Source: Candidatus Cloacimonadales bacterium
GTDB taxonomy: Bacteria; Cloacimonadota; Cloacimonadia; Cloacimonadales; JAFGVF01
DNA: 64,000 nucleotides
Reading direction: 5' to 3'
NCBI GenBank assembly: GCA_963663475.2
Contig: CAXXJV010000001.1
Location: 384,001-448,000, forward strand
Shown: positions 1 through 64,000 of the stretch, in pieces
Layout: each line of letters starts with the position of its first letter
How positions within the stretch are numbered: the first letter of the stretch is position 1
Position numbers and translations under genes: made by a program
The notes under the pieces: model-generated
Seen by the model: only the letters and a program-made list of their open reading frames with translations
What the model was told of the DNA's origin: nothing
The model's database searches: none

Positions 1-17
1 AGAAACAATCATATTCT

Positions 18-689
18 TTACGCTTTTCCTAATGTTAATACAAATATCTTGTCAGGGTTAGTATTTTTTAAAACTTTACAGCACTCTTCAACTGTTGAGC
101 CTGTAGTGAAGACATCATCTAACAAAATTACAGATTTGCCTTTTAAGTCAATACTTTTCTTAAGTTTAAATGCCTGACTAATATTTTTTTCTCTTTTATC
201 ATGGTCTAAAGTAGCTTGAGAAAGCGTATTGTTTACTCTTTCAATGATATCAGATGAGTATTCACAAGCTAATAATAAGGCCAATTTCTTGGCTATAAGA
301 CCTGCTTGATTATATCCTCGCTCTCTTTTTCTTACTGAATGTAAAGGTACTGCAGTTATAAGATTTACGTCAAGAATTAATTTAAAATTTTTTATCTGCT
401 GATAAATTAAGTTAGCTATAAAATCACTGATTGAACTTAAATTATAGAATTTTAAATTATGAATTATTGAGACTACCACTTTTCTATACTGAGCAATGGT
501 AACCAAATAATCATAAGACTTGCCCTCTATTTTAAGCAAAGGAGGACTTAAATATTCAATTTGATTTAAGCACTCGGGACAAAGATAGTCCTTTTGACTA
601 GCTATTCTTGCGCCACAATGAATACAGACAGGTGGGAAAAGAAGATTAGACCAAGAATTTCTCAATAGATGCAAATATGTAACCACCAT
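18..689 (-). CDS. comF: ComF family competence protein (zinc ribbon + PRTase-like domain)
   Basis: LLFPPVCIHC..LCPEC, VPLH..R.RERGYNQA, LLDDVFTTGST motifs; true start uncertain (overlaps purQ end). Confidence 0.9.
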   Translation of the reverse strand: MVVTYLHLLRNSWSNLLFPPVCIHCGARIASQKDYLCPECLNQIEYLSPPLLKIEGKSYDYLVTIAQYRKVVVSIIHNLKFYNLSSISDFIANLIYQQIKNFKLILDVNLITAVPLHSVRKRERGYNQAGLIAKKLALLLACEYSSDIIERVNNTLSQATLDHDKREKNISQAFKLKKSIDLKGKSVILLDDVFTTGSTVEECCKVLKNTNPDKIFVLTLGKA

Positions 690-1332
690 CTTGAGACATA
701 ACTTTATCTTCAGCAGCTCTTTCTGGATGAGGCATCATACCTAAAACATTTTTGCCTTCATTAAGAATACCTGCTATGTTATCAATAGCTCCATTAGGGT
801 TACTATCTCTAGTAATCTCTCCCTCTTGATTACAGTATTTAAAAGCTATTAAATCTTTATCTTGCAAAAGCTTCAATCCATCATTATCTATAAAGTAGTT
901 ACCTTCCTTATGAGCAATTGGGATATCGAGTGCTTGACCAGGTATTAGGCCTTTAGTAAAAACAGAATCTTTATTTACAGAAGTAATGTATTGGTGTTGA
1001 CAAATAAATTTTAAACTCTCATTCATCATCAAAGCTCCAGGTAGGAGACCAATTTCTGTGAGAATCTGAAAACCGTTACAAATACCCATTACTAGACCAC
1101 CATTTTGGGCAAACTTAATAACTTCAGCAATTATAGGGGAGAATTTAGCAATAGCACCACAACGAAGATAATCACCATAGGAGAAACCACCAGGGATTAT
1201 TACTAAGTCTGGATTGCTTAATTGGCTATCCTTATGCCACACAAAATCTACTTGATGCCCTCTGATTTTGCCTATATGAAAGGCATCATGATCGCAATTA
1301 GAACCTGGAAAAGTTATAACATTTATTCTCAT
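646..1332 (-). CDS. purQ: Phosphoribosylformylglycinamidine synthase subunit PurQ
   Basis: FPGSNCD, PGGFSYGDYLR, GICNGFQIL, GMMPHPER motifs. Confidence 0.97.
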   Translation of the reverse strand: MRINVITFPGSNCDHDAFHIGKIRGHQVDFVWHKDSQLSNPDLVIIPGGFSYGDYLRCGAIAKFSPIIAEVIKFAQNGGLVMGICNGFQILTEIGLLPGALMMNESLKFICQHQYITSVNKDSVFTKGLIPGQALDIPIAHKEGNYFIDNDGLKLLQDKDLIAFKYCNQEGEITRDSNPNGAIDNIAGILNEGKNVLGMMPHPERAAEDKVMSQDGGYIFASIEKFLV

Positions 1333-1334
1333 TA

Positions 1335-1592
1335 CTATTCTCCGCTTACATGTTCAAGATTCCATGAATAAGTCTCTGTATTAGGATTAGCTAATATTTT
1401 TTGGCATATTTCATGAATCTCATTTTCTGCAGCTTCTAAATCATCACTTTTTAATTTGATTTCAATAAATTTACTAACTCTAACCTCTTCCACATTATCA
1501 TATCCTATTGAGTGAAGAGAGTTCATTACTTGCTTTCCCTGTGGGTCAAGAACACTTGCTTTTAAGGTAACGTATACTTTTGCTTTAATCAT
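1335..1592 (-). CDS. purS: Phosphoribosylformylglycinamidine synthase subunit PurS
   Basis: VLDPQG and LANP motifs, 85 aa, adjacent to purQ. Confidence 0.95.
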   Translation of the reverse strand: MIKAKVYVTLKASVLDPQGKQVMNSLHSIGYDNVEEVRVSKFIEIKLKSDDLEAAENEIHEICQKILANPNTETYSWNLEHVSGE

Positions 1593-1663
1593 ATTATCCT
1601 CTTAATTTTATATTATTTAGTTTCATAAATTTCTAAAGGCTTAATCTCTGTCAAGAGAGTTAA

Positions 1664-3331
1664 TTACCTAACACTTCTAAGAGCTTGAGCAATGTTAAGT
1701 GAATAATCTCCAATATGCTCAAAATGTCTTAAAAGATCAATATAGAGAAGCTCTGCTTGCACATCTGAATTACCAGCAGTGATTCTTTCTCTAGCATTGT
1801 GTTTATATCTTTTTCTAATATTATTAATTTGATTTTCTATCTCATAGGCCTGTTTTAAATCATCTCTCTTCATGTGTTCAAGCATTTTGTGATTATAAAG
1901 AGACATAAATTCTTTAACTGCCTTAGCTATATCATTAATTTCTTGAGTAGCCTCGGGATGCATTTCTAGTTTTTTATCATACTTTTTCTTGGTAATCAAC
2001 ATTATTCTAAGAACAGAGTCTCCAATACCTTCTAGTTCATGAACTATCCTTATCATAGCATTGATATTTTTTGCATAAGTATCTGTGAGAGCTTCTTCTG
2101 AACAAAGGGTCAAGAAGTTAGTAATTTCTCTTTGCATATCATCAGTTAATTTTTCTTGACGACTAATCTTTTCTACCTCATCTCCCAGTTTTTTGTGAGG
2201 GTTAAAGAAAAGATGTAAGGAAGTATCAAACATATCTTCACAAATTCTAACTAGCTTAAAAATCTCCTGTCTTACCTGTTCTAGATTAAAGGCAGTTGGA
2301 TCAACACGACCTGATTGCAAGTATGCCAACTTATATTCAGTATTTTCATCATTCCTGTTTGGTTTAACTATCTTTTCTACTGCTAGGGCAAAGTATTTAA
2401 CCAGCCAGATACAAACAAAAGTATTTATGACATTAAATACAGTATGGAAAAGACTGAGTTTTAGTGGTAGATTAGAAAGCATTTCCTTCCAAGGAGATAA
2501 CCAATCGATTAATTGAATAAAATAGGTGAAAATAAAAGTCATCCAAACCACACCAAAGATATTAAAGAGCAGGTGTGCTCTAGCTGCTCTTCTAGCATTC
2601 ACTGTAGTTCCGATTGAAGCTAAATAAGCGGTAATAGTAGTACCGATATTCTCACCCAAGACTATCATTGCAGCTGTTGGAAAATCTATCCAACCCTTAT
2701 AAGCCATTGTCACTGTAATAGCCATAGCTGCAGAAGAAGATTGAACTGCAATTGTTAATCCAGCCCCTAAAATCACAAAGATAAAGTATGATAATAAACC
2801 TCTACCTGTAAAATCTTTAACAAACTGAAAAATCTCTGGGTGATTATTTATGTCAGGAACTGAATCTTTTAAAAAAGACAGACCTAAAAAGAGTAAACCA
2901 AAGCCTATCAATACTTCAGCCCATTCTCTTTTCATTCTATGCTTTGAGAAAAAGAGGGGTAAACCAACACCAATCATAGGAAGGGCAATAGCAGAAATCT
3001 TAAATTTAAAACCTACAAATGATACTATCCAAGTTGTAACAGTAGTTCCTATATTTGCTCCCATTATCACACCAATAGACTGCACTAGGTTCAGCAAACC
3101 AGCATTAACAAAACTCACAACCATAACTGTCGTTGCTGATGAAGATTGGATAAGTGCAGTTATTAGAAATCCAGTAAAAACAGCCATAAATCTATTCTTA
3201 GTCATATAATTAAGAATAGATTTCATCTTATCTCCAGCAACCTTATGGATGCCATCACTCATTACTTTCATTCCATAGAGGAATACACCAAGCGAACCTA
3301 ATAAATTGAAAATCAAGGCAATAGAAGACAT
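1664..3331 (-). CDS. Na+/Pi cotransporter family protein with PhoU-like C-terminal domain
   Basis: Two QSSS repeats (IQSSSATT, VQSSSAA), GANIGTT/GENIGTT, C-terminal helical domain ending EHIGD. Confidence 0.93.
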   Translation of the reverse strand: MSSIALIFNLLGSLGVFLYGMKVMSDGIHKVAGDKMKSILNYMTKNRFMAVFTGFLITALIQSSSATTVMVVSFVNAGLLNLVQSIGVIMGANIGTTVTTWIVSFVGFKFKISAIALPMIGVGLPLFFSKHRMKREWAEVLIGFGLLFLGLSFLKDSVPDINNHPEIFQFVKDFTGRGLLSYFIFVILGAGLTIAVQSSSAAMAITVTMAYKGWIDFPTAAMIVLGENIGTTITAYLASIGTTVNARRAARAHLLFNIFGVVWMTFIFTYFIQLIDWLSPWKEMLSNLPLKLSLFHTVFNVINTFVCIWLVKYFALAVEKIVKPNRNDENTEYKLAYLQSGRVDPTAFNLEQVRQEIFKLVRICEDMFDTSLHLFFNPHKKLGDEVEKISRQEKLTDDMQREITNFLTLCSEEALTDTYAKNINAMIRIVHELEGIGDSVLRIMLITKKKYDKKLEMHPEATQEINDIAKAVKEFMSLYNHKMLEHMKRDDLKQAYEIENQINNIRKRYKHNARERITAGNSDVQAELLYIDLLRHFEHIGDYSLNIAQALRSVR

Positions 3332-3354
3332 TTTTTATCCTTTTATAATATAAT

Positions 3355-3386
3355 TAAAAAAAAGACAGTCGGCTAAAGGACTGTCT
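3355..3386 (-). terminator. Intrinsic terminator after hisS
   Basis: agacagtc/gactgtct stem followed by a T-run on the minus strand. Confidence 0.75.
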
Positions 3387-3393
3387 AACATAG

Positions 3394-4650
3394 TTATTTA
3401 ATAAGACTAGCAAGGTCGTCGATAGAAACATCTACCTGCTTTCTTTCTTGTAAGTATTTCAGAGTAACTACTCCACGTTCTAATTCATCATCACCCAAAA
3501 TAAGGGCATATTTAGATTGGATTTTATCAGCCATTTTCATCTGAGCTTTTAGAGAAGTTTTATCTGGGTCATATTCGACAGAAATATTATTCTTACGTAA
3601 AATACTAATAATTTCTGCAACCCTCATTTGAGCTTTCTTACCTATAGCAACAATATATACTTGCGGGATTACTTGCTTTCCCGAGAATAAATTTTCTTCT
3701 TCCATAGAAAGTAGAAGTCTTTCAAAACCACCAGCAAAACCAATTCCTGGAACAGCTTTACCGCCAATTTGCTCAACTAATCCGTTATACCTTCCTCCTG
3801 CACCAATTGCATTTTGGGCACCAAGTTTATGGTTAAGAAATTCAAAGGCAGTATGAGTATAATAATCTAAGCCTCTAACTATCTTAGGATTAACAGAGAA
3901 AGGCACTTGAAATTGATTTAAAAATTCTTTAACCTGTTCAAAGTGATTTGAACACTCTTCATCAAGATAATCAAGCATAAGGGGAGCATTTTGACCTATT
4001 TCTTTACAAGTCTTAACCTTACAATCTAAGATTCTTCTAGGTTTTTTATCTAACCTAACTTGGCAGTCATGGCATAAATCATTTTTATAGGGAGCAAAGT
4101 ATTCCTGCAAGGCTTTATCATAACGGGCAGAGACAAGGTCATTACCGACACTATTAATTTCTACTTCAAATTGAGTGAGACCTAATTTTTGGACAAAGGT
4201 GTAGAAGAGAGCTATGATTTCAGCATCTATATAGGGGTTGTTAGATCCAATTGCTTCTACTCCATATTGGTAGAATTGACGATATCTCCCCTTTTGAGGC
4301 CTATCATATCTAAACATAGGGCCAGTATAGAATAGTTTTTGAATTCCTGCTGCAGACCCTAAAGAATTCTCGACATAGCTTCTAACGACAGGAGCTGTGC
4401 CTTCTGGTCTGAGGGCAAAAGTTCTTCCCTTCTTATCATTGAATTTATACATTTCTTTTTGCACTATGTCAGATGTTTCACCTGATGATCTTTCAAAAAG
4501 GTCTGCATCTTCAAAGATAGGCGTAACTATTTCTTTATAATTAAATAATTTAGCTGTACTTTTAAATACATTTATTATATATTCCCATTTATAGCTATCA
4601 TCGGGCAAAATATCATAAGTCCCACGAGGGAGATTATATTTTGAACTCAC
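3394..4650 (-). CDS. hisS: Histidine--tRNA ligase
   Basis: LRPEGTA, FRYDRPQKGRYRQF, VRGLDYY, GGRY motifs; GTG start with GAGG RBS. Confidence 0.98.
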   Translation of the reverse strand: MSSKYNLPRGTYDILPDDSYKWEYIINVFKSTAKLFNYKEIVTPIFEDADLFERSSGETSDIVQKEMYKFNDKKGRTFALRPEGTAPVVRSYVENSLGSAAGIQKLFYTGPMFRYDRPQKGRYRQFYQYGVEAIGSNNPYIDAEIIALFYTFVQKLGLTQFEVEINSVGNDLVSARYDKALQEYFAPYKNDLCHDCQVRLDKKPRRILDCKVKTCKEIGQNAPLMLDYLDEECSNHFEQVKEFLNQFQVPFSVNPKIVRGLDYYTHTAFEFLNHKLGAQNAIGAGGRYNGLVEQIGGKAVPGIGFAGGFERLLLSMEEENLFSGKQVIPQVYIVAIGKKAQMRVAEIISILRKNNISVEYDPDKTSLKAQMKMADKIQSKYALILGDDELERGVVTLKYLQERKQVDVSIDDLASLIK

Positions 4651-4849
4651 TAAGATACCTCTTCTAGTATTTTTTTTGTCATAATTTTTAGTTAAGATAA
4701 ATCGTCAATTATTATTATATAGATCTAATAAAAATGATCATTTCCCTAATTAGTCCAATCGACTTTCTGTCAGTTAAGAAATCCACTATATTCACAATGT
4801 AAATAAATATCATGGATAGCTGAAGCAGAAGCTTAGATTCCTAAAATAG

Positions 4850-7444
4850 CTATGATAATTTTCTAGCACTAGCAGCAATAAGAGCATTAACTAATTCTTC
4901 TAATTTCAGTGGTTTATAAATAATATAATAATCAAAATCTGTTAAGTTTTTGGTTAAGTCATCATCAATTATTGAGCGTGTCATTAGAATAATAGTAACT
5001 TTAGCATCTTTGAGTATTTGCTTATTTTTAGAGAAGAAGTCTTTGAAACCAGATTCATAATCGAAAATAATTAAATCACACTGTTTATTTGAGTTAATAT
5101 ATTTTTCATAGAAATTGCCATGTGGCATAAGCCTAGAGGAGATATTATTTTTCATTAGGAGCTGACTTATAAACTTTTGACTTCCTAAATCTTCATCAAT
5201 AATGCAAATATGTCTAGCCTGTAATTGGCTAATTTCTTTGGGTCTCAAATGATTCTTAAAGTCTTTAAAAATACTCATATCAAAATCCAAATAGAAGTAA
5301 ACAGTTGTTCCTTTACCTTCATTTGAAGTTAACCAAATAGAGCCACCCATTTTGCTGATAATATTTCTACATATTGCTAATCCTAAGCCCATTCCAGTCA
5401 AACTTGTTTTTAAATTGTTTTCTTGAGGATGATTGAATTTTTCGAAAGCATGATGTTCTTCTTCTTTAGTCATACCTAGGCCACTATCTTTAACATAGAA
5501 GATAATTTTTCCATCACTTGGGTGGGTATAACCACACTCAATAACTCCTTTTGGGGTAAATTTAACAGCATTTTCCAAAATTTCTCTAAAAACTAAACAG
5601 AAGTACTTTTTGTCATTGAAGAGAATATCTTTCTGATCAGATAAAGAAAAATAATTAACAATTTTAACCAACCTGCCAGATTTAACAGCTTCTTTCTGAA
5701 TTTGTGCAATATTTTCCCTGATACATTCATTAACAGAAAACTCTTGATTGTTTATACTTCTAGTATTTTTATTAATCTCTGAATAGACTAAAATCTTTTC
5801 AATTAATCTGAGTAATTTATCTGAATTGCTTTTCACTATTTCATGATAATCATTTCTTTGCAAGTCAGGAAAAGTTTCTTTATCTAATAGTTCTTGGAAG
5901 CCATTTTTCACATTTAAGGGGTCTCTTATCTCTCTGATAAATCCTTCAATTAGGTTTTTAGATTCAAAAATTTGTTTTTCAGATTCTTCAATCTTTCTTT
6001 TAAGTTCTAGCATTTCATGTTTAACTTTTGAATTATTAAAAAACTCAACAATAACAAATTCATTCTGTCCATCTTGATAATCAATTAGAGATATTATTAC
6101 TGGGAAGGTTACTTTACCTGCCGTGAATTCTAAATCAAATAGCTTCCCCTGTCTATCCTTTCCCTTATTAATTATATCAAGAATTTCTTTAGGGAAAAAA
6201 TCAAGCAACCTACTTTCCTTTTTCATTATCATATCAGCAAAATCAGATTGTGTTACTTTTAGGTTATAATCTACTATTAGCCCTGTATCCTTAGCAACTA
6301 CAAAGATATACTGATAACTTTTATTAGATATCTGAGTTAGAATATTTTGGGATCTATTTAGTTCTTTCTTATATTTTTTTTGTCTTAAATAGTTGATTAT
6401 CAATAAAATTATAAAGAGAATATAACTAATATAAAAGCTTAATCTGAGAGCTTTAATCATCACAGTTTTCGAGAGCTCATCATTCTCTAGTACAAGAGCA
6501 TTATCTCTATATGAGGCTATATCAATTTGGAAATTGTTTGCCACTTTATTATTCAGATAGAGCTGGTATTCTTCAATATTAGAGAGGTCTATCTCATTTA
6601 AAGGCAGATTATTGAGGATAAGCATTATTTTTATAGAAAGATTTTTTGCAAAAGTATCCAAATTAGAATAATATCCTCCAAGGGCAATACCCTCATTCTT
6701 CTCATAGAATGTGTAGATAGGTAAGGCTAAGCTTTCATTCAAGAAATCTACTTGTTCAGGAAAATCCATATGAGCAAAATCTTTATCTTGATAAGCTGAG
6801 AGAAGTAAGACAATACTATTTTTTTGAGAATAATACTCATATTTACTAATTTCTGAGAAAGCTAATTTACTGAAATCAATATATAGAACCTTTTCTTGGA
6901 AACTTTTATCGCCAACAAGATAATTTTCTAAGTAAGTTTTCATTATCTGCCCTTTAAGAGACTTATCAGAAATTACTAGTAAGTGTTCTAAGTTTGGGTG
7001 TAGCTCTTTTATTAGCTCTAATTCTTTAATAATTGTGGTTTTGATAATGTTTTTATTATAGATATCTAAATTAAGAATTTTAGTATTAGGGAAAATTACC
7101 TGACCAAAGTCTTCACAGAATTCAATAGCTTTAGAGTTATAGGCAACCACTATATCAAATTTATTAACACTGCCATATTTTTCTTGGAAAAATCTAATAA
7201 ATGTAGCTTTATCTCTTGTATATACACTATTATTATCACCAATATATTCAGCAAAAAGCTTGATATCACTTTCCCGTAGTTCATTATCAAGGGCTAAGAA
7301 AATCTGCCGGTTAATCAAATATTCATGAGAACCAGAAAATAGTAATAAAACTCGCTTATGCTCATCAGTTTTGTAGTCCTGTGACATTAGATTCAAGCTA
7401 AGAAATAATAGAAAAAGAAAAAAGACATTTTTTTTTATATTCAT
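4850..7444 (-). CDS. Membrane hybrid sensor histidine kinase-like protein (periplasmic sensor, HATPase, degenerate receiver); H-box His replaced by Arg
   Basis: Signal/TM, second TM, ENAVKFT, DSGLGM, GMGLGLAI boxes; H-box reads FIREIRDPLN; start placed at ATG 7444 behind a GAGGA RBS. Confidence 0.85.
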   Translation of the reverse strand: MNIKKNVFFLFLLFLSLNLMSQDYKTDEHKRVLLLFSGSHEYLINRQIFLALDNELRESDIKLFAEYIGDNNSVYTRDKATFIRFFQEKYGSVNKFDIVVAYNSKAIEFCEDFGQVIFPNTKILNLDIYNKNIIKTTIIKELELIKELHPNLEHLLVISDKSLKGQIMKTYLENYLVGDKSFQEKVLYIDFSKLAFSEISKYEYYSQKNSIVLLLSAYQDKDFAHMDFPEQVDFLNESLALPIYTFYEKNEGIALGGYYSNLDTFAKNLSIKIMLILNNLPLNEIDLSNIEEYQLYLNNKVANNFQIDIASYRDNALVLENDELSKTVMIKALRLSFYISYILFIILLIINYLRQKKYKKELNRSQNILTQISNKSYQYIFVVAKDTGLIVDYNLKVTQSDFADMIMKKESRLLDFFPKEILDIINKGKDRQGKLFDLEFTAGKVTFPVIISLIDYQDGQNEFVIVEFFNNSKVKHEMLELKRKIEESEKQIFESKNLIEGFIREIRDPLNVKNGFQELLDKETFPDLQRNDYHEIVKSNSDKLLRLIEKILVYSEINKNTRSINNQEFSVNECIRENIAQIQKEAVKSGRLVKIVNYFSLSDQKDILFNDKKYFCLVFREILENAVKFTPKGVIECGYTHPSDGKIIFYVKDSGLGMTKEEEHHAFEKFNHPQENNLKTSLTGMGLGLAICRNIISKMGGSIWLTSNEGKGTTVYFYLDFDMSIFKDFKNHLRPKEISQLQARHICIIDEDLGSQKFISQLLMKNNISSRLMPHGNFYEKYINSNKQCDLIIFDYESGFKDFFSKNKQILKDAKVTIILMTRSIIDDDLTKNLTDFDYYIIYKPLKLEELVNALIAASARKLS

Positions 7445-7647
7445 AATTTTCCTCATTTAAGCAAACTTAATACTTGAGCTTCTTTTTGTAAAGAATTTTC
7501 TTTCTTTCGTAAGAAAGTTACACTTCAAAGCTACTTGCTAATTAACAAGCTCTTCCGCCTTTTAGATAATTTAAAACTTTTCGTTGACATAAAAATCCAC
7601 ATTTTAAATTATATAGCCATATAAAATAAATAAAAAATTAGGAGTAC

Positions 7648-8577
7648 ATGATGTCCGTTAAAGTATTAGTTGCTACAGAAAAACCTTTCGCTCCAGCAGC
7701 AGTTAAAGGTATTCAAGAAGTATGTCAGGAAGCTGGTTATGAGTGTATTTTATTAGAAAAATATGCAGACCAAGCAGATTTTGTTAATGCAGTCAAAGAT
7801 GTTGATGCTGTAATTATCCGTAGTGATAAAGCTACTAAGGAAGTTATTGATAATGGCGATAACTTAAAAATTATCGTTAGAGCAGGTGCAGGTTATGACA
7901 ATATTGACCTCCAGGCTGCTAGTGCAAAAAACGTAGTTGCTATGAATACCCCTGGTCAAAATTCTAATGCTGTTGCTGAATTAGCATTTGGTATGATGCT
8001 CTACAGTGCAAGAAACTTCTTCTCACCTAAAGCTGGAACAGAGTTAAGAGAAAAAACTATCGGTATCCATGCTTATGGTAATGTTGGCCGTTATGTTGCA
8101 AAAATTGCTCAAGGCTTCGGTATGACTGTTAAAGCATTTGATCCATTCATTTGCTCATGTAAAATGGAAGAAGATGGTGTTATCCCTGTGACTTCAGTAG
8201 AAGAATTATATTCAACTTGTGATTATATTTCTCTCCATATTCCTGCAAATGACAAAACAAAAAAATCAATTAATGCTTCATTATTTAATATTATGAAAGC
8301 TGATGCTGTTTTAGTTAATACTGCTCGTAAAGAAGTTATTGATGAAGACGATTTAAAGAAAGCTTTTGCTGAAAAAGCTAAATTCAAATACCTTACTGAT
8401 ATTGCACCTGTATGTGATGCAGAATTAAAAGCAGACTTCCCTGATAGGTATTTCGCAACTCCTAAGAAAATGGGAGCTCAAACTGGAGAAGCTAATGTAA
8501 ATGCAGGTCTTGCTGCTATCAAACAAATTGTTGCCTTCTTAAAAGATGGTGATACAACTTTCCAAGTTAATAAATAA
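7648..8577 (+). CDS. serA: D-3-phosphoglycerate dehydrogenase / D-2-hydroxyacid dehydrogenase
   Basis: RAGAGYDNID, NTPGQNSNAVAE, ISLHIP, VNTAR motifs. Confidence 0.8.
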   Translation: MMSVKVLVATEKPFAPAAVKGIQEVCQEAGYECILLEKYADQADFVNAVKDVDAVIIRSDKATKEVIDNGDNLKIIVRAGAGYDNIDLQAASAKNVVAMNTPGQNSNAVAELAFGMMLYSARNFFSPKAGTELREKTIGIHAYGNVGRYVAKIAQGFGMTVKAFDPFICSCKMEEDGVIPVTSVEELYSTCDYISLHIPANDKTKKSINASLFNIMKADAVLVNTARKEVIDEDDLKKAFAEKAKFKYLTDIAPVCDAELKADFPDRYFATPKKMGAQTGEANVNAGLAAIKQIVAFLKDGDTTFQVNK

Positions 8578-8598
8578 TTTTATTAAGAAATTAATTAG

Positions 8599-8627
8599 AA
8601 AGAGGGATGATTCATCCCTCTTTTTTT
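8599..8627 (+). terminator. Intrinsic terminator after serA-like gene
   Basis: agagggatga/tcatccctct stem followed by a T-run. Confidence 0.85.
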
Positions 8628-8628
8628 A

Positions 8629-8672
8629 TCCCGAATGGTGCAGTAGAACTTTGATAAAGAGTGATAGATTCT
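8629..8672 (+). repeat. Left-end fragment of fold-back MITE (family A)
   Basis: cccgaatggtgcagtagaactttgat matches the left end of the copy at 30319. Confidence 0.8.
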
Positions 8673-8682
8673 CTCTTTCTTT

Positions 8683-8797
8683 CTAACTGGGAATTCGGGC
8701 ATCCCTGCCTGAGTCCAGCACGAAAGTGTTGGAATTGTTATGATTACCACACACTTTCGTGCGTGGTGCGGGCAAGGATGCCCGCATTCCCAGTTAG
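8683..8797. repeat. REPIN-like long inverted repeat (family C)
   Basis: ctaactgggaattcgggcatccctgcc ... ggcaaggatgcccgcattcccagttag arms with an inner gcacgaaagtgt/acactttcgtgc stem. Confidence 0.85.
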
Positions 8798-8909
8798 CCC
8801 TGCCTTACTATCTGTTTGAGGGGTGATGGACGGTTTATCCACCTTCTTCTTTCTTTTTTGCTTTTAGCAAAAATAATTAGTGAAAATCGTTTTAATTTGT
8901 CTTAAGAAC

Positions 8910-9992
8910 CTAATACAAATAAATATATTTATTACCTGCTTGGGCCTGAATAACCCCTTTTAGTTCTAAGTTCATGAGTAAGGAAGACAATTTAGACATT
9001 TGAATTTTAGTATTGATAATAATTTCATCATAATATACTGATCTATTTTCTTGTTTGATATAATCATAAACTATCTTTTCATCTTTAGACAATTCTGGGA
9101 AAATAGTCAATTGCTCTACATAGTTAGTATTAATAAAAGATGCTAAGATATCATCAGCTTCAGTAACCATACAAGCCCCATTTTTGATAAGATAATTAGG
9201 GCCCTCTGATAGGATATTATTTATCTGCCCTGGCACAGCAAAAAGCTCTTTATTCTGATCTAGAGCATATTTAGCAGTTAGCATAGCCCCACTAGATTTC
9301 TTGCCTTGAATAACTAAAGTACCCATTGATAAGGCTGAAATTATTCTGTTTCTTTGTGGGAAAAAATAGCGTTCAGCTGGCATACCAGGAATATATTCAG
9401 AGAGAATTGCTCCATTTTCAATAATTTTCTCAGCTAAGTGCCTATTTTCAGGAGGATAGATTTGATCACAGCCAGTTGCCATTACTGCCAGAGTTTTACC
9501 TCCTGTAGCTAAAGTGGCCTTGTGGGCTATTGTATCAACTCCATAAGCTAAGCCTGAAACAATTATTACCCCCTTGCTGGCTAAGTCTCTGCTTAACTTA
9601 TTAGCTATATATTTACCATAATTATCTACCCTTCTAGTACCCACAATTGCCAAAGTATTATTCCACGCATTTTGAGGTAATTCTCCCCTATAAAATATTA
9701 TTAAAGGAGGTGAGAATATTGATTTCAAACATACTGGATAGTCCTTATCTAAACAAGTAAGATACTTGATATCATACTTTTCTATAAGCTTGCATACCTG
9801 GTCGAAATTACTAATTTTTTTATTTTCCTTTATCTTACTAAGAAGCTTTGAGGGAATTTCTGGAATATCCAAATCTTCCCCCATAAAATTTTTAGGTTCC
9901 CCATACTTCTCTAATAAAATCCTACTATAAACCCTTCCAATACCATCTGTCTGACGAAACCTTAACCAATAATCGAGATGCTCAAAATCCAT
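8910..9992 (-). CDS. dprA: DNA-processing protein DprA
   Basis: AIVGTR, VSGLAYGVD..AH, FPQRNRIIS, SGAMLTA, C-terminal winged helix. Confidence 0.96.
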   Translation of the reverse strand: MDFEHLDYWLRFRQTDGIGRVYSRILLEKYGEPKNFMGEDLDIPEIPSKLLSKIKENKKISNFDQVCKLIEKYDIKYLTCLDKDYPVCLKSIFSPPLIIFYRGELPQNAWNNTLAIVGTRRVDNYGKYIANKLSRDLASKGVIIVSGLAYGVDTIAHKATLATGGKTLAVMATGCDQIYPPENRHLAEKIIENGAILSEYIPGMPAERYFFPQRNRIISALSMGTLVIQGKKSSGAMLTAKYALDQNKELFAVPGQINNILSEGPNYLIKNGACMVTEADDILASFINTNYVEQLTIFPELSKDEKIVYDYIKQENRSVYYDEIIINTKIQMSKLSSLLMNLELKGVIQAQAGNKYIYLY

Positions 9993-9995
9993 AAC

Positions 9996-11021
<1,026 letters not shown>

Positions 11022-11229
11022 TCATTTTTTCTTTAACCCGAATGGTTTAATTATATATTTTCTAATTATTTTTCTATAAATACCATATTCTCAAAGAACT
11101 AGATTGAGTCAAGAACATTATATGATGATTATTAAGTATCTAGGATAGTTAATTTTTAGCAAGTTTCCTGAAGACTAATGTAGATTATAGCTTGAGAGAA
11201 GTGGGTGTTTAGTTTAAGCATGCTTAGTT

Positions 11230-11286
11230 CTTCCTTTACGGTCTTTCGATGAAAGTCCAGGTTTCATCGAAAGACTGTAAAGGAAG
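11230..11286. repeat. Long palindrome family B, copy 1
   Basis: cttcctttacggtctttcgatgaaa-gtccagg-tttcatcgaaagactgtaaaggaag. Confidence 0.9.
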
Positions 11287-11332
11287 GGTAAAAGATGAAT
11301 AAGGGGTAGATAAGAGAAAATTATTCTTTTTA

Positions 11333-11525
11333 TCCCGAATAGTTGAGTAGAACTTTAGTAATACTTGACCAAAGCTTCGTATCACAGGTGAAGAGTGCTA
11401 GATTCTTTTAGCAAAATAGCTTACAGAATTCGCGCGCATATAACATATATATTCGGAAGGCTATGGATCTTACTTTTGCAAAAGAATATTCTGTTATTCT
11501 CAAAGGTCTAATGCATTATTTGGGT
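11333..11525 (+). mobile_element. Fold-back MITE family A, long variant with a ~30 bp internal insert
   Basis: tcccgaatagttgagtagaacttt ... aaaggtctaatgcattatttgggt ends; body homologous to 16353, 29473 and 30319. Confidence 0.85.
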
Positions 11526-11708
11526 TTATTGGCACTTAATTCTCAATAATGCACTAGACCTAGTGAAGAAGTTTAAAAAAAATTAAAGAAAATTCTTTAC
11601 AGTTTTGAAATATTTTAAGTTAATGATAAAATAGAAAAATTAGAGATTCAAAACATTCTAAAATTAGGCTCTTTGAGGTGCTAACGAATTAATTATTAAA
11701 GGAGACAT

Positions 11709-13430
11709 ATGAATAATGTATGGGAAATAGGGGTTGAATTAACCCTTAAGCAGAAGAAACTTAGAAACAAAATTGCCAGTACTTTAAAATGTCCTCGTAC
11801 GATAGCTACCCTCTTGATTAAAAAAGGGCTTGAGACACTAGAAGATATAGAGACTTTTCTAAATCCTAGTCTAGATCAGCTTCATGATCCCTATCTATTT
11901 AAGGATATGGATAAAGCTGTCACAAGAATCATTGATGCGATAGACAAGAATGAAAAAATAACAATTTATGGTGATTATGATGTTGATGGTACAACCTCAA
12001 CTTCAGTTCTTTTATTAGGTCTCACCAAGCTAGGCGCTATCATAGATTATTACATACCTCATAGAATGATAGATGGTTATGGACTTTCCATTTCTGGTTT
12101 AGAGCAAATCAAAGAGAATGGAACCAAGCTGATTATTTCTGTTGATTGTGGGATAAATGCTATTGATGAAGTTGAGCAAATTCATGATTATGGTATGGAG
12201 ATAATTATTACAGATCACCATAATCCTAAAGATGAGCTTCCCAAGGCATTAGCAGTTATCAATCCAAAGGTTGAGACTTCTGGTTACCCATTCCAAAAGT
12301 TAGCAGGTGTTGGGGTTGCTTATAAGCTATTAGTAGCAATTTATATGCGACTAGGCATAGCTAATGAAGAAAACGTTTCTAAATACCTAGATTTAGTAGC
12401 CCTAGGAACTATTGCTGATATAGTGCCATTAGAAGGAGAAAATAGAGTACTTTCTGCTCTTGGTCTGAATCACTTAATTAAAAAGAACAATCTTGGGTTA
12501 AAAGCTCTGATTGAATTTTCTAATTTAAATCAAAAAACTTTAAATTCATCTGACATTGTTTTCGGTTTAGCTCCCCGAATAAATGCTGCTGGAAGAATGG
12601 GATCTGCTGATGTAGCAGTTGAACTCTTAGTTTCAAATAATGAACAAGAAAGTAAAGAATTAGCAGAAAATATTGAGCATCAGAATTCTTTAAGGCAGCG
12701 GGAAGACCAGAAAACTTACCAAGAAGCTATTGAGATCATAGAAAAGAAATATAAAAATTTAGATGATACTGTTCTAATCATGCTATCTTCTGATTCTTGG
12801 CATCAAGGTGTGATTGGTATTGTAGCATCAAAACTAGTTGAACAGTTCAACAGACCAGTAATTATGATTTCGGTTAAAGATGGTATTGGCTCAGGCTCAG
12901 GAAGATCAATTCCTCAGTTAGACCTCTTTCAAGCTTTAACTGATAATGATGAAGATTTAATTAGTTTTGGTGGTCATAAGTATGCTGTTGGTATGACTCT
13001 TTATCAAGAGTACATAGATTTGTTTGAGAATAAATTATCTGATTATTTAAAGAATAAGCCTTACTCCCATGCTATTCAAAATACTATTTCCATAGACACC
13101 CATCTTGAGCTCTATGATATTAATAAGAATTTCTTAGCTTGGATAGAAAAGTTTTCTCCCTTTGGTTCAGGTAATAGGAGACCAGTATTCTACACTGAAA
13201 AAGTTAACGTCTCTACTTACCCCTATATTGTAGGAAGAAACCATCTCAAATTAAAAGTAATCAAAGACGGAGTTGAACTTGATTTAATTGGTTATAACTT
13301 AGGAGACTATTTAACTTCACTAAAAAAGAATTCTTCTTTAGATATAGCTTATTCAGTAGAAATTAACACCTTTTTTAAAAAAATGACTATTCAGGGTAAG
13401 TTACTTGACCTGAAAGTTAATAAGAATTAG
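11709..13430 (+). CDS. recJ: Single-stranded-DNA-specific exonuclease RecJ
   Basis: YGDYDVDG, VDCG, TDHH, PRINAAGR, GGH motifs. Confidence 0.97.
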   Translation: MNNVWEIGVELTLKQKKLRNKIASTLKCPRTIATLLIKKGLETLEDIETFLNPSLDQLHDPYLFKDMDKAVTRIIDAIDKNEKITIYGDYDVDGTTSTSVLLLGLTKLGAIIDYYIPHRMIDGYGLSISGLEQIKENGTKLIISVDCGINAIDEVEQIHDYGMEIIITDHHNPKDELPKALAVINPKVETSGYPFQKLAGVGVAYKLLVAIYMRLGIANEENVSKYLDLVALGTIADIVPLEGENRVLSALGLNHLIKKNNLGLKALIEFSNLNQKTLNSSDIVFGLAPRINAAGRMGSADVAVELLVSNNEQESKELAENIEHQNSLRQREDQKTYQEAIEIIEKKYKNLDDTVLIMLSSDSWHQGVIGIVASKLVEQFNRPVIMISVKDGIGSGSGRSIPQLDLFQALTDNDEDLISFGGHKYAVGMTLYQEYIDLFENKLSDYLKNKPYSHAIQNTISIDTHLELYDINKNFLAWIEKFSPFGSGNRRPVFYTEKVNVSTYPYIVGRNHLKLKVIKDGVELDLIGYNLGDYLTSLKKNSSLDIAYSVEINTFFKKMTIQGKLLDLKVNKN

Positions 13431-13436
13431 GGACTT

Positions 13437-14258
13437 ATGATAAGGAAAATCTCACTTATATTACTAGTTACTAGTCTTTTTCTCATTGCCTGTAGTCAAA
13501 ATACGCAAGTGTATAGTCAGATAGTTGAAATTGAAAAGATTGGTAACATTAGTCTTAATTTTGATATCAAAGATGTGGCCTATGAAACTTCCAGCAAAAT
13601 GCTTTATGTTGCCGAAGATTATAAAGATTTTGTTTGGATTTATCATAATTTTGACTTCCAGAACAAAATTGGAGGCAAGGGTAATAACACTAGGTCTTTC
13701 CAGTTACTTACCGATATTGAAGTTTCTGAAAATGGCAACCTACTTGCCTTGGATAATCTGCAAAAAAGAATAGCAATCTTTGATAAGGATGGTATTTATA
13801 AGAGTAGCCTTTCCTTGTCTCAATACTCTAACCCAAATAGATTTACCTTAGGAAGTGATGATTTAATCTACTTTTATGATAGAGATGATCAAGAAGTAGT
13901 CCTGCTAAATCTCCTAACAAATCAAGAATTCATGAGATTTGGAAAATTTGAAATTACTCTTCCCAAAGCTATTAGATTCATGAATGATTATCTTTTAGTC
14001 ACTACTGAAAACTACCAGACTGACATTTATTCTTCCTTAGGATCTTTTGTTGATAATTATCAACACTTAGCCCTTAAAGATAAATATCAAAACACTATTT
14101 CTCTTCATAATAACTTTATCTTTGTTAATGGCCAAGCACTCACAGCCCTTATCATGCAAAGTTCTCCGCAAGGAATCTTTCTAAAAGGTAAGACTTTAAT
14201 CGTTTATAGCCAAAATGAAATTTCACTTTTTAATTTAAAATATAAGACTCTCAATTAA
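13437..14258 (+). CDS. Lipoprotein, probable NHL/6-bladed beta-propeller
   Basis: Lipobox LIAC after a hydrophobic stretch; propeller-like repeats (DIEVSENGNLLALD, RIAIFDKDG). Confidence 0.7.
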   Translation: MIRKISLILLVTSLFLIACSQNTQVYSQIVEIEKIGNISLNFDIKDVAYETSSKMLYVAEDYKDFVWIYHNFDFQNKIGGKGNNTRSFQLLTDIEVSENGNLLALDNLQKRIAIFDKDGIYKSSLSLSQYSNPNRFTLGSDDLIYFYDRDDQEVVLLNLLTNQEFMRFGKFEITLPKAIRFMNDYLLVTTENYQTDIYSSLGSFVDNYQHLALKDKYQNTISLHNNFIFVNGQALTALIMQSSPQGIFLKGKTLIVYSQNEISLFNLKYKTLN

Positions 14259-14268
14259 TAGGACATTT

Positions 14269-15780
14269 ATGAATAAGACAAAACAAAAACTTCCCGCATT
14301 ATTTTTATTAATATTTTCAGCACTTATCTTAGGACTTAGTAGGTTTCCTGGATCTATGGGTATTTTTTCCTTCATTGGCTTTATACCTCTCTTTAGATAT
14401 TTTGATAGTGAGAAAAAAACTCACAGTAAACTCTTGCTATCTGCCTTTGTTTTCTCTTTAGTTAATACCTTAGTTGCATATCATTGGATTGGACTAGTCA
14501 CTATTCCTGGTCTCATTGGTATGGTTTTTCTCTTTGCTTTCTATTATTGGGGAGTATTTATTTATCTAAATCAAGTATGGAATAAGCAGGAATGGCTAAA
14601 ATGGCTAGGCTTTATTTCTATTTGGTTAACCTTCGAACTCTTCTTATTTTATACAGAATTACGTTTCCCTTGGTTAAATATTGGCTATGCTTTAAGTAAT
14701 TTTAACCTTTTAACCCAAATAGCTGATATTGGAGGTATTCATCTCATTTCTGTTGCCATTATCATTTCAAACATCTTGCTATATCGCCTTCTATCTGGAG
14801 CTAAGACAGCCCTTTATCTGCTAATTATCTTCTTCTCACTTTGGTTAGGTTATGGATATGTAAGATACAATAGTATAAAGCTTGAACTAGCAGACTTAAA
14901 AATTAAGATGATGCAACCCTCAATTGATACTAATAAGTTTGATATCCCCACTGAAGATATCCTAGCTATTTATGAAAAACAAGCTTACTACGCCTCTTTA
15001 GAAGATTTAGATTTATTTATCTGGCCTGAAGCAGCAGTAACAGACTTCCCGCTCAGGAAAAAAGATTTCGGAAGTGGTAAGAGAATTAGAGATCTAGCCA
15101 AGAAGTACAAGTTAAATATATTCTTTGGTACTACTGATGCAGTTGAAGCCCCTGAAGACCATCCAGAACCATTCTATTACTACAATACTGCCACTCTTCT
15201 TAGATATCCTGAAGATGTCTTTGAAGACCCCTATTACAAAATGTACTTAGTCCCGGTAGGCGAAAGAATGCCCTATTTAAACCTCTTCCCTTTTCTCTGG
15301 AAACTACAGTTTGGTCAAGCCAACTGGGAATTTGGTAAAGAACTTAAATTCTATAAAATTAAAAATAAAAATGGCCAAGAATTCACTTTTTCACCCCAAA
15401 TTTGTTATGAAATTATCTTTCCAGAAATTTCTAATAAGATGGTTAGACAAGGACTTGACTTTATTGTTAATCTAACTAATGATGCCTGGTTTAAAAAATC
15501 AATTGGCACCTATCAACACGCAATGATGACCAGAATAAGAGCAATTGAGACAAGAACTCCCTTTATTCGTTGTGCTAATACTGGCCATTCCTTAGCTGTA
15601 TCACCAAATGGAAGGATAGAAACTTACACTAAACTCTATGATGTAGCTAATTTTCAAGCTCCTGTTTATACAACAAAGAGTAAATCTCTCTATGTTTTTT
15701 ACTTGTTTTGGCTACCTTTCATCTTTCCTATTTCTGCTTTGGTGATTTTTTTCCTTGCCAAAATTAAATATAATAAATGA
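14269..15780 (+). CDS. lnt: Apolipoprotein N-acyltransferase
   Basis: Multi-TM; WPE, K..LVP.GE, ICYE catalytic motifs, NDAWF, RAIE. Confidence 0.96.
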   Translation: MNKTKQKLPALFLLIFSALILGLSRFPGSMGIFSFIGFIPLFRYFDSEKKTHSKLLLSAFVFSLVNTLVAYHWIGLVTIPGLIGMVFLFAFYYWGVFIYLNQVWNKQEWLKWLGFISIWLTFELFLFYTELRFPWLNIGYALSNFNLLTQIADIGGIHLISVAIIISNILLYRLLSGAKTALYLLIIFFSLWLGYGYVRYNSIKLELADLKIKMMQPSIDTNKFDIPTEDILAIYEKQAYYASLEDLDLFIWPEAAVTDFPLRKKDFGSGKRIRDLAKKYKLNIFFGTTDAVEAPEDHPEPFYYYNTATLLRYPEDVFEDPYYKMYLVPVGERMPYLNLFPFLWKLQFGQANWEFGKELKFYKIKNKNGQEFTFSPQICYEIIFPEISNKMVRQGLDFIVNLTNDAWFKKSIGTYQHAMMTRIRAIETRTPFIRCANTGHSLAVSPNGRIETYTKLYDVANFQAPVYTTKSKSLYVFYLFWLPFIFPISALVIFFLAKIKYNK

Positions 15781-15911
15781 AATAGTTCTAAGAATAGATA
15801 TTAACCTTTGGATAAAGATTCACTTTGGATTAGATGATAATTAACTAAGCATGTCTCCGAGTGATAAAATAACTAAACTTGATTATTAGACAGTCTTAAT
15901 TTAAGGATAAA

Positions 15912-16262
15912 ATGGAAAAATTATATTATACTATTACAGAAGTTAGTAAACTTTTAGATATTAAACCTTATGTCATAAGATATTGGGAAACAGAGTTTCC
16001 TCAAATACGCAGGAGTAGGAAAAGTGGGCGTAACAGACGCTATAATCAAAAGGAATATGAGACTATATGTATTATTAAAGACCTGCTTTATGACAAAAAA
16101 TATACAATTAAGGGAGCAAAACAAGCTCTCAAAGATAATGTAAATCCTCCAGTAAATGAGGCTGCTCCCAAAGAAATAACAAGTCCACAACAAGAATTAA
16201 AAAACATAAAAGATTTACTAGGAAAGATTAAAAAAATAGTAGAAGAATTTAAACACGAATAG
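15912..16262 (+). CDS. MerR-type HTH regulator
   Basis: KLYYTITEV..VIRYWETEFP..R.Y..YTIKGA. Confidence 0.9.
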   Translation: MEKLYYTITEVSKLLDIKPYVIRYWETEFPQIRRSRKSGRNRRYNQKEYETICIIKDLLYDKKYTIKGAKQALKDNVNPPVNEAAPKEITSPQQELKNIKDLLGKIKKIVEEFKHE

Positions 16263-16350
16263 TACATTTGAACTTTTGGTGAAGAGAGCTAGATTCTTTT
16301 AGCAAAATAAGATTCTGCTATTCTCAAAGATTTATTGCATTATTTTGGTT
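16253..16350 (+). repeat. Degenerate short MITE family A copy overlapping the merR stop
   Basis: acacgaatagtacatttgaacttt..gaagagagctagattcttttagcaaaata..attctcaaagatttattgcattattttgg. Confidence 0.7.
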
Positions 16351-16352
16351 AA

Positions 16353-16515
16353 ACCCAGATAGTGTAGTAGAGCTTTAGTGAAGAGTGCAGATTATTCTAG
16401 CAAAATAGCTTACAGAATTTTGACGCATATATTTTATATATTCGGAGAAATTATGGATCTTACTTTTGCAGAAGAATATAGTGCTGTTCACAAAGGTCTA
16501 CTGCATTATTTGGGT
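16353..16515 (+). mobile_element. Fold-back MITE family A, full 163-bp copy
   Basis: ACCC...GGGT ends; differs from 29473-29635 at only 2 positions by eye. Confidence 0.9.
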
Positions 16516-16540
16516 TAAATAGTATAGTAAGCTAAACTTA

Positions 16541-17155
16541 TTACTTAACAAGTCCTAATAAGGCAAGAACTGCCATTCCTATCATTAAGACTCCTGATGC
16601 CTTTCTAATGACTAATTGAAATTTATCAGAAACCAGTTTTTTAAAATGGCCTACTAGATAAGACATTGTTACCCACCAAGAAATTGATCCAAGCATAATC
16701 CCTCCTACAACTGTTGGGATATCAAAGCTTTTATTCTGGGGATCTACAATAATATGAAAGAGGATGAAGATTTGGAGAAAGACAAATATAGTAGGTGGAT
16801 TAATGATTGCAATTAAAAAGGTGTTTCTAAATTCATGGTGTAATTTGGGTGGTTTCTTAGGTTGACCTAAAGATTTCTTTAAAAGTATCCTGAGGCCAAG
16901 CAGGATTAACACTGAAGCAGAAACTATCCTAACTACAAGATTATGTCTTGTTAAGAATTCATCAATTTGCATTACTCCAAGAGATGCTATCAAAGCAAAA
17001 ATAGTATCAGCTGTAGCACTTCCTAAGCCTGCAGCTAAACCATTCTTTCTTCCCTTCTCTAGAATTCTATGAAGAGCATAAAAAGTTATTGGTCCTGAAG
17101 GTAATGAAGTTATTACACCTGTAATAAATGCTTTTATAAATAGTAGTATGTTCAT
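16541..17155 (-). CDS. LysE family translocator
   Basis: P.GP N-terminal motif, G.ATAD, INP motif, multiple TMs. Confidence 0.88.
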   Translation of the reverse strand: MNILLFIKAFITGVITSLPSGPITFYALHRILEKGRKNGLAAGLGSATADTIFALIASLGVMQIDEFLTRHNLVVRIVSASVLILLGLRILLKKSLGQPKKPPKLHHEFRNTFLIAIINPPTIFVFLQIFILFHIIVDPQNKSFDIPTVVGGIMLGSISWWVTMSYLVGHFKKLVSDKFQLVIRKASGVLMIGMAVLALLGLVK

Positions 17156-17270
17156 ATTATCTCTTGATTTCTTTCATATTTTATTTGAATAACTAAAATG
17201 CTGATTGACAGATTCTGTAAAGTTTTTTTTTCTTAATGAATATAATAAAATAATGTAAGAGAAGAATAAA

Positions 17271-17543
17271 ATGATAGTTATAGGTATATTTTTTTTAGGT
17301 GTTTTACTAGGTTCAATTGGCAAAAAGTATCAAAGACTATTCTATTATAGTGAGATTTTAACATCTGTGAGTCTTTATCTTTTGCTTCTTTTTTTAGGAA
17401 TTTCAATAGGCAAGAATTCCGAAATTATTGATAATATGGCTTCAATTGGATTAAAGGGATTTTCTTTTGCAATAGCTTCCGCTTTGGGATCTATTATCTT
17501 AATTATCCCCCTCTACCTAATCTTCCCTAAAAAGGACAAATAA
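17271..17543 (+). CDS. LysO/DUF340 family transporter, small subunit
   Basis: LLLFLGISIG.N motif; coupled to the next gene. Confidence 0.75.
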   Translation: MIVIGIFFLGVLLGSIGKKYQRLFYYSEILTSVSLYLLLLFLGISIGKNSEIIDNMASIGLKGFSFAIASALGSIILIIPLYLIFPKKDK

Positions 17544-18148
17544 TGGGAAATTCTTTTAAACTATTATTGATCTTTTTAGCTGGCATTGGCCTAGGGCTAG
17601 TAAATATACTGCCAAGTAATCTTAATATTGATAAGATTTCAGAATATCTGCTTTATCTCCTAGTTTTGAGTATTGGGATAAGTATAGCTAAATCAGAAGG
17701 AATTCTCAAAATAATCAAAACTTATCATTTAAAACTCTTCCTTCTTCCTCTTTTTATTACCATAGGTAGCCTGCTAGCAAGCCTTATATTAGGCTTTTTC
17801 TACTCTGATATATCTTTAAAAGACTCTTTAGGTCTAGGAGCAGGTTTGGGATATTACAGTTTATCTAGCCTCATGATCTCTCAATATGGCTTCAAAGAAA
17901 TTGGAGCTATTGCTCTTATTAGCAATATTATTAGAGAAATCTCAACTTTAATCTTAGCCCCTCTCATGATAAAAGTATTTGGACGATTCTCACCAATAGC
18001 AAGTGCAGGAGCTACTTCTATGGATACTACTCTAGCTGTTATTATGAAATATACAGACAAGGAAAATGCTATAATTTCTATGTTTAATGGGGTAACATTG
18101 AGTATTCTTGTACCTCTACTAATTACTTTAATCTACGAAATTTTATAA
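17543..18148 (+). CDS. LysO/DUF340 family lysine exporter
   Basis: GLGYYSLS, NIIRE, GATSMDTTL motifs. Confidence 0.9.
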   Translation: MGNSFKLLLIFLAGIGLGLVNILPSNLNIDKISEYLLYLLVLSIGISIAKSEGILKIIKTYHLKLFLLPLFITIGSLLASLILGFFYSDISLKDSLGLGAGLGYYSLSSLMISQYGFKEIGAIALISNIIREISTLILAPLMIKVFGRFSPIASAGATSMDTTLAVIMKYTDKENAIISMFNGVTLSILVPLLITLIYEIL

Positions 18149-18189
18149 AAGTAAAATCCAGATTAGCATAAAAAAGACTGTTTCCTTTT

Positions 18190-18275
18190 GGCTCTTTCTC
18201 AAGTAGACTGGAATTCCTCAACCCTAGATAAGGACTTAGGACGGAGTCATTTCCCACTCTACTCGGGAGAGAGCC
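18190..18275. repeat. Imperfect inverted repeat enclosing a dispersed ~45 bp motif (family E)
   Basis: ggctctttctcaagtagactggaa...ttcccactctactcgggagagagcc; inner ttcctcaaccctagataaggacttaggac recurs near 59298 and inverted near 29733. Confidence 0.7.
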
Positions 18276-18334
18276 TTACTTGTTGATTATATTCTTTGCA
18301 TAAAAACTAATATCTATTAACTTTTATTATATAA

Positions 18335-18400
18335 TCTCATTGATGCAGTAGAGCTAAAGAATATTCTGCTATTCTCAAAGATCTACTAACTTATTTGGGA
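18335..18400 (+). repeat. Degenerate mini MITE family A copy
   Basis: gatgcagtagagct..attctcaaagatctactaacttatttggga. Confidence 0.65.
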
Positions 18401-18420
18401 TAATAAATAATGGAGTTTTA

Positions 18421-19047
18421 ATGAAAATAAAAAATATAATTTGGGATTTTGATGGAACTATAATGGATACTTATCCAGCTATTGCTACTGCAACTTACAA
18501 TATAGCCAAGAAGAATAATATTGAAACTACTTATGACCAGATTCTTAAAATGACCAAAGTCACCCTTCGCTATGCTCTTGAGTTTATAGCTGATAAGACT
18601 TCTAAATCTTACCCTGACCTCTTCCAAGAATATCTACATGAATATGATAACTATGATATATCTAAACTACCTGTCTTTGATAAGGTTGTTGATATCCTAA
18701 CTTTCATAAAAGATCAGGGAGGAAAAAACTATATTATTACTCACCGAGGAAAAGCTTCTCTTATTAAACATCTTCAGGAGAAAAAGCTTGATAACTTCTT
18801 TTCTTACTTGATAACTGGAGATTGTGATTTCCCTAGAAAACCTCAAGCTGATGCCTTTATCTTTCTGCGAGATAAGTATCAATTAAGCAATAAAGATACT
18901 ATTGTAGTTGGAGATAGGTTGCTAGATGTCCAAGCTGGATATGGGGCTGGTTTCAAAGGTATTCTCTATAAAAACCCTAGTGATTTCTCAGGTAAGCTAA
19001 AATCTATCGATGATTACAAAGAGCTATTAGACCTTGTTCAGAATTAG
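18421..19047 (+). CDS. HAD-superfamily hydrolase
   Basis: WDFDGTIMD, RKP, VGDRLLD motifs. Confidence 0.93.
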   Translation: MKIKNIIWDFDGTIMDTYPAIATATYNIAKKNNIETTYDQILKMTKVTLRYALEFIADKTSKSYPDLFQEYLHEYDNYDISKLPVFDKVVDILTFIKDQGGKNYIITHRGKASLIKHLQEKKLDNFFSYLITGDCDFPRKPQADAFIFLRDKYQLSNKDTIVVGDRLLDVQAGYGAGFKGILYKNPSDFSGKLKSIDDYKELLDLVQN

Positions 19048-19053
19048 TGAAAG

Positions 19054-20103
19054 TTAAGAAAAAAGACTCCTGAGGTAATCATCATTTTGAGAACTTAGTT
19101 TAACTTTTAGAATATAATAAGGAAGTGAGAAGCTAGGTAAGGATTGTAGTTTTACGTAATCCTTTTCGGTAACTACTAAAGAATTTAACTTATATTTACT
19201 TATAGCTGCATTAATTCTCTCCCGGAAGTTGGGATCTTGGAAATCAAAATGATCTGAGAGTTTGAAGTGCATCTCATAAGTCAAGCCATATGTTCTAGCA
19301 GTCTTTTCAAAACCTTGAGGATAGCCTATACCTGATAAAAGAGCATTTCTCCCCTTATTAACTTCTGCTAAATCAACTTGATTATCATTACTATCATATA
19401 AGCCAATAGGCTGATAGTTAAACTTTAAAATCTCCTTACCTGAGTTAAGCAAGTTCAGGGGGATATGACTTTCATCTAACTGATTCCAAATTATGGCAGT
19501 AACATATTGAAGAGACTTTAGTGATTCTCTTAATAAGCCAGCTGGTAGAACAAAACCATTTCCTAAAGCAAAACCAGAGTTAAAGACTACAAAATCATAA
19601 TCATGTTCTACTCGCAGATGCTGAAAAGAATCATCTAGGATTACATAATCGGTATCTGGATATTCTGATTCTATAAGCTTTAAGGCTTGACTTCTATCTC
19701 TACCCACTACTATGGGGATACCTGGCAATTTCTTAGCAAGCAATAAGGGCTCATCTCCAGCTTTAAGGGCTAATTCAAAGATTTGTTGCTTATTAGAGAT
19801 AAAAACTGTTTTATTCTCATATTCTCCTTTGTAGCCCCTATGTGATACTACCACCTTCTTACCTAAAGATTCTAGGAGATTACAAAGATAAATAGTAAAA
19901 GGAGTTTTACCTGCTCCTCCCGAAACTATGTTACCAATACTAATAACTTTTAGCTTAGATTTATAGGCTTTTTTCAACTTCTTTCGGTACAAGAAACGTC
20001 TTAAGCTTTGTATAGAAGCGTAAAGAAGACTAGGAGCTAAAAGTAGGTATGATAAAAGCGACCTTTTTCTGAGATGCTTATCAATAAAAGTCTGAATATC
20101 CAT
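19054..20103 (-). CDS. lpxK: Tetraacyldisaccharide 4'-kinase
   Basis: GNIVSGGAGKTP, RGY, GDEP, LDDSFQH, PAGLLRE, TEKD. Confidence 0.96.
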   Translation of the reverse strand: MDIQTFIDKHLRKRSLLSYLLLAPSLLYASIQSLRRFLYRKKLKKAYKSKLKVISIGNIVSGGAGKTPFTIYLCNLLESLGKKVVVSHRGYKGEYENKTVFISNKQQIFELALKAGDEPLLLAKKLPGIPIVVGRDRSQALKLIESEYPDTDYVILDDSFQHLRVEHDYDFVVFNSGFALGNGFVLPAGLLRESLKSLQYVTAIIWNQLDESHIPLNLLNSGKEILKFNYQPIGLYDSNDNQVDLAEVNKGRNALLSGIGYPQGFEKTARTYGLTYEMHFKLSDHFDFQDPNFRERINAAISKYKLNSLVVTEKDYVKLQSLPSFSLPYYILKVKLSSQNDDYLRSLFS

Positions 20104-20226
20104 TGCTTATCCTTTTACTAATTATATTTTATAAGTCACTATAAATAATCAGTCATTAATCTGTCAAATAATCAATGAAGAGAAATTATTCTTGCCAAAA
20201 AAATAGGATAAATAATCTAATACAAT

Positions 20227-22593
20227 ATGAAATATTATCAAATAGCCTTAAATATAGATATCGCAAATACATTTACTTATGCAAGTAAAGAGAGTCAAGC
20301 TCTTAACCGAAGGTGCATTGTGCCTTTTGGAAAGACTATTCGAACAGGCATTATTGTAGATGAAGCTAAAGAGATTAATCCCAAAATCAGTTACAAGGAA
20401 ATCATTGAAGTAATTGATAAACAGAATATACTTGCTCCTGATCTATGGAGATTGAGTTTCTGGATGTCTGCTTATTATCACTGTAGTCTCGGTAAGGCTA
20501 TGTTTTCAATGCTCCCCAAGGGAATATCGGTAGAGATACAGACTGAAATCAGGGTAGTAGATGATAAGCTTTTAAAAGACAAGGCAGGATTCCTATTTGA
20601 TATAATAAAGAGTGGTTCTTGGTTTGATTTGAATGAAATCAGAAGTAATTTTTCATCCAAATTAACTTATGCTTTATTAGAGGATCTTGAGAGATTAGCC
20701 TGTATAGAGATTAAAAGAGTTTATGATAAAAAAGTTAAAGTTAAGAAAGCTAACTTTATTTTTTTAGAAGAAGTAGATGAGCTACCAAAGCTTAGTAGTA
20801 AACAAGCAGCTGCTTATGATTTGATTAAGAATAGTGATAAAGTGATTGGTCTTTCACAAATAGCCAAAGACTATTCTTATTCAATTATCAGAGCACTACA
20901 AGAAAAATCACTAATCAAAATTATTCCCCTAGAAGTAAGTGATAATATAGATTTATTGCCAGTTCGAAAAGAAAGAAAAATAGTAAAACTTACTAGTGAA
21001 CAAGCTAGTGTTATTGATAATATTGAAAGAGAACTTGAGAAGTATCAAGTCCACCTCCTCTATGGAATTACTGGAAGCGGTAAAACAGAAGTCTATATAA
21101 GAATAATGGAAAAGATATTGAGTCTAGGTAAAAATGCCCTCTTATTAGTACCAGAAATATCTCTCACACCCCAAGCAGTTGACAGATTCTATAGTGCCTT
21201 TGGAGAAAAGATTGCAATTTTACACAGTCATCTAACTGATAGAGAAAGATTATATGAATGGAAAAGAATAAAGAATCAAGAATGTAGGATTATTATTGGT
21301 GCTAGGTCTGCTATCTTTGCTCCTTTAGAAGATATTGGTTTAATAATAGTTGATGAAGAACATGAAGGTTCATATAAGCAAGATAATAGTCCACGATATA
21401 ATGCCCGTGATTTAGCTGTCATAAGAAGTAAAATCAACAATTGTCCTTTAATTTTAGGTTCAGCCACTCCCTCATTAGAATCTTGGAATAATGCTATTTC
21501 TGGTAAATATGTCCTCAACACGCTACTCAATCGCCCGCAAGGAATATATTTACCACAAGTCCATATAATTGATATGAAAAAGCAGGAGGGAGACTTCTTA
21601 ATATCTCAAGAGTTAATAGAGGCAATTAAGGAAAATTTAGCAAGAAAAGAGCAAACTATTCTTTTCCAGAATAGGCGGGGTTATTCAACCTTCTTACAGT
21701 GCAAAAAGTGTGGAGAGTTAGTAACATGCCCTAATTGTGATATTAGCCTGCATTATCATAGTTATAGTGAAGAAGTAGTCTGCCATTATTGTGGCTATCG
21801 CAAGGCTGTTCCCAGAAAATGTGAGGCCTGTGGTAACTATTCTTTTATGTATGGAGCTGGAGGTACCCAAAAGCTGGAAGAGCAAATCAAGGCACTCTTT
21901 CCTTCTGCCAAGATATTAAGAATGGATTCTGATACGACCAGCAAAAAGAAATCTTATACTGATATGTATGAAATGATGTCAGATGGTTCTATAGACATTC
22001 TAATTGGCACCCAGATGATATCAAAAGGATTAGATTTCCCCAATGTTACCCTTGTTGGAGTTATTTTAGCTGATATAAGTTTGAATCTTCCAGATTTTAG
22101 AGCTTCAGAAAGAGCTTTCCAGTTATTAACTCAAGTAGCAGGACGAGCAGGCAGAGGAGATAAGGTTGGTCAAGTCTATATCCAAACCTATCTTCCAAAT
22201 CATTATGCAATTAAAAATTCAGCTAAACAAGATTTTTTAGCTATGGCAGAAATTGAGCTGCAAATGAGATATAATCTTTTCTATCCACCTCATTTCAGAC
22301 TAGCCAGAATTCTCTTTTCCCATCAGAATGAAAGCACTATTACTAAGCTATTCAACAAACATCAAGGCTTTTTCGATTCCCTCTTTCATAACTATGATTT
22401 TCAAGAACTTAAAGTACTAGGACCTTGTCCTGCTCCTTTAGTTAAAATTAATAATAAATACCGTTATCATGTAATTTTTAAAGGAAAGGACGTAGCAATA
22501 ATCTCTTCGGTGATTAAAGCTTTTAAAGAAGAATTTGCCAAAAAAACTAGTGTTAAAATCGACATAGATATAGACCCATCTTCATTATTATAA
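20227..22593 (+). CDS. priA: Primosomal protein N'
   Basis: GITGSGKTEVY, DEEHE, SATPS, four CxxC pairs, QVAGRAGR. Confidence 0.98.
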   Translation: MKYYQIALNIDIANTFTYASKESQALNRRCIVPFGKTIRTGIIVDEAKEINPKISYKEIIEVIDKQNILAPDLWRLSFWMSAYYHCSLGKAMFSMLPKGISVEIQTEIRVVDDKLLKDKAGFLFDIIKSGSWFDLNEIRSNFSSKLTYALLEDLERLACIEIKRVYDKKVKVKKANFIFLEEVDELPKLSSKQAAAYDLIKNSDKVIGLSQIAKDYSYSIIRALQEKSLIKIIPLEVSDNIDLLPVRKERKIVKLTSEQASVIDNIERELEKYQVHLLYGITGSGKTEVYIRIMEKILSLGKNALLLVPEISLTPQAVDRFYSAFGEKIAILHSHLTDRERLYEWKRIKNQECRIIIGARSAIFAPLEDIGLIIVDEEHEGSYKQDNSPRYNARDLAVIRSKINNCPLILGSATPSLESWNNAISGKYVLNTLLNRPQGIYLPQVHIIDMKKQEGDFLISQELIEAIKENLARKEQTILFQNRRGYSTFLQCKKCGELVTCPNCDISLHYHSYSEEVVCHYCGYRKAVPRKCEACGNYSFMYGAGGTQKLEEQIKALFPSAKILRMDSDTTSKKKSYTDMYEMMSDGSIDILIGTQMISKGLDFPNVTLVGVILADISLNLPDFRASERAFQLLTQVAGRAGRGDKVGQVYIQTYLPNHYAIKNSAKQDFLAMAEIELQMRYNLFYPPHFRLARILFSHQNESTITKLFNKHQGFFDSLFHNYDFQELKVLGPCPAPLVKINNKYRYHVIFKGKDVAIISSVIKAFKEEFAKKTSVKIDIDIDPSSLL

Positions 22594-22658
22594 AAATATA
22601 TCTTGCCATTATAATAAAGTAATGTTTACATGGCCTCATAACAATAAGTGAGGTAAAC

Positions 22659-24305
22659 ATGGTTTTTCTTATAATAGCATTGTTAAGTTCTCCGCTATTT
22701 GTTCAAGCATATGAAATAGTTTGGAGAACAAATTTTGAGAATGAAGAAGGTTACGGTTATAACGGAGATAATTTATACTTACCTACAGATGAGTGGAGTA
22801 TTGATTTACGGGGAACATCTTTATCTAATCGCTATTACAAAGTAGAAAATGGTATTCTAGAAGGTAAAAGATTTTTATGTTCATACCAACTTAATGACAA
22901 TCTTGAAGGAGTAATCTGGCAGAGTCGAGAAATCTTGCTTAATGCAAATCAAGATTACTATTGTCTTTTTTCTTTAGGAACTTCTAGCAACTGGGATCAA
23001 GGTTATACTGGCTTATTATGTGATTTTATCAAGCTAGGTTATTATGATGATAATCAGAATTATCATCAAGTCTATTTAAAAGACGGTGTAACTAATCGGG
23101 GAAGAATAACTGGTATGATCAGGAATACAAGTTCATGTAAGCTAGTAGTTGAAGTAGATATGAATGCTTATGATGAATTTTTTCATTTAATATCTGCAGG
23201 GATATATAAAGCTACTTCACTGGGTAATTCTTCCGACTTGATCATCAGCAAACTCTGTTCTCCTAGTTTTTTCGAAGGGGATGAAAGATATATCCAAATT
23301 ACTAACATAGGAAGCCAACTTATCGATCTTTCCCACTACAGTCTAGAAGCAATACACAATAATAATGTACTTAAGACTTGGGATTTACAAGGACTGATTA
23401 TCCCTAAAGAAAGTCTGGTAATTGGGGATACTGATGCAGATGATCTTTTCTGTGATATAGGAGACAATACTTGGTCTAGAAAGAATCTTTCTTGGCAAGG
23501 GATAACAACAGACAATGATGGAGCACAATTAGTTAGGGCAAACAGCAAAGAAATAACAGATAAGGTTGTAGGGGTAAATTTCAATAATGGCTATGCAGTA
23601 AGAGATTATTCAGCTCTATTAGCTACTAATGAAACAGATCCTAGCTCTTGGAACTATTATGAGATTGATTCTGCTAGTCAATCATATCCAGGAGTATTTG
23701 ATATTGATCAAAGTCTGCCTGTTGAACTTCTATCAACAAATTTTCAATTCACTGATGCTGGTTTTTCCTTTACTTGGACAAGCCAACAGGAAACTAATCT
23801 TATAGGATATAACCTATATTATTGGTCAAGAGAAGACCTTGCTATGGCAATTAAAGTTAATTCTCACATGATATTTGCCAACAATTCAGTACAATTTAAT
23901 TCTTATTCTTATCCTTTGACTGAACTTGCTAGTTCAGGTTATCTGTGGTTAGAAATAGTTTCCAGCAATCAGGCAAGTATTTTTACTAAAGCCACTTATT
24001 ACAATAAAGATAATTTAGCAGATAATCAAGATGCTCTAGAAATTATAGATTCAGAAATAATAGCAGTCTATCCAAATCCTTTTGGTTTGGGAGCTTTACT
24101 GGAAATTAAGCAAAAACAAGAGGAGATTGAGCAAATTTGCCTTTATAATATTAAAGGTCAATTAGTAGGAGAGGTTACAGTTCAAAAATCTGTTGGTAAA
24201 TATAAGCTTGATAAAGTAACCGCTAACCTAGCTAGTGGAATCTATTTTCTGCAAGTAAAATTTAAAAATTCAGTAATAAATAAGAAACTTATCTTGACTA
24301 AATAA
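22659..24305 (+). CDS. Secreted protein with a lamin-tail-like domain and a T9SS-type C-terminal sorting domain
   Basis: Signal peptide, YIQITNIGSQLIDLSHYSL, LPVEL, C-terminal VYPNPF..YNIKGQLV..LASGIYFL..KKLILTK. Confidence 0.8.
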   Translation: MVFLIIALLSSPLFVQAYEIVWRTNFENEEGYGYNGDNLYLPTDEWSIDLRGTSLSNRYYKVENGILEGKRFLCSYQLNDNLEGVIWQSREILLNANQDYYCLFSLGTSSNWDQGYTGLLCDFIKLGYYDDNQNYHQVYLKDGVTNRGRITGMIRNTSSCKLVVEVDMNAYDEFFHLISAGIYKATSLGNSSDLIISKLCSPSFFEGDERYIQITNIGSQLIDLSHYSLEAIHNNNVLKTWDLQGLIIPKESLVIGDTDADDLFCDIGDNTWSRKNLSWQGITTDNDGAQLVRANSKEITDKVVGVNFNNGYAVRDYSALLATNETDPSSWNYYEIDSASQSYPGVFDIDQSLPVELLSTNFQFTDAGFSFTWTSQQETNLIGYNLYYWSREDLAMAIKVNSHMIFANNSVQFNSYSYPLTELASSGYLWLEIVSSNQASIFTKATYYNKDNLADNQDALEIIDSEIIAVYPNPFGLGALLEIKQKQEEIEQICLYNIKGQLVGEVTVQKSVGKYKLDKVTANLASGIYFLQVKFKNSVINKKLILTK

Positions 24306-24467
24306 GATTTAATTATTGTATGTTATAAAAAGTGATTTATCTTGTTTTAAATGCTGTTAAATAAACAATAAGGGAAGATAAAATAAATGAAAATTGTGTA
24401 AAATATTTATTCAGCTCAAGGATAATTGAGTTTATTTATATTTATCAAAAAAAAGAATGAGGGTAGA

Positions 24468-27400
24468 ATGAAAAAACTTATCTTTATAATGCTAATTATA
24501 GCCAATGTGTGGACACTCTTAGCAATAACTAAAGAGGTCATAGATAATGAGTCCCAGTTAATTATAGAAGTAACTAACAATGATTTTAAGATTTCTGATG
24601 AAGGAGATTTTCTTAGTATAACTGCCCCCAATACCTCTTCTGGTGGCCAAGCTGGACAAGCTAATATTCCTTATTATGTCATGCAATTATCTACACCAGA
24701 GAACTTTACTCCGCAAGTAAGTATAAATGTTTTAGAATCCAAAACTATTTCTCTGAGCAAGGCAATTCAACCAATACCTGATGTTGTAAAAGGTAAATCT
24801 ACAAACAGATATATTTATCAACTTAAAGAAGATAAATATAGAGAGAAATTACCTCAAATTCAGATTTCCCCAAATCAAAACTTTAGGTCTATATCTTTTA
24901 CAGAAATCAGATTTAACCCTTTTCAATACAATTATGATAATAAAACTTTGGAAATCATAACAAAAGCTGAACTTATTACTTGGATCCCTAAGTCTAAGAC
25001 TAAAGGCAAGCAGTTAGATAGACTTGAAAATGATTTTGTTACTGGATTAATTCAACCTGAAGAATACCATGTAGCTAAAGTAAAATACCGTGATATAAAC
25101 TTCAGTGATTTTTCTGTGGCTAATCACTGGTATAAAATTGAAGTTGACCAAGACGGTATCCAGGCTCTTACTTATAATAAGCTCCAGGACCTACTTCCAG
25201 TTGATGATATTGACCCAAGGAACTTTAGAATATTTACCACTGGTGGACAGAAGATGTATGAAAAAGAAGCAGATGCTGGCAATCCTTTTAGGGAAATACC
25301 TCTCTTAATTGAAGGTGAAGCTGATGGCTCTTTTGATAATAATGATAGAATTATTTTCTATGCAAGAGATAGAAATGATTATGATTACCTCAGTAAGTTA
25401 AGCGACTTCATGGCTATCAACCCCTATTCTGATAAGGGTATCTACTGGTTAACATTTGATGCTGTTTTAAGCTCCTTGCCCCTAAGAATGGACTATGAAA
25501 CTGATTTAACTTCTCCAAACATTACAAGAAGTAATAATCCCCAATCAAGTAGATATGAAAGAGAGTTTTATAAAAGGCTTCAGACTAATCTTTACTGGTA
25601 TTCAAATTTCTTAACAGGAAGCTCAACTACAACAAATTCCTTTGATTTATCTGTTTCTGATCTTGACCCTTCAGATAATAACGCCAACAGTAGAGTTAAA
25701 GCTGTCTTAATCGAAGAGTATAACGGATCTTCCTATTCCTCTAAAAGACATGAAGCTTATCTGTCCCTTAACAACCTAAAAGTTTCTGATAATAATGTCT
25801 GGTATGGCTACACTTACAAAGAAATCATAGGTCAAGCTAACAATCTTACCAACGGTAATAATAGTGTTTCTGTTACTATTGAAAGAAATAGATCTGATAA
25901 TCTCTATCTTGATTATATAGAAATTCAATACATAATGAAAAATATAAAACACTCAGGCAAGCAATTAGGTATTAATTTTAGAGATGAAGATCTTGGCCAA
26001 ACTATTAGATATTCTGTAGAAGGATCCTTTAGTTCAAATACAAGAATCTTCTCAACTAATGATATCTATGATGTGAAAATGCTTAACTATTCTCTGCAAG
26101 GTAATTCCCTCAGATTCAATGGCTTTACCCCCTTTTCTAACCTTAATAAATCAGAATACTATGTGCCTAAATTCTACGTTACCAACAATGACTACCTTAC
26201 ACCTAATATTGAAGCTGTTGAACCTGTAGATATAATTTCTCAGTCCCTTAATAAAGAAAGTATCATTATTTATCCTAATGACTTCTCTGAGCAAGCCTTG
26301 AGACTTAAAGCTATCTACGAAAATATTTATAATTCACCAACAGTAGCTCTTAACTTGACAGATATTTTCAACCAGTTCTCTGGTGGAATGGATGATCCTA
26401 CTGCTATCAGAAACTTCCTTTCCCATCTCTATAGCTTAGAAGTTGGTAAAAACTTGCATTATGTAACTCTACTAGGTATTGGTACTTATGATTGGAAAAA
26501 CTATAAAGCCTTTTCTGCTGATAAAAATCAAATGATTATCTATCAACAAGGGAACTCCTCAACTAATGATGCTGTAACTTCTGATGACTATTTTGCTTAT
26601 CTTACTCAAAACAGATTCCCTGAACTTGCCATAGGTAGATATCCAGCTAAAAATCAAAATGAATTAAACATGATGCTGGATAAATTTGAAGTATATTCAA
26701 ATAAAGACTTTACTATTGACTGGTGGAGAAATACAGGCCTCTTTGTAGCTGATGATTTGAAAAATGGTACTGCTACAAATGAGACTAGTCATACTGTCCA
26801 GCTAAATCAAGCTATAGATAATGCTCCTCCGTCTCTCATTAATGAAAGAATTTATGCTTATCTCTATGAACCTGACGAGTTTGGTAAGAAACCAAATGCT
26901 CGTAAAGACTTTATTGACGCTATAAATCAAGGAGCGCTTTTAACTTATTACTCAGGACATGGATCTTATGACCAATTAGGTACTGAGGCTTATTTCCGCC
27001 AAGGTATTGACACTCCCCTCCTCACAAACGACCTAAAAAGAACTTTCTTTATATCAGCAGCTTGTGATGTTTCTCAGTTCGATAGTCCTGACTTTGATTG
27101 TTTATCTTCTGATCTACTCAAATATGATGCTGGCGGTGCTATTGCAACTTATGGATCTACCAGACTTTGTTACATTCCAAACAATAATATTATGGTAGGA
27201 AATCTCCTATATTTTGCTTTAGATAATAGACATGATATTGGTACTGCTATTATGCTATCAAAGACAAGAGAAACATCTTCAGATTCTAATACCATAAACC
27301 AATCTAAATATATACTCTTTGGAGATCCCCATCTGGAAATAACCCCTCCTGAAAGCAGAAATAATATTGTATTTGAAAATAATACAAACTCTTTCAAAGC

Positions 27401-28349
27401 TAGAGAGACTGTTAAGTTCTCAGGGGAACTAGCTTCTACTAATATCCAACTAGCTAAAATCTTAGCTTTTCAATCTGATACTTTTACCAGTTTGGGGGGT
27501 CGAGATATACTCCTACCTGGAAACTATATCTTTAATGGTCAAACAAGTTTAACTAATGGTCTATACTCTTCAGCCTTTGTTGTACCTGATGATATAACTG
27601 ATGGAGAATTAGGTAAAATATTAGTTTATGGTATAGATGAATCTAGTAATCAAGAGTTTTTGGATTATTATTATCCGGTAGAATTTGCTGGTCAAAGCTC
27701 CAATATTGTAAATGATTCACCACCAGAAATATCACTTTGGTTAGAATCATACGACTTCAGAGAGGGAGATGTAGTTTCCCAAAATCCACTGCTCCTTGTT
27801 GAAATTAGTGATGAGAACGGAATTAATGTTTCTGGTGGTTCAGGACATCAACTACTCTTAATGATAGATAATGACTTCAATTCTTATGACATTACTCCAT
27901 TTTTCAAATATGATATTGATTCTTATCAGTCTGGTAAATTAGAATATCTTATCAATGACCTTAATCCAGGTAACCACATTCTTAAAATACTAGCTTTTGA
28001 TAACCTTAATCAACCATCTGTAAAAACTACAAGCTTTAAAGTTAGTGATTCATCTGAAATTTCCATCTCAAACATCCTACCTTACCCAAACCCTATGCCT
28101 AAAAGTGGAGGCGATTTTACCTTCATGCTTAGTAGTGATGCTGAGATAAATATTGATATCTATACCTTTACTGGTAAAAAAATTAATAGTCTCAAATCAT
28201 TTGCCACTAAAGGCTTTAATACAGTTAGGTGGAATGGCAGAGATAAATCAGGGGACCAACTGGCTAATAATACTTATTTCTATATCATTAAAGCTACTGC
28301 TGAAGGGAAAAGTGTAAGTAAGAGAGAAAAATTTATAATACTAGATTAA
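24468..28349 (+). CDS. porU: PorU-like peptidase C25 (gingipain-family sortase) with C-terminal FlgD-Ig/CTD
   Basis: Signal peptide, WYKIEVDQDG, NPYSD..YWL, IFNQFSGG.DPTAIRNF, SDDYF, IGRYP, YSGHG and AAC (His/Cys dyad), LFGDP, YPNP..WNGRD; start at ATG 24468 with GAGGG RBS. Confidence 0.82.
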   Translation: MKKLIFIMLIIANVWTLLAITKEVIDNESQLIIEVTNNDFKISDEGDFLSITAPNTSSGGQAGQANIPYYVMQLSTPENFTPQVSINVLESKTISLSKAIQPIPDVVKGKSTNRYIYQLKEDKYREKLPQIQISPNQNFRSISFTEIRFNPFQYNYDNKTLEIITKAELITWIPKSKTKGKQLDRLENDFVTGLIQPEEYHVAKVKYRDINFSDFSVANHWYKIEVDQDGIQALTYNKLQDLLPVDDIDPRNFRIFTTGGQKMYEKEADAGNPFREIPLLIEGEADGSFDNNDRIIFYARDRNDYDYLSKLSDFMAINPYSDKGIYWLTFDAVLSSLPLRMDYETDLTSPNITRSNNPQSSRYEREFYKRLQTNLYWYSNFLTGSSTTTNSFDLSVSDLDPSDNNANSRVKAVLIEEYNGSSYSSKRHEAYLSLNNLKVSDNNVWYGYTYKEIIGQANNLTNGNNSVSVTIERNRSDNLYLDYIEIQYIMKNIKHSGKQLGINFRDEDLGQTIRYSVEGSFSSNTRIFSTNDIYDVKMLNYSLQGNSLRFNGFTPFSNLNKSEYYVPKFYVTNNDYLTPNIEAVEPVDIISQSLNKESIIIYPNDFSEQALRLKAIYENIYNSPTVALNLTDIFNQFSGGMDDPTAIRNFLSHLYSLEVGKNLHYVTLLGIGTYDWKNYKAFSADKNQMIIYQQGNSSTNDAVTSDDYFAYLTQNRFPELAIGRYPAKNQNELNMMLDKFEVYSNKDFTIDWWRNTGLFVADDLKNGTATNETSHTVQLNQAIDNAPPSLINERIYAYLYEPDEFGKKPNARKDFIDAINQGALLTYYSGHGSYDQLGTEAYFRQGIDTPLLTNDLKRTFFISAACDVSQFDSPDFDCLSSDLLKYDAGGAIATYGSTRLCYIPNNNIMVGNLLYFALDNRHDIGTAIMLSKTRETSSDSNTINQSKYILFGDPHLEITPPESRNNIVFENNTNSFKARETVKFSGELASTNIQLAKILAFQSDTFTSLGGRDILLPGNYIFNGQTSLTNGLYSSAFVVPDDITDGELGKILVYGIDESSNQEFLDYYYPVEFAGQSSNIVNDSPPEISLWLESYDFREGDVVSQNPLLLVEISDENGINVSGGSGHQLLLMIDNDFNSYDITPFFKYDIDSYQSGKLEYLINDLNPGNHILKILAFDNLNQPSVKTTSFKVSDSSEISISNILPYPNPMPKSGGDFTFMLSSDAEINIDIYTFTGKKINSLKSFATKGFNTVRWNGRDKSGDQLANNTYFYIIKATAEGKSVSKREKFIILD

Positions 28350-28359
28350 TAGAGGAAAA

Positions 28360-29379
28360 ATGCTAAAACAAAATAAAAGAGTAATAGAAAAAAATCTATC
28401 TCTTAAGAAGATTAATAACCTAATCTTAGGAAACACATCACGTCTTATTTCTAATTTTACTCATAAGAGCCATATTTGGGGTTATCCGACCGCTGTAATG
28501 ATTGAACCGACCAATATATGCAATTTGAAATGCCCTCTTTGTCCATCTGGAAATGGGACTCTTAAGCGAGCTAAAGGATATATGAAATTATCACTCTTTA
28601 AAAAAGTGATAGATGAAATTAAAGATTACTCAACTATGGTTATTCTGTGGAATCAAGGAGAACCTTACCTCAATCCAGAGATTAACCAAATGATTAAGTA
28701 TGCAACTGATGCGGGACTATTCACCTTAATTTCTACAAACCTTAATGCTGATATGGATGCTGAAGCAGTAGTTAAATCAGGTATCGACAGTATGATTGTT
28801 TCTCTTGATGGAGCCACTCAGGAAACTTATAATCAATATAGGGTTAATGGAGAATTGGATAAAGTGCTAGCTAATGTAAAAGCCCTTGTGCAAGCAAAAA
28901 AGAAACTTAATTCTCCAAGTCCAATAATTAGATGGCAATTCCTTGTCATGAAACATAATGAGCATGAAATTGAACAAATAAAGCAGATGGCTAAAGAACT
29001 TGAAGTTGATCAACTCAGCTTTAAAACAATCCAAATCTATACTAAGGAAGATATTAAATTCTTACCTGATAATCCTAAGTATAGACGCTACAATATCTCA
29101 GGAAATGATTTTGAAATTAAGTTTAAAATGGAAAATAAGTGCCGAAGAATGTGGCAACAACCAGTTGTAAATTGGAATGGTGATGTTGCTATTTGCTGCT
29201 TTGATAAAGATATTGATTTCCCTGTAGGCAATGTAAGAGACCAATCATTACTATCAATCTGGCATGGGAAAGATTTTCAAAAGATGAGAAATGCAATTCT
29301 TACAAATAGGAAAGCCTTTGAAATCTGTAGAAATTGTGGAGAAGGTGTAAAGTTAAGAATTCAAGAAAAGAATAACTAA
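28360..29379 (+). CDS. Radical SAM protein with SPASM/twitch domain
   Basis: CNLKCPLC, GEP, C-terminal C..W....G....CC.D....GN....C..C. Confidence 0.92.
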   Translation: MLKQNKRVIEKNLSLKKINNLILGNTSRLISNFTHKSHIWGYPTAVMIEPTNICNLKCPLCPSGNGTLKRAKGYMKLSLFKKVIDEIKDYSTMVILWNQGEPYLNPEINQMIKYATDAGLFTLISTNLNADMDAEAVVKSGIDSMIVSLDGATQETYNQYRVNGELDKVLANVKALVQAKKKLNSPSPIIRWQFLVMKHNEHEIEQIKQMAKELEVDQLSFKTIQIYTKEDIKFLPDNPKYRRYNISGNDFEIKFKMENKCRRMWQQPVVNWNGDVAICCFDKDIDFPVGNVRDQSLLSIWHGKDFQKMRNAILTNRKAFEICRNCGEGVKLRIQEKNN

Positions 29380-29383
29380 CTAA

Positions 29384-29468
29384 TCCCAGCTAGTGTAGTA
29401 GAACTTTAGTAATACTTGGCTAAAGCTACGTATCACAGGTGAAGAGTGCAGATTATTCTTCTGCAAAA
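29384..29468 (+). repeat. Left half of long-variant MITE family A
   Basis: gtagaactttagtaatacttggctaaagctacgtatcacaggtgaagagtgc matches the left part of the 11333 copy. Confidence 0.8.
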
Positions 29469-29472
29469 TTAA

Positions 29473-29635
29473 ACCCAGATAGTGTAGTAGAGCTTTAGTG
29501 AAGAGTGCAGATTATTCTAGCAAAATAGCTTACAGAATTTTGACGCATATATTTTATATATTCGGAGAAATTATGGAAGTTACTTTTGCAGAAGAATATA
29601 GTGCTGTTCACAAAGGTCTACTGCATTATTTGGGT
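29473..29635 (+). mobile_element. Fold-back MITE family A, full 163-bp copy
   Basis: Near-identical to 16353-16515. Confidence 0.9.
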
Positions 29636-29805
29636 TAAAACTCCTATAAGGGGTGCAGGCTACTGGCAAAGTCAAATTCTCTGAGCCCTGGAAGGACGAC
29701 ATTATTATTGCATTCTCAGATGTTAACAGAATCACCGTTCGAAGTCCCTTACCTAGCATTGAGAATGGTCAACTTTTGTTTAGCAATTGGCCTTTCCTTG
29801 CTTAT

Positions 29806-29866
29806 TCCTTTCTTTACACTCTTTCGATGAAAGTCCAGATTTCATCGAAAGAGTGTAAAGGAAGGA
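29806..29866. repeat. Long palindrome family B, copy 2
   Basis: ctttacactctttcgatgaaa-gtccaga-tttcatcgaaagagtgtaaag. Confidence 0.9.
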
Positions 29867-29899
29867 TTAGGGATGCAATAGTCTATTTTTATAAATTTA

Positions 29900-29960
29900 T
29901 CCCGAATAGTGCAGGAGAGCTTTAGAGAAGATTTCAATAATTTTCTGCAAAAGTAAGCTA
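29900..29960 (+). repeat. Partial MITE family A copy
   Basis: tcccgaatagtgcaggagagctttagagaag left end. Confidence 0.7.
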
Positions 29961-30195
29961 GGTAAATTGGCTCAAGTTCAAGTCTGGTGGCAATAATATA
30001 GGAAAATGAGAATATTCATTACTATATTGATTCATCAAAAATCCCTGAAAGGGATAAAAAATAATTTAGCCCAGGGTAAGATGCTGACTTATGAAGGCGT
30101 AGCTTTAGCGAAGATTCAAAGTATCGCAACCCTGGATAATGATGGCAACCCAAAGATATTACTCTGTAAGGGTTTAATAAAAGGATAAATAATGT

Positions 30196-30248
30196 AAAAA
30201 AAAAGCCAACATCTTACATAGGTTTATTTTCCTAAACAAGTGTTGGCT
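30196..30248 (-). terminator. Probable intrinsic terminator for ackA
   Basis: agccaaca/tgttggct stem with a T-run on the minus strand. Confidence 0.65.
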
Positions 30249-30318
30249 ATATATTTATTAAATCTTAAATTTATAGATTGAGCTAGTAAATACTAAGCAA
30301 ATCTAAAAATTTCAATTA

Positions 30319-30482
30319 ACCCGAATGGTGCAGTAGAACTTTGATGAAGAGTGCTAGATTCTTTTAGCAAAATAAGTTACAGAATTTGAAGGCATATAAT
30401 ATATATATTCCTGAAAATTATGTAGCTTACTTTTGCAAAAGAAGATAGTGCTATTCGCAAAGGTCTACTGCATTATTTGGGA
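30319..30482 (+). mobile_element. Fold-back MITE family A, full copy abutting the ackA stop codon
   Basis: acccgaatggtgcagtagaacttt ... aaaggtctactgcattatttggga. Confidence 0.9.
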
Positions 30483-31709
30483 TTAATCTTCTTTTTCTAA
30501 ATCTAAACGACTTTTAATGATTTTTTCTGTTTCTATAGCAATCATTAACTCTTCATTAGTTTGAACTTTTAAAACTTTCACCTTACTATCTTCTGCTGAA
30601 ATATCTAAAGTTCCACCAACCCACTGATTGTTGTTCTTTTTATCAATCTTAACACCTAGATAATCCATATCTTCACAAACTAACTCACGTAAGATTGGCA
30701 TATTTTCACCAACACCACCTGTAAAGACTATTACATCTACACCATTCATTGCTGCAGCATAAGCTCCAATATATTTTTTGATTCTGTAAGCATAAACATC
30801 ATGAGCTCTAATTGCTCTATGATCATGGTCTTTAAGAATTCCATCTTCAATAGTTCTCATATCATTAGATAATTGAGACAAGCCTAACATACCAGATTTT
30901 TTATTGAGAAGATTATTAACTTCTGCAGAAGACATATCTAAATTTTCTTGTAAAAATAATGGAATAGCAGGATCTAAATCTCCACAACGTGTTCCCATTA
31001 CAAGTCCTTCAAGAGGAGTTAATCCCATTGAAGTATCTACAGAATCTCCATTCATAACTGCAGTAATAGAAGCACCATTTCCAACATGACAAGTAATTAT
31101 TTTTAAATCTGTAACAGCTTTACCTAAAAATTCAGCAGCTTTTAAAGAAACATACTTATGAGAAGTCCCATGGAATCCATATCTTCTTATTTTATGTTCA
31201 ACATAAAGTTCGTAAGGAATTGCATATAAATAAGCTTTTTCAGGCATTGTTTGGTGGAAAGCAGTATCAAAAACACCACATTGAGGTGTTCCTGGAAGAT
31301 ATTTATAAACAGCTTCAATACCTTTGATATTGGCAGGGTTATGTAAAGGAGCTAAATGAGTGCATTCTTTTAAAGCATGAACAACAGCATCATCAATATA
31401 AACTGATCCTGAGAAATATTCACCAGCATGAACAACCCTATGTCCTACAGCATCAATTTCTGCTGGAGAACTTATACAACCTTTGTTTTTATCTAATAAA
31501 AGATCTATGATATCTTTTAATCCTTGTTCATGATTAGCTATAACCATTTCTTTCTTTTTGAAAGTATGTCTTTCACTTTTATAAGTAAAAAGAGAAGTTT
31601 CATCGCCAATATTTTCAACAATACCTTCAGCTAAAAGTTGCTCATTTTCTTTGTTAATCAATTGATATTTGATTGATGAGCTACCACAATTTAATACTAA
31701 TATCTTCAT
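30483..31709 (-). CDS. ackA: Acetate kinase
   Basis: MKILVLNCGSSSIKY, GHRVVH, APLHNP, FDTAFH, YGFHGTSH, TSMGLTPLEG; start at ATG 31709 with GGAG RBS. Confidence 0.98.
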   Translation of the reverse strand: MKILVLNCGSSSIKYQLINKENEQLLAEGIVENIGDETSLFTYKSERHTFKKKEMVIANHEQGLKDIIDLLLDKNKGCISSPAEIDAVGHRVVHAGEYFSGSVYIDDAVVHALKECTHLAPLHNPANIKGIEAVYKYLPGTPQCGVFDTAFHQTMPEKAYLYAIPYELYVEHKIRRYGFHGTSHKYVSLKAAEFLGKAVTDLKIITCHVGNGASITAVMNGDSVDTSMGLTPLEGLVMGTRCGDLDPAIPLFLQENLDMSSAEVNNLLNKKSGMLGLSQLSNDMRTIEDGILKDHDHRAIRAHDVYAYRIKKYIGAYAAAMNGVDVIVFTGGVGENMPILRELVCEDMDYLGVKIDKKNNNQWVGGTLDISAEDSKVKVLKVQTNEELMIAIETEKIIKSRLDLEKED

Positions 31710-31792
31710 TATGTCTCCTATTCTCAATATAATTTATAATTATGGGTTCAGGATTTAAAATATTGGGATAGTGTCAAATAAAATTTGCTGAT

Positions 31793-31829
31793 AAAAAAGA
31801 AAAAGAGTAAGATAAATATCCTACTCTTT
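31793..31829 (-). terminator. Intrinsic terminator closing the seven-gene motor operon
   Basis: aagagtaggat/atcttactctt stem plus a T-rich tail on the minus strand. Confidence 0.7.
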
Positions 31830-31849
31830 ATAATTTATTCTTAGCTAGA

Positions 31850-33319
31850 TTACTCGAATCTCTGACTAATATTTATTGTATAAGTTCCAATATCAACTAA
31901 AGCTCGACCTTCAATAATTTTTTGTAGATTTGCAATAAAAGTCTTATCATTAATTGAACCTTGTCCTCTTATGATAGCCTTGATTATCTTATCATCTTTA
32001 AAAATTAGACGAAAATCTAACTTACCTCTGATAGTTTTACGTAGTTTATAGCTATTGAATTCTTGATTAATTCTAGGAAGAATAGCACTAGTAAACCACT
32101 CTCGAATCTGAGTCTCTTTTTCATTATCTGTAAGATCTCTTCTTTCGCGTTTAGTTCTTTCTATTTGCCTTTTCTCTAGTTCTGTATCATCAATTTCTGT
32201 AGATTCAATAGTTTCTACTTTTTCAAATCCATCACCTAGATTACTATTTAAAGTTCCAATATCAGCTGTTTCTCCAGAACCAATTCTGGCAGTTCTTCTA
32301 CCTCGAACATCACTAGCTCTAACACCTCTAGCAGACACAACTGCAGTATTTATTTGACTATCAGCTTGTCTTCCTAAGGCTTCAGCAATTCCACCGTAAT
32401 CTGAATCTGTATCAACATCGATATCAAAGGATGAGCTAGCCCTTGATGTACCTCTAAGTCCTCTAACTCTACTTCTAACCGCTAAGGCTGTACCTGTACC
32501 AGCTTGATCACCTCCACCTTCACCAACATTTTGATATCTTTCCTGTGAGTTAGCTTGAGCTGATCGTCTTCTCTGAGCAATTCTATCTTGAATTCTTTGA
32601 GCATCTGCTGCTCTTTGCTCAGCTTCTTCCTGAGCCTTGGCTTCAGCTTCTCCATCTCCCTCTTCTATAATTTCAGGTTCTTCATAAAATTCAGTAGTTT
32701 CCTGACTAATTTCAATTGGAGACTCAACTTGCATACTAACCATAATATTCTCTTCAGTTCTATCAAAGATTGTTTTTGCTCGGGAAGGAGTATAGGTCCA
32801 TCCCACAATTGAAGCAAAAATTATTATGGCTAAAATTACAGAGATAACAGTAAAGCGAGTTACTTTTTGCTGAGTAGATATAGCTGGCCAACGATTAAGG
32901 AGACTAACCAATTTCTTTTGTTCAGCAGTTAGCGGAGCAGGCTTTGGTATGGCTCTGAAGGAAATAGTAGTATTTTCATCAATTACTACTTCTCCTTCAT
33001 AATCTTCATTAAGATATAAACGATTATCTTTGAGCAGGCCTAGACTTTTAATTTCATCAAGAGATAAGTCTTTATCTCCCTTCTTAACACTAATAGAAAA
33101 TGATTTTAATAAATTAAAATAGTATTTCCCATTCTCATTTATTATTAAATCATGTTTCTTAGGGAATGAGGGATTGTATATCTGCCATAATAGACTTGGG
33201 TCCGAACCAATAGTCAGCTTTTTACCAATTAAAAAGTGTTTATTAGTTGTACCTTCAGAAAATGCGACAGAGAATTGCTTTCCCTTATACAGATATTTTA
33301 TTAGGAATCTTTTATTCAT
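31850..33319 (-). CDS. Bitopic protein with FHA-like N-terminus, one TM, coiled-coil/Gly-rich linker and TonB/AgmX-PglI-like C-terminus (GltG-like)
   Basis: LTIGSDP...HDLII beta-rich N-terminus, one TM (FTVISVILAIIIFASIVGW), charged helix, C-terminal RGKLDFRLIF; last gene after the exbB/exbD/exbD homologs. Confidence 0.6.
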   Translation of the reverse strand: MNKRFLIKYLYKGKQFSVAFSEGTTNKHFLIGKKLTIGSDPSLLWQIYNPSFPKKHDLIINENGKYYFNLLKSFSISVKKGDKDLSLDEIKSLGLLKDNRLYLNEDYEGEVVIDENTTISFRAIPKPAPLTAEQKKLVSLLNRWPAISTQQKVTRFTVISVILAIIIFASIVGWTYTPSRAKTIFDRTEENIMVSMQVESPIEISQETTEFYEEPEIIEEGDGEAEAKAQEEAEQRAADAQRIQDRIAQRRRSAQANSQERYQNVGEGGGDQAGTGTALAVRSRVRGLRGTSRASSSFDIDVDTDSDYGGIAEALGRQADSQINTAVVSARGVRASDVRGRRTARIGSGETADIGTLNSNLGDGFEKVETIESTEIDDTELEKRQIERTKRERRDLTDNEKETQIREWFTSAILPRINQEFNSYKLRKTIRGKLDFRLIFKDDKIIKAIIRGQGSINDKTFIANLQKIIEGRALVDIGTYTINISQRFE

Positions 33320-33915
33320 TATAAACCTCCTAAGCCGTAAGCTGATAGAAGTCTATAATAATCATCAGTTTCTCTTTTAACAAAATCTGTAGCAAAATAG
33401 AGTTTAAACTCTTTAGATTTTGATAGAGTTGTAACTGATGAGTTCTCATCATTCCAAATATCTATAAGCATTGATTTAATTGTGTTGATATATTTAAAAG
33501 GAGTGTTTCGGTGAGCTTTAACTCTCACTACAACAGGCTTATTGCCAATATTATCTCCAAGTATAGAATGAATAGTAACATCTAAAGCGCGAGTTTTAGC
33601 TGTCATCACTTCACTTGTAGTATTATTAATGTCTTCAAGCTTTGCTATAGCAATTTGCTCAGTTGAATTTTCACTCTTATAAGTTATTACACCTGAATCT
33701 CTTCCAGTATAACTTACATTAAGAGATATGATTTTACTATTATCTGCAATCTGTTCTTCAAAGAGTGCTTCTTCAAGTTCTACACCTTCAGGGACCAAAT
33801 CAGGGTCGGATGAAACATTGACCATAACAAATAATAACAAAATTGTTAAAATATCAATTAAAGAAGTAATACTCATCTGCGTAGTTTTTTTTGTTCTGTG
33901 TGCTACTGGGCTCAT
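33319..33915 (-). CDS. ExbD/TolR family protein (Asp retained)
   Basis: MSITSLIDILTILLLF TM motif; AHRNTPF periplasmic motif. Confidence 0.85.
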   Translation of the reverse strand: MSPVAHRTKKTTQMSITSLIDILTILLLFVMVNVSSDPDLVPEGVELEEALFEEQIADNSKIISLNVSYTGRDSGVITYKSENSTEQIAIAKLEDINNTTSEVMTAKTRALDVTIHSILGDNIGNKPVVVRVKAHRNTPFKYINTIKSMLIDIWNDENSSVTTLSKSKEFKLYFATDFVKRETDDYYRLLSAYGLGGL

Positions 33916-33926
33916 AGTTTACTTCC

Positions 33927-34502
33927 TTATTCGACTTCACCGATCATAATATCGGAAAATTTCATCTTTTTACATAAGTCCATTGTTTTTACAAAAACAC
34001 CAAACTTAACATAGTCTTTCGGTATTATAATAATAGGTAAGGACCTATTATCACCTTCAGAGATATTAGAATCACCATATTTATCTTCAAGCATAATTGT
34101 ACGGTAAGATTTCAAAGCCTCAGATAACTTACTAAAATCAGAAGAAAGAATTTGAGCATACTTTACATCAATTGTATCATTTTTACTGAAGGAGAATATT
34201 TCTCCCTCTTCATCAACATTGATAGTAAGTTCTAATTTTTTAATTCTTGCCTGATCTTTATCCTTTTTTTTATCTTCAGATGAAGCAGCTCCACCTGATG
34301 CGTTTGGATTAGTCAAATCCAAAGAAATATAAGCAATTGAGACTAAGACCACCATACTCAAGAGCATTGGAATCAGAGTCACGAATAAGTTCATAATCGG
34401 GACTAAATCCACTTCTTGGTGACCAGTGCTTCTATTGGCGTTTCTTCCCTGTGAAGGACTATAGATTTTATTTTTCTTTCCAACAGCAGGATTAATTCTC
34501 AT
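33927..34502 (-). CDS. ExbD/TolR family protein (Asp replaced by Asn)
   Basis: VDLVPIMNLFVTLIPMLL TM motif; IIIP..V.F..FV.TMD...F..I C-terminus. Confidence 0.85.
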   Translation of the reverse strand: MRINPAVGKKNKIYSPSQGRNANRSTGHQEVDLVPIMNLFVTLIPMLLSMVVLVSIAYISLDLTNPNASGGAASSEDKKKDKDQARIKKLELTINVDEEGEIFSFSKNDTIDVKYAQILSSDFSKLSEALKSYRTIMLEDKYGDSNISEGDNRSLPIIIIPKDYVKFGVFVKTMDLCKKMKFSDIMIGEVE

Positions 34503-34506
34503 GATA

Positions 34507-35328
34507 TTAGTCCTGTACTTGGTTATTGATCACATTCATTATTTTTACACTGTTAGCATCTAATTCATTAATAATCTTCTCAGCTCTAGTAGATAAGAAA
34601 CCTTTAATAAATTGTATAGCGATAGCACCAATAAGTCCTAAAGCTGTAGTACCCATCGCTTGTTTAATACCACCCATAAGAACTTCAGTTTCTGAGATAC
34701 CAGAGAAAGCCTGGATAAGACCCATGATAGTACCGAGAAGTCCTAGATAAGTTGATGATTGAGCAAGAAGGTCAAACCAGTGAAGACCTCTATCGATTTC
34801 AGGAATTGTTTGGTAAGCAGCTTCGTTAAAAGCATTTTGAACTTCTTCCTTTAAGCTGTCACCAGTTTTGCCTGAATTTTTAGCATCTTTATATGCTAAT
34901 AAACCGATACGATAAATCTGTCCCATTGTAGTTCTTTGAACAAGTTCAGCAGCAGCGATAGCTTCTTTAAGACTACCAGACTTGACTAAACCTTTAATTT
35001 TTAAATGGAATTTGTTACTATCAATTTTCTCTTTAACCATTAACTGGTAAAAGCGAATAAGTGCATAGAATACTGAAATTAAAAAGATACCTAGAATAAC
35101 CCAGGCAAAAACTCCAGATTCTGCAAAAACTCTGATTAAATTTGTTGGCCCAAGTTTTGCAATCCAATCTTCTGAATCTTCTTCAACTTCGGCTGGAACA
35201 GATTCTTCGTTAGCATTTTCTTGAGTTACTTGATTTTCATTGACGGCTACATCTCCGTTATCTTGGGCGAATAAAAACCCAAAACAAACAACTAAAAGTA
35301 ACATAACTAATAATGCAATCTTTCTCAT
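34507..35328 (-). CDS. MotA/TolQ/ExbB proton channel family protein
   Basis: TYLGLLGTIMGLIQAF and GGIKQAMGTTALGL motifs; N-terminal signal-like segment. Confidence 0.93.
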   Translation of the reverse strand: MRKIALLVMLLLVVCFGFLFAQDNGDVAVNENQVTQENANEESVPAEVEEDSEDWIAKLGPTNLIRVFAESGVFAWVILGIFLISVFYALIRFYQLMVKEKIDSNKFHLKIKGLVKSGSLKEAIAAAELVQRTTMGQIYRIGLLAYKDAKNSGKTGDSLKEEVQNAFNEAAYQTIPEIDRGLHWFDLLAQSSTYLGLLGTIMGLIQAFSGISETEVLMGGIKQAMGTTALGLIGAIAIQFIKGFLSTRAEKIINELDANSVKIMNVINNQVQD

Positions 35329-35356
35329 ACGATCTCCTATTTGGTTTTTATATAAT

Positions 35357-35632
35357 TTAGTATAAAACTCTATTAGATTTTAATAATTTTTCCATTATGT
35401 AGGTTTTAAAGATGAATTCTTCATCTGTTGACATTCTTGAACGAGTAATATCTATGTCAGGTAATCCAGAAGCAAATCTAGTAACTTGCTTAATTTCGAT
35501 AGAATCATAGATAGTTTCAACATTACCCTCAACCTCTATATAAACTGCATCATCATCTTGATTAGTCTGTGCATTACAAAGGTTAAAAGCAGAAACCAGA
35601 ATAATTACTAATATCAATATTACCTTTTTCAT
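35357..35632 (-). CDS. Small exported hypothetical protein (positional GltF analog)
   Basis: Signal peptide, acidic YIEVEGNVE segment; tightly packed in the operon. Confidence 0.6.
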   Translation of the reverse strand: MKKVILILVIILVSAFNLCNAQTNQDDDAVYIEVEGNVETIYDSIEIKQVTRFASGLPDIDITRSRMSTDEEFIFKTYIMEKLLKSNRVLY

Positions 35633-35634
35633 AA

Positions 35635-38600
35635 TTATCTCCTTTCATTTAGGGTTCGGATTTGTAGATCTATTAACAATCCGTTATCTTGCTTAGGGCT
35701 ATTGACCTCAAAAATAATCACATTTTTACCTTGGACATAGTAGTCTGGACTAATGTCTAGATATGGGGCATCAGGTGGAGCAAAGTAGTAATATTCTTCG
35801 AATCCAACCTGTTGACCGTTTAGATAGATATTAACAGTTTCATTAGCTAAGAAATATATAATACTATCAATAACTTGTCCAGTGACCTCAAATTCTTTAA
35901 CAAAGTATTTTACAGTTGGCTGATCTTCTATTACTTCTTCCTCAAGCATAGTTGAATCAGCTAGAGAAGCCACGTTAAGGGAATCAAGTCCTGTATTTGC
36001 CAACATAAGAGAATCTTCTAGTACTTGTGCAGATAAAGTATCTTGGATATTAAGGTCTGTTAGTAGATTATTTGTATCAACTTGCTTTGTTTCTTCTTGA
36101 AGGAGGTCTGTGTTTCTGTACCAAATTGGTATAGCCACAGAATTCTTGAATGCATCTAATTGGTAATAGTCCTCATCAATAGTGCCATAACTAACTTGAC
36201 CCCAGTTAGGATCATCAATTGTTAAAGTTTCTAATGAATCAGCCCCTAACCAAGTATTATCAGTGACAAGATTAAACTTAACAGCATTGTTGTGAATAAA
36301 GAGTTTTTCCTTATCATAAATCATAGCAAAGTTAAAACCGATATTGATATCATCAAATGACTTATTTACTACTTGCAATGAGATGGTATTTTGTCCCTTA
36401 GAGTAGTTCAAAGATGCAAGATTATTATCATTACTTAAACCACGATAAAGATATGGGAAAGCTGATAGAGAATCTTCAATTATCCCATCTGGTAAATATA
36501 AATTACTAATATCAACTAAATTATCATTAGCTTTGAAGCTGATAGAAACTTGATCATTGAACCAAAAATCTCCTTCCTCGACAAATCTGATTCTAGATGC
36601 CATAGGTAAGATAGGACATTCGAAGCTAGTTTCAATATGCAAAGAATCACCAGAAGGAATTGTGTAAATCATGAAATCTCTATATCCATCATTTATCTCA
36701 CTTTCTTGGATGGCAGAAAAATCTTTACGCATTGAAGCTAAGAAGGGAATTTCTATCTCCTCTTTAGCTACTACTTCTGAAACACCAACCTTTTGTAAGA
36801 AAGCTACAATTTCATCTGTCCCAGGTAGAGGATTTGTTATTCCATCGATATATGTTTCATAAATTGATTTTGCATACCCAATACCGATATTATCAAATTC
36901 AGTAGCATACTGGCCTCTAACTAGATAGATTTCATCTTCATAAGCATAAAGAATCTCATCTTGTTCCTCATAGGTTAAATCAGTTCTGCCATAGATGATA
37001 TTTTGATAATTGACATATTGTCCATTTGGTAAGGTAAGGAATTTAGTAATTTGATTATAAATTAAATCACCACTATATTTAGCAATTTTAAATTTAGCAT
37101 AATCCAACTTATAAATTTCTTCTCTCTTTTCATCAACAGTTAATAAATCACTATCAAAAACTCTTTGGGCATCTTGGTCTATCAGAGCAAATTGATTTTT
37201 CACTAATTCAACAAAGTTATTAATTCTCTTATTTTCACCATATAGGTGAGTATTCCATGTAGTAGCATTGTTAACCTTAATTCTTTCATTAACTTCTGCA
37301 GGAACATCTATAAATTCCATAAATTTGTTGTATCTAATTTCAAGATCAGCTAAGAATGCTTTCTTTTCTTGTTCTCTTTCATAATCAAGAGTGTATTTAT
37401 CATAGCGTTCAAGTGATGAAGGTATAGCAATTGTCTCAGCAGGAATACCATTTGCAGTAAAGGTTTCTGCTTGAGCTTTAAAGTCTTCGATTAGAGATAG
37501 CATTCTATCCCATTCTTTATTGCGATAGGCCTTTTTAATCTCCTCATCAATAGGAGATAATTGTTCAACTGCATATCTAGGATATCTTACTGATGTATTA
37601 TCCGTTGCGTAAAGTATCTTAATGTATTCAAGATAGTTTTCATCATCTTCTAGTTCTTCATAAAGACTACAAATAAGGTTGAGGATGTAAATTCTCTCAT
37701 AGTCAGGGAACTTCAAGTTAAAAGCAACCCATTCTTGGACTTCATCTTCTTTAGATAAAGTTCTACATTTCATCTCAATAGCATTGAAATAATAATCTTC
37801 AGCCTTTAAGTCTAGAGAAGAAATATCTAATTTATCTCCTTCTTGGCTAGCTCTTTCATAGATTTCCAGCATCTTTTCAGAAGCTAATAAAGGATCATAT
37901 GTAGTAAGAGTTGAATCTTGGACAACACCTAATCTGCTTATTAAAATAACAAATGTCTGCTGGTCATTAGGGAATCTTCCCATAAATGTATCTTCAATTT
38001 CTTGTGTTCTTTCTTTATAACCAAGAGAATCTGTTATCGAGATAGCAGCACTATAGTTGTTCCATGCTTCTTCAATTGTTTTACTTGCATCACCTTGTTC
38101 AAGTAAACGACTAACAGCAGTATCGTAATCACCACCAGCAGCATAGAGAGCTATTGCATTTCTACGTAATTCAGCTTTCTTAGCTTCATCAATAACTGAA
38201 GACTGAAGAACTTTTTCCATTTCTTGAGCAGCTTTTACCTTATCTTCCTGGTTATCTGTGCTTTGAAGCTGGCTAATTTTGGCTGATCTATTATTAAAGA
38301 TTTCTTTTTCATACTCTGTTTTTTTCTCATCATCAACAAACTCTTTAGCCTTAGCGAAATACTCAATGGAAGAATCAATATCACCGTCAGCTTTATATAA
38401 TTCAGCAAGATTACGGAAGATACTTTCTTTATATTCATCTGAGATATTTAAGTCATTACAAGCTAAGAAGTCTGCTTTAGCTCCATCATTATCCCCCATT
38501 CTCCTCTTAGTTAAACCTCTATAATATAAAAGTTTATAAATAGTTTGGTCTTTATCGGGTATATCTGATGTGGATAGGAAATCATAGAATCTATTTGCAA

Positions 38601-41600
38601 TACTTATGTACTGGCTCCTTCTTTCACTTTTAATATCTTCAATTTCTTGAGTACTATAGTTTAAGGTATCAAAATTAGTAGTATCTGTTATTACAGAAAC
38701 ATTATAAGCCCAACTGTAAGCATTTTGCTCTAAATCAGTCCTAATGTCAGTTTCAGGATTTCTATCAATGAAGTTATAAACCTTTTCTATACCATAATTA
38801 TAAGCAGTAGTATCCTGTTGAGATCTCACATATTTCACAATAGCACTAATATTATTTTGATCATATATTTTAAGACGTTGAGCCCTAATTTCTTCATCAA
38901 ATCCAACATAATTGGCATATTCCTCTGTTGCATTAGTGAAGGACATTATATTTTCCATGTTAGGATTTGCATCTACTTTACTATATAAGTCTGGTAAGAT
39001 GAAATCATCAAAACCTTTTTGAATAACCTTAACATATGGACTTAAATCTTGATTCTTATTGTACTCATACCAATCACTAGTATAGCCATATCTTGCAATA
39101 GCTTTTCGATATTCTCTTTCACCTCTGATATCTAAAGAGTCTCCTAGTTCAAGAGAATAACGACTCATAGTTGTAATGATTGAATCTGTATAGACAGGGT
39201 TTGTAATAGCATATAAATCTACTCTAGACCTAGCGTCATAAAGAGTAATAATATCCTCAAATTCATCAAAGATTCTTTTCTTCTCTAATAGTTTTTGAAA
39301 AATATTATTAGCAGTGGATTCATCATAGAGGGTGAAGAGCTTATTCATAACATAATCTTTTGACTTCAGTTCAACATTTGGCAAGTAGTCAACTTCATTT
39401 AATGAATAAACGATTATGTCTTCAGCAGCACTATACTTATTCTTTTGATATTCAGTAAACATATCCTTATCTGCAAGCAAGATTTCTAAATCTGCAATAG
39501 CTGCTTCATAGTTTTGAATAGCCATTTTGTGCCATGCTCTTTGGAATAAAGCTTCATACTTTTGATCAAGACTACCAAGTGCATATATTTGGTCATAAAC
39601 TTTGATAGAAATACCGACATACTTTGCTGGGTCATCAGCATCAACAGCAATATCAAAATATAATTTAGCAAGACGTAACATTGATTCAATTTGATACTTA
39701 CTGTTAACATCCTTACTAAGTTCTAAGTAGTTATCAATTACTTCTCTATATTTACTTACTGATTTTGTGACAGATTCTGGTCGAGGTTGGTAGAAATAGT
39801 TTTCATCTTTCATTTTTTCTTCACGAAGATTAGCTATTTCTAAATCTAAAATTTGATTTTTATAATAAGCCAAATTGTAGAGGACCACATCTTTCTGTGG
39901 GAAATCAGGGTTTAATTCAAGAACCTTTTGATAGTTATTATAGATTAAATTATAGTTGTTACTATATATAATAGTAGCAATTTCAGCTAAATTAAAGTAT
40001 AGTTTAAAATTATTATTGAAGTTATTATTCTTGAAGATAAAAGCATTTGTTCTATTATATATGCTTTCATACTGGTCTTCATATTGGCCATATTCAGCCT
40101 CAGAAAGAGCTAAAGAATCACGATCTGCTTCTTCTAAACGACTTTTATAATTCTCGTTTAATTTGCGGAAATCTAAATCTAAAGCTATGAAATCAACATA
40201 AGTTTGTTGTTCATTTTTTATTTGATTAAATTTATTAAAAGAGTTAGAGTAAATTGATATTTTACCATCTAACTCTTTAAATTTATCCTTAACTTCTGCT
40301 TCAGCTTTAGCTGCAACAGTCTCATAATATGTATCTATAACTTTTCTTCTTTTAACTTCTAACTTACTTTCTTGAGCTAAAAATTCTTCTACTTTCTCTT
40401 CAGCTAATTCTTGTTTTTCAGATAAGTTTGGGAACTCAGCTAAATCAAACTTAGCCTTAACTCTTATCTCATCTAAATTCTCTTGTTCATCCTTAAGAAG
40501 CTGGCGTAGTTCGCTATTTTTTTGAGGATAAGATCTTGTTTTATCTACTAAATTAGAAAGATTAACAATATATTTCTTCTTGAGATAGAGTTGATTAGCA
40601 TACCAATAGGCTCTCAAGAATTGATCATCATTAGGACTTTCGATATCACTAAGAAGTTCTTCAGTAATATCAAGTAGGTAATCTTCCTCTTTATTTGCCC
40701 TGTCTCGATTTGCGATAGCGATTAATTCGTCTTTAGGTCTATTTCTATATTGATCAATAAGATCAAGTTCAACAAAATAGGTTTCAGTTCTTTCAATGAA
40801 GGTTAGTTCGAGTTCTTTGATAAGCTGAACAGATCTAGGATCTAAGAAAGAAATCTTTTCTTCTAAAACTAATTGGTTTGCAAGAACTGCTTCTTCCTTA
40901 CTAGTTATTTGCTCTCTTAAAATATTTTTTCTAGTTTCTTCAGTTTCCATTAAGAGGTTATTTCTTAAAGATCTAATTTCATTCATGAGATTTCTATTCT
41001 GAAGTAAACTAGTAAAATAATCATCTACTCTTGCTTGGTAACTAGTCATTAAGTTTGAAGCACTATCTCCATTATTAAGTTCATGGTCAATCAGTATTAA
41101 GTTGTAAAGAGTCTGAACATAGAAATCATTAGCATTTTTTGATTCAAGTAATCTTTCAAAAGTGGTTTTTGCCTTTTGGAGATTACCCGCTTTTCTGTGA
41201 GCAATACCTATTTCATAGATAACTTCACTTATGTTATCATTGTTCAATTGGCTATATGCTTGATAATAAGAAACAGCTGTTTCGGGATCTCCGTAATGAG
41301 AAAACAATCTTGCAATAGAGAGTAGAACAAAGTCATAGTAAGGTGTATCTGGCGAAAAGTTGTTTTGTAAAACATCAAAAATAGCTGTAGCTTCCTCAAT
41401 TCTTCCTTCAGAAAGAGAAATGAGAGCTAAAGTCGCAGTTGATCTGAGCGTATATTCAGTATCAATAGCAGCTTCTTCCAGATATTTTTGAGCATCATTA
41501 AATCTACCGATGTTGTAGAGAGATTGTCCATATCTGAACTTTTGTGATGCTAATTCAAATTCAGGATACTCTTCAACTAATTCCACATATTCTTGATCTT

Positions 41601-42078
41601 TTCCTGATTTAAATAGAGCTAATTTCCAGTAACGAATGGTTACGTTTTTACGGTTACTGTCTGGATATCTTCTTACTAAATCATTTGCTTTGAGAGTTAC
41701 CATATCCCAATCTTGAGAATAAACAGCTTTTTTGCAATCGAGAAATAGCAAATCGTCTTGTAGGCTTGCTACATTACGATAGGCCTTAAACATCATACTT
41801 CTGATGAAATTAGAATATTCTCGATCATTCTCTTTTATAAGAGTGAAGTAGGCTTCTTCATCTTCGGCAAATTTATCTTCTATTCCAGATATATTATTAG
41901 CTCTAAGCAAGTCATTTACTTGAGTAATTCTCTCTTCTTCAATAGCATTACGAATCTCGTCTAAACTGGCAACATCTCCCCCATTATCTGCAGGAGAAGT
42001 TTGAGAGTAAAGAGTTAGTAATGATAAGTTTATAAGAAGAAGGATCAACAACATCTTCTTTATACACATACTACCCAC
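35635..42078 (-). CDS. Giant exported TPR-like/coiled-coil protein with C-terminal beta-sandwich domain
   Basis: Signal peptide, many TPR-like units (YGQSLYNIGRFNDA, YEIGIAHRKAGNLQKA, ALFQRAWHKMAIQNYEAA), C-terminal ANETVNIYLNGQQVG..GKNVI; exact start uncertain. Confidence 0.8.
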   Translation of the reverse strand: MGSMCIKKMLLILLLINLSLLTLYSQTSPADNGGDVASLDEIRNAIEEERITQVNDLLRANNISGIEDKFAEDEEAYFTLIKENDREYSNFIRSMMFKAYRNVASLQDDLLFLDCKKAVYSQDWDMVTLKANDLVRRYPDSNRKNVTIRYWKLALFKSGKDQEYVELVEEYPEFELASQKFRYGQSLYNIGRFNDAQKYLEEAAIDTEYTLRSTATLALISLSEGRIEEATAIFDVLQNNFSPDTPYYDFVLLSIARLFSHYGDPETAVSYYQAYSQLNNDNISEVIYEIGIAHRKAGNLQKAKTTFERLLESKNANDFYVQTLYNLILIDHELNNGDSASNLMTSYQARVDDYFTSLLQNRNLMNEIRSLRNNLLMETEETRKNILREQITSKEEAVLANQLVLEEKISFLDPRSVQLIKELELTFIERTETYFVELDLIDQYRNRPKDELIAIANRDRANKEEDYLLDITEELLSDIESPNDDQFLRAYWYANQLYLKKKYIVNLSNLVDKTRSYPQKNSELRQLLKDEQENLDEIRVKAKFDLAEFPNLSEKQELAEEKVEEFLAQESKLEVKRRKVIDTYYETVAAKAEAEVKDKFKELDGKISIYSNSFNKFNQIKNEQQTYVDFIALDLDFRKLNENYKSRLEEADRDSLALSEAEYGQYEDQYESIYNRTNAFIFKNNNFNNNFKLYFNLAEIATIIYSNNYNLIYNNYQKVLELNPDFPQKDVVLYNLAYYKNQILDLEIANLREEKMKDENYFYQPRPESVTKSVSKYREVIDNYLELSKDVNSKYQIESMLRLAKLYFDIAVDADDPAKYVGISIKVYDQIYALGSLDQKYEALFQRAWHKMAIQNYEAAIADLEILLADKDMFTEYQKNKYSAAEDIIVYSLNEVDYLPNVELKSKDYVMNKLFTLYDESTANNIFQKLLEKKRIFDEFEDIITLYDARSRVDLYAITNPVYTDSIITTMSRYSLELGDSLDIRGEREYRKAIARYGYTSDWYEYNKNQDLSPYVKVIQKGFDDFILPDLYSKVDANPNMENIMSFTNATEEYANYVGFDEEIRAQRLKIYDQNNISAIVKYVRSQQDTTAYNYGIEKVYNFIDRNPETDIRTDLEQNAYSWAYNVSVITDTTNFDTLNYSTQEIEDIKSERRSQYISIANRFYDFLSTSDIPDKDQTIYKLLYYRGLTKRRMGDNDGAKADFLACNDLNISDEYKESIFRNLAELYKADGDIDSSIEYFAKAKEFVDDEKKTEYEKEIFNNRSAKISQLQSTDNQEDKVKAAQEMEKVLQSSVIDEAKKAELRRNAIALYAAGGDYDTAVSRLLEQGDASKTIEEAWNNYSAAISITDSLGYKERTQEIEDTFMGRFPNDQQTFVILISRLGVVQDSTLTTYDPLLASEKMLEIYERASQEGDKLDISSLDLKAEDYYFNAIEMKCRTLSKEDEVQEWVAFNLKFPDYERIYILNLICSLYEELEDDENYLEYIKILYATDNTSVRYPRYAVEQLSPIDEEIKKAYRNKEWDRMLSLIEDFKAQAETFTANGIPAETIAIPSSLERYDKYTLDYEREQEKKAFLADLEIRYNKFMEFIDVPAEVNERIKVNNATTWNTHLYGENKRINNFVELVKNQFALIDQDAQRVFDSDLLTVDEKREEIYKLDYAKFKIAKYSGDLIYNQITKFLTLPNGQYVNYQNIIYGRTDLTYEEQDEILYAYEDEIYLVRGQYATEFDNIGIGYAKSIYETYIDGITNPLPGTDEIVAFLQKVGVSEVVAKEEIEIPFLASMRKDFSAIQESEINDGYRDFMIYTIPSGDSLHIETSFECPILPMASRIRFVEEGDFWFNDQVSISFKANDNLVDISNLYLPDGIIEDSLSAFPYLYRGLSNDNNLASLNYSKGQNTISLQVVNKSFDDINIGFNFAMIYDKEKLFIHNNAVKFNLVTDNTWLGADSLETLTIDDPNWGQVSYGTIDEDYYQLDAFKNSVAIPIWYRNTDLLQEETKQVDTNNLLTDLNIQDTLSAQVLEDSLMLANTGLDSLNVASLADSTMLEEEVIEDQPTVKYFVKEFEVTGQVIDSIIYFLANETVNIYLNGQQVGFEEYYYFAPPDAPYLDISPDYYVQGKNVIIFEVNSPKQDNGLLIDLQIRTLNERR

Positions 42079-42103
42079 TTATCAAATTATTAAGTTAATT
42101 AAT

Positions 42104-43108
42104 TTACTCTAATTCTTCTAACTCATCAATTAGGTTATCTAACTCTGACTGTTTTTTCAATTCAGCTTCTCTTAATGCTCTAATTTGTTCTAAGATACTA
42201 GAACCAGTACCTTGGTTTGTATTAGTTTCAAGGTTCTGTCTTTGGGTTCTAACTCTTTCAGGATTTGCTTCAAAAACACCTTGTTTAGTAGCTTTAGAGT
42301 CTGCCCAACGTGTAATTCTGTATTGGATATTGAAAGCCATTTTTAGGTTGTCTTGATTTTCCTTAATAAACTCTTCAATTTCAATAATAGAGTATTGAAG
42401 GGCTAGGTTATTCCAGTTATATTTAGCACCGAAGTTAATGGCATGACCACTTTGTTCAGCGAAAACACTGAAATTGTTCTTAGGGAAAAGAGCAGTTGGA
42501 TAGTATTCAAAAGTTCCAAAGAGTCCGTTAAAGTCTTGAGCAAGATCTCTTTGTCCTACGAAACGATTAGTTCCGAGTCCAACGGTAACATATAGTTGCA
42601 TATCTCCTAAAATGTTAACATCTCTAAGAGCCCATGATTTAGTTGCAGCAACGTAGAAAGAGTTCTTTTCATAAGTAGTTGCTTGTGGGATATCTGCCCA
42701 ATCTTCAAAGTCTTCGTCTTCATAATCAACAGCGTCAGTACCAACTTTTGAGAAGAGGTTATCGACACCTAGGGTAATACCTGGGTATTCAAAAGTTTCT
42801 TGAACTAATTGATATTTGAAGTTAGCATAAAAAACTTCATCTCCTGTATATACAAAACCTAATTCTGCTCTATCGAAAAGTCCGTATTTAGCTTGAATAA
42901 CGTAATTGTATTCATAATCAGCAGGGTCAGTAGATCCTTGTTCTAAACCGTCTCTTAAATATGATGCAAAATTGACTGAGATTTGATTTGCAGGCATAAC
43001 AAAACCGTCAGGCACATCAATATTGCCTAGGGTTCCAAATGGAACAGCTACAAGAGCATTAATACAAAGTAAAACACTCATAATAAGTAAAATTTTTTCT
43101 CTCATCAC
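42104..43108 (-). CDS. Probable outer-membrane beta-barrel protein (YjbH-like) with C-terminal coiled coil
   Basis: Signal peptide, G.IDVP, alternating beta-strands with aromatics (KYGLFDRAELG, ANFKYQL, INFGAKYNW), helical tail. Confidence 0.6.
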   Translation of the reverse strand: MMREKILLIMSVLLCINALVAVPFGTLGNIDVPDGFVMPANQISVNFASYLRDGLEQGSTDPADYEYNYVIQAKYGLFDRAELGFVYTGDEVFYANFKYQLVQETFEYPGITLGVDNLFSKVGTDAVDYEDEDFEDWADIPQATTYEKNSFYVAATKSWALRDVNILGDMQLYVTVGLGTNRFVGQRDLAQDFNGLFGTFEYYPTALFPKNNFSVFAEQSGHAINFGAKYNWNNLALQYSIIEIEEFIKENQDNLKMAFNIQYRITRWADSKATKQGVFEANPERVRTQRQNLETNTNQGTGSSILEQIRALREAELKKQSELDNLIDELEELE

Positions 43109-43235
43109 AATTTCTCCTTTATGTACACTTAATCGTTAATAATCAAGTTTTTTTGAATTTTCTTTTTTTAGTCATTTTCACTCATCTCTAATTAAATGAA
43201 TTGACAAAATAGAGTCAAGCTTTTTTTTTCATTTT

Positions 43236-43628
43236 ATGAATAAATCTAACAAGAACAAAATATTTGGTAAATTAGGTGAAAGTTTAGCAAGTAGTTATTT
43301 AGCAAAAAATGGCTTTGTAATAGTAGAGAAGAACTTTCGTTGTTTTTCTGGCGAGATAGATATTATTGCACAAAAAGAAGATTTATTAATAATTGTTGAG
43401 GTCAAATCTAGAAAAAATATTGATAGTGATGAGACCATGCTATCTATTACAAAGTCTAAGCAAAGAAAAATAAGCCGAGCTACTGCTGATTTCATAGATA
43501 AGAACCAGCAGTATTCGGACAATTTTATCAGGTTTGATATAATAACAGTTATCAAGCATCCTTACTTGGATGAGTATTCAATCAATCATTATGAAGATGC
43601 TTTCTCTTATATTGCAGATGAAAGGTAA
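43236..43628 (+). CDS. yraN: YraN family endonuclease-like protein (UPF0102)
   Basis: G..GE..A..YL, NFR..GEIDIIA, VEVKSR, RFD. Confidence 0.93.
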   Translation: MNKSNKNKIFGKLGESLASSYLAKNGFVIVEKNFRCFSGEIDIIAQKEDLLIIVEVKSRKNIDSDETMLSITKSKQRKISRATADFIDKNQQYSDNFIRFDIITVIKHPYLDEYSINHYEDAFSYIADER

Positions 43629-43725
43629 GCAGGAATCCATAATTATTCTTGGTAAAAACACAGAATTATGAATGATTTATTTTTTCCTATCTTAAAAAAT
43701 CTTCATCCAGCAGTGTGTAATTCTT

Positions 43726-45114
43726 TTATTTAAGTCTTTCTACATCAAAATCTTGACCGAGGTAGAATTTATAATCTGCAGAGACATTAATATCGTTATC
43801 ATTATAAACATATATTAACTTATGCCCGTTGTTCATATTTACATCAAAGAAGGTGTAGCTAGCTAATTTTTTTGTAGCATATCTCCAGATTTCGTATTCC
43901 TTATCATTGAAAACAGCTCTTCTTTCCAATAGAGCGTCAGCATCATACTTATCAGTTGCATCTAACTCGCCAACCATAAATTTTTCAATATCATCAGGAG
44001 GACCGTACAAGATATAAATTTTGCCTCTATCAGAAGCCCAGCCTGGTTTATGATGGGAGAATTTTTGATTTGAGTAATCAATTCTTTCTTTTAGGGTAGA
44101 GATAAGCATTTCAGGGGTGATAGCCTGGGAATTAGCATATCTTTCCCAGAATTTATTTATTTCTTGTCTTTTCCTAGAGGAAGTGAAGGCATCCCAAGAA
44201 CTTTGAGTATTAGAATAGCCAAAATATCTCATAAGCTTAAATTCATCATCGCGATTATCAAATATGTAATAAGTTTCACCAGGGTAATCTGAGATTGAGA
44301 AATCAGTATAAGTCCTATTGTTTTCAACTTGGTTAAGTGATTTTACGGTAACATAATAGATGCCTTTAGGTAACTTTTGAATGTTAATAGCTTGGGTAAT
44401 GTTAGCTGTTTCTGAATTACTTAATCCACTTTTCTGCATAAAATCGACTTGCTGATCAAAAGAATCTTTTACTTCAATTATGTAGTCATATTTCCACTGA
44501 GATTTGGAGTGTCTTGTTAGACCTTGTAATTGAAAGTAGGCATAAAGACTATCAATAGTCTCTTTATAAAATATTCTTGAAGGGTTGGATTTATAAAGTT
44601 TTTTACCTCTATACATATATTTAAACTTATCATTAACTTGTGTGCTGACATAGTCATTTAGTTCAACATCACTAATATAGCGGTCATTAATTAGCTTAAG
44701 GTCTTTTTGGAAGATATAGGTATCTTTACTTACCATATCAATAAATTTCATTTCCAAGGTATTGCCCGAGCTGGGGTAATCAAAGCTATATCTATCGATA
44801 TGTTCACGAGTTTTGGATTCAATATCTTTTAGATCAGAGACAATAATTTGTTCAGCAAAAGCCTCCTGGTGGAGTATTTTATTACTATTGTATATTTTAA
44901 CTTCAATTCTTAACCCTGCAATAGCTCCACTCTTATCTTCGTTAATTTTAAAAGTAAGGTCTTGATATTTCACAGAATAGTTAACATCAATAATGGTGCG
45001 TTGATTTGCATCAAAAAAGTTAAGACCTTCAACACTAATATTCAAGTTCTTTGCCCAAGACATTGCTATCATTGATAATAGCACTAATAAAATGAATGTT
45101 TTTTTAGAAATCAT
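43726..45114 (-). CDS. GWxTD domain protein (variant GWASD)
   Basis: Signal peptide from ATG 45114; FW..RI.Y.N..F....GWASDRGKIYILYGPPD..EIWRY. Confidence 0.88.
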   Translation of the reverse strand: MISKKTFILLVLLSMIAMSWAKNLNISVEGLNFFDANQRTIIDVNYSVKYQDLTFKINEDKSGAIAGLRIEVKIYNSNKILHQEAFAEQIIVSDLKDIESKTREHIDRYSFDYPSSGNTLEMKFIDMVSKDTYIFQKDLKLINDRYISDVELNDYVSTQVNDKFKYMYRGKKLYKSNPSRIFYKETIDSLYAYFQLQGLTRHSKSQWKYDYIIEVKDSFDQQVDFMQKSGLSNSETANITQAINIQKLPKGIYYVTVKSLNQVENNRTYTDFSISDYPGETYYIFDNRDDEFKLMRYFGYSNTQSSWDAFTSSRKRQEINKFWERYANSQAITPEMLISTLKERIDYSNQKFSHHKPGWASDRGKIYILYGPPDDIEKFMVGELDATDKYDADALLERRAVFNDKEYEIWRYATKKLASYTFFDVNMNNGHKLIYVYNDNDINVSADYKFYLGQDFDVERLK

Positions 45115-46213
45115 ACTCTTCTTCTTTGTTGTATAGTTTGTAGTCTTCGATTCTAGATCGATCATAAAAAATGAAAGTTTTATTTAACCGATAATAGTGC
45201 CAGGTTTGCGTTGGATATCTCCCTACAGGATTATTATCAACACTTATTTCATCAGGTTCACCAAACTTTATATAAATCCTACCACGATCAGTTTGCCAAC
45301 CTTGCTTATAACGGTGAACTGAGAACTTTCTGTCTGCCTGTAAAATCCTATTATAGAAAAGATCTTGCAAACTAGAATTCTGAGATTCTTTAGGATTGTT
45401 AGAAGCCCAAAATTGCAATACTTTCTCAGAATCGGTCCAATTCTTATTACGATTAATTTCCTTCCAAGTTTTATCATTAACAATATATTTTATTTGACTG
45501 AGTTGGTCTTCCCAGCTGTATTTCTTCTGAAAACTATTAAGATATTTTTCCAGTTTAAGTTCTGATTGATATAGGTCATTAGCCAGTTTAAACTCAATAT
45601 AATTGTTAGTAAAATCTTCTATAAGGTAGTCAGCTTTAAGTTTTGTTAAGAGTTCCTTACTTGTAGGAAGTTCACTTACCTTTCTGTTATTTTTAGATTC
45701 ACTAACAAATTTTAATGTCTGAGTTTCAGTTTCATACAACTGGTAGAGATAGATATTATTGGAAGTTTCAATATCTTCCCAAGAAAGGACTTCCATATAG
45801 ATATTTTCCATTTTTTTCACTAAGTACAAAGCTGAAAAGTGTTGATTTTTTTCTACAAAAAACTCAAATTTTTCTTCTTTTTTATCATTTCTTAGCTTGT
45901 TGTTTAATTTTAGAAAAGCTGTATATTGGCCAGGTTCTACTTGTGTTTTCAAGAAGAATATCAAACGTTGGTTATTCTCAAGTTTATCAGACTTTAATTC
46001 AATATCTTCTTTTGCTAAATAGACTGATTTATTATTCTCATCAAAGAGCTCGAAAATCATCCGATAAGCAATTTCACCTTTCTTACTAAAAAGATCATTG
46101 CTGTCTATTCTCAGAGTAAGAAGAGTCTCATCACCTACCAATTGCGGGCTAAGATCAGCTGCAAATAAGAGATTGACTAGCAAGAAAAAGATTATCATCA
46201 AAGCTACTTTCAT
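45104..46213 (-). CDS. GWxTD domain protein
   Basis: Signal peptide; GWQTDRGRIYIKFGEPD..TWHY. Confidence 0.9.
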   Translation of the reverse strand: MKVALMIIFFLLVNLLFAADLSPQLVGDETLLTLRIDSNDLFSKKGEIAYRMIFELFDENNKSVYLAKEDIELKSDKLENNQRLIFFLKTQVEPGQYTAFLKLNNKLRNDKKEEKFEFFVEKNQHFSALYLVKKMENIYMEVLSWEDIETSNNIYLYQLYETETQTLKFVSESKNNRKVSELPTSKELLTKLKADYLIEDFTNNYIEFKLANDLYQSELKLEKYLNSFQKKYSWEDQLSQIKYIVNDKTWKEINRNKNWTDSEKVLQFWASNNPKESQNSSLQDLFYNRILQADRKFSVHRYKQGWQTDRGRIYIKFGEPDEISVDNNPVGRYPTQTWHYYRLNKTFIFYDRSRIEDYKLYNKEEEYDF

Positions 46214-49200
46214 TCAAGACTTCCTTGGATAGAGTAAGGAATATTCTTTTTACTCCAGAAATTACAAAAATCAGAACAAGGATCAACAGTAAATTCCTGA
46301 GACAAGAGGACAACATCATCCCATTCTTCAGTTTCAACAATGAACTTTAAGTAGTGTTTGCCTTTATAAGTCTTGATAACATCTAAATAGTTACTTTTAA
46401 CTATATTAGCTAGCCCTTCACGAGATATATTGATAGTAATTTCACCACCAATTTCCTGTCTAAATTCTTGATATGGCTTGATAACATTGGGATTTAACTT
46501 TAATAGAACATCATCATTGTTAAAGTTACTTTGACTGCCAATAATAGCGTAGATTTCACCTTCAATAAGTTTATCATAATATTCATTAAATCTCTCTTTA
46601 TAAAGGGTAATTTCGAATTTACCTTTGAGGTCTTCAAAACTAATAACTCCATAGTAATCTCCACTTTTGGCTTTCTTCTTGATTTTATTAGTCATAATCC
46701 CTACAATTATAGCTTTACTAGGAACTCCCATCTTTTGAGCTGGATATTGAGAATCTACATTAACTATACTTTCAATAATAGCTCTCTTTTCTTGTAGGGG
46801 ATGGCCAGAAACATAGAAACCAAGAACTTCTTTTTCTCTTCTTAATTTCTCTTTCTGATTCCATTCAGCTACTTTTTTTAGCTGAGGATAATAATCTGTT
46901 GCCTCCTCTTCATTGTCCATTAAGTCAAAAAGAGTCATCTGATCTTTACTCTTTTGGCAAGAAGTAGAATAATCTAAGGCATCAGCAATAGCTAACCATT
47001 TCTGAGCTCTATTACCTTCTAAGGAATCAGCTGCCCCTGAAGCAATCAGACTTTCAAGAGTTGTCTTATTTACTGCACTACTATTCAACCTACTACTTAG
47101 GTCAAATAAGGATGAAAAAGGACCATCAAGTGATCTATTTTCTAGAATCTCTTTAATAGCTGCTGCCCCAACATTCTTAATACCTCTTAAGCCAAACTGA
47201 ATTTTGTTACCTTTTACAGTAAACTCTTCTTCCGAATTATTTATATCTGGAGGATCTACCTCAATATTCATTTTCTTACATTCTTCAATAAAATAAGGTA
47301 TTTTAGCTGGGTCTTCTTCCAATGAAAGAATAGCAGCCATAAATTCAACAGGATAATGAGCTTTAAGATAGGCTGTTTGAAAAGATATAAAAGCATAACA
47401 AGCAGCGTGACTTTTATTAAAAGCGTAATTCGCAAATTCTAACCAGTTATCCCAAATTTTCTTTATTGTAGCCTCAGGAACTCCATTCTTAAGAGAGCCT
47501 TCCTGGAATTTGATAAACATTTCAGCCATCATATCCAATTTTTTCTTACTAATAGCCTTTCTTAAAACACCTGCTTCAGCACTGGTGAAGTTACCCATCA
47601 CCTTAGAAATCTGCATGACCTGCTCTTGATAAACAGTAACTCCATAGGTTTCTTCTAATGAAGAACGGGTTAACTCGTGGTCATAAACTATATCTTCTTT
47701 GCCATGTTTTCTATTAATATAGGTATCAATAAACTGCATTGGACCAGGTCTATATAGGGCAACCATGGCAATTAAATCTTCAAATTTATTCGGCTTGAGT
47801 TTTGAAAGATATTTCTTCATTCCTGGAGATTCAAACTGAAAAACACCATCAGTTAAACCTTTAGAAAGAAGCTTGAAAGTTTCCTTATCCGTGATATCAA
47901 CATTCTCAATATCTATATCAATTGCTTGAGACTCTTTTACATACTCTTTAGCTTTCTGAATTATAGTTAGAGTTTTCAAACCTAAGAAGTCCATCTTGAG
48001 AAGCTTCAAATCATCTAACCATTTTCCTTCATACTGCACTAAAACAGCATTCTCCCCTGTCTTTTGAGAAGATACTGCTAAAGGAACATAATTGCTTAAA
48101 TCATCAGGACCAATCACAACCCCTGCGGCATGAATACCAGTCTGCCTTATCAAGCCTTCTAAAACTTTACTATCTCTTAAGATTCTCTTATAGGTTTCAT
48201 TACTCTCCATGAGATACCTAAAATCATCAGACTCCTTCACAGCCTTATCAAGAGTCATCTTAGGATTACTAGGTATCAGCTTAGTCATTTTAGCAGCATC
48301 TTGTGGACTAACATCCATTACTCGAGCTACATCCTTGATAATTGATTTTGCTCCAAGTTTTCCAAATGTAATAATTTGAGTAACACTCTCTCGTCCATAC
48401 TTTTCCACAACATAATCTATGACTTTACTTCTGCCTTTAGCACAAAAATCTATATCAATATCGGGCATTCCTACACGTTTTAAATCAAGAAATCTTTCAA
48501 AGAGAAGCCCATACCTTAATGGATCAAGCTGAGTAATATCTAGGGTATAAGCAACAATTGAACCTGCAGCTGAACCACGACCTGGTCCAACTGGTATACC
48601 CATTTCCCTAGCCTTATCCATGAAATCTTTAACAACTAGGAAATAACCATCATACCCCATCTTATTGATAATACCTAATTCAAAATTAATCCTTTCCTCA
48701 ATTTCAGGTGTAATTTCAGGATACTTCCTTTTAGCACCTTCATAACATAAACCCCGCATATAATCAGCCATATCCTTGTATTGTTCAGGAACATCAATCT
48801 TAGGGAAAAGAAAATTATCATAGTTTAACTGAAGATCTATCATATCTGCAATCTTCTGAGTATTATCATAGGCTTCAGGCAGATTAGGAAACAAGACCCT
48901 CATCTCTGCTTCACTTTTAAAATAGAGATCCTGAGTTTCATATTTCATTCTATCAGGATCATCAAACTTTTTACCAGTCTGGATGCATAGCAAAACATCA
49001 TGAGCTTCAGCATCTTCCTTATCCAGATAATGGCAATCATTAGTTACAACTAATGGAGTATCTGTCTCTTGTGCTAATTCAATCAGCTGTGGCATCACCT
49101 TTCTTTCTAATTCAAGTCCATGATCTTGCAGTTCTAAATAAAATCTTCCTGGAAAAATATCTTTGTATTCTTGTAAGGCTTCTAGAGCTCCTTCATAATC

Positions 49201-49644
49201 TTCATCAAGTAATTTGCGAGGAACTTCCCCTTGAATACAAGCTGAAAGAGCTATTATACCTTCATTGTACTTTTGCAGGTCTGCTTTTATCATTCTAGGT
49301 TTGTAATATAGGCCCTCAGTAAAGGAATGGGATGATAGCTTAATCAAATTCTTATAACCTTGTAGGTTCATAGCAAGTAGGACTAGATGATAACGTTTTT
49401 TATGCTTGCTATCACTGTCATCATAATTGCCATTTATCACATAGGCTTCAGTACCAATTATTGGTTTAATGCCTGCAGCCTTTGCCTTGTTGTAAAATTC
49501 AATAGTCCCAAACATGTTACCATGATCTGTCATTGCTACTGCATTCATTCCTAGCTTAACAGCTTTATTAATCATTCTATCTATTCTACATGCACCATCT
49601 AGCAAGCTATATTGCGTATGGTTGTGTAGATGTACAAAAGACAT
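46210..49644 (-). CDS. dnaE: DNA polymerase III alpha subunit
   Basis: FVHLHNHTQYSLLDG, GPGRGSAAGS, PDIDID, KMDFLGL, YAFNKSHA; no intein apparent. Confidence 0.99.
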   Translation of the reverse strand: MSFVHLHNHTQYSLLDGACRIDRMINKAVKLGMNAVAMTDHGNMFGTIEFYNKAKAAGIKPIIGTEAYVINGNYDDSDSKHKKRYHLVLLAMNLQGYKNLIKLSSHSFTEGLYYKPRMIKADLQKYNEGIIALSACIQGEVPRKLLDEDYEGALEALQEYKDIFPGRFYLELQDHGLELERKVMPQLIELAQETDTPLVVTNDCHYLDKEDAEAHDVLLCIQTGKKFDDPDRMKYETQDLYFKSEAEMRVLFPNLPEAYDNTQKIADMIDLQLNYDNFLFPKIDVPEQYKDMADYMRGLCYEGAKRKYPEITPEIEERINFELGIINKMGYDGYFLVVKDFMDKAREMGIPVGPGRGSAAGSIVAYTLDITQLDPLRYGLLFERFLDLKRVGMPDIDIDFCAKGRSKVIDYVVEKYGRESVTQIITFGKLGAKSIIKDVARVMDVSPQDAAKMTKLIPSNPKMTLDKAVKESDDFRYLMESNETYKRILRDSKVLEGLIRQTGIHAAGVVIGPDDLSNYVPLAVSSQKTGENAVLVQYEGKWLDDLKLLKMDFLGLKTLTIIQKAKEYVKESQAIDIDIENVDITDKETFKLLSKGLTDGVFQFESPGMKKYLSKLKPNKFEDLIAMVALYRPGPMQFIDTYINRKHGKEDIVYDHELTRSSLEETYGVTVYQEQVMQISKVMGNFTSAEAGVLRKAISKKKLDMMAEMFIKFQEGSLKNGVPEATIKKIWDNWLEFANYAFNKSHAACYAFISFQTAYLKAHYPVEFMAAILSLEEDPAKIPYFIEECKKMNIEVDPPDINNSEEEFTVKGNKIQFGLRGIKNVGAAAIKEILENRSLDGPFSSLFDLSSRLNSSAVNKTTLESLIASGAADSLEGNRAQKWLAIADALDYSTSCQKSKDQMTLFDLMDNEEEATDYYPQLKKVAEWNQKEKLRREKEVLGFYVSGHPLQEKRAIIESIVNVDSQYPAQKMGVPSKAIIVGIMTNKIKKKAKSGDYYGVISFEDLKGKFEITLYKERFNEYYDKLIEGEIYAIIGSQSNFNNDDVLLKLNPNVIKPYQEFRQEIGGEITINISREGLANIVKSNYLDVIKTYKGKHYLKFIVETEEWDDVVLLSQEFTVDPCSDFCNFWSKKNIPYSIQGSLE

Positions 49645-49832
49645 AAATTCTCCCTCATCTTTTTTATATAATATTAAAATTGCTCTTGCTTTACTGTCAA
49701 TAAAATTTATCTTTTTCTCTTTTTTATAAGCTAAGCTTACTCTTAACAGGTATTTTTTAAGTATTACTTAATTTTTCTTGACAAATTATTACTGGCAGGT
49801 ATTTTTTACTTATTAACTTTAAGGGAGATAAT

Positions 49833-50312
49833 ATGGAAGCAAAAATTGTTGAATTACCTAAACTCTATTTTATTGGCTTAAAAGCACAACTAACTATGAA
49901 AGAAACAGACACTATTTGCCCTGCACTCTGGAGTGATTTAATGTCTCAATCCCAAGATTTAGATGGGAATGAGGAATTAATGTGCATAGCTGCTTGCCTA
50001 GCACCAGAGAATTGTGGAGAAAACGATACCTTTACTTATATGGCTGGTTTTGCTTCTGATAAAGCTATTCCTCCTCGCCCAGGCTTTATTTCTCATGAGA
50101 TTTCTGCCTGTACTTATGCTGTTTTTACCCATAAAGGTTCTGTTATGAACATGGGTGAAACTTATGATTATGCCTATAAAACATGGCTACCTAATAGTAA
50201 ATACCAAGTTAAGTGGCATGAAGATTTAGAACATTATGATAGCAGATTTAACCCTGAAAATAGTGAAAAATCTGAAATGGATATTTATATCCCAATTCAA
50301 GAAAAGAAATAA
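49833..50312 (+). CDS. GyrI-like small-molecule binding protein
   Basis: YAVFTHKG, Y..WLP.S.Y, E.Y, DIYIPI. Confidence 0.9.
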   Translation: MEAKIVELPKLYFIGLKAQLTMKETDTICPALWSDLMSQSQDLDGNEELMCIAACLAPENCGENDTFTYMAGFASDKAIPPRPGFISHEISACTYAVFTHKGSVMNMGETYDYAYKTWLPNSKYQVKWHEDLEHYDSRFNPENSEKSEMDIYIPIQEKK

Positions 50313-50349
50313 TATTTGGATCAAATCCAATAAAATACTAGATTTTTCC

Positions 50350-50442
50350 AACTCCAACCCCTTCATCTACTAAAAGAGAAATGTGCATTTCTTACTTAGT
50401 GGATTTAGTCCTCCTCCTCCCGAGGAGGATTAAGGGGTGATT
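50350..50442. repeat. Degenerate REP-like GC-rich hairpin element
   Basis: tcctcctcccgaggagga hairpin with flanking aacccctt/aaggggtg. Confidence 0.45.
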
Positions 50443-50648
50443 AAAGCTTTAACAACTAACACAGAGTTAACTTCCCTTTAAGAAGTGATGCCCATAGCAA
50501 TCTATTTATTCTTATCTAGTCAAGAATGAAAAGCTAAAAATTTCCCCAAAATTATCAAATTGTCATTATGCTAATTATGAGCATGATTTTCTCTTGACAC
50601 TATTCTCCTTAATTTTAAGCTAAAGAAAATTATTAAATAGAGGTAATA

Positions 50649-51875
50649 ATGATAGAATATTTAGAATCACTAGTACCAGCAAACTCTTTTTTACCTGGAT
50701 TAGTCAGAGCTTTTATTATCTTAATCTTAGCAGGTGTAATTTATCTATTTTCTAGATTAGCAATGAAGATTGTCCATAAGATTATTATAAAGAGTAAGGT
50801 AACTTGGGACGACTACATGATCAAGAGAAATGTCATTTCAAGCTTAGTTCCCATTCCTGCCCTTCTCTTTCTTTATCAATTTACTTCTTATTTTCACTAT
50901 AGTGGTAAGTTCCTAGCTAAGTTAGTGTCTTCCTTAGTTATCGTTGTAATGCTAATCTTCTTCAATAACCTGTTAACAGCTCTAAATGATATTTATAAAA
51001 GACTAGAGATCTCTCGAGGAAAATCTATCAAAGGCTTCATTCAAGTCTTCATGATAATTCTTTATATACTAGGTTTTCTAATAATCGTATCAATTTTCAT
51101 AAACACTAATCCTCTTGTTTTAATTAGTGGTTTAGGAGCTATGACAGCTGTATTAATGTTAATTTTTAAAGACACTATTCTCTCCTTTGTTGCCAGTGTG
51201 AGAATTACGACTAGTGATATTATTAAAATAGGTGATTGGTTAGAAGTACCAAAATTTGGAGCAGATGGTGATGTTGTCGACATATCACTCTATAATATCC
51301 AGATCCAGAATTGGGATAAAACTATTACTAACATACCTACCTATAAGTTAATTGATGATTCTTTTAAGAACTGGCGAGGTATGCAGGAAGCTGGTGGCCG
51401 TAGAATCATGAGAAAGATTGTCTTAGATATTTCAAGTGTTAAATTCTGTGATGACCAAATGCTTGCTAAATTCGAGAAAATTAACTATCTCAAGGATTAT
51501 ATTGAGCAAAAGAAAAAAGAATTAGCAGACTATAATCAGAAGCATAATATAGATGATTCTGTCCTTGTAAATGGTAGAAGAATGACTAATCTAGGTACTT
51601 TTAGAGCATATGTGGCTAACTACCTAAAACACCATCCATATGTCCATAAAGATCTGATCTTTCTAATCAGACAATTAGAAGCTGAAAAAGATGGTATCCC
51701 TCTCCAGATCTATGTCTTTGTTAATCAAACTGCCTGGGTTAAATATGAAGATATTCAGTCTGATATCTTTGACCATTTACTAGCTGTTGTTCCTGAGTTT
51801 GGACTTAGAATCTTCCAAAACCCTTCTAGCTATAATTTTGAAAAGATAGCAGAAAATCTCATTAAGGATAAATAA
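50649..51875 (+). CDS. Mechanosensitive channel, MscS family (YbdG-like)
   Basis: GLGAMTAVLMLIFKDTI, QNWDKT, FKNWRGM..GGRRI, TNLG.FR, QSDIFDH. Confidence 0.93.
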   Translation: MIEYLESLVPANSFLPGLVRAFIILILAGVIYLFSRLAMKIVHKIIIKSKVTWDDYMIKRNVISSLVPIPALLFLYQFTSYFHYSGKFLAKLVSSLVIVVMLIFFNNLLTALNDIYKRLEISRGKSIKGFIQVFMIILYILGFLIIVSIFINTNPLVLISGLGAMTAVLMLIFKDTILSFVASVRITTSDIIKIGDWLEVPKFGADGDVVDISLYNIQIQNWDKTITNIPTYKLIDDSFKNWRGMQEAGGRRIMRKIVLDISSVKFCDDQMLAKFEKINYLKDYIEQKKKELADYNQKHNIDDSVLVNGRRMTNLGTFRAYVANYLKHHPYVHKDLIFLIRQLEAEKDGIPLQIYVFVNQTAWVKYEDIQSDIFDHLLAVVPEFGLRIFQNPSSYNFEKIAENLIKDK

Positions 51876-52702
51876 TGAAGTTAAAAATCTTACTCCAAAA
51901 AGGTCAAGCTCAACTAGCAGACCATAAAATAGAAAATCCTGGTTTAAACATTGGACTTATCTTGCAGGAAGTTACTGGGATTAAAAGACTATCTATCCCC
52001 CTCCACTATGAGGATGAAGTCAACCCCAACCAGATAAAAACTATCACCGAGATGCTAGACAGAAGATGTAAGAATGAACCTTTGCAATATATCTTTGGCT
52101 ATACTGAATTTTACGGACATAAGATTCTTCTCAATCCCCAGGTTTTAATTCCCAGACCAGAAACTGAATACCTAATAGAAATAATTAAAAATACTCAGCT
52201 AAATCCCCAAAGAATATTAGATATTGGAACAGGTTCAGGAGCAATAGCCATTTCTTTGAAAGCCATCTTCCCCCATGCTCAGGTTGTGGGACTAGATATT
52301 TCACTGGAAGCCCTTAAATTAGCTAGAAAGAATGCTCAATTAAATGATCTAGAAATAGATTTTATCCAAGCTGATATCTATAAAGCTCAATTAGGAAAAT
52401 TTGATTTGCTTGTCTCTAATCCCCCCTATATCTCTCAAGAAGATTATGCAATTCTACCTGACGAAGTTAAAAGATTTGAACCTCAATTAGCCCTAGTTGG
52501 CCTAGAATCTGGTCTTTATTTTTACAGAAAGATTATCGAAATGAGCCATCTAATCCTAACTGATCAAGGACATATATTCTTTGAGATTGGTGAAAAACAA
52601 GGACTTGAAATTACTAATCTTGCCCAGAAATATAATTTTAAGCAAGTCAACATTATCCCAGATTTAGTTGGTAGAGACAGAATTATTAGCATGACAAACT
52701 AG
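51875..52702 (+). CDS. prmC: Release factor glutamine methyltransferase
   Basis: EPLQYI, VLIPRPETE, DIGTGSG, SNPPY. Confidence 0.96.
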   Translation: MKLKILLQKGQAQLADHKIENPGLNIGLILQEVTGIKRLSIPLHYEDEVNPNQIKTITEMLDRRCKNEPLQYIFGYTEFYGHKILLNPQVLIPRPETEYLIEIIKNTQLNPQRILDIGTGSGAIAISLKAIFPHAQVVGLDISLEALKLARKNAQLNDLEIDFIQADIYKAQLGKFDLLVSNPPYISQEDYAILPDEVKRFEPQLALVGLESGLYFYRKIIEMSHLILTDQGHIFFEIGEKQGLEITNLAQKYNFKQVNIIPDLVGRDRIISMTN

Positions 52703-52802
52703 TTGTTCACTATGCAATTCGTGAAATATGGGGATAGACTTCTTTGGCAAGTGACTACCTCTTGTAGTGGTTTGTCTCAGACAGTTTTAAAAAACTGCCT
52801 GT

Positions 52803-52873
52803 TGCGGACAAGCTAGTCGCATTCCCAGTTAAATTATTGAACTATTCTCAAAAGCCTACTCTACTGTTTGCGA
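52803..52873 (+). repeat. Degenerate REP arm (family C) followed by a MITE A right-end remnant
   Basis: tgcggacaagctagtcgcattcccagtt resembles 8767-8795; then ctattctcaaaagcctact. Confidence 0.6.
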
Positions 52874-52939
52874 TAATTCTTAACCAAATTTCAATTGACG
52901 TAATTTGCCTATATTTATGAAATGACATTGGGAGAAAAA

Positions 52940-55183
52940 ATGAAAACATCACACATAAATATCTGGATATTTGTCTTTTTAATAATATTTGGTTTATCAG
53001 TTCTATCAGCAGAAGAAATAGAAACATTGATAAATACAGGGGAAAAGGAGATTGAAAACTTAGCCCAGCTTAAGGAAATACTTTCAATAAATGCAAGTCT
53101 TGATGAAAATTTAAAGCAAGTGATTAATTTTGCCGACTCCCTTCTCTTTGACCAAAAAGCAGAAGAATCCCTTAATTTGCTAAAGGTTGCTCTTGCTGAT
53201 TCAATATTTGCAGACTATTCTAGCCAAAGGGAGCTTAAGTTTAAAATCTATGATATTTATTCCTACCAGTGGGATTTTTCTCAATCAATACCCAAAGTAC
53301 TAGAAATCTTTAAGGCAGATTCTCTCCACAATGATCTAGGCAGTATGGCCCACTCATCTCTCTGGGTAGCAACTACCTATTTAGATAATTACGACAATGA
53401 TAACTGTTTAAAATGGATTAACAAGAGCAAGTACTATGCAAGTCAAGCTGATTCTACTAGAATTTTAGCTTATCTAGCTATGTTAGAAGGTGATATTGCC
53501 TTAGTTAACAATAATACAAGCTTAGCTTTTGAACTCTACAAGCAAGCTGAAGCCTATACCCCTTCTTTTCCAGTTTCCAACACTGCTGCCCTAATTTACC
53601 TTAGTTTAGCTTCAATTTACACTAGTTTAGATCAACAAGATGCTACTGTTGAATATTATTCAAAAACAGCTGAAGTATATAATTCTTTAGAAGATTATGC
53701 AGGTGTTTCACTTGCCTATTATAATTTAGCTATTACTTATGGTAATATGAATAATTACCAAAAAGCCTTACATTACTCCCTGAAAAGTATTGATGTTTGC
53801 CTGCAAGAAGAAAACAAATTTGCAATTTCTGATATGCTAGTTTCCTGTTATGCTTTAACTTCACAGCTTTATGAAAGATTAGAAGATTGGGAAAACTCTC
53901 TCAAATATCTTAAATTATCAGATGAGATAGTTGAAGACAATACTGCTGTTAGTACTAGGATTGAAAAAACAAATCAATACATTCGTTTCTATACTAAATT
54001 AGATAATTATGACCAAGCCCTCCACTATGTAAAACTTGGAGATAGCTTAAAAACACAGCAACTTACCCCGTCTAATGAAAATGATTATCTGATAGCTAGA
54101 CTTAATTTTTATGAGACTTTTGGAGATTATGAAAAAGCAACTAGTATATCTAAACAGTTAATTACTAACATTAGAAAGACAAGCTCTCAAAAAATTTCAG
54201 ACCTTATTGCTGAACATGAGGCTGATAGGAACATTGACAAAATTAACCAAGAAAAACAAAAATTACTGCTGGATAATACTAAGAAAAATCTTACAATAGC
54301 TAATCAGTACAAGACTATTTACCTTGTTTTATCACTTATCTTATTAATCTCAACCCTAGCAATTATTATCTATCAAAGATATAAATCAAAGACTAAATTA
54401 GCAAGTTTACTTAATACAAAAGTTGAAGAGAGAACCAAAGAACTCAAGGAAGCTAATAGCAAACTCTTAGCTGAAATTGAAGACCACAGAGCAACTACTA
54501 ATCAGCTCGTCTTTGCTCAAAGACTTACAGGAGTTGGTGAAATAGCTTCTGGCTTAGCCCATGAAATCCGCAATCCATTAACTAATATCTTGGCTTCTAT
54601 TCAGATTCTTAAAACAAAATATGATATTGAAAATGATGAATTTACCAACATAATTATTAGAAATACTCAAAATGCTAATACTAGAGTCAATGAACTCCTC
54701 AATTACAGTCAGCCTATCGATTTTCATAAAGAAACTATTTCGCTTCACAGACTTATCAACGAAGTAATTAATCTTGCTAAGGGAAAACTAAATAAAGAAA
54801 ATATCAAGCTAAACTATTGCAATAATAGCAAGCAAGATCTTGTTTCAGTTGATAAAAAACAAATTTCTACCGTCTTTTTAAACTTAATATTAAATTCCAT
54901 AGATGCTATAAAATCGACTGATAAAGAAGGTTTAATTGAAATCACAAGCAGAGATGAATTCAACTTTGTTGTAGTTGAATTTACTGATAATGGTTGCGGA
55001 ATTAAAGCAAATATCATTTCTAAAATTTTCCAGCCTTTCTTCTCTAATAAAAAGGGTGGAACTGGCTTAGGGCTAAACTTGGCTCACAAAATCATCCATC
55101 AACATGGTGGTCTTATTAGCGTTAATAGTGAAGTTGAAGTAGCAACTACTTTTACTGTGAAATTACTAAATATTAAATCCTAA
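52940..55183 (+). CDS. TPR-containing membrane sensor histidine kinase
   Basis: Periplasmic TPRs, TM, LAHEIRNPL, NLILNS, DNGCG, GGTGLGL; start at ATG 52940 with GGGAG RBS. Confidence 0.93.
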   Translation: MKTSHINIWIFVFLIIFGLSVLSAEEIETLINTGEKEIENLAQLKEILSINASLDENLKQVINFADSLLFDQKAEESLNLLKVALADSIFADYSSQRELKFKIYDIYSYQWDFSQSIPKVLEIFKADSLHNDLGSMAHSSLWVATTYLDNYDNDNCLKWINKSKYYASQADSTRILAYLAMLEGDIALVNNNTSLAFELYKQAEAYTPSFPVSNTAALIYLSLASIYTSLDQQDATVEYYSKTAEVYNSLEDYAGVSLAYYNLAITYGNMNNYQKALHYSLKSIDVCLQEENKFAISDMLVSCYALTSQLYERLEDWENSLKYLKLSDEIVEDNTAVSTRIEKTNQYIRFYTKLDNYDQALHYVKLGDSLKTQQLTPSNENDYLIARLNFYETFGDYEKATSISKQLITNIRKTSSQKISDLIAEHEADRNIDKINQEKQKLLLDNTKKNLTIANQYKTIYLVLSLILLISTLAIIIYQRYKSKTKLASLLNTKVEERTKELKEANSKLLAEIEDHRATTNQLVFAQRLTGVGEIASGLAHEIRNPLTNILASIQILKTKYDIENDEFTNIIIRNTQNANTRVNELLNYSQPIDFHKETISLHRLINEVINLAKGKLNKENIKLNYCNNSKQDLVSVDKKQISTVFLNLILNSIDAIKSTDKEGLIEITSRDEFNFVVVEFTDNGCGIKANIISKIFQPFFSNKKGGTGLGLNLAHKIIHQHGGLISVNSEVEVATTFTVKLLNIKS

Positions 55184-55208
55184 AAAAAGAGCCTAAATAC
55201 TAGGCTCT
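55182..55208. terminator. Terminator hairpin between convergent genes
   Basis: agagccta/taggctct stem preceded by an A-run. Confidence 0.7.
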
Positions 55209-55257
55209 CAAATTTATCTAAATAGTGCAGATTCTGCTACTAGCAAAGGCCTACGCC

Positions 55258-55860
55258 TTATTTAGCTTGTATTTTTACTACATAATTTAACATTTGTTTA
55301 TCTGATTTATGAATATCAGGGCACATCCATTCTTCCAGAATTTCAAACCTAGGCTTGAGTAGTTTAACAATCTGTCTATGTTTGTAATAGCTAGAGAATA
55401 AGCCCTTATCATCAAAGTCCTGACCACTTCCCTCATATAAAGAGAAAAAGAAAACACCAGTAAATTGAATATTATCAATGAATTCCTGTAACTGTTCAAA
55501 AGTAAGATGTTGCATTGCTAGATTACAGAAGAGGTGTTTAATCTCATAATCTCTAATAAAAGAATTTACAAAATCAACATCAGAAAAATCTATATAAGCA
55601 AAAGGACAGGCAAACCTGCTCCCTATCCATTCATAAAATCCTAGGACATTATCAGAACCTTGAATGCTTCTACCCTGTCCAAAAATGTAAGTGAGATTAT
55701 TTCCAGAACCAGATCCAAGCTCCAATATCTTTTCCTTACCATCTACATATTTGAGAAATTTCTCTACCCCTTCCTGATGATAATTATTAAAAGTTTGGGC
55801 AATATAATCTACACATATTTCATCATATATTTCCATATTTTTATCAATATTTTTTCTCAT
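55258..55860 (-). CDS. Class I SAM-dependent methyltransferase
   Basis: ILELGSGSG motif I. Confidence 0.8.
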   Translation of the reverse strand: MRKNIDKNMEIYDEICVDYIAQTFNNYHQEGVEKFLKYVDGKEKILELGSGSGNNLTYIFGQGRSIQGSDNVLGFYEWIGSRFACPFAYIDFSDVDFVNSFIRDYEIKHLFCNLAMQHLTFEQLQEFIDNIQFTGVFFFSLYEGSGQDFDDKGLFSSYYKHRQIVKLLKPRFEILEEWMCPDIHKSDKQMLNYVVKIQAK

Positions 55861-55905
55861 TTTTTATCCTTATTTTTGCCTGCCAAGATAAGTCTTACTT
55901 AACAG

Positions 55906-57150
55906 CTATTTTTTTCCTATGATATCTCTAAAATTAAGAAGTAGATTTAGAACCATTCCTACAAGAGCCGCCAATCCTAAGCCTTCTAATTCAAAACTTC
56001 CATAGGCAAATTTAGCATTTCCTAAACCAATTACTAGCATTGAAGCTGAAATTATTAGTATCTTAGGATTAGAAAAATCAACTTTCGCATCAATCATATT
56101 TTTGATACCAATTGAAGAAATCATCCCAAATAGTAAGATAGAAATACCACCAATTACTGGTCCTGGTATTACCTTGATTAGCTCTGTAAATTTAGGGATG
56201 AAAGCTAAGATAATCGCAAACATGGCAGCAAATCTCATAATAATTGGATTGGTATTACCTGTGAGGGCTACAGCTCCAGTATTTTCACTATAAGTTGTTA
56301 AAACAGGTCCCCCCATGGCAGAAGATACACAACTTGCTACACCATCTCCAAATAAAGTTCTGTGAATACCTGGTTTGGTAAGAAAATCTTTCCCCGCAAC
56401 ATTACCAATAGCCAAAACATCGCCAAAATGCTCAACAATTGCAACTAAAGCAATTGGAACTGTTATTGATAAAGCATTAATGGAAAATTTTGGACTTGTT
56501 AAAGTAGGTAAACCAAACCAGTTAGCTTGCTGAACTGCTGACCAATCTATTAATCCAAAAATAGATGATACAAGAAAACCAAAAATTAAGGAAATTAAAA
56601 CTGGTAGCATGGATAAAAACTTCAAACCAATCTTTTCAAAATAAATTTTAACAAAGACTGATACAGCAAAAGTTGATAGAGCTAAAAGCCAGCAACCATT
56701 GGTTCCGATAGAGCTTTGTAAGTCAGGAGAATTACTTCCATTAGCATTTGCTATGGCAACTGGAGCTAAGATTAAGCCTATTAAGACAATCATCGGACCA
56801 GTTACCCAAGCAGGTAAGATTTTATGTAGAGATTCAATACTAATGAAATTTAATAATAAGCCAACTAACATAAACATAACCCCTGCTCCAAAAATACCTC
56901 CTAGAGCATAAGCCATTCCACTATTGGCTGAGATGGAAGTTATGGCTGCGATAAAGGCAAAAGAAGATCCTAAATATATTGGTACCATATTTTTGGTAAT
57001 CAGGTGAAAAAGTAAGGTTCCAATACCTGTCGCTAAAAGGGTAGCCCCTATATCCAATCCTGTTAACATTGGCACTAAAACAGTTGCTCCAAACATAACA
57101 AAGGTATGCTGTAAGCCCATTATTACATTTCTACTATTGATGTCTTTCAT
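55906..57150 (-). CDS. uraA: Uracil/xanthine permease (NCS2)
   Basis: GLQH..MFGATVLVP, YLGSSFAF, EH.GD, TTYSEN signature; start at ATG 57150. Confidence 0.9.
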   Translation of the reverse strand: MKDINSRNVIMGLQHTFVMFGATVLVPMLTGLDIGATLLATGIGTLLFHLITKNMVPIYLGSSFAFIAAITSISANSGMAYALGGIFGAGVMFMLVGLLLNFISIESLHKILPAWVTGPMIVLIGLILAPVAIANANGSNSPDLQSSIGTNGCWLLALSTFAVSVFVKIYFEKIGLKFLSMLPVLISLIFGFLVSSIFGLIDWSAVQQANWFGLPTLTSPKFSINALSITVPIALVAIVEHFGDVLAIGNVAGKDFLTKPGIHRTLFGDGVASCVSSAMGGPVLTTYSENTGAVALTGNTNPIIMRFAAMFAIILAFIPKFTELIKVIPGPVIGGISILLFGMISSIGIKNMIDAKVDFSNPKILIISASMLVIGLGNAKFAYGSFELEGLGLAALVGMVLNLLLNFRDIIGKK

Positions 57151-57402
57151 TATTGCTCCCAAATATTTTGTTTTTTATTTTTTTGGAATATCTGGAATTC
57201 TGTCAATTATTTTCGCTAAAAACTTATGCAAAAATGTGAAAACACCTTACAGGCAAGTCTGAAAAGAAGACTCTTATTTCTTTACGGTCTATTGGGATTA
57301 TATTAGGCCTTCATTAGCTTTTCATTAGCTTTAGCCCCAATAAGTCACATGATAGAGACCTTATACAAGGCCATTATACATTAGATTGTCAAAGGTCTAT
57401 TA

Positions 57403-57492
57403 TCCCGAATAGTGCAGTAGAGCTTTAGAGAAGAGTGCCTATTCTTTCAGCAAAATAGTGGTATTCTCAAAGATCTACTCCATTATTTGGGA
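57403..57492 (+). mobile_element. Short (90 bp) MITE family A copy
   Basis: tcccgaatagtgcagtagagcttt ... aaagatctactccattatttggga. Confidence 0.85.
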
Positions 57493-57501
57493 TTATTAAC
57501 T

Positions 57502-57963
57502 CTAGTCATCCTTGAACAAAGTTTGTAGCTTCTGGATAATCTGATTATAATGACTTCCTTGCCAATAGACTCTTCCGCACTTATGACAAATTTTAAAATC
57601 ATCATATATTTCAGCTACCTTTGCTGGGATTAGGTGGAGAATCTTAGCCTTGTCAATATCACTTAAAGGGTCATTATCTTCAGGGCATCTAGCGAATACA
57701 GACTCTTGGTCTAAGCTTAGGAAACTTTTTATTTCTGCTAATTGTTGGTCAAGCTGATTACTATGAATATAAATTCTAGCAAACTCCACAGGATGATTTA
57801 GAATTTCTTTACTTCTACTTACCACTATCCTATTTTCTTTCTTAGCCAGTCTTATCAAGTTCAAGAGAGAAATTGATTTTATTACTTTGGTATCATAACC
57901 CAATAATCTTAGCCATTTAGCTAATTTTTGAGCATCAACTGTTAGGATAAATTTCTTTTTCAT
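57502..57963 (-). CDS. Mut7-C RNase domain protein (PIN-like + zinc ribbon)
   Basis: LAKWLRLLGYDT, RC...N, C..CGRVYWQGSH. Confidence 0.9.
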   Translation of the reverse strand: MKKKFILTVDAQKLAKWLRLLGYDTKVIKSISLLNLIRLAKKENRIVVSRSKEILNHPVEFARIYIHSNQLDQQLAEIKSFLSLDQESVFARCPEDNDPLSDIDKAKILHLIPAKVAEIYDDFKICHKCGRVYWQGSHYNQIIQKLQTLFKDD

Positions 57964-57969
57964 TTTTGA

Positions 57970-58656
57970 TTAGTCTCTAGCATTTCTCAAAACAAGTAAT
58001 CTTACCACCTGCAATAATGCCATTAAAGCAGCAGCAACATAAGTAAGGGCAGCAGCCTTAAGCACCTTCTTAATTCCTGCCATTTCACTTTCTTCAACGA
58101 CTAATCCATCACCAAGTTGCTGAAATGCTCTTTGGGAAGCGTTAAATTCAACTGGTAATGTAGCCAATTGGAATAAAAAAGCTGCCAGAAAAAAGATGAT
58201 TCCCAGATTCATGAGCATAGGAGTATTGAAAAGAAATCCAATGAAAAATAAAGGTAAAGCTGCACTTGAACCAAACCTAGCCATTGGGAATATTGAGTGT
58301 CTTATCTTAAGAGGAAGATATCCATGGGCATGCTGAATAGCATGACCAACTTCATGAGCAGCGATAGCTAACGCTGAGATAGTTTGCCCGTAATAAATAT
58401 CACTTGAAAGCTTAACTTCTTTTTTTCTAGGGTCATAGTGGTCTGTTAATTCTCCCTCAAGAGCTAAAACTTGCACATCATAAATACCATTCTTTTGTAG
58501 GATATGCTGAGCAACTTCAGCACCTGTCATACCAATATTGTTTGGTATTTTTTTATATTTACTGTAATTACTTTTTACTAAAGAATTAGCCCATAAAGCT
58601 AATATTATAGCTGGAATGATTATTATTATGCTAGGATCATAAAAGAACATAATCAT
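57970..58656 (-). CDS. Neutral zinc metallopeptidase (YugP-like)
   Basis: LTDHYDP, AAHEVGHAIQ, TLPVEFNAS.RA, AALTYVA. Confidence 0.93.
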   Translation of the reverse strand: MIMFFYDPSIIIIIPAIILALWANSLVKSNYSKYKKIPNNIGMTGAEVAQHILQKNGIYDVQVLALEGELTDHYDPRKKEVKLSSDIYYGQTISALAIAAHEVGHAIQHAHGYLPLKIRHSIFPMARFGSSAALPLFFIGFLFNTPMLMNLGIIFFLAAFLFQLATLPVEFNASQRAFQQLGDGLVVEESEMAGIKKVLKAAALTYVAAALMALLQVVRLLVLRNARD

Positions 58657-59134
58657 TTCTCCTTTTTTGTTTTTTTAGCAATCATAAGAATGCCTTGCTA
58701 ATTTGTCAATATATTTTTTTATTTAAACCTAGAAGAGCAGTAGAGACTCTTCAACCATCAAGCCACCTTCTTCAATAGTTTATCCTTAAAGAAGTCAACA
58801 ATATTGCCCTTCTTTAGGTTTTCTTGACATTTTATCAGGATTGCTTTTAGTTAAGATTGCCACTTCAGTCGGACGGTGGAGATTCTCTTCCCACTAAGCC
58901 GTAAGCTTAAATCCCAGAGTGATGAAAATATTATAGGCAGTCGTCGCAAGACACTGTTGTTACGGAGACCAATGAAATCTTAGTCCTAGAGGAGCGACAA
59001 TATTCATTTCGCATTTTTATTTATTTCTATTATGTCTATTATTAGGTGTCTAAAAACTGGCAAAATAAGCTTTAAGCTAAACCCTCTTTTTATTTTTTTG
59101 CTTATAGTAAACATTCGACAAGATCAAATAGAAG

Positions 59135-59441
59135 TAGCCAGCAGGTTCACTGGCTAGGCCCCGTAACCACTTGGCATCTGCGTAACCGCGGGCTGGAATC
59201 CCGCGACCCAAAGACGGGTATGGCTTCCACTCCATAAAAAAGGTCTCAGAGGAAGAATGGGCAAGTAAGAATGCTTATCGACTGGAGCAGACCAGAGTTC
59301 CTCAACCGTAGGTAAGGGACTTCGGACTGAGTGTGATGGCATCTTGCCATCAGATTTGTGGAAGCAGGGATGCTTATGGACTGATGGCATCTTGCCATCA
59401 GATTTGTGGAAGCAGGGATGCTTCCACTCCATAGGCCCCGT
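59135..59441. repeat. GC-rich cluster of REP-like hairpins with a 42-bp tandem duplication
   Basis: tgatggcatcttgccatcagatttgtggaagcagggatgctt at 59334-59375 and 59382-59423; cgcgggctggaatcccgcg; tagccag..ctggcta. Confidence 0.85.
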
Positions 59442-59447
59442 CTCTCT

Positions 59448-59536
59448 CTTACCATCCTTAATCCTTCCTTTACAGTCTTTCGATGAAAGTCCCAGTTTCA
59501 TCGAAAGACTGTAAAGGAAGGGTAATGGATGGTAAG
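59448..59536. repeat. Long palindrome family B, copy 3 (longest arms)
   Basis: cttaccatccttaatccttcctttacagtctttcgatgaaa-gtcccag-tttcatcgaaagactgtaaaggaagggtaatggatggtaag. Confidence 0.9.
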
Positions 59537-59547
59537 GGTATTGATAA

Positions 59548-59605
59548 GCCCAAATAATGCAGTAGAAGGTTGAGCTATTGCATAAATTCTACTGCACTAT
59601 TTAGC
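59548..59605 (-). repeat. Minimal MITE family A copy (ends only, apparently inverted)
   Basis: cccaaataatgcagtagaa ... ttctactgcactattt. Confidence 0.7.
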
Positions 59606-59661
59606 CTAAAATTATAAGCTGGCAGAGCCAGCTCACAATTCAAGTATTTTAAAGATGCATA

Positions 59662-62600
59662 TTATTTATCTAAGAGATATTGAATAGCTGTTTTCAACTG
59701 CCTATCATTATCATTAATCATATCTTCAGGTGTAAGTTCTACTCTGATATCAGGTTGAACTCCATTACCTTCCATATTAGTTCCACTTAAAGTCCACCAA
59801 CCTGATCTAGGTAATCTTAGAGATGAACCATCAAAGAGGTCAATATCAAAGGTACCGATTACTGATCCACTTGTTGGCATACCAATAATAGTCCCTAGCT
59901 TTTGTTCCTGCATTAGGTGAGGAAATACCTCAGCATCTGAGAAGGAATCTTCATCAATTAGAACAACAATGGGTTTGTCATAGTAACGAGCGGGAGTTTT
60001 CATTTTCCTAAATCCCCAACCCCTATAGGAAGAAATTGAGAGAGGTCTTTTGCGAATAGCTTCAACAAGTTCTTCACTAATATTACCACCACCATTACCT
60101 CTAACATCGATAATAAAACCATCTTTCTTAATATTATCGTTCCAAAAGTCTTCTAAGAATTTTTTATAAGCAGTATTATTCATACGTCTGATATGCAAGT
60201 AAGCTAGCTTGCCATCACTAATTTCATTAACTATTTCCCTACGTCTGTTAACCCAGTCATTATACTCTAGGTCATAATTACGACTCCAATCAAAGCCTTC
60301 AATCCAAACATCAAAGGCTTCCTCTTTTTGCTTTTTAACCCTAAGTTTTACCTTGCGATTAACGATATTAAAGAAAAGAGGATAAATATCGACATCAGGA
60401 GTAATTTCTTGGTCATTAATTGCTAGAATCAAATCTCCTTCTTCTAGTTTATAATAATCTTTTAGACTTGTCCCATCATAAAGTCTTCTAAGTTTGACAC
60501 CTTTATTGAGTCTTTCTGAAAGGTCAAATTCAACTCCAATATAGCCAATCTGATAAGAGAATCTTGAATCATAGTATTTAGGAGAAAATCCTGTATGGGA
60601 AGCATTTACTTCGCCAATCATTTCATCAACGATATTGGATAAAACTTCTTCATCATAACAGTATTGTAGGTAAGGTTCATACTTTTCATAAAGTTCATCC
60701 CAGTCAACCCCATGCATTTGAGGATCGTAGAAGCTTAAGCCAAAGACTCCCCAGACTTCTTTGAAAACTTGTTGTCTAAGATTTTTTAAATCAAATTCAT
60801 AGAAGAAGCTATTTTTAATTTCTCCACTAGCTCTAGTTTTTAAGTTATAAGAGTTAAGTTTACTTCCATCATTATAGTAATAAGTAGAGGATTTATCATT
60901 ATAAGAGAAGTAAGTTCTATCGTTAATAGTGGTTAGCTTTTCTTCATTTTGTCCTTGATAATTAGACTTATAAAGATTTGTAGAACCATTTGAATTAGCA
61001 TAATAAATAGTTGAGTCATTAACTACCGATAGAATATAGTTATATCCTGGATGAGAAACAATTGTAGTTATTCTGGATTCAACACCTGGAAGGTCAATAT
61101 CCAATTCAGGATAATCTTTAGGGAGCTTATCTCCTGTCTCTTTCTTTTCTTCTACTTGGTCTGAACTATTGAGCAGTTTTTCCCAAGGATCCTGATAATC
61201 TGCAAGTTTATCAAAAGGCCTTAAATCTATCCGTCTAATATCTCCTGATTCGGTAAAGAATAATGATTTATCGTCTTTACCCCAAGTTAGATTATAGATA
61301 GATTTATAGGAGTTATAAAGTAGATAGGATTCTTGAATAATTGTATCTCTAAGATAAAGATAGGTTACTCTTTTCTCCATATCAAATTCAACATAAGCAA
61401 TATAACGTGAATTTATCCTATCTGCATATTCAGTAACATCATACTTATTAAAATCAATTGGAGTAAAATAAGTAAAAGTTGAATCAGCTATAGCAATATG
61501 ACGTCTATCTCTATCAATGTAATAATCAATAATGTAGTTTCCAGCTGGACTTTTACTAATTCCCGAGATAGAATAATCTTCACTCCAAGCTATCTTCTCT
61601 ATTTCCTGAGGATTATCTATAGTAAATTTAAAGATTTTACCTTCTCCTCTTTCTCTGCCATTAACCACAACAGTCTTGTTATCGCTTAATATTCTAATAC
61701 CTTCATAAGGAACCTGATTGTAAGTAATCTGTTTAACTGGTCCGCCAGCTGCTGGCATCATAAAGAGGTCATATTCATAATTGAAAATAACAAAATCATC
61801 ATTAGGAGATACTTCAAAATCAGCAAAACCGTTTGTAACATATCTGCGTATCATGCTATTAACATCTTGGTTCTCTCTAATATCGATATCTAATTTTCTT
61901 AATTTATCTCCTCTTTCAGGCTTATCATCATAAATCCAGATTTCATCAAACTTCTCAAAAGCAATAATATCCTTTACCTGAGCAATAGAAATATCTCTAA
62001 CAGACCATGTTGGAAAATCAGTAAGTTGTTCTTCATTATTAAAATCGAAATTATTTACCCTGAATAACTGAAAAACTTGGCCATCAGATTTAGCGTAATA
62101 TAGTCTTTCTGGATAAACCTTTGATAATTCTGGATATCTTTCTGTCAACTCATTATCAGTCAACTTCTCATACTTATCTTGCTTGATATCATACTTCCAT
62201 AATTCTCCATCAGTTGAGCCACGATAAGCTTCCCTATAAGGATCACCTCTATCAGAATATATAATTGAATTACCATCTTGACTAATAGAAGGGAAGGAAC
62301 CACCTATTGGAGTAATTTCCACGTCTCTTGACTCATCAAGACTAACCTTATAAAAAGCAGAACCTAATCTGGGAGAATATTTATTAGCTAGGATATTTTC
62401 CCCATCTGGGAACCAAGTTAAGAGTCCCAATCCAGCTCCACTCACCTTAGTAATTTCACCACCTATTGCAGGAATAGTATATACAGCGTTATAGCCATCT
62501 TTGTAATAATTGAATGCTATTGTTTGCCCGTCAGGAGAATACTTAGGACTACTTATACCTGAATCGGTATCAGTTAATCTACTGGCGAGACCACCCTCAA

Positions 62601-62748
62601 TAGCTACTTTCCATAAATCTCCTCGATAAACAAAAGTTACTTCACTTGCATCTGGTGATACAGCTGGGTCTTTTACGAAATGTGGTTCAAATGCCGCAAC
62701 ATAAATACTCATGATTAGCAAAAACCCTACAATTAAAATCTTCTTCAT
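59662..62748 (-). CDS. Tricorn-like S41 protease (beta-propellers, PDZ, catalytic domain)
   Basis: Signal peptide, SPDG repeats, FYDP.MHGVDW, NASH, DVRGNGGG, SFSDAE, EGNGVQPD. Confidence 0.93.
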   Translation of the reverse strand: MKKILIVGFLLIMSIYVAAFEPHFVKDPAVSPDASEVTFVYRGDLWKVAIEGGLASRLTDTDSGISSPKYSPDGQTIAFNYYKDGYNAVYTIPAIGGEITKVSGAGLGLLTWFPDGENILANKYSPRLGSAFYKVSLDESRDVEITPIGGSFPSISQDGNSIIYSDRGDPYREAYRGSTDGELWKYDIKQDKYEKLTDNELTERYPELSKVYPERLYYAKSDGQVFQLFRVNNFDFNNEEQLTDFPTWSVRDISIAQVKDIIAFEKFDEIWIYDDKPERGDKLRKLDIDIRENQDVNSMIRRYVTNGFADFEVSPNDDFVIFNYEYDLFMMPAAGGPVKQITYNQVPYEGIRILSDNKTVVVNGRERGEGKIFKFTIDNPQEIEKIAWSEDYSISGISKSPAGNYIIDYYIDRDRRHIAIADSTFTYFTPIDFNKYDVTEYADRINSRYIAYVEFDMEKRVTYLYLRDTIIQESYLLYNSYKSIYNLTWGKDDKSLFFTESGDIRRIDLRPFDKLADYQDPWEKLLNSSDQVEEKKETGDKLPKDYPELDIDLPGVESRITTIVSHPGYNYILSVVNDSTIYYANSNGSTNLYKSNYQGQNEEKLTTINDRTYFSYNDKSSTYYYNDGSKLNSYNLKTRASGEIKNSFFYEFDLKNLRQQVFKEVWGVFGLSFYDPQMHGVDWDELYEKYEPYLQYCYDEEVLSNIVDEMIGEVNASHTGFSPKYYDSRFSYQIGYIGVEFDLSERLNKGVKLRRLYDGTSLKDYYKLEEGDLILAINDQEITPDVDIYPLFFNIVNRKVKLRVKKQKEEAFDVWIEGFDWSRNYDLEYNDWVNRRREIVNEISDGKLAYLHIRRMNNTAYKKFLEDFWNDNIKKDGFIIDVRGNGGGNISEELVEAIRKRPLSISSYRGWGFRKMKTPARYYDKPIVVLIDEDSFSDAEVFPHLMQEQKLGTIIGMPTSGSVIGTFDIDLFDGSSLRLPRSGWWTLSGTNMEGNGVQPDIRVELTPEDMINDNDRQLKTAIQYLLDK

Positions 62749-62755
62749 TTTATCC

Positions 62756-64000
62756 TCATCTTAAGTTTATTATTTCTTTATTATCATAAAAAGTATCTGA
62801 AACAATTAATGATTCTTTTAATATTTTAAGTCTTACACCATTGCCCAGTTTTCCCTTGCTTTTAATCATTAAAGCATCTCTATTATCAAGATCTATAGCC
62901 TCTTCAACCTTGTTTGATAAAAGTTCTTCTAGCTGTTTAATCTCTTTTTTTATTATAGCAACTTTCTCATTCTGACTATCATTTTCATTAAAATATACCA
63001 GCTCTCGAGTTAAAATCATTAATTGTTGTTTGGTATATGGACTTACACTTATTTCAAGTTCTGAACAAGTATCACCTTCATTTCTTACATCATAGACTTG
63101 AATAAATCTAGAACTTTGAAGGTTGGAAGCAATAACTTTAGCCTCTTTTATTAAGCTAATAGATATTTCTCCTACTAGGCTTGAGTAAAAAACATCACCT
63201 GAAACGGTTAAGTCTTTTCCTGAAAAAACTTTTGAACTTTTTATCTGGCCACATTCAATAGATTGAGGACAAGTAACACCTGCCCCATTACAGTTTTCAA
63301 GACTACCATTGATACTAATGCCATGCTCTCCATAAAGATTACTTTTGAAGACATTACCATTAATTGTTAGCTGCCCAATTACCCTTATATGGCGAACATT
63401 ACTAACATTACCATTAATAGTAAGATTACCTAAAACATAGATATTACCGTAATCCCTATCAATATCATGTTCTATGTATAAATGATTTGTTATATTATAC
63501 TTACCATCACTAGATAAAGACAAGTAGCCACTCTTGCTGGCAATAAATTCTCGAGATTCTAAGTTAAAATCAAGATTATCACCCCGATACTTATCTATTA
63601 GTTTTTTCCTACCTTCAAGGGTTAAGAGGTAGTTTCCATAAACATCTTTTCGAGAAAACATATCTTCATCGTAAGATAATTTCCCTATTGCTGATCCTTT
63701 TTGGACATAGACTAACTTGAAAATATTTGCCTCGTTAATAGGTGTCTTAGCATATAAGAGTTCTTCACTGTCATAATAGAGATCTAGCCTAACCTCTTGA
63801 TCAATTGCTGGAACTTCTGCAATTTTAAAAGGATGATATAATTCTTTCTCTCCTTCTTGATCAATACTAGGAATAAATCCATTGCTTATACCAGCTTTAG
63901 CAATTAAGTCTAAAATCTCATCTTGAGTAATAAAACCATTATCACGCTTAATTGTCATTGTAGCACATAAATGATTTTCAGTAACTTCTATTAAAATATC
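62756..64000 (-). CDS. FapA/DUF342 family protein, 5' end outside the window
   Basis: Frame stays open upstream of ATG 63958 to the window edge (DILIEVTENHLCAT); KDVYG, A..SG, YGNI...G.L.I.G.V beta-helix, C-terminal coiled coil. Confidence 0.75.
   Translation of the reverse strand, partial: DILIEVTENHLCATMTIKRDNGFITQDEILDLIAKAGISNGFIPSIDQEGEKELYHPFKIAEVPAIDQEVRLDLYYDSEELLYAKTPINEANIFKLVYVQKGSAIGKLSYDEDMFSRKDVYGNYLLTLEGRKKLIDKYRGDNLDFNLESREFIASKSGYLSLSSDGKYNITNHLYIEHDIDRDYGNIYVLGNLTINGNVSNVRHIRVIGQLTINGNVFKSNLYGEHGISINGSLENCNGAGVTCPQSIECGQIKSSKVFSGKDLTVSGDVFYSSLVGEISISLIKEAKVIASNLQSSRFIQVYDVRNEGDTCSELEISVSPYTKQQLMILTRELVYFNENDSQNEKVAIIKKEIKQLEELLSNKVEEAIDLDNRDALMIKSKGKLGNGVRLKILKESLIVSDTFYDNKEIINLR

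Follow-up and report, generated by a model that had tools for sequence, protein, structure and literature searches.

A seven-gene cluster in Cloacimonadota resembling the Agl-Glt/Nfs-type core, with a GltG-like force transducer

Closest described systems and layout of the cluster

The Agl-Glt core complex, the core of the gliding and spore-coat motor of myxobacteria, comprises aglRQS together with gltD, gltE, gltG, and gltC and is described in non-myxobacteria as a single cluster of unknown function, with occurrences reported in Gamma- and Betaproteobacteria, Geobacter, and Fibrobacter, and the same report describes it as insufficient for motility and present mostly in non-gliders (Luciano et al. 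2011, PMC3169522). The function of this core outside gliding myxobacteria is a question dating from 2011. Its component GltG is depicted with a central FHA domain beside the transmembrane helix, which in a model contacts the AglR pentamer; a long linker, disordered in the periplasm, then leads to a C-terminal domain resembling that of TonB (Cambillau et al. 2025, PMC11761067).

In the window, i.e., the whole 64,000-nucleotide stretch of Candidatus Cloacimonadales DNA analysed, a seven-gene cluster was found that, with a probability of roughly 60%, represents the Cloacimonadota version of the Agl-Glt/Nfs-type core, a PMF-driven machine that belongs to the 5:2 motors of the Ton/Tol/Mot class and carries mechanical work from the inner to the outer membrane. 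As in Agl-Glt/Nfs, one TolQ/ExbB-like gene is accompanied by two unlike TolR/ExbD-like genes, a transducer that crosses the membrane once and has a helix-adjacent FHA-like domain, a long disordered periplasmic linker and a TonB-like end, large exported TPR protein(s), and an exported protein of ~90 aa in the place of GltF; all the genes lie together, as described for the non-myxobacterial core complexes (PMC3169522). The resemblance to the Agl-Glt core proposed by the first-pass annotation is supported, but the occurrence of such a core in a non-myxobacterium is not new (PMC3169522).

The seven ORFs (31850-43108) are tightly packed on the minus strand, with neighbour-to-neighbour gaps of 25, 2, 28, 4, 11, and -1 nt (all <30 nt), and are flanked by ackA, yraN, two GWxTD genes, and dnaE (Table 1). 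The first-pass annotation had placed all seven within the same span, with gaps below 30 bp, and had read them as an outer-membrane barrel-like protein, a TPR-like protein, a 91-aa exported protein, a TolQ/ExbB and two TolR/ExbD homologs, and an FHA-like/TM/TonB-like protein; both the packing (maximum gap 28 nt) and these contents agreed with the ORF coordinates and with the Pfam and fold matches. It had also noted that a TonB-dependent receptor and TolB/Pal were missing from the operon, and Pfam and NCBIfam searches likewise revealed no TonB-dependent receptor, TolB, or Pal genes in the cluster or adjoining it. Pfam gave no significant family for G489, S91, or OM334. TPR2147 is the only TPR gene of the cluster, and no equivalent of GltC was identified.

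Table 1. Features of the cluster, in positions of the window
Feature	Position	Strand	Description
OM334	42104-43108	-	334 aa; exported, predicted outer-membrane beta-barrel
TPR2147	35635-42078	-	2147 aa; exported TPR/helical scaffold
S91	35357-35632	-	91 aa; exported, C-terminal motif
ExbB273	34507-35328	-	273 aa; MotA/TolQ/ExbB-family channel subunit
ExbD191	33927-34502	-	191 aa; first ExbD/TolR paralog
ExbD198	33319-33915	-	198 aa; second ExbD/TolR paralog
G489	31850-33319	-	489 aa; GltG-like force transducer
Intrinsic-terminator-like hairpin and T-run	31802-31829	-	~20 nt past the G489 stop codon

The terminator proposed at 31793-31829 was recovered as a hairpin with a 12-pair stem (31829-31802, minus strand) followed by a T-run. 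For the upstream end, the minus strand does contain the proposed TTGACT (43218-43213), but no full promoter was among the sites listed there by the sigma-70 scan, and the region was not enriched in promoter-like sites over chance (54 versus 61.3 +/- 8.3 in shuffles), so the promoter claim is reduced to the hexamer.

Motor subunits and transducer

ExbB273 was assigned to the MotA/TolQ/ExbB family (Pfam MotA_ExbB, 1.7e-21) and has an N-terminal extension that is acidic and a signal peptide that looks cleavable; its NCBIfam scores were 60.7 bits for tolQ (cut-off 221) and 40.5 bits for exbB (cut-off 206). In the ML tree, it fell inside a 109-row clade of cluster-linked ExbB proteins (SH-aLRT 98), and E. 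coli TolQ and ExbB fell into a separate 21-row clade together with the genome's own paralogs (L001 and L002). The tree thus sets ExbB273 apart from canonical ExbB/TolQ, whereas a grouping with these would have spoken against the reading of the first-pass annotation, but an AU test keeps the alternative, since joining the Cloacimonadota ExbB to the canonical TolQ/ExbB rows was not rejected (p = 0.361, delta lnL 8.5). With a long stem branch leading to the Cloacimonadota sequences (1.11), the placement of ExbB273 in the cluster-linked clade is not robust. The Cloacimonadota ExbB HMM scored cluster-linked relatives at 120-185 bits and canonical paralogs at 18-89 bits; the relatives outside the phylum had been selected via one peptide pattern, by similarity to the Cloacimonadota profile, which favours their clustering.

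Both ExbD191 and ExbD198 matched Pfam ExbD (2.4e-9 and 3e-6, respectively), and the two are distinct TolR/ExbD homologs, as annotated before, each with a residue signature of its own. ExbD191 has Asn38 where TolR has its proton-binding Asp (D23), and in this column the ExbD191 type has Asn in all 17 Cloacimonadota loci and in 125 of 153 other loci (otherwise Asp 16, Ser 8, Ala 2, gap 2). ExbD198 keeps the transmembrane Asp (D21), which is found in 17/17 Cloacimonadota and 147/147 other loci, and only this one of the two ExbDs has a protonatable Asp. The Asn/Asp paralog signature is common to several phyla, but the ExbD/TolR proteins of the Ton and Tol systems in this genome do not show the split and all keep Asp. 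It also differs from Agl-Glt as reviewed, where Asp is given for both AglQ and AglS (PMC9389320). This asymmetry suggests that the axle is a heterodimer with a single site for protons, and it makes the AglQ/AglS stoichiometry directly testable.

In the AF2 model of G489, residues 1-125 form a cytoplasmic FHA-fold domain and residues 149-175 a transmembrane helix; a charged, disordered linker (~196-391) connects these to the C-terminal domain, which is TonB/TolA-like (394-489). An FHA-like and a TonB_C-like fold had both been predicted for this protein, and fold comparison bore them out. The best 50 Foldseek matches of the N-terminal domain were all FHA, VIA comparison gave FHA folds at Z up to 8.3, and the C-terminal domain matched TolA (2x9a_B, Z 6.0) and TonB (1xx3, Z 5.8), as well as 4g7x_B and 9ddz (both Z 5.6). 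At the family level, Pfam FHA (PF00498) was detected in 0/28 G489 family members at E <= 1, and TonB_C was weakly detected in 5/28.

Comparison by hhalign of the G489 family with a Myxococcota GltG-like family gave a probability of 96.7% (E 4e-10), in which the latter derives not from named M. xanthus sequences but from MAG clusters whose architecture matches the published one and whose labels read Myxococcales or Bradymonadia. In the GltG-like family, Pfam FHA lies at 29-93 and TonB_C at 539-604, and the gene lengths of the Myxococcota cluster parallel those given for GltD/E/F/G/I in Table 1 of PMC3169522. G489 columns 10-169 aligned with the second, membrane-proximal FHA-like domain and the helix of this family. 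The proposed FHA-like domain as in GltG is thus supported by fold and by hhalign, but judging from the alignment it corresponds to the second FHA-like domain of GltG and not to the canonical N-terminal FHA, which is missing from G489. G489 is a GltG-type transducer, with a single N-in helix, an FHA-like domain beside it, and a TonB-like end; as a GltG reduced to the FHA-like domain nearest the motor, it points to the ancestral part of GltG. The SHLS motif of TonB/TolA includes a helix His, whereas residues 149-175 of G489 contain no His. SHLS is described as the motor-binding motif of TonB/TolA (PMC12204202).

Elsewhere in the genome, a VWA-domain lipoprotein was identified whose C-terminal domain is 65-67% identical to that of G489. 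A cluster type described for the PVC group has the same order of TPR, tolQ-like, two unlike tolR, and transducer genes, but there the transducer itself ends in a vWA and not in a TonB-like domain (PMC12204202), whereas in this genome the vWA resides in the separate lipoprotein.

Outer assembly

TPR2147 has a signal-peptide-like N-terminus, Pfam TPR families, and a non-TPR, beta-rich C-terminal part of ~450 aa, for which the profile gave weak PDB sequence matches (carbohydrate esterase 9h4u, E 0.0012; lectins, E 0.12). It agrees with GltD/GltE in TPR content, export signal, and position, but differs from them in that the TPR genes are fused, and GltD/E sequence homology was not detected by pairwise BLASTP against two Myxococcota GltD-like proteins (E 0.021 and 0.014, not significant). 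In other Cloacimonadota families, the protein is split into two genes (~675 aa and ~1300-1740 aa). Also, a Myxococcales GltD-like query matched unnamed proteins of ~1920-2047 aa (E 8.8e-46 to 1.3e-14). A small signal-peptide ORF occupies the S91 position in 16/16 relatives' loci; 14 of 17 aligned rows end in the extreme C-terminal motif KSN[KR]xLY, and the remaining three end in NKWL[KE]E[LS]K. Unlike its position, the sequence of S91 was not detectably related to the 95-aa GltF-position ORF of the Myxococcota cluster (hhalign probability 11%, not significant).

OM334 is predicted to form an outer-membrane beta-barrel of ~12 strands and, at its C-terminus, a helix in the periplasm (305-333), based on an AF2 model of 12 strands and a helix (pLDDT 69, pTM 0.65). 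A conserved motif, PFxTLGNIxVPDGYVLP, directly follows the signal peptide in an alignment of 16 sequences. Foldseek returned 43 PDB matches at E <= 0.001, and those listed were all outer-membrane barrels or designed transmembrane barrels except one, a chloroplast TOC-TIC subunit. The best matches included FapF (5o68, 1e-5), the COG4313 channel 4rl8, KdgM 4fqe, and the designed 12-strand barrel 9fdg (TMt 0.62). FapF has 12 strands in its barrel and a coiled-coil segment in the periplasm. Its structures (5o65/5o67/5o68) were the best fold matches of OM334 (E 1e-5 to 6e-5), but TM-scores (0.29-0.40) and identity (9-11%) were low, the helix of OM334 is C-terminal, and no Fap genes lie near the cluster. 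OM334 was found in 15/16 relatives' loci within the phylum and in 3/68 loci outside it (L053, L087, and weakly L047), and is a lineage-specific barrel that distinguishes the Cloacimonadota cluster from Agl-Glt.

Distribution and competing explanations

G489 relatives were detected in 113/151 sampled Cloacimonadota genomes and were not found in the other 38, including all 6 genomes of family f7 and all 6 of family f12. All 16 fetched relatives' loci with ExbB contained two ExbD genes, G489, and TPR genes with the order kept, so that the gene order is conserved in relatives, as the first-pass annotation had expected. The nearest ExbB relatives outside the phylum belonged to Bdellovibrionota, Myxococcota/Bradymonadia, Fibrobacterota, KSB1, Calditrichota, Cytophagia, Gemmatimonadota, and Nitrospirota, and among the Gammaproteobacteria to Woeseiaceae, Cellvibrionaceae, and Chromatiales. 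In 62/68 outside loci, ExbB was followed by the ExbD191 type and then by the ExbD198 type (four of the six exceptions were cut by a contig end), a G489-like gene lay downstream in 38/56 loci with enough room, and TPR genes lay upstream in 39/55. Of 42 G489-like ORFs outside the phylum, 31 were scanned with Pfam; TonB_C was found in 23 of them and reached the Pfam cut-off in 18. The Agl-Glt core is far wider than listed in 2011 and is conserved across the uncultured phylum Cloacimonadota.

With the cluster read as an Agl-Glt/Nfs-type core, ExbB273 would form a channel ring around an ExbD191/ExbD198 heterodimer, probably with the 5:2 stoichiometry of Ton/Tol/Mot motors. The helix and membrane-proximal FHA-like domain of G489 would dock on this ring, by analogy with the AlphaFold GltG-AglR model (PMC11761067), its disordered linker of ~200 residues would cross the periplasm, and its TonB/TolA-like end may engage an outer assembly of the TPR2147 scaffold, S91, and OM334. 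The likeliest output would be the pulling, gating, or moving of an outer-membrane or surface component, e.g., a polymer or an adhesin, with TonB-dependent nutrient import and cell gliding less likely. The uncharacterised ion-driven envelope machine of the first-pass annotation is retained as a probable Agl-Glt-like core, whereas surface motility as its output has become less likely. The basic picture of Ton/Tol-like motors is unchanged.

A more specific version of this reading is conceivable, though on balance doubtful, in which the cluster represents an ancient and widespread fourth Ton/Tol-type branch whose axle is an obligate Asn/Asp heterodimer with one Asp to carry protons. In Cloacimonadota, the motor would act via the tether (GltG-like) and the giant TPR protein to pull a FapF-like barrel, so that a polymer or adhesin of the surface is exported or moved. 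The VWA lipoprotein, with the same TonB-like end as G489, would dock at the G489 site as a client or competitor, and, if so, the pairing of a VWA adhesin with a motor that is seen in myxobacterial focal adhesions would be older than gliding.

A specialised Ton-like import system, with the motor energising uptake through OM334 and the TPR protein acting as a periplasmic chaperone or scaffold, appears unlikely. The cluster shares with Ton the motor family, the TonB-like C-terminal fold (TonB/TolA-like in G489, with TonB_C Pfam matches in relatives), and a linker spanning the periplasm; the canonical Ton locus elsewhere in the genome (TBDR-ExbB-ExbD-ExbD-TonB) likewise contains ExbB-ExbD-ExbD-TonB, and the motif after the OM334 signal peptide could serve as a TonB box. 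However, the genome's real Ton system has a receptor and Asp in both ExbDs, whereas the cluster has no TonB-dependent receptor partner, one of its ExbDs lacks Asp, and its transducer helix lacks His. Moreover, OM334 has no Plug or TonB-dependent-receptor domain (Pfam), its fold resembles small barrels of 8 to 14 strands (Foldseek), and homologous clusters of other phyla almost all lack it. Nor does a Ton system have a cytoplasmic FHA-like domain or a giant TPR partner.

Likewise, there is little probability that the cluster serves Tol-Pal-like envelope maintenance or division, tethering or stabilising the outer membrane with TPR2147 in a CpoB/YbgF-like role. This role would fit the single-copy, phylum-wide occurrence of the cluster, as expected of housekeeping, and the lack of TolB (TIGR02800) above the NCBIfam cut-off genome-wide (best 47.9 bits versus 343). 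In addition, tolQ is the best NCBIfam match of ExbB273, albeit far below the cut-off, the G489 C-terminal fold is TolA-like, TPR2147 is reminiscent of CpoB, and one source labels related TPR proteins 'TolA-binding protein'. CpoB, however, has ~260 aa, and TPR2147 is roughly eight times that. Furthermore, the genome harbors a separate TolQ-TolR-TolA-like locus, whose TolA-like protein (268 aa) has S..H in its helix, the cluster has neither TolB nor Pal nor, by Pfam, any Pal/OmpA-like peptidoglycan-binding domain, and the absence of detectable G489 from a quarter of the sampled genomes, including all those sampled from families f7 and f12, argues against housekeeping. Gammaproteobacteria have homologous clusters and also have complete Tol-Pal systems.

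A true Myxococcus-like gliding-motility or focal-adhesion machine is very improbable: it would accord with the homology to the Agl-Glt core and with the VWA lipoprotein, which recalls the VWA adhesin CglB (PMC9946355), but the core is described as not enough for motility (PMC3169522), G489 lacks the canonical N-terminal FHA that binds GltI in the published model, and Pfam searches of the window revealed nothing suggestive of GltA, B, H, I, J, K, or CglB, of MglA/AglZ-like proteins, or of an FHA-binding giant cytoplasmic TPR protein.

The cluster is covered by metatranscriptome contigs from one study, with depth in 27/30 bins in run X5, from which one piece (40293-43058) spans the TPR2147/OM334 junction and another (32141-33339) the G489/ExbD198 junction. 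The RNA libraries containing the cluster come from sediment, and one of them covers nearly all of it; this coverage is a hint that the cluster is expressed.

The gene cluster and its conservation in Cloacimonadota

The seven minus-strand ORFs reported by the first-pass annotation were recovered with exactly the boundaries it had assigned, encoding, in 5'-to-3' order, a barrel protein (OM334), a 2147-aa TPR protein (TPR2147), a small protein (S91), ExbB273, the paralogs ExbD191 and ExbD198, and a 489-aa GltG-like transducer (G489). The tight packing held as well, with gaps of 25, 2, 28, 4, and 11 nt and a 1-nt overlap of the last pair, and the proposed terminator corresponds to a 12-pair hairpin with a T-run 3' of the last gene. 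The TTGACT noted upstream is present, but the scan listed no full sigma-70-like site there; sigma-70-like sites were not enriched across the cluster region (54 found vs 61.3 expected). Pfam bore out the encoded families: the 273-aa protein matched MotA_ExbB (1.7e-21), the 2147-aa protein matched TPR families, and the 191-aa (2.4e-9) and 198-aa (3e-6) proteins both matched ExbD. No significant Pfam match was obtained for the 489-, 91-, and 334-aa proteins. In the NCBIfam scan, five of the seven proteins were without a family, OM334 had a single sub-cut-off match (E 0.0056), and the 273-aa protein fell far under the cut-offs for tolQ (60.7 vs 221 bits) and exbB (40.5 vs 206). The cluster is flanked by ackA, yraN, two GWxTD-domain genes, and dnaE, and the remainder of the window holds housekeeping genes and genes of the type IX secretion cargo type. 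In most loci of the phylum, the cluster likewise has a GWxTD gene pair close upstream, with an intervening gap of ~400-670 nt in relatives; these genes, possible functional partners, are syntenic with the cluster phylum-wide, but are set apart from it here by the divergent yraN.

Features in and around the cluster and at other loci of the same genome (G000; C1 and C2, contigs)
Feature	Location	Strand	Remarks
Protein with type IX secretion C-terminal sorting domain	22659-24305	plus	
C25-family peptidase	24426-28349	plus	1307 aa
ackA	30854-31761		flank
Seven-gene cluster	31850-43108	minus	
ExbD198	33319-33915	minus	
ExbD191	33927-34502	minus	
yraN	43236-43628	plus	divergent; between GWxTD genes and cluster
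Two GWxTD-domain genes	43726-46213	minus	directly upstream of cluster
VWA lipoprotein (L236:8440-10623)	C1 ~1534440-1536623	minus	727 aa; lipobox FIGC; outside window
TolQ-TolR locus (L237)	C1:1698000-1716000		TolQ-like 201 aa, TolR-like 137 aa, then 268-aa protein; outside window
MotA-MotB locus (L239)	C2:154000-172000		478-aa FliG_C protein, MotA, MotB (OmpA + plug), AAA_22 ATPase, Wzz/tyrosine-kinase-like protein, LytR/SLBB protein, Wza-type exporter; outside window

Relatives of G489 were detected in 113 of 151 sampled Cloacimonadota genomes, including, by family, 8/8 in f1, 68/69 in f3, 19/31 in f5, 0/6 in f7, 0/6 in f12, and 1/13 in f13; the genome studied here comprises 3.30 Mb in two contigs. 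Seventeen loci from different genera and families of the phylum were compared, with counts based on 16 as one locus (L031) was incomplete. The gene order was conserved, as the first-pass annotation had expected, with the TPR gene(s), ExbB, two ExbD genes, and G489 in this order in all 16 complete loci and the OM334 gene upstream in 15 of them (the exception being L030). The TPR component is either one gene of ~2000-2150 aa or two of ~675 and ~1300-1740 aa, and a small signal-peptide ORF lies between it and ExbB in 16/16 loci, with the S91-type C-terminal end (a KSN[KR]xLY-type motif) in 14 of 17 aligned rows.

A hint of expression comes from a single marine-sediment study, in which contigs of three metatranscriptome runs overlapped the cluster. 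In run X5, depth was recorded in 27 of 30 bins, with pieces spanning the TPR/OM334 (40293-43058) and G489/ExbD198 (32141-33339) junctions and others at 33900-34500, 35573-36477, and 36629-37980, although neither a single transcript nor its strand or level can be read from such contigs. The RNA-library contigs gave no cover over 43112-44000 and almost none over ackA, both of which a DNA run covers; gaps on both sides of the cluster fit transcript ends, absence of cover not being counted as evidence.

Components of the predicted motor

In the two ExbD paralogs, the column of TolR D23 and ExbD D25 is occupied by Asn38 in ExbD191 and by a retained Asp21 in ExbD198. The Asn of the first paralog was found in 17/17 Cloacimonadota loci and, outside the phylum, in 125 of 153 rows (Asp 16, Ser 8, Ala 2, gap 2), whereas the second paralog carried Asp in 147/147 outside rows, overlapping loci being kept in these counts. 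The genome's own Ton ExbD pair and TolR-like protein have Asp in all cases. Because the first paralog carries Asn and the second always Asp, a heterodimeric ExbD axle with one proton site is suggested.

The FHA-like fold and TonB-like end attributed to G489 were both supported by structure comparison. In an AlphaFold2 model from a 28-sequence alignment, residues 1-125 form an all-beta domain and residues 398-489 a C-terminal domain, both predicted with confidence; between them lie a transmembrane helix (149-175) and, at ~196-391, a long linker of low confidence. The top 50 Foldseek matches in the PDB were all FHA domains (best 5a8i, E 1e-4), FHA domains reached a VIA-align Z of up to 8.3 among 48,161 chains, and residues 394-489 matched TolA/TonB C-terminal domains in VIA-align (2x9a_B, Z 6.0; 1xx3, Z 5.8; 4g7x_B, Z 5.6; 9ddz, Z 5.6). 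Among the 28 family members, Pfam TonB_C was matched weakly in five and Pfam FHA in none. Phosphothreonine-binding FHA domains usually carry the pattern GR...SxxH, unlike the conserved GS... and PKKH of G489, whose domain looks like a degenerate, structural FHA.

OM334 was modelled with 12 strands and a C-terminal helix (pLDDT 69, pTM 0.65), and it matched outer-membrane barrels, among them FapF (1e-5), a COG4313 channel, KdgM, and a designed 12-strand barrel (TMt 0.62). For TPR2147, an ESM Atlas search with its last 508 aa returned no usable match, and a PDB sequence profile search with its C-terminal beta-rich part gave weak matches only, offering weak hints of a carbohydrate-binding-type module. 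When the C-terminal domain of G489 (392-489) and mature S91 (22-91) were modelled as a complex, the score was 0.00, which counts neither for nor against binding.

Probable relationship to the Agl-Glt machinery

According to Luciano et al. 2011 (PMC3169522), the core complex of the myxobacterial gliding and spore-coat motor Agl-Glt consists of aglR, aglQ, aglS, gltD, gltE, gltG, and gltC. Its genes were reported to lie together in one cluster in Geobacter, Fibrobacter succinogenes, a betaproteobacterium, and several Gammaproteobacteria; the complex was assigned no function there and was judged insufficient for motility. In Table 1 of that paper, GltD, GltE, and GltI measure 1191, 471, and 4132 aa, the 89-aa GltF has a signal peptide, and the 640-aa GltG carries FHA (26-90), a transmembrane helix, and TonB_C (570-637). 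In Cambillau et al. 2025 (PMC11761067), GltG has a central FHA domain (190-329) just ahead of the helix, placed by the AlphaFold model on the cytoplasmic face of AglR5-AglQ-AglS. Its periplasmic part is a disordered linker of ~124 residues and a TonB-like C-terminal domain contacting GltD and GltF, and the AlphaFold model has the giant cytoplasmic GltI bound by the outer FHA.

A 9.5-Mb Myxococcota genome ('uncultured Myxococcales') contains a minus-strand cluster of six ORFs, comprising TPR proteins of at least 1078 aa and of 480 aa, a 95-aa ORF, a 607-aa protein with Pfam FHA (29-93, 9e-17) and TonB_C (539-604), a TPR protein of 531 aa, and a further ORF whose length is 3411 aa or more. The cluster parallels the published G1 cluster of Agl-Glt, and the link to M. 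xanthus runs via such MAG proteins. Queries with a Myxococcota ExbB alignment, a Myxococcales GltD-like protein, and a GltG-like protein matched MAGs or proteins without a name only. G489 is homologous to the GltG-like proteins: comparison of its family profile with that of seven Myxococcota GltG-like proteins gave a probability of 96.7% (E 4e-10), pairing G489 columns 10-169 (FHA-like domain and helix) with GltG-like columns 151-304 (second FHA-like domain and helix). Given this match and the published central FHA of GltG, G489 looks like GltG without its outer, canonical FHA. The Cloacimonadota G489 profile left the GltG-like genes of two Myxococcota genomes (G151 and G152) undetected and matched only the C-terminal domain in one Fibrobacter genome, and a related-locus search with G489 as sole query gave no match. 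Pairwise comparison of TPR2147 with two Myxococcota GltD-like proteins was not significant (E 0.021 and 0.014), and S91 had no detectable similarity to the 95-aa ORF at the GltF position (probability 11%).

Scanning the ExbB alignment against 185,579 species genomes, with the best 80 loci kept, yielded 12 Cloacimonadota loci (including L041, an untitled 'uncultured bacterium' with 43% identity), followed by 68 loci 27-35% identical, labelled Halobacteriovoraceae/Bacteriovoracaceae, Myxococcales, Bdellovibrionales, Woeseiaceae, Chromatiales, Cellvibrionaceae (including the cultured Marinimicrobium locisalis), Fibrobacterota/Fibrobacter, KSB1, Caldithrix, Cytophagia, Gemmatimonadota, Nitrospirae, Pelobacter, and others. 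When these 68 were searched with HMMs from the Cloacimonadota proteins, the order ExbB, ExbD191 type, ExbD198 type was found in 62 (a contig end cuts four of the six exceptions), a G489-like gene lay downstream in 38 of 56 loci with at least 2.6 kb of room, and TPR genes lay upstream in 39 of the 55 that had 4 kb or more; OM334 relatives occurred in three only (L053 and L087, both Gemmatimonadota, and weakly L047). Of 42 outside G489-like ORFs, 31 were run through Pfam, with TonB_C in 23 (18 at gathering score) and FHA only in the 640-aa protein of L048, plus a YscD-like FHA in L051. The gammaproteobacterial and Fibrobacter forms (~310-350 aa) match the G489 profile from the helix onward, and in the KSB1, Cytophagia, and Caldithrix forms (437-469 aa) the N-terminal domain is matched too. 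In a search with the Myxococcota ExbB alignment, the same cluster-type ExbB was also observed (L172, L176, L179, L180, L183, L188-L190) in MAGs labelled Spirochaetales, Sumerlaeota, and UBP6 and in many rumen and gut 'bacterium' MAGs. The system family seems much wider than the taxa named in 2011.

An ExbB tree of 135 rows (IQ-TREE quick mode, LG+G4, MotA as outgroup) combined the rows of the Cloacimonadota cluster and of the 68 outside loci with one in four of the Myxococcota/Bradymonadia loci from the Myxococcota ExbB search, every MotA_ExbB paralog from four further genomes, the genome's own paralogs, and E. coli TolQ and ExbB. The 17 Cloacimonadota rows were monophyletic (SH-aLRT 100) on a long stem (1.11), beside a Bdellovibrionota group with weak support (89). 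The claim that the TolQ homolog stands apart from canonical ExbB/TolQ was favoured by its position in a 109-row cluster-linked clade (SH-aLRT 98), but the AU test left the alternative standing. E. coli TolQ and ExbB, two own paralogs (L001 and L002), and 17 paralogs of other genomes formed a separate 21-row clade (88). The remaining own paralog, L003, is the MotA from the locus on contig 2 and fell outside both clades, near the outgroup. Because a tree joining the Cloacimonadota and canonical rows was not rejected (p = 0.361, delta lnL 8.5), the ExbB tree alone is supportive but not decisive. The Cloacimonadota ExbB HMM scored cluster-linked relatives at 120-185 bits vs 18-89 for canonical paralogs. 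The case for an Agl-Glt relationship rests on the tree together with this score gap, the paralog-specific ExbD signature, synteny, and the GltG profile match, from which the cluster is read, with a probability of about 0.6, as the Cloacimonadota version of an Agl-Glt-type core machine. Titles and abstract openings of the papers found by literature search contained no text linking such a system to Cloacimonadota, and the available text of a survey of periplasmic force transducers (PMC12204202) has 0 occurrences each of GltG and Cloacimon. This kind of system is already described (Luciano et al. 2011, PMC3169522); the Cloacimonadota form is a distinct variant that combines a minimal GltG and a fused TPR protein with a barrel and a small protein of its own.

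Separate envelope systems, proposed mechanism, and possible output

Elsewhere in the genome, a canonical Ton locus encodes a TonB-dependent receptor, ExbB, two ExbD proteins, and TonB, and a further locus carries a TolQ-TolR pair, the protein after which has no Pfam match and an S..H helix motif and is probably TolA-like; TolB was not found above cut-off anywhere in the genome. Given these separate loci, the studied cluster is an additional system, distinct from the organism's Ton and Tol. Ton-like import through OM334, a predicted outer-membrane barrel, and, to an equal degree, a Tol-like role in envelope maintenance are both unlikely functions for such a system. True gliding, the activity of the myxobacterial motor for which the core complex was judged insufficient, is highly improbable.

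For an Agl-Glt-type core machine, the published Agl-Glt model and the motors already solved (ExbBD, TolQR, MotAB) together point to a possible mechanism. ExbB273 would form a pentameric ring around an ExbD191/ExbD198 heterodimer with a single proton-carrying Asp, and the helix and FHA-like domain of G489 would be attached to the ring. Proton flow could then drive rotation or pulling, relayed via the disordered linker of G489 to its TonB-like domain, whose partners may be S91, the TPR scaffold, and/or the OM334 barrel through its N-terminal motif. The output judged most likely, and put forward tentatively, is the gating or moving of an outer-membrane or surface component.

Further envelope genes were observed in the same genome. 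The contig-2 locus (L239) resembles a stator-like motor combined with polysaccharide export. The last ~100 residues of the 727-aa VWA lipoprotein share 65-67% identity with the TonB-like end of G489, an arrangement that recalls CglB, the VWA adhesin of the Agl-Glt machine; an adjacent 751-aa VWA lipoprotein is without this end, and similar second matches also occur in G046 and G084, making three of the six genomes of the genus searched. The organism appears to have type IX secretion, and a PorV-like gene adjoins its Ton locus.
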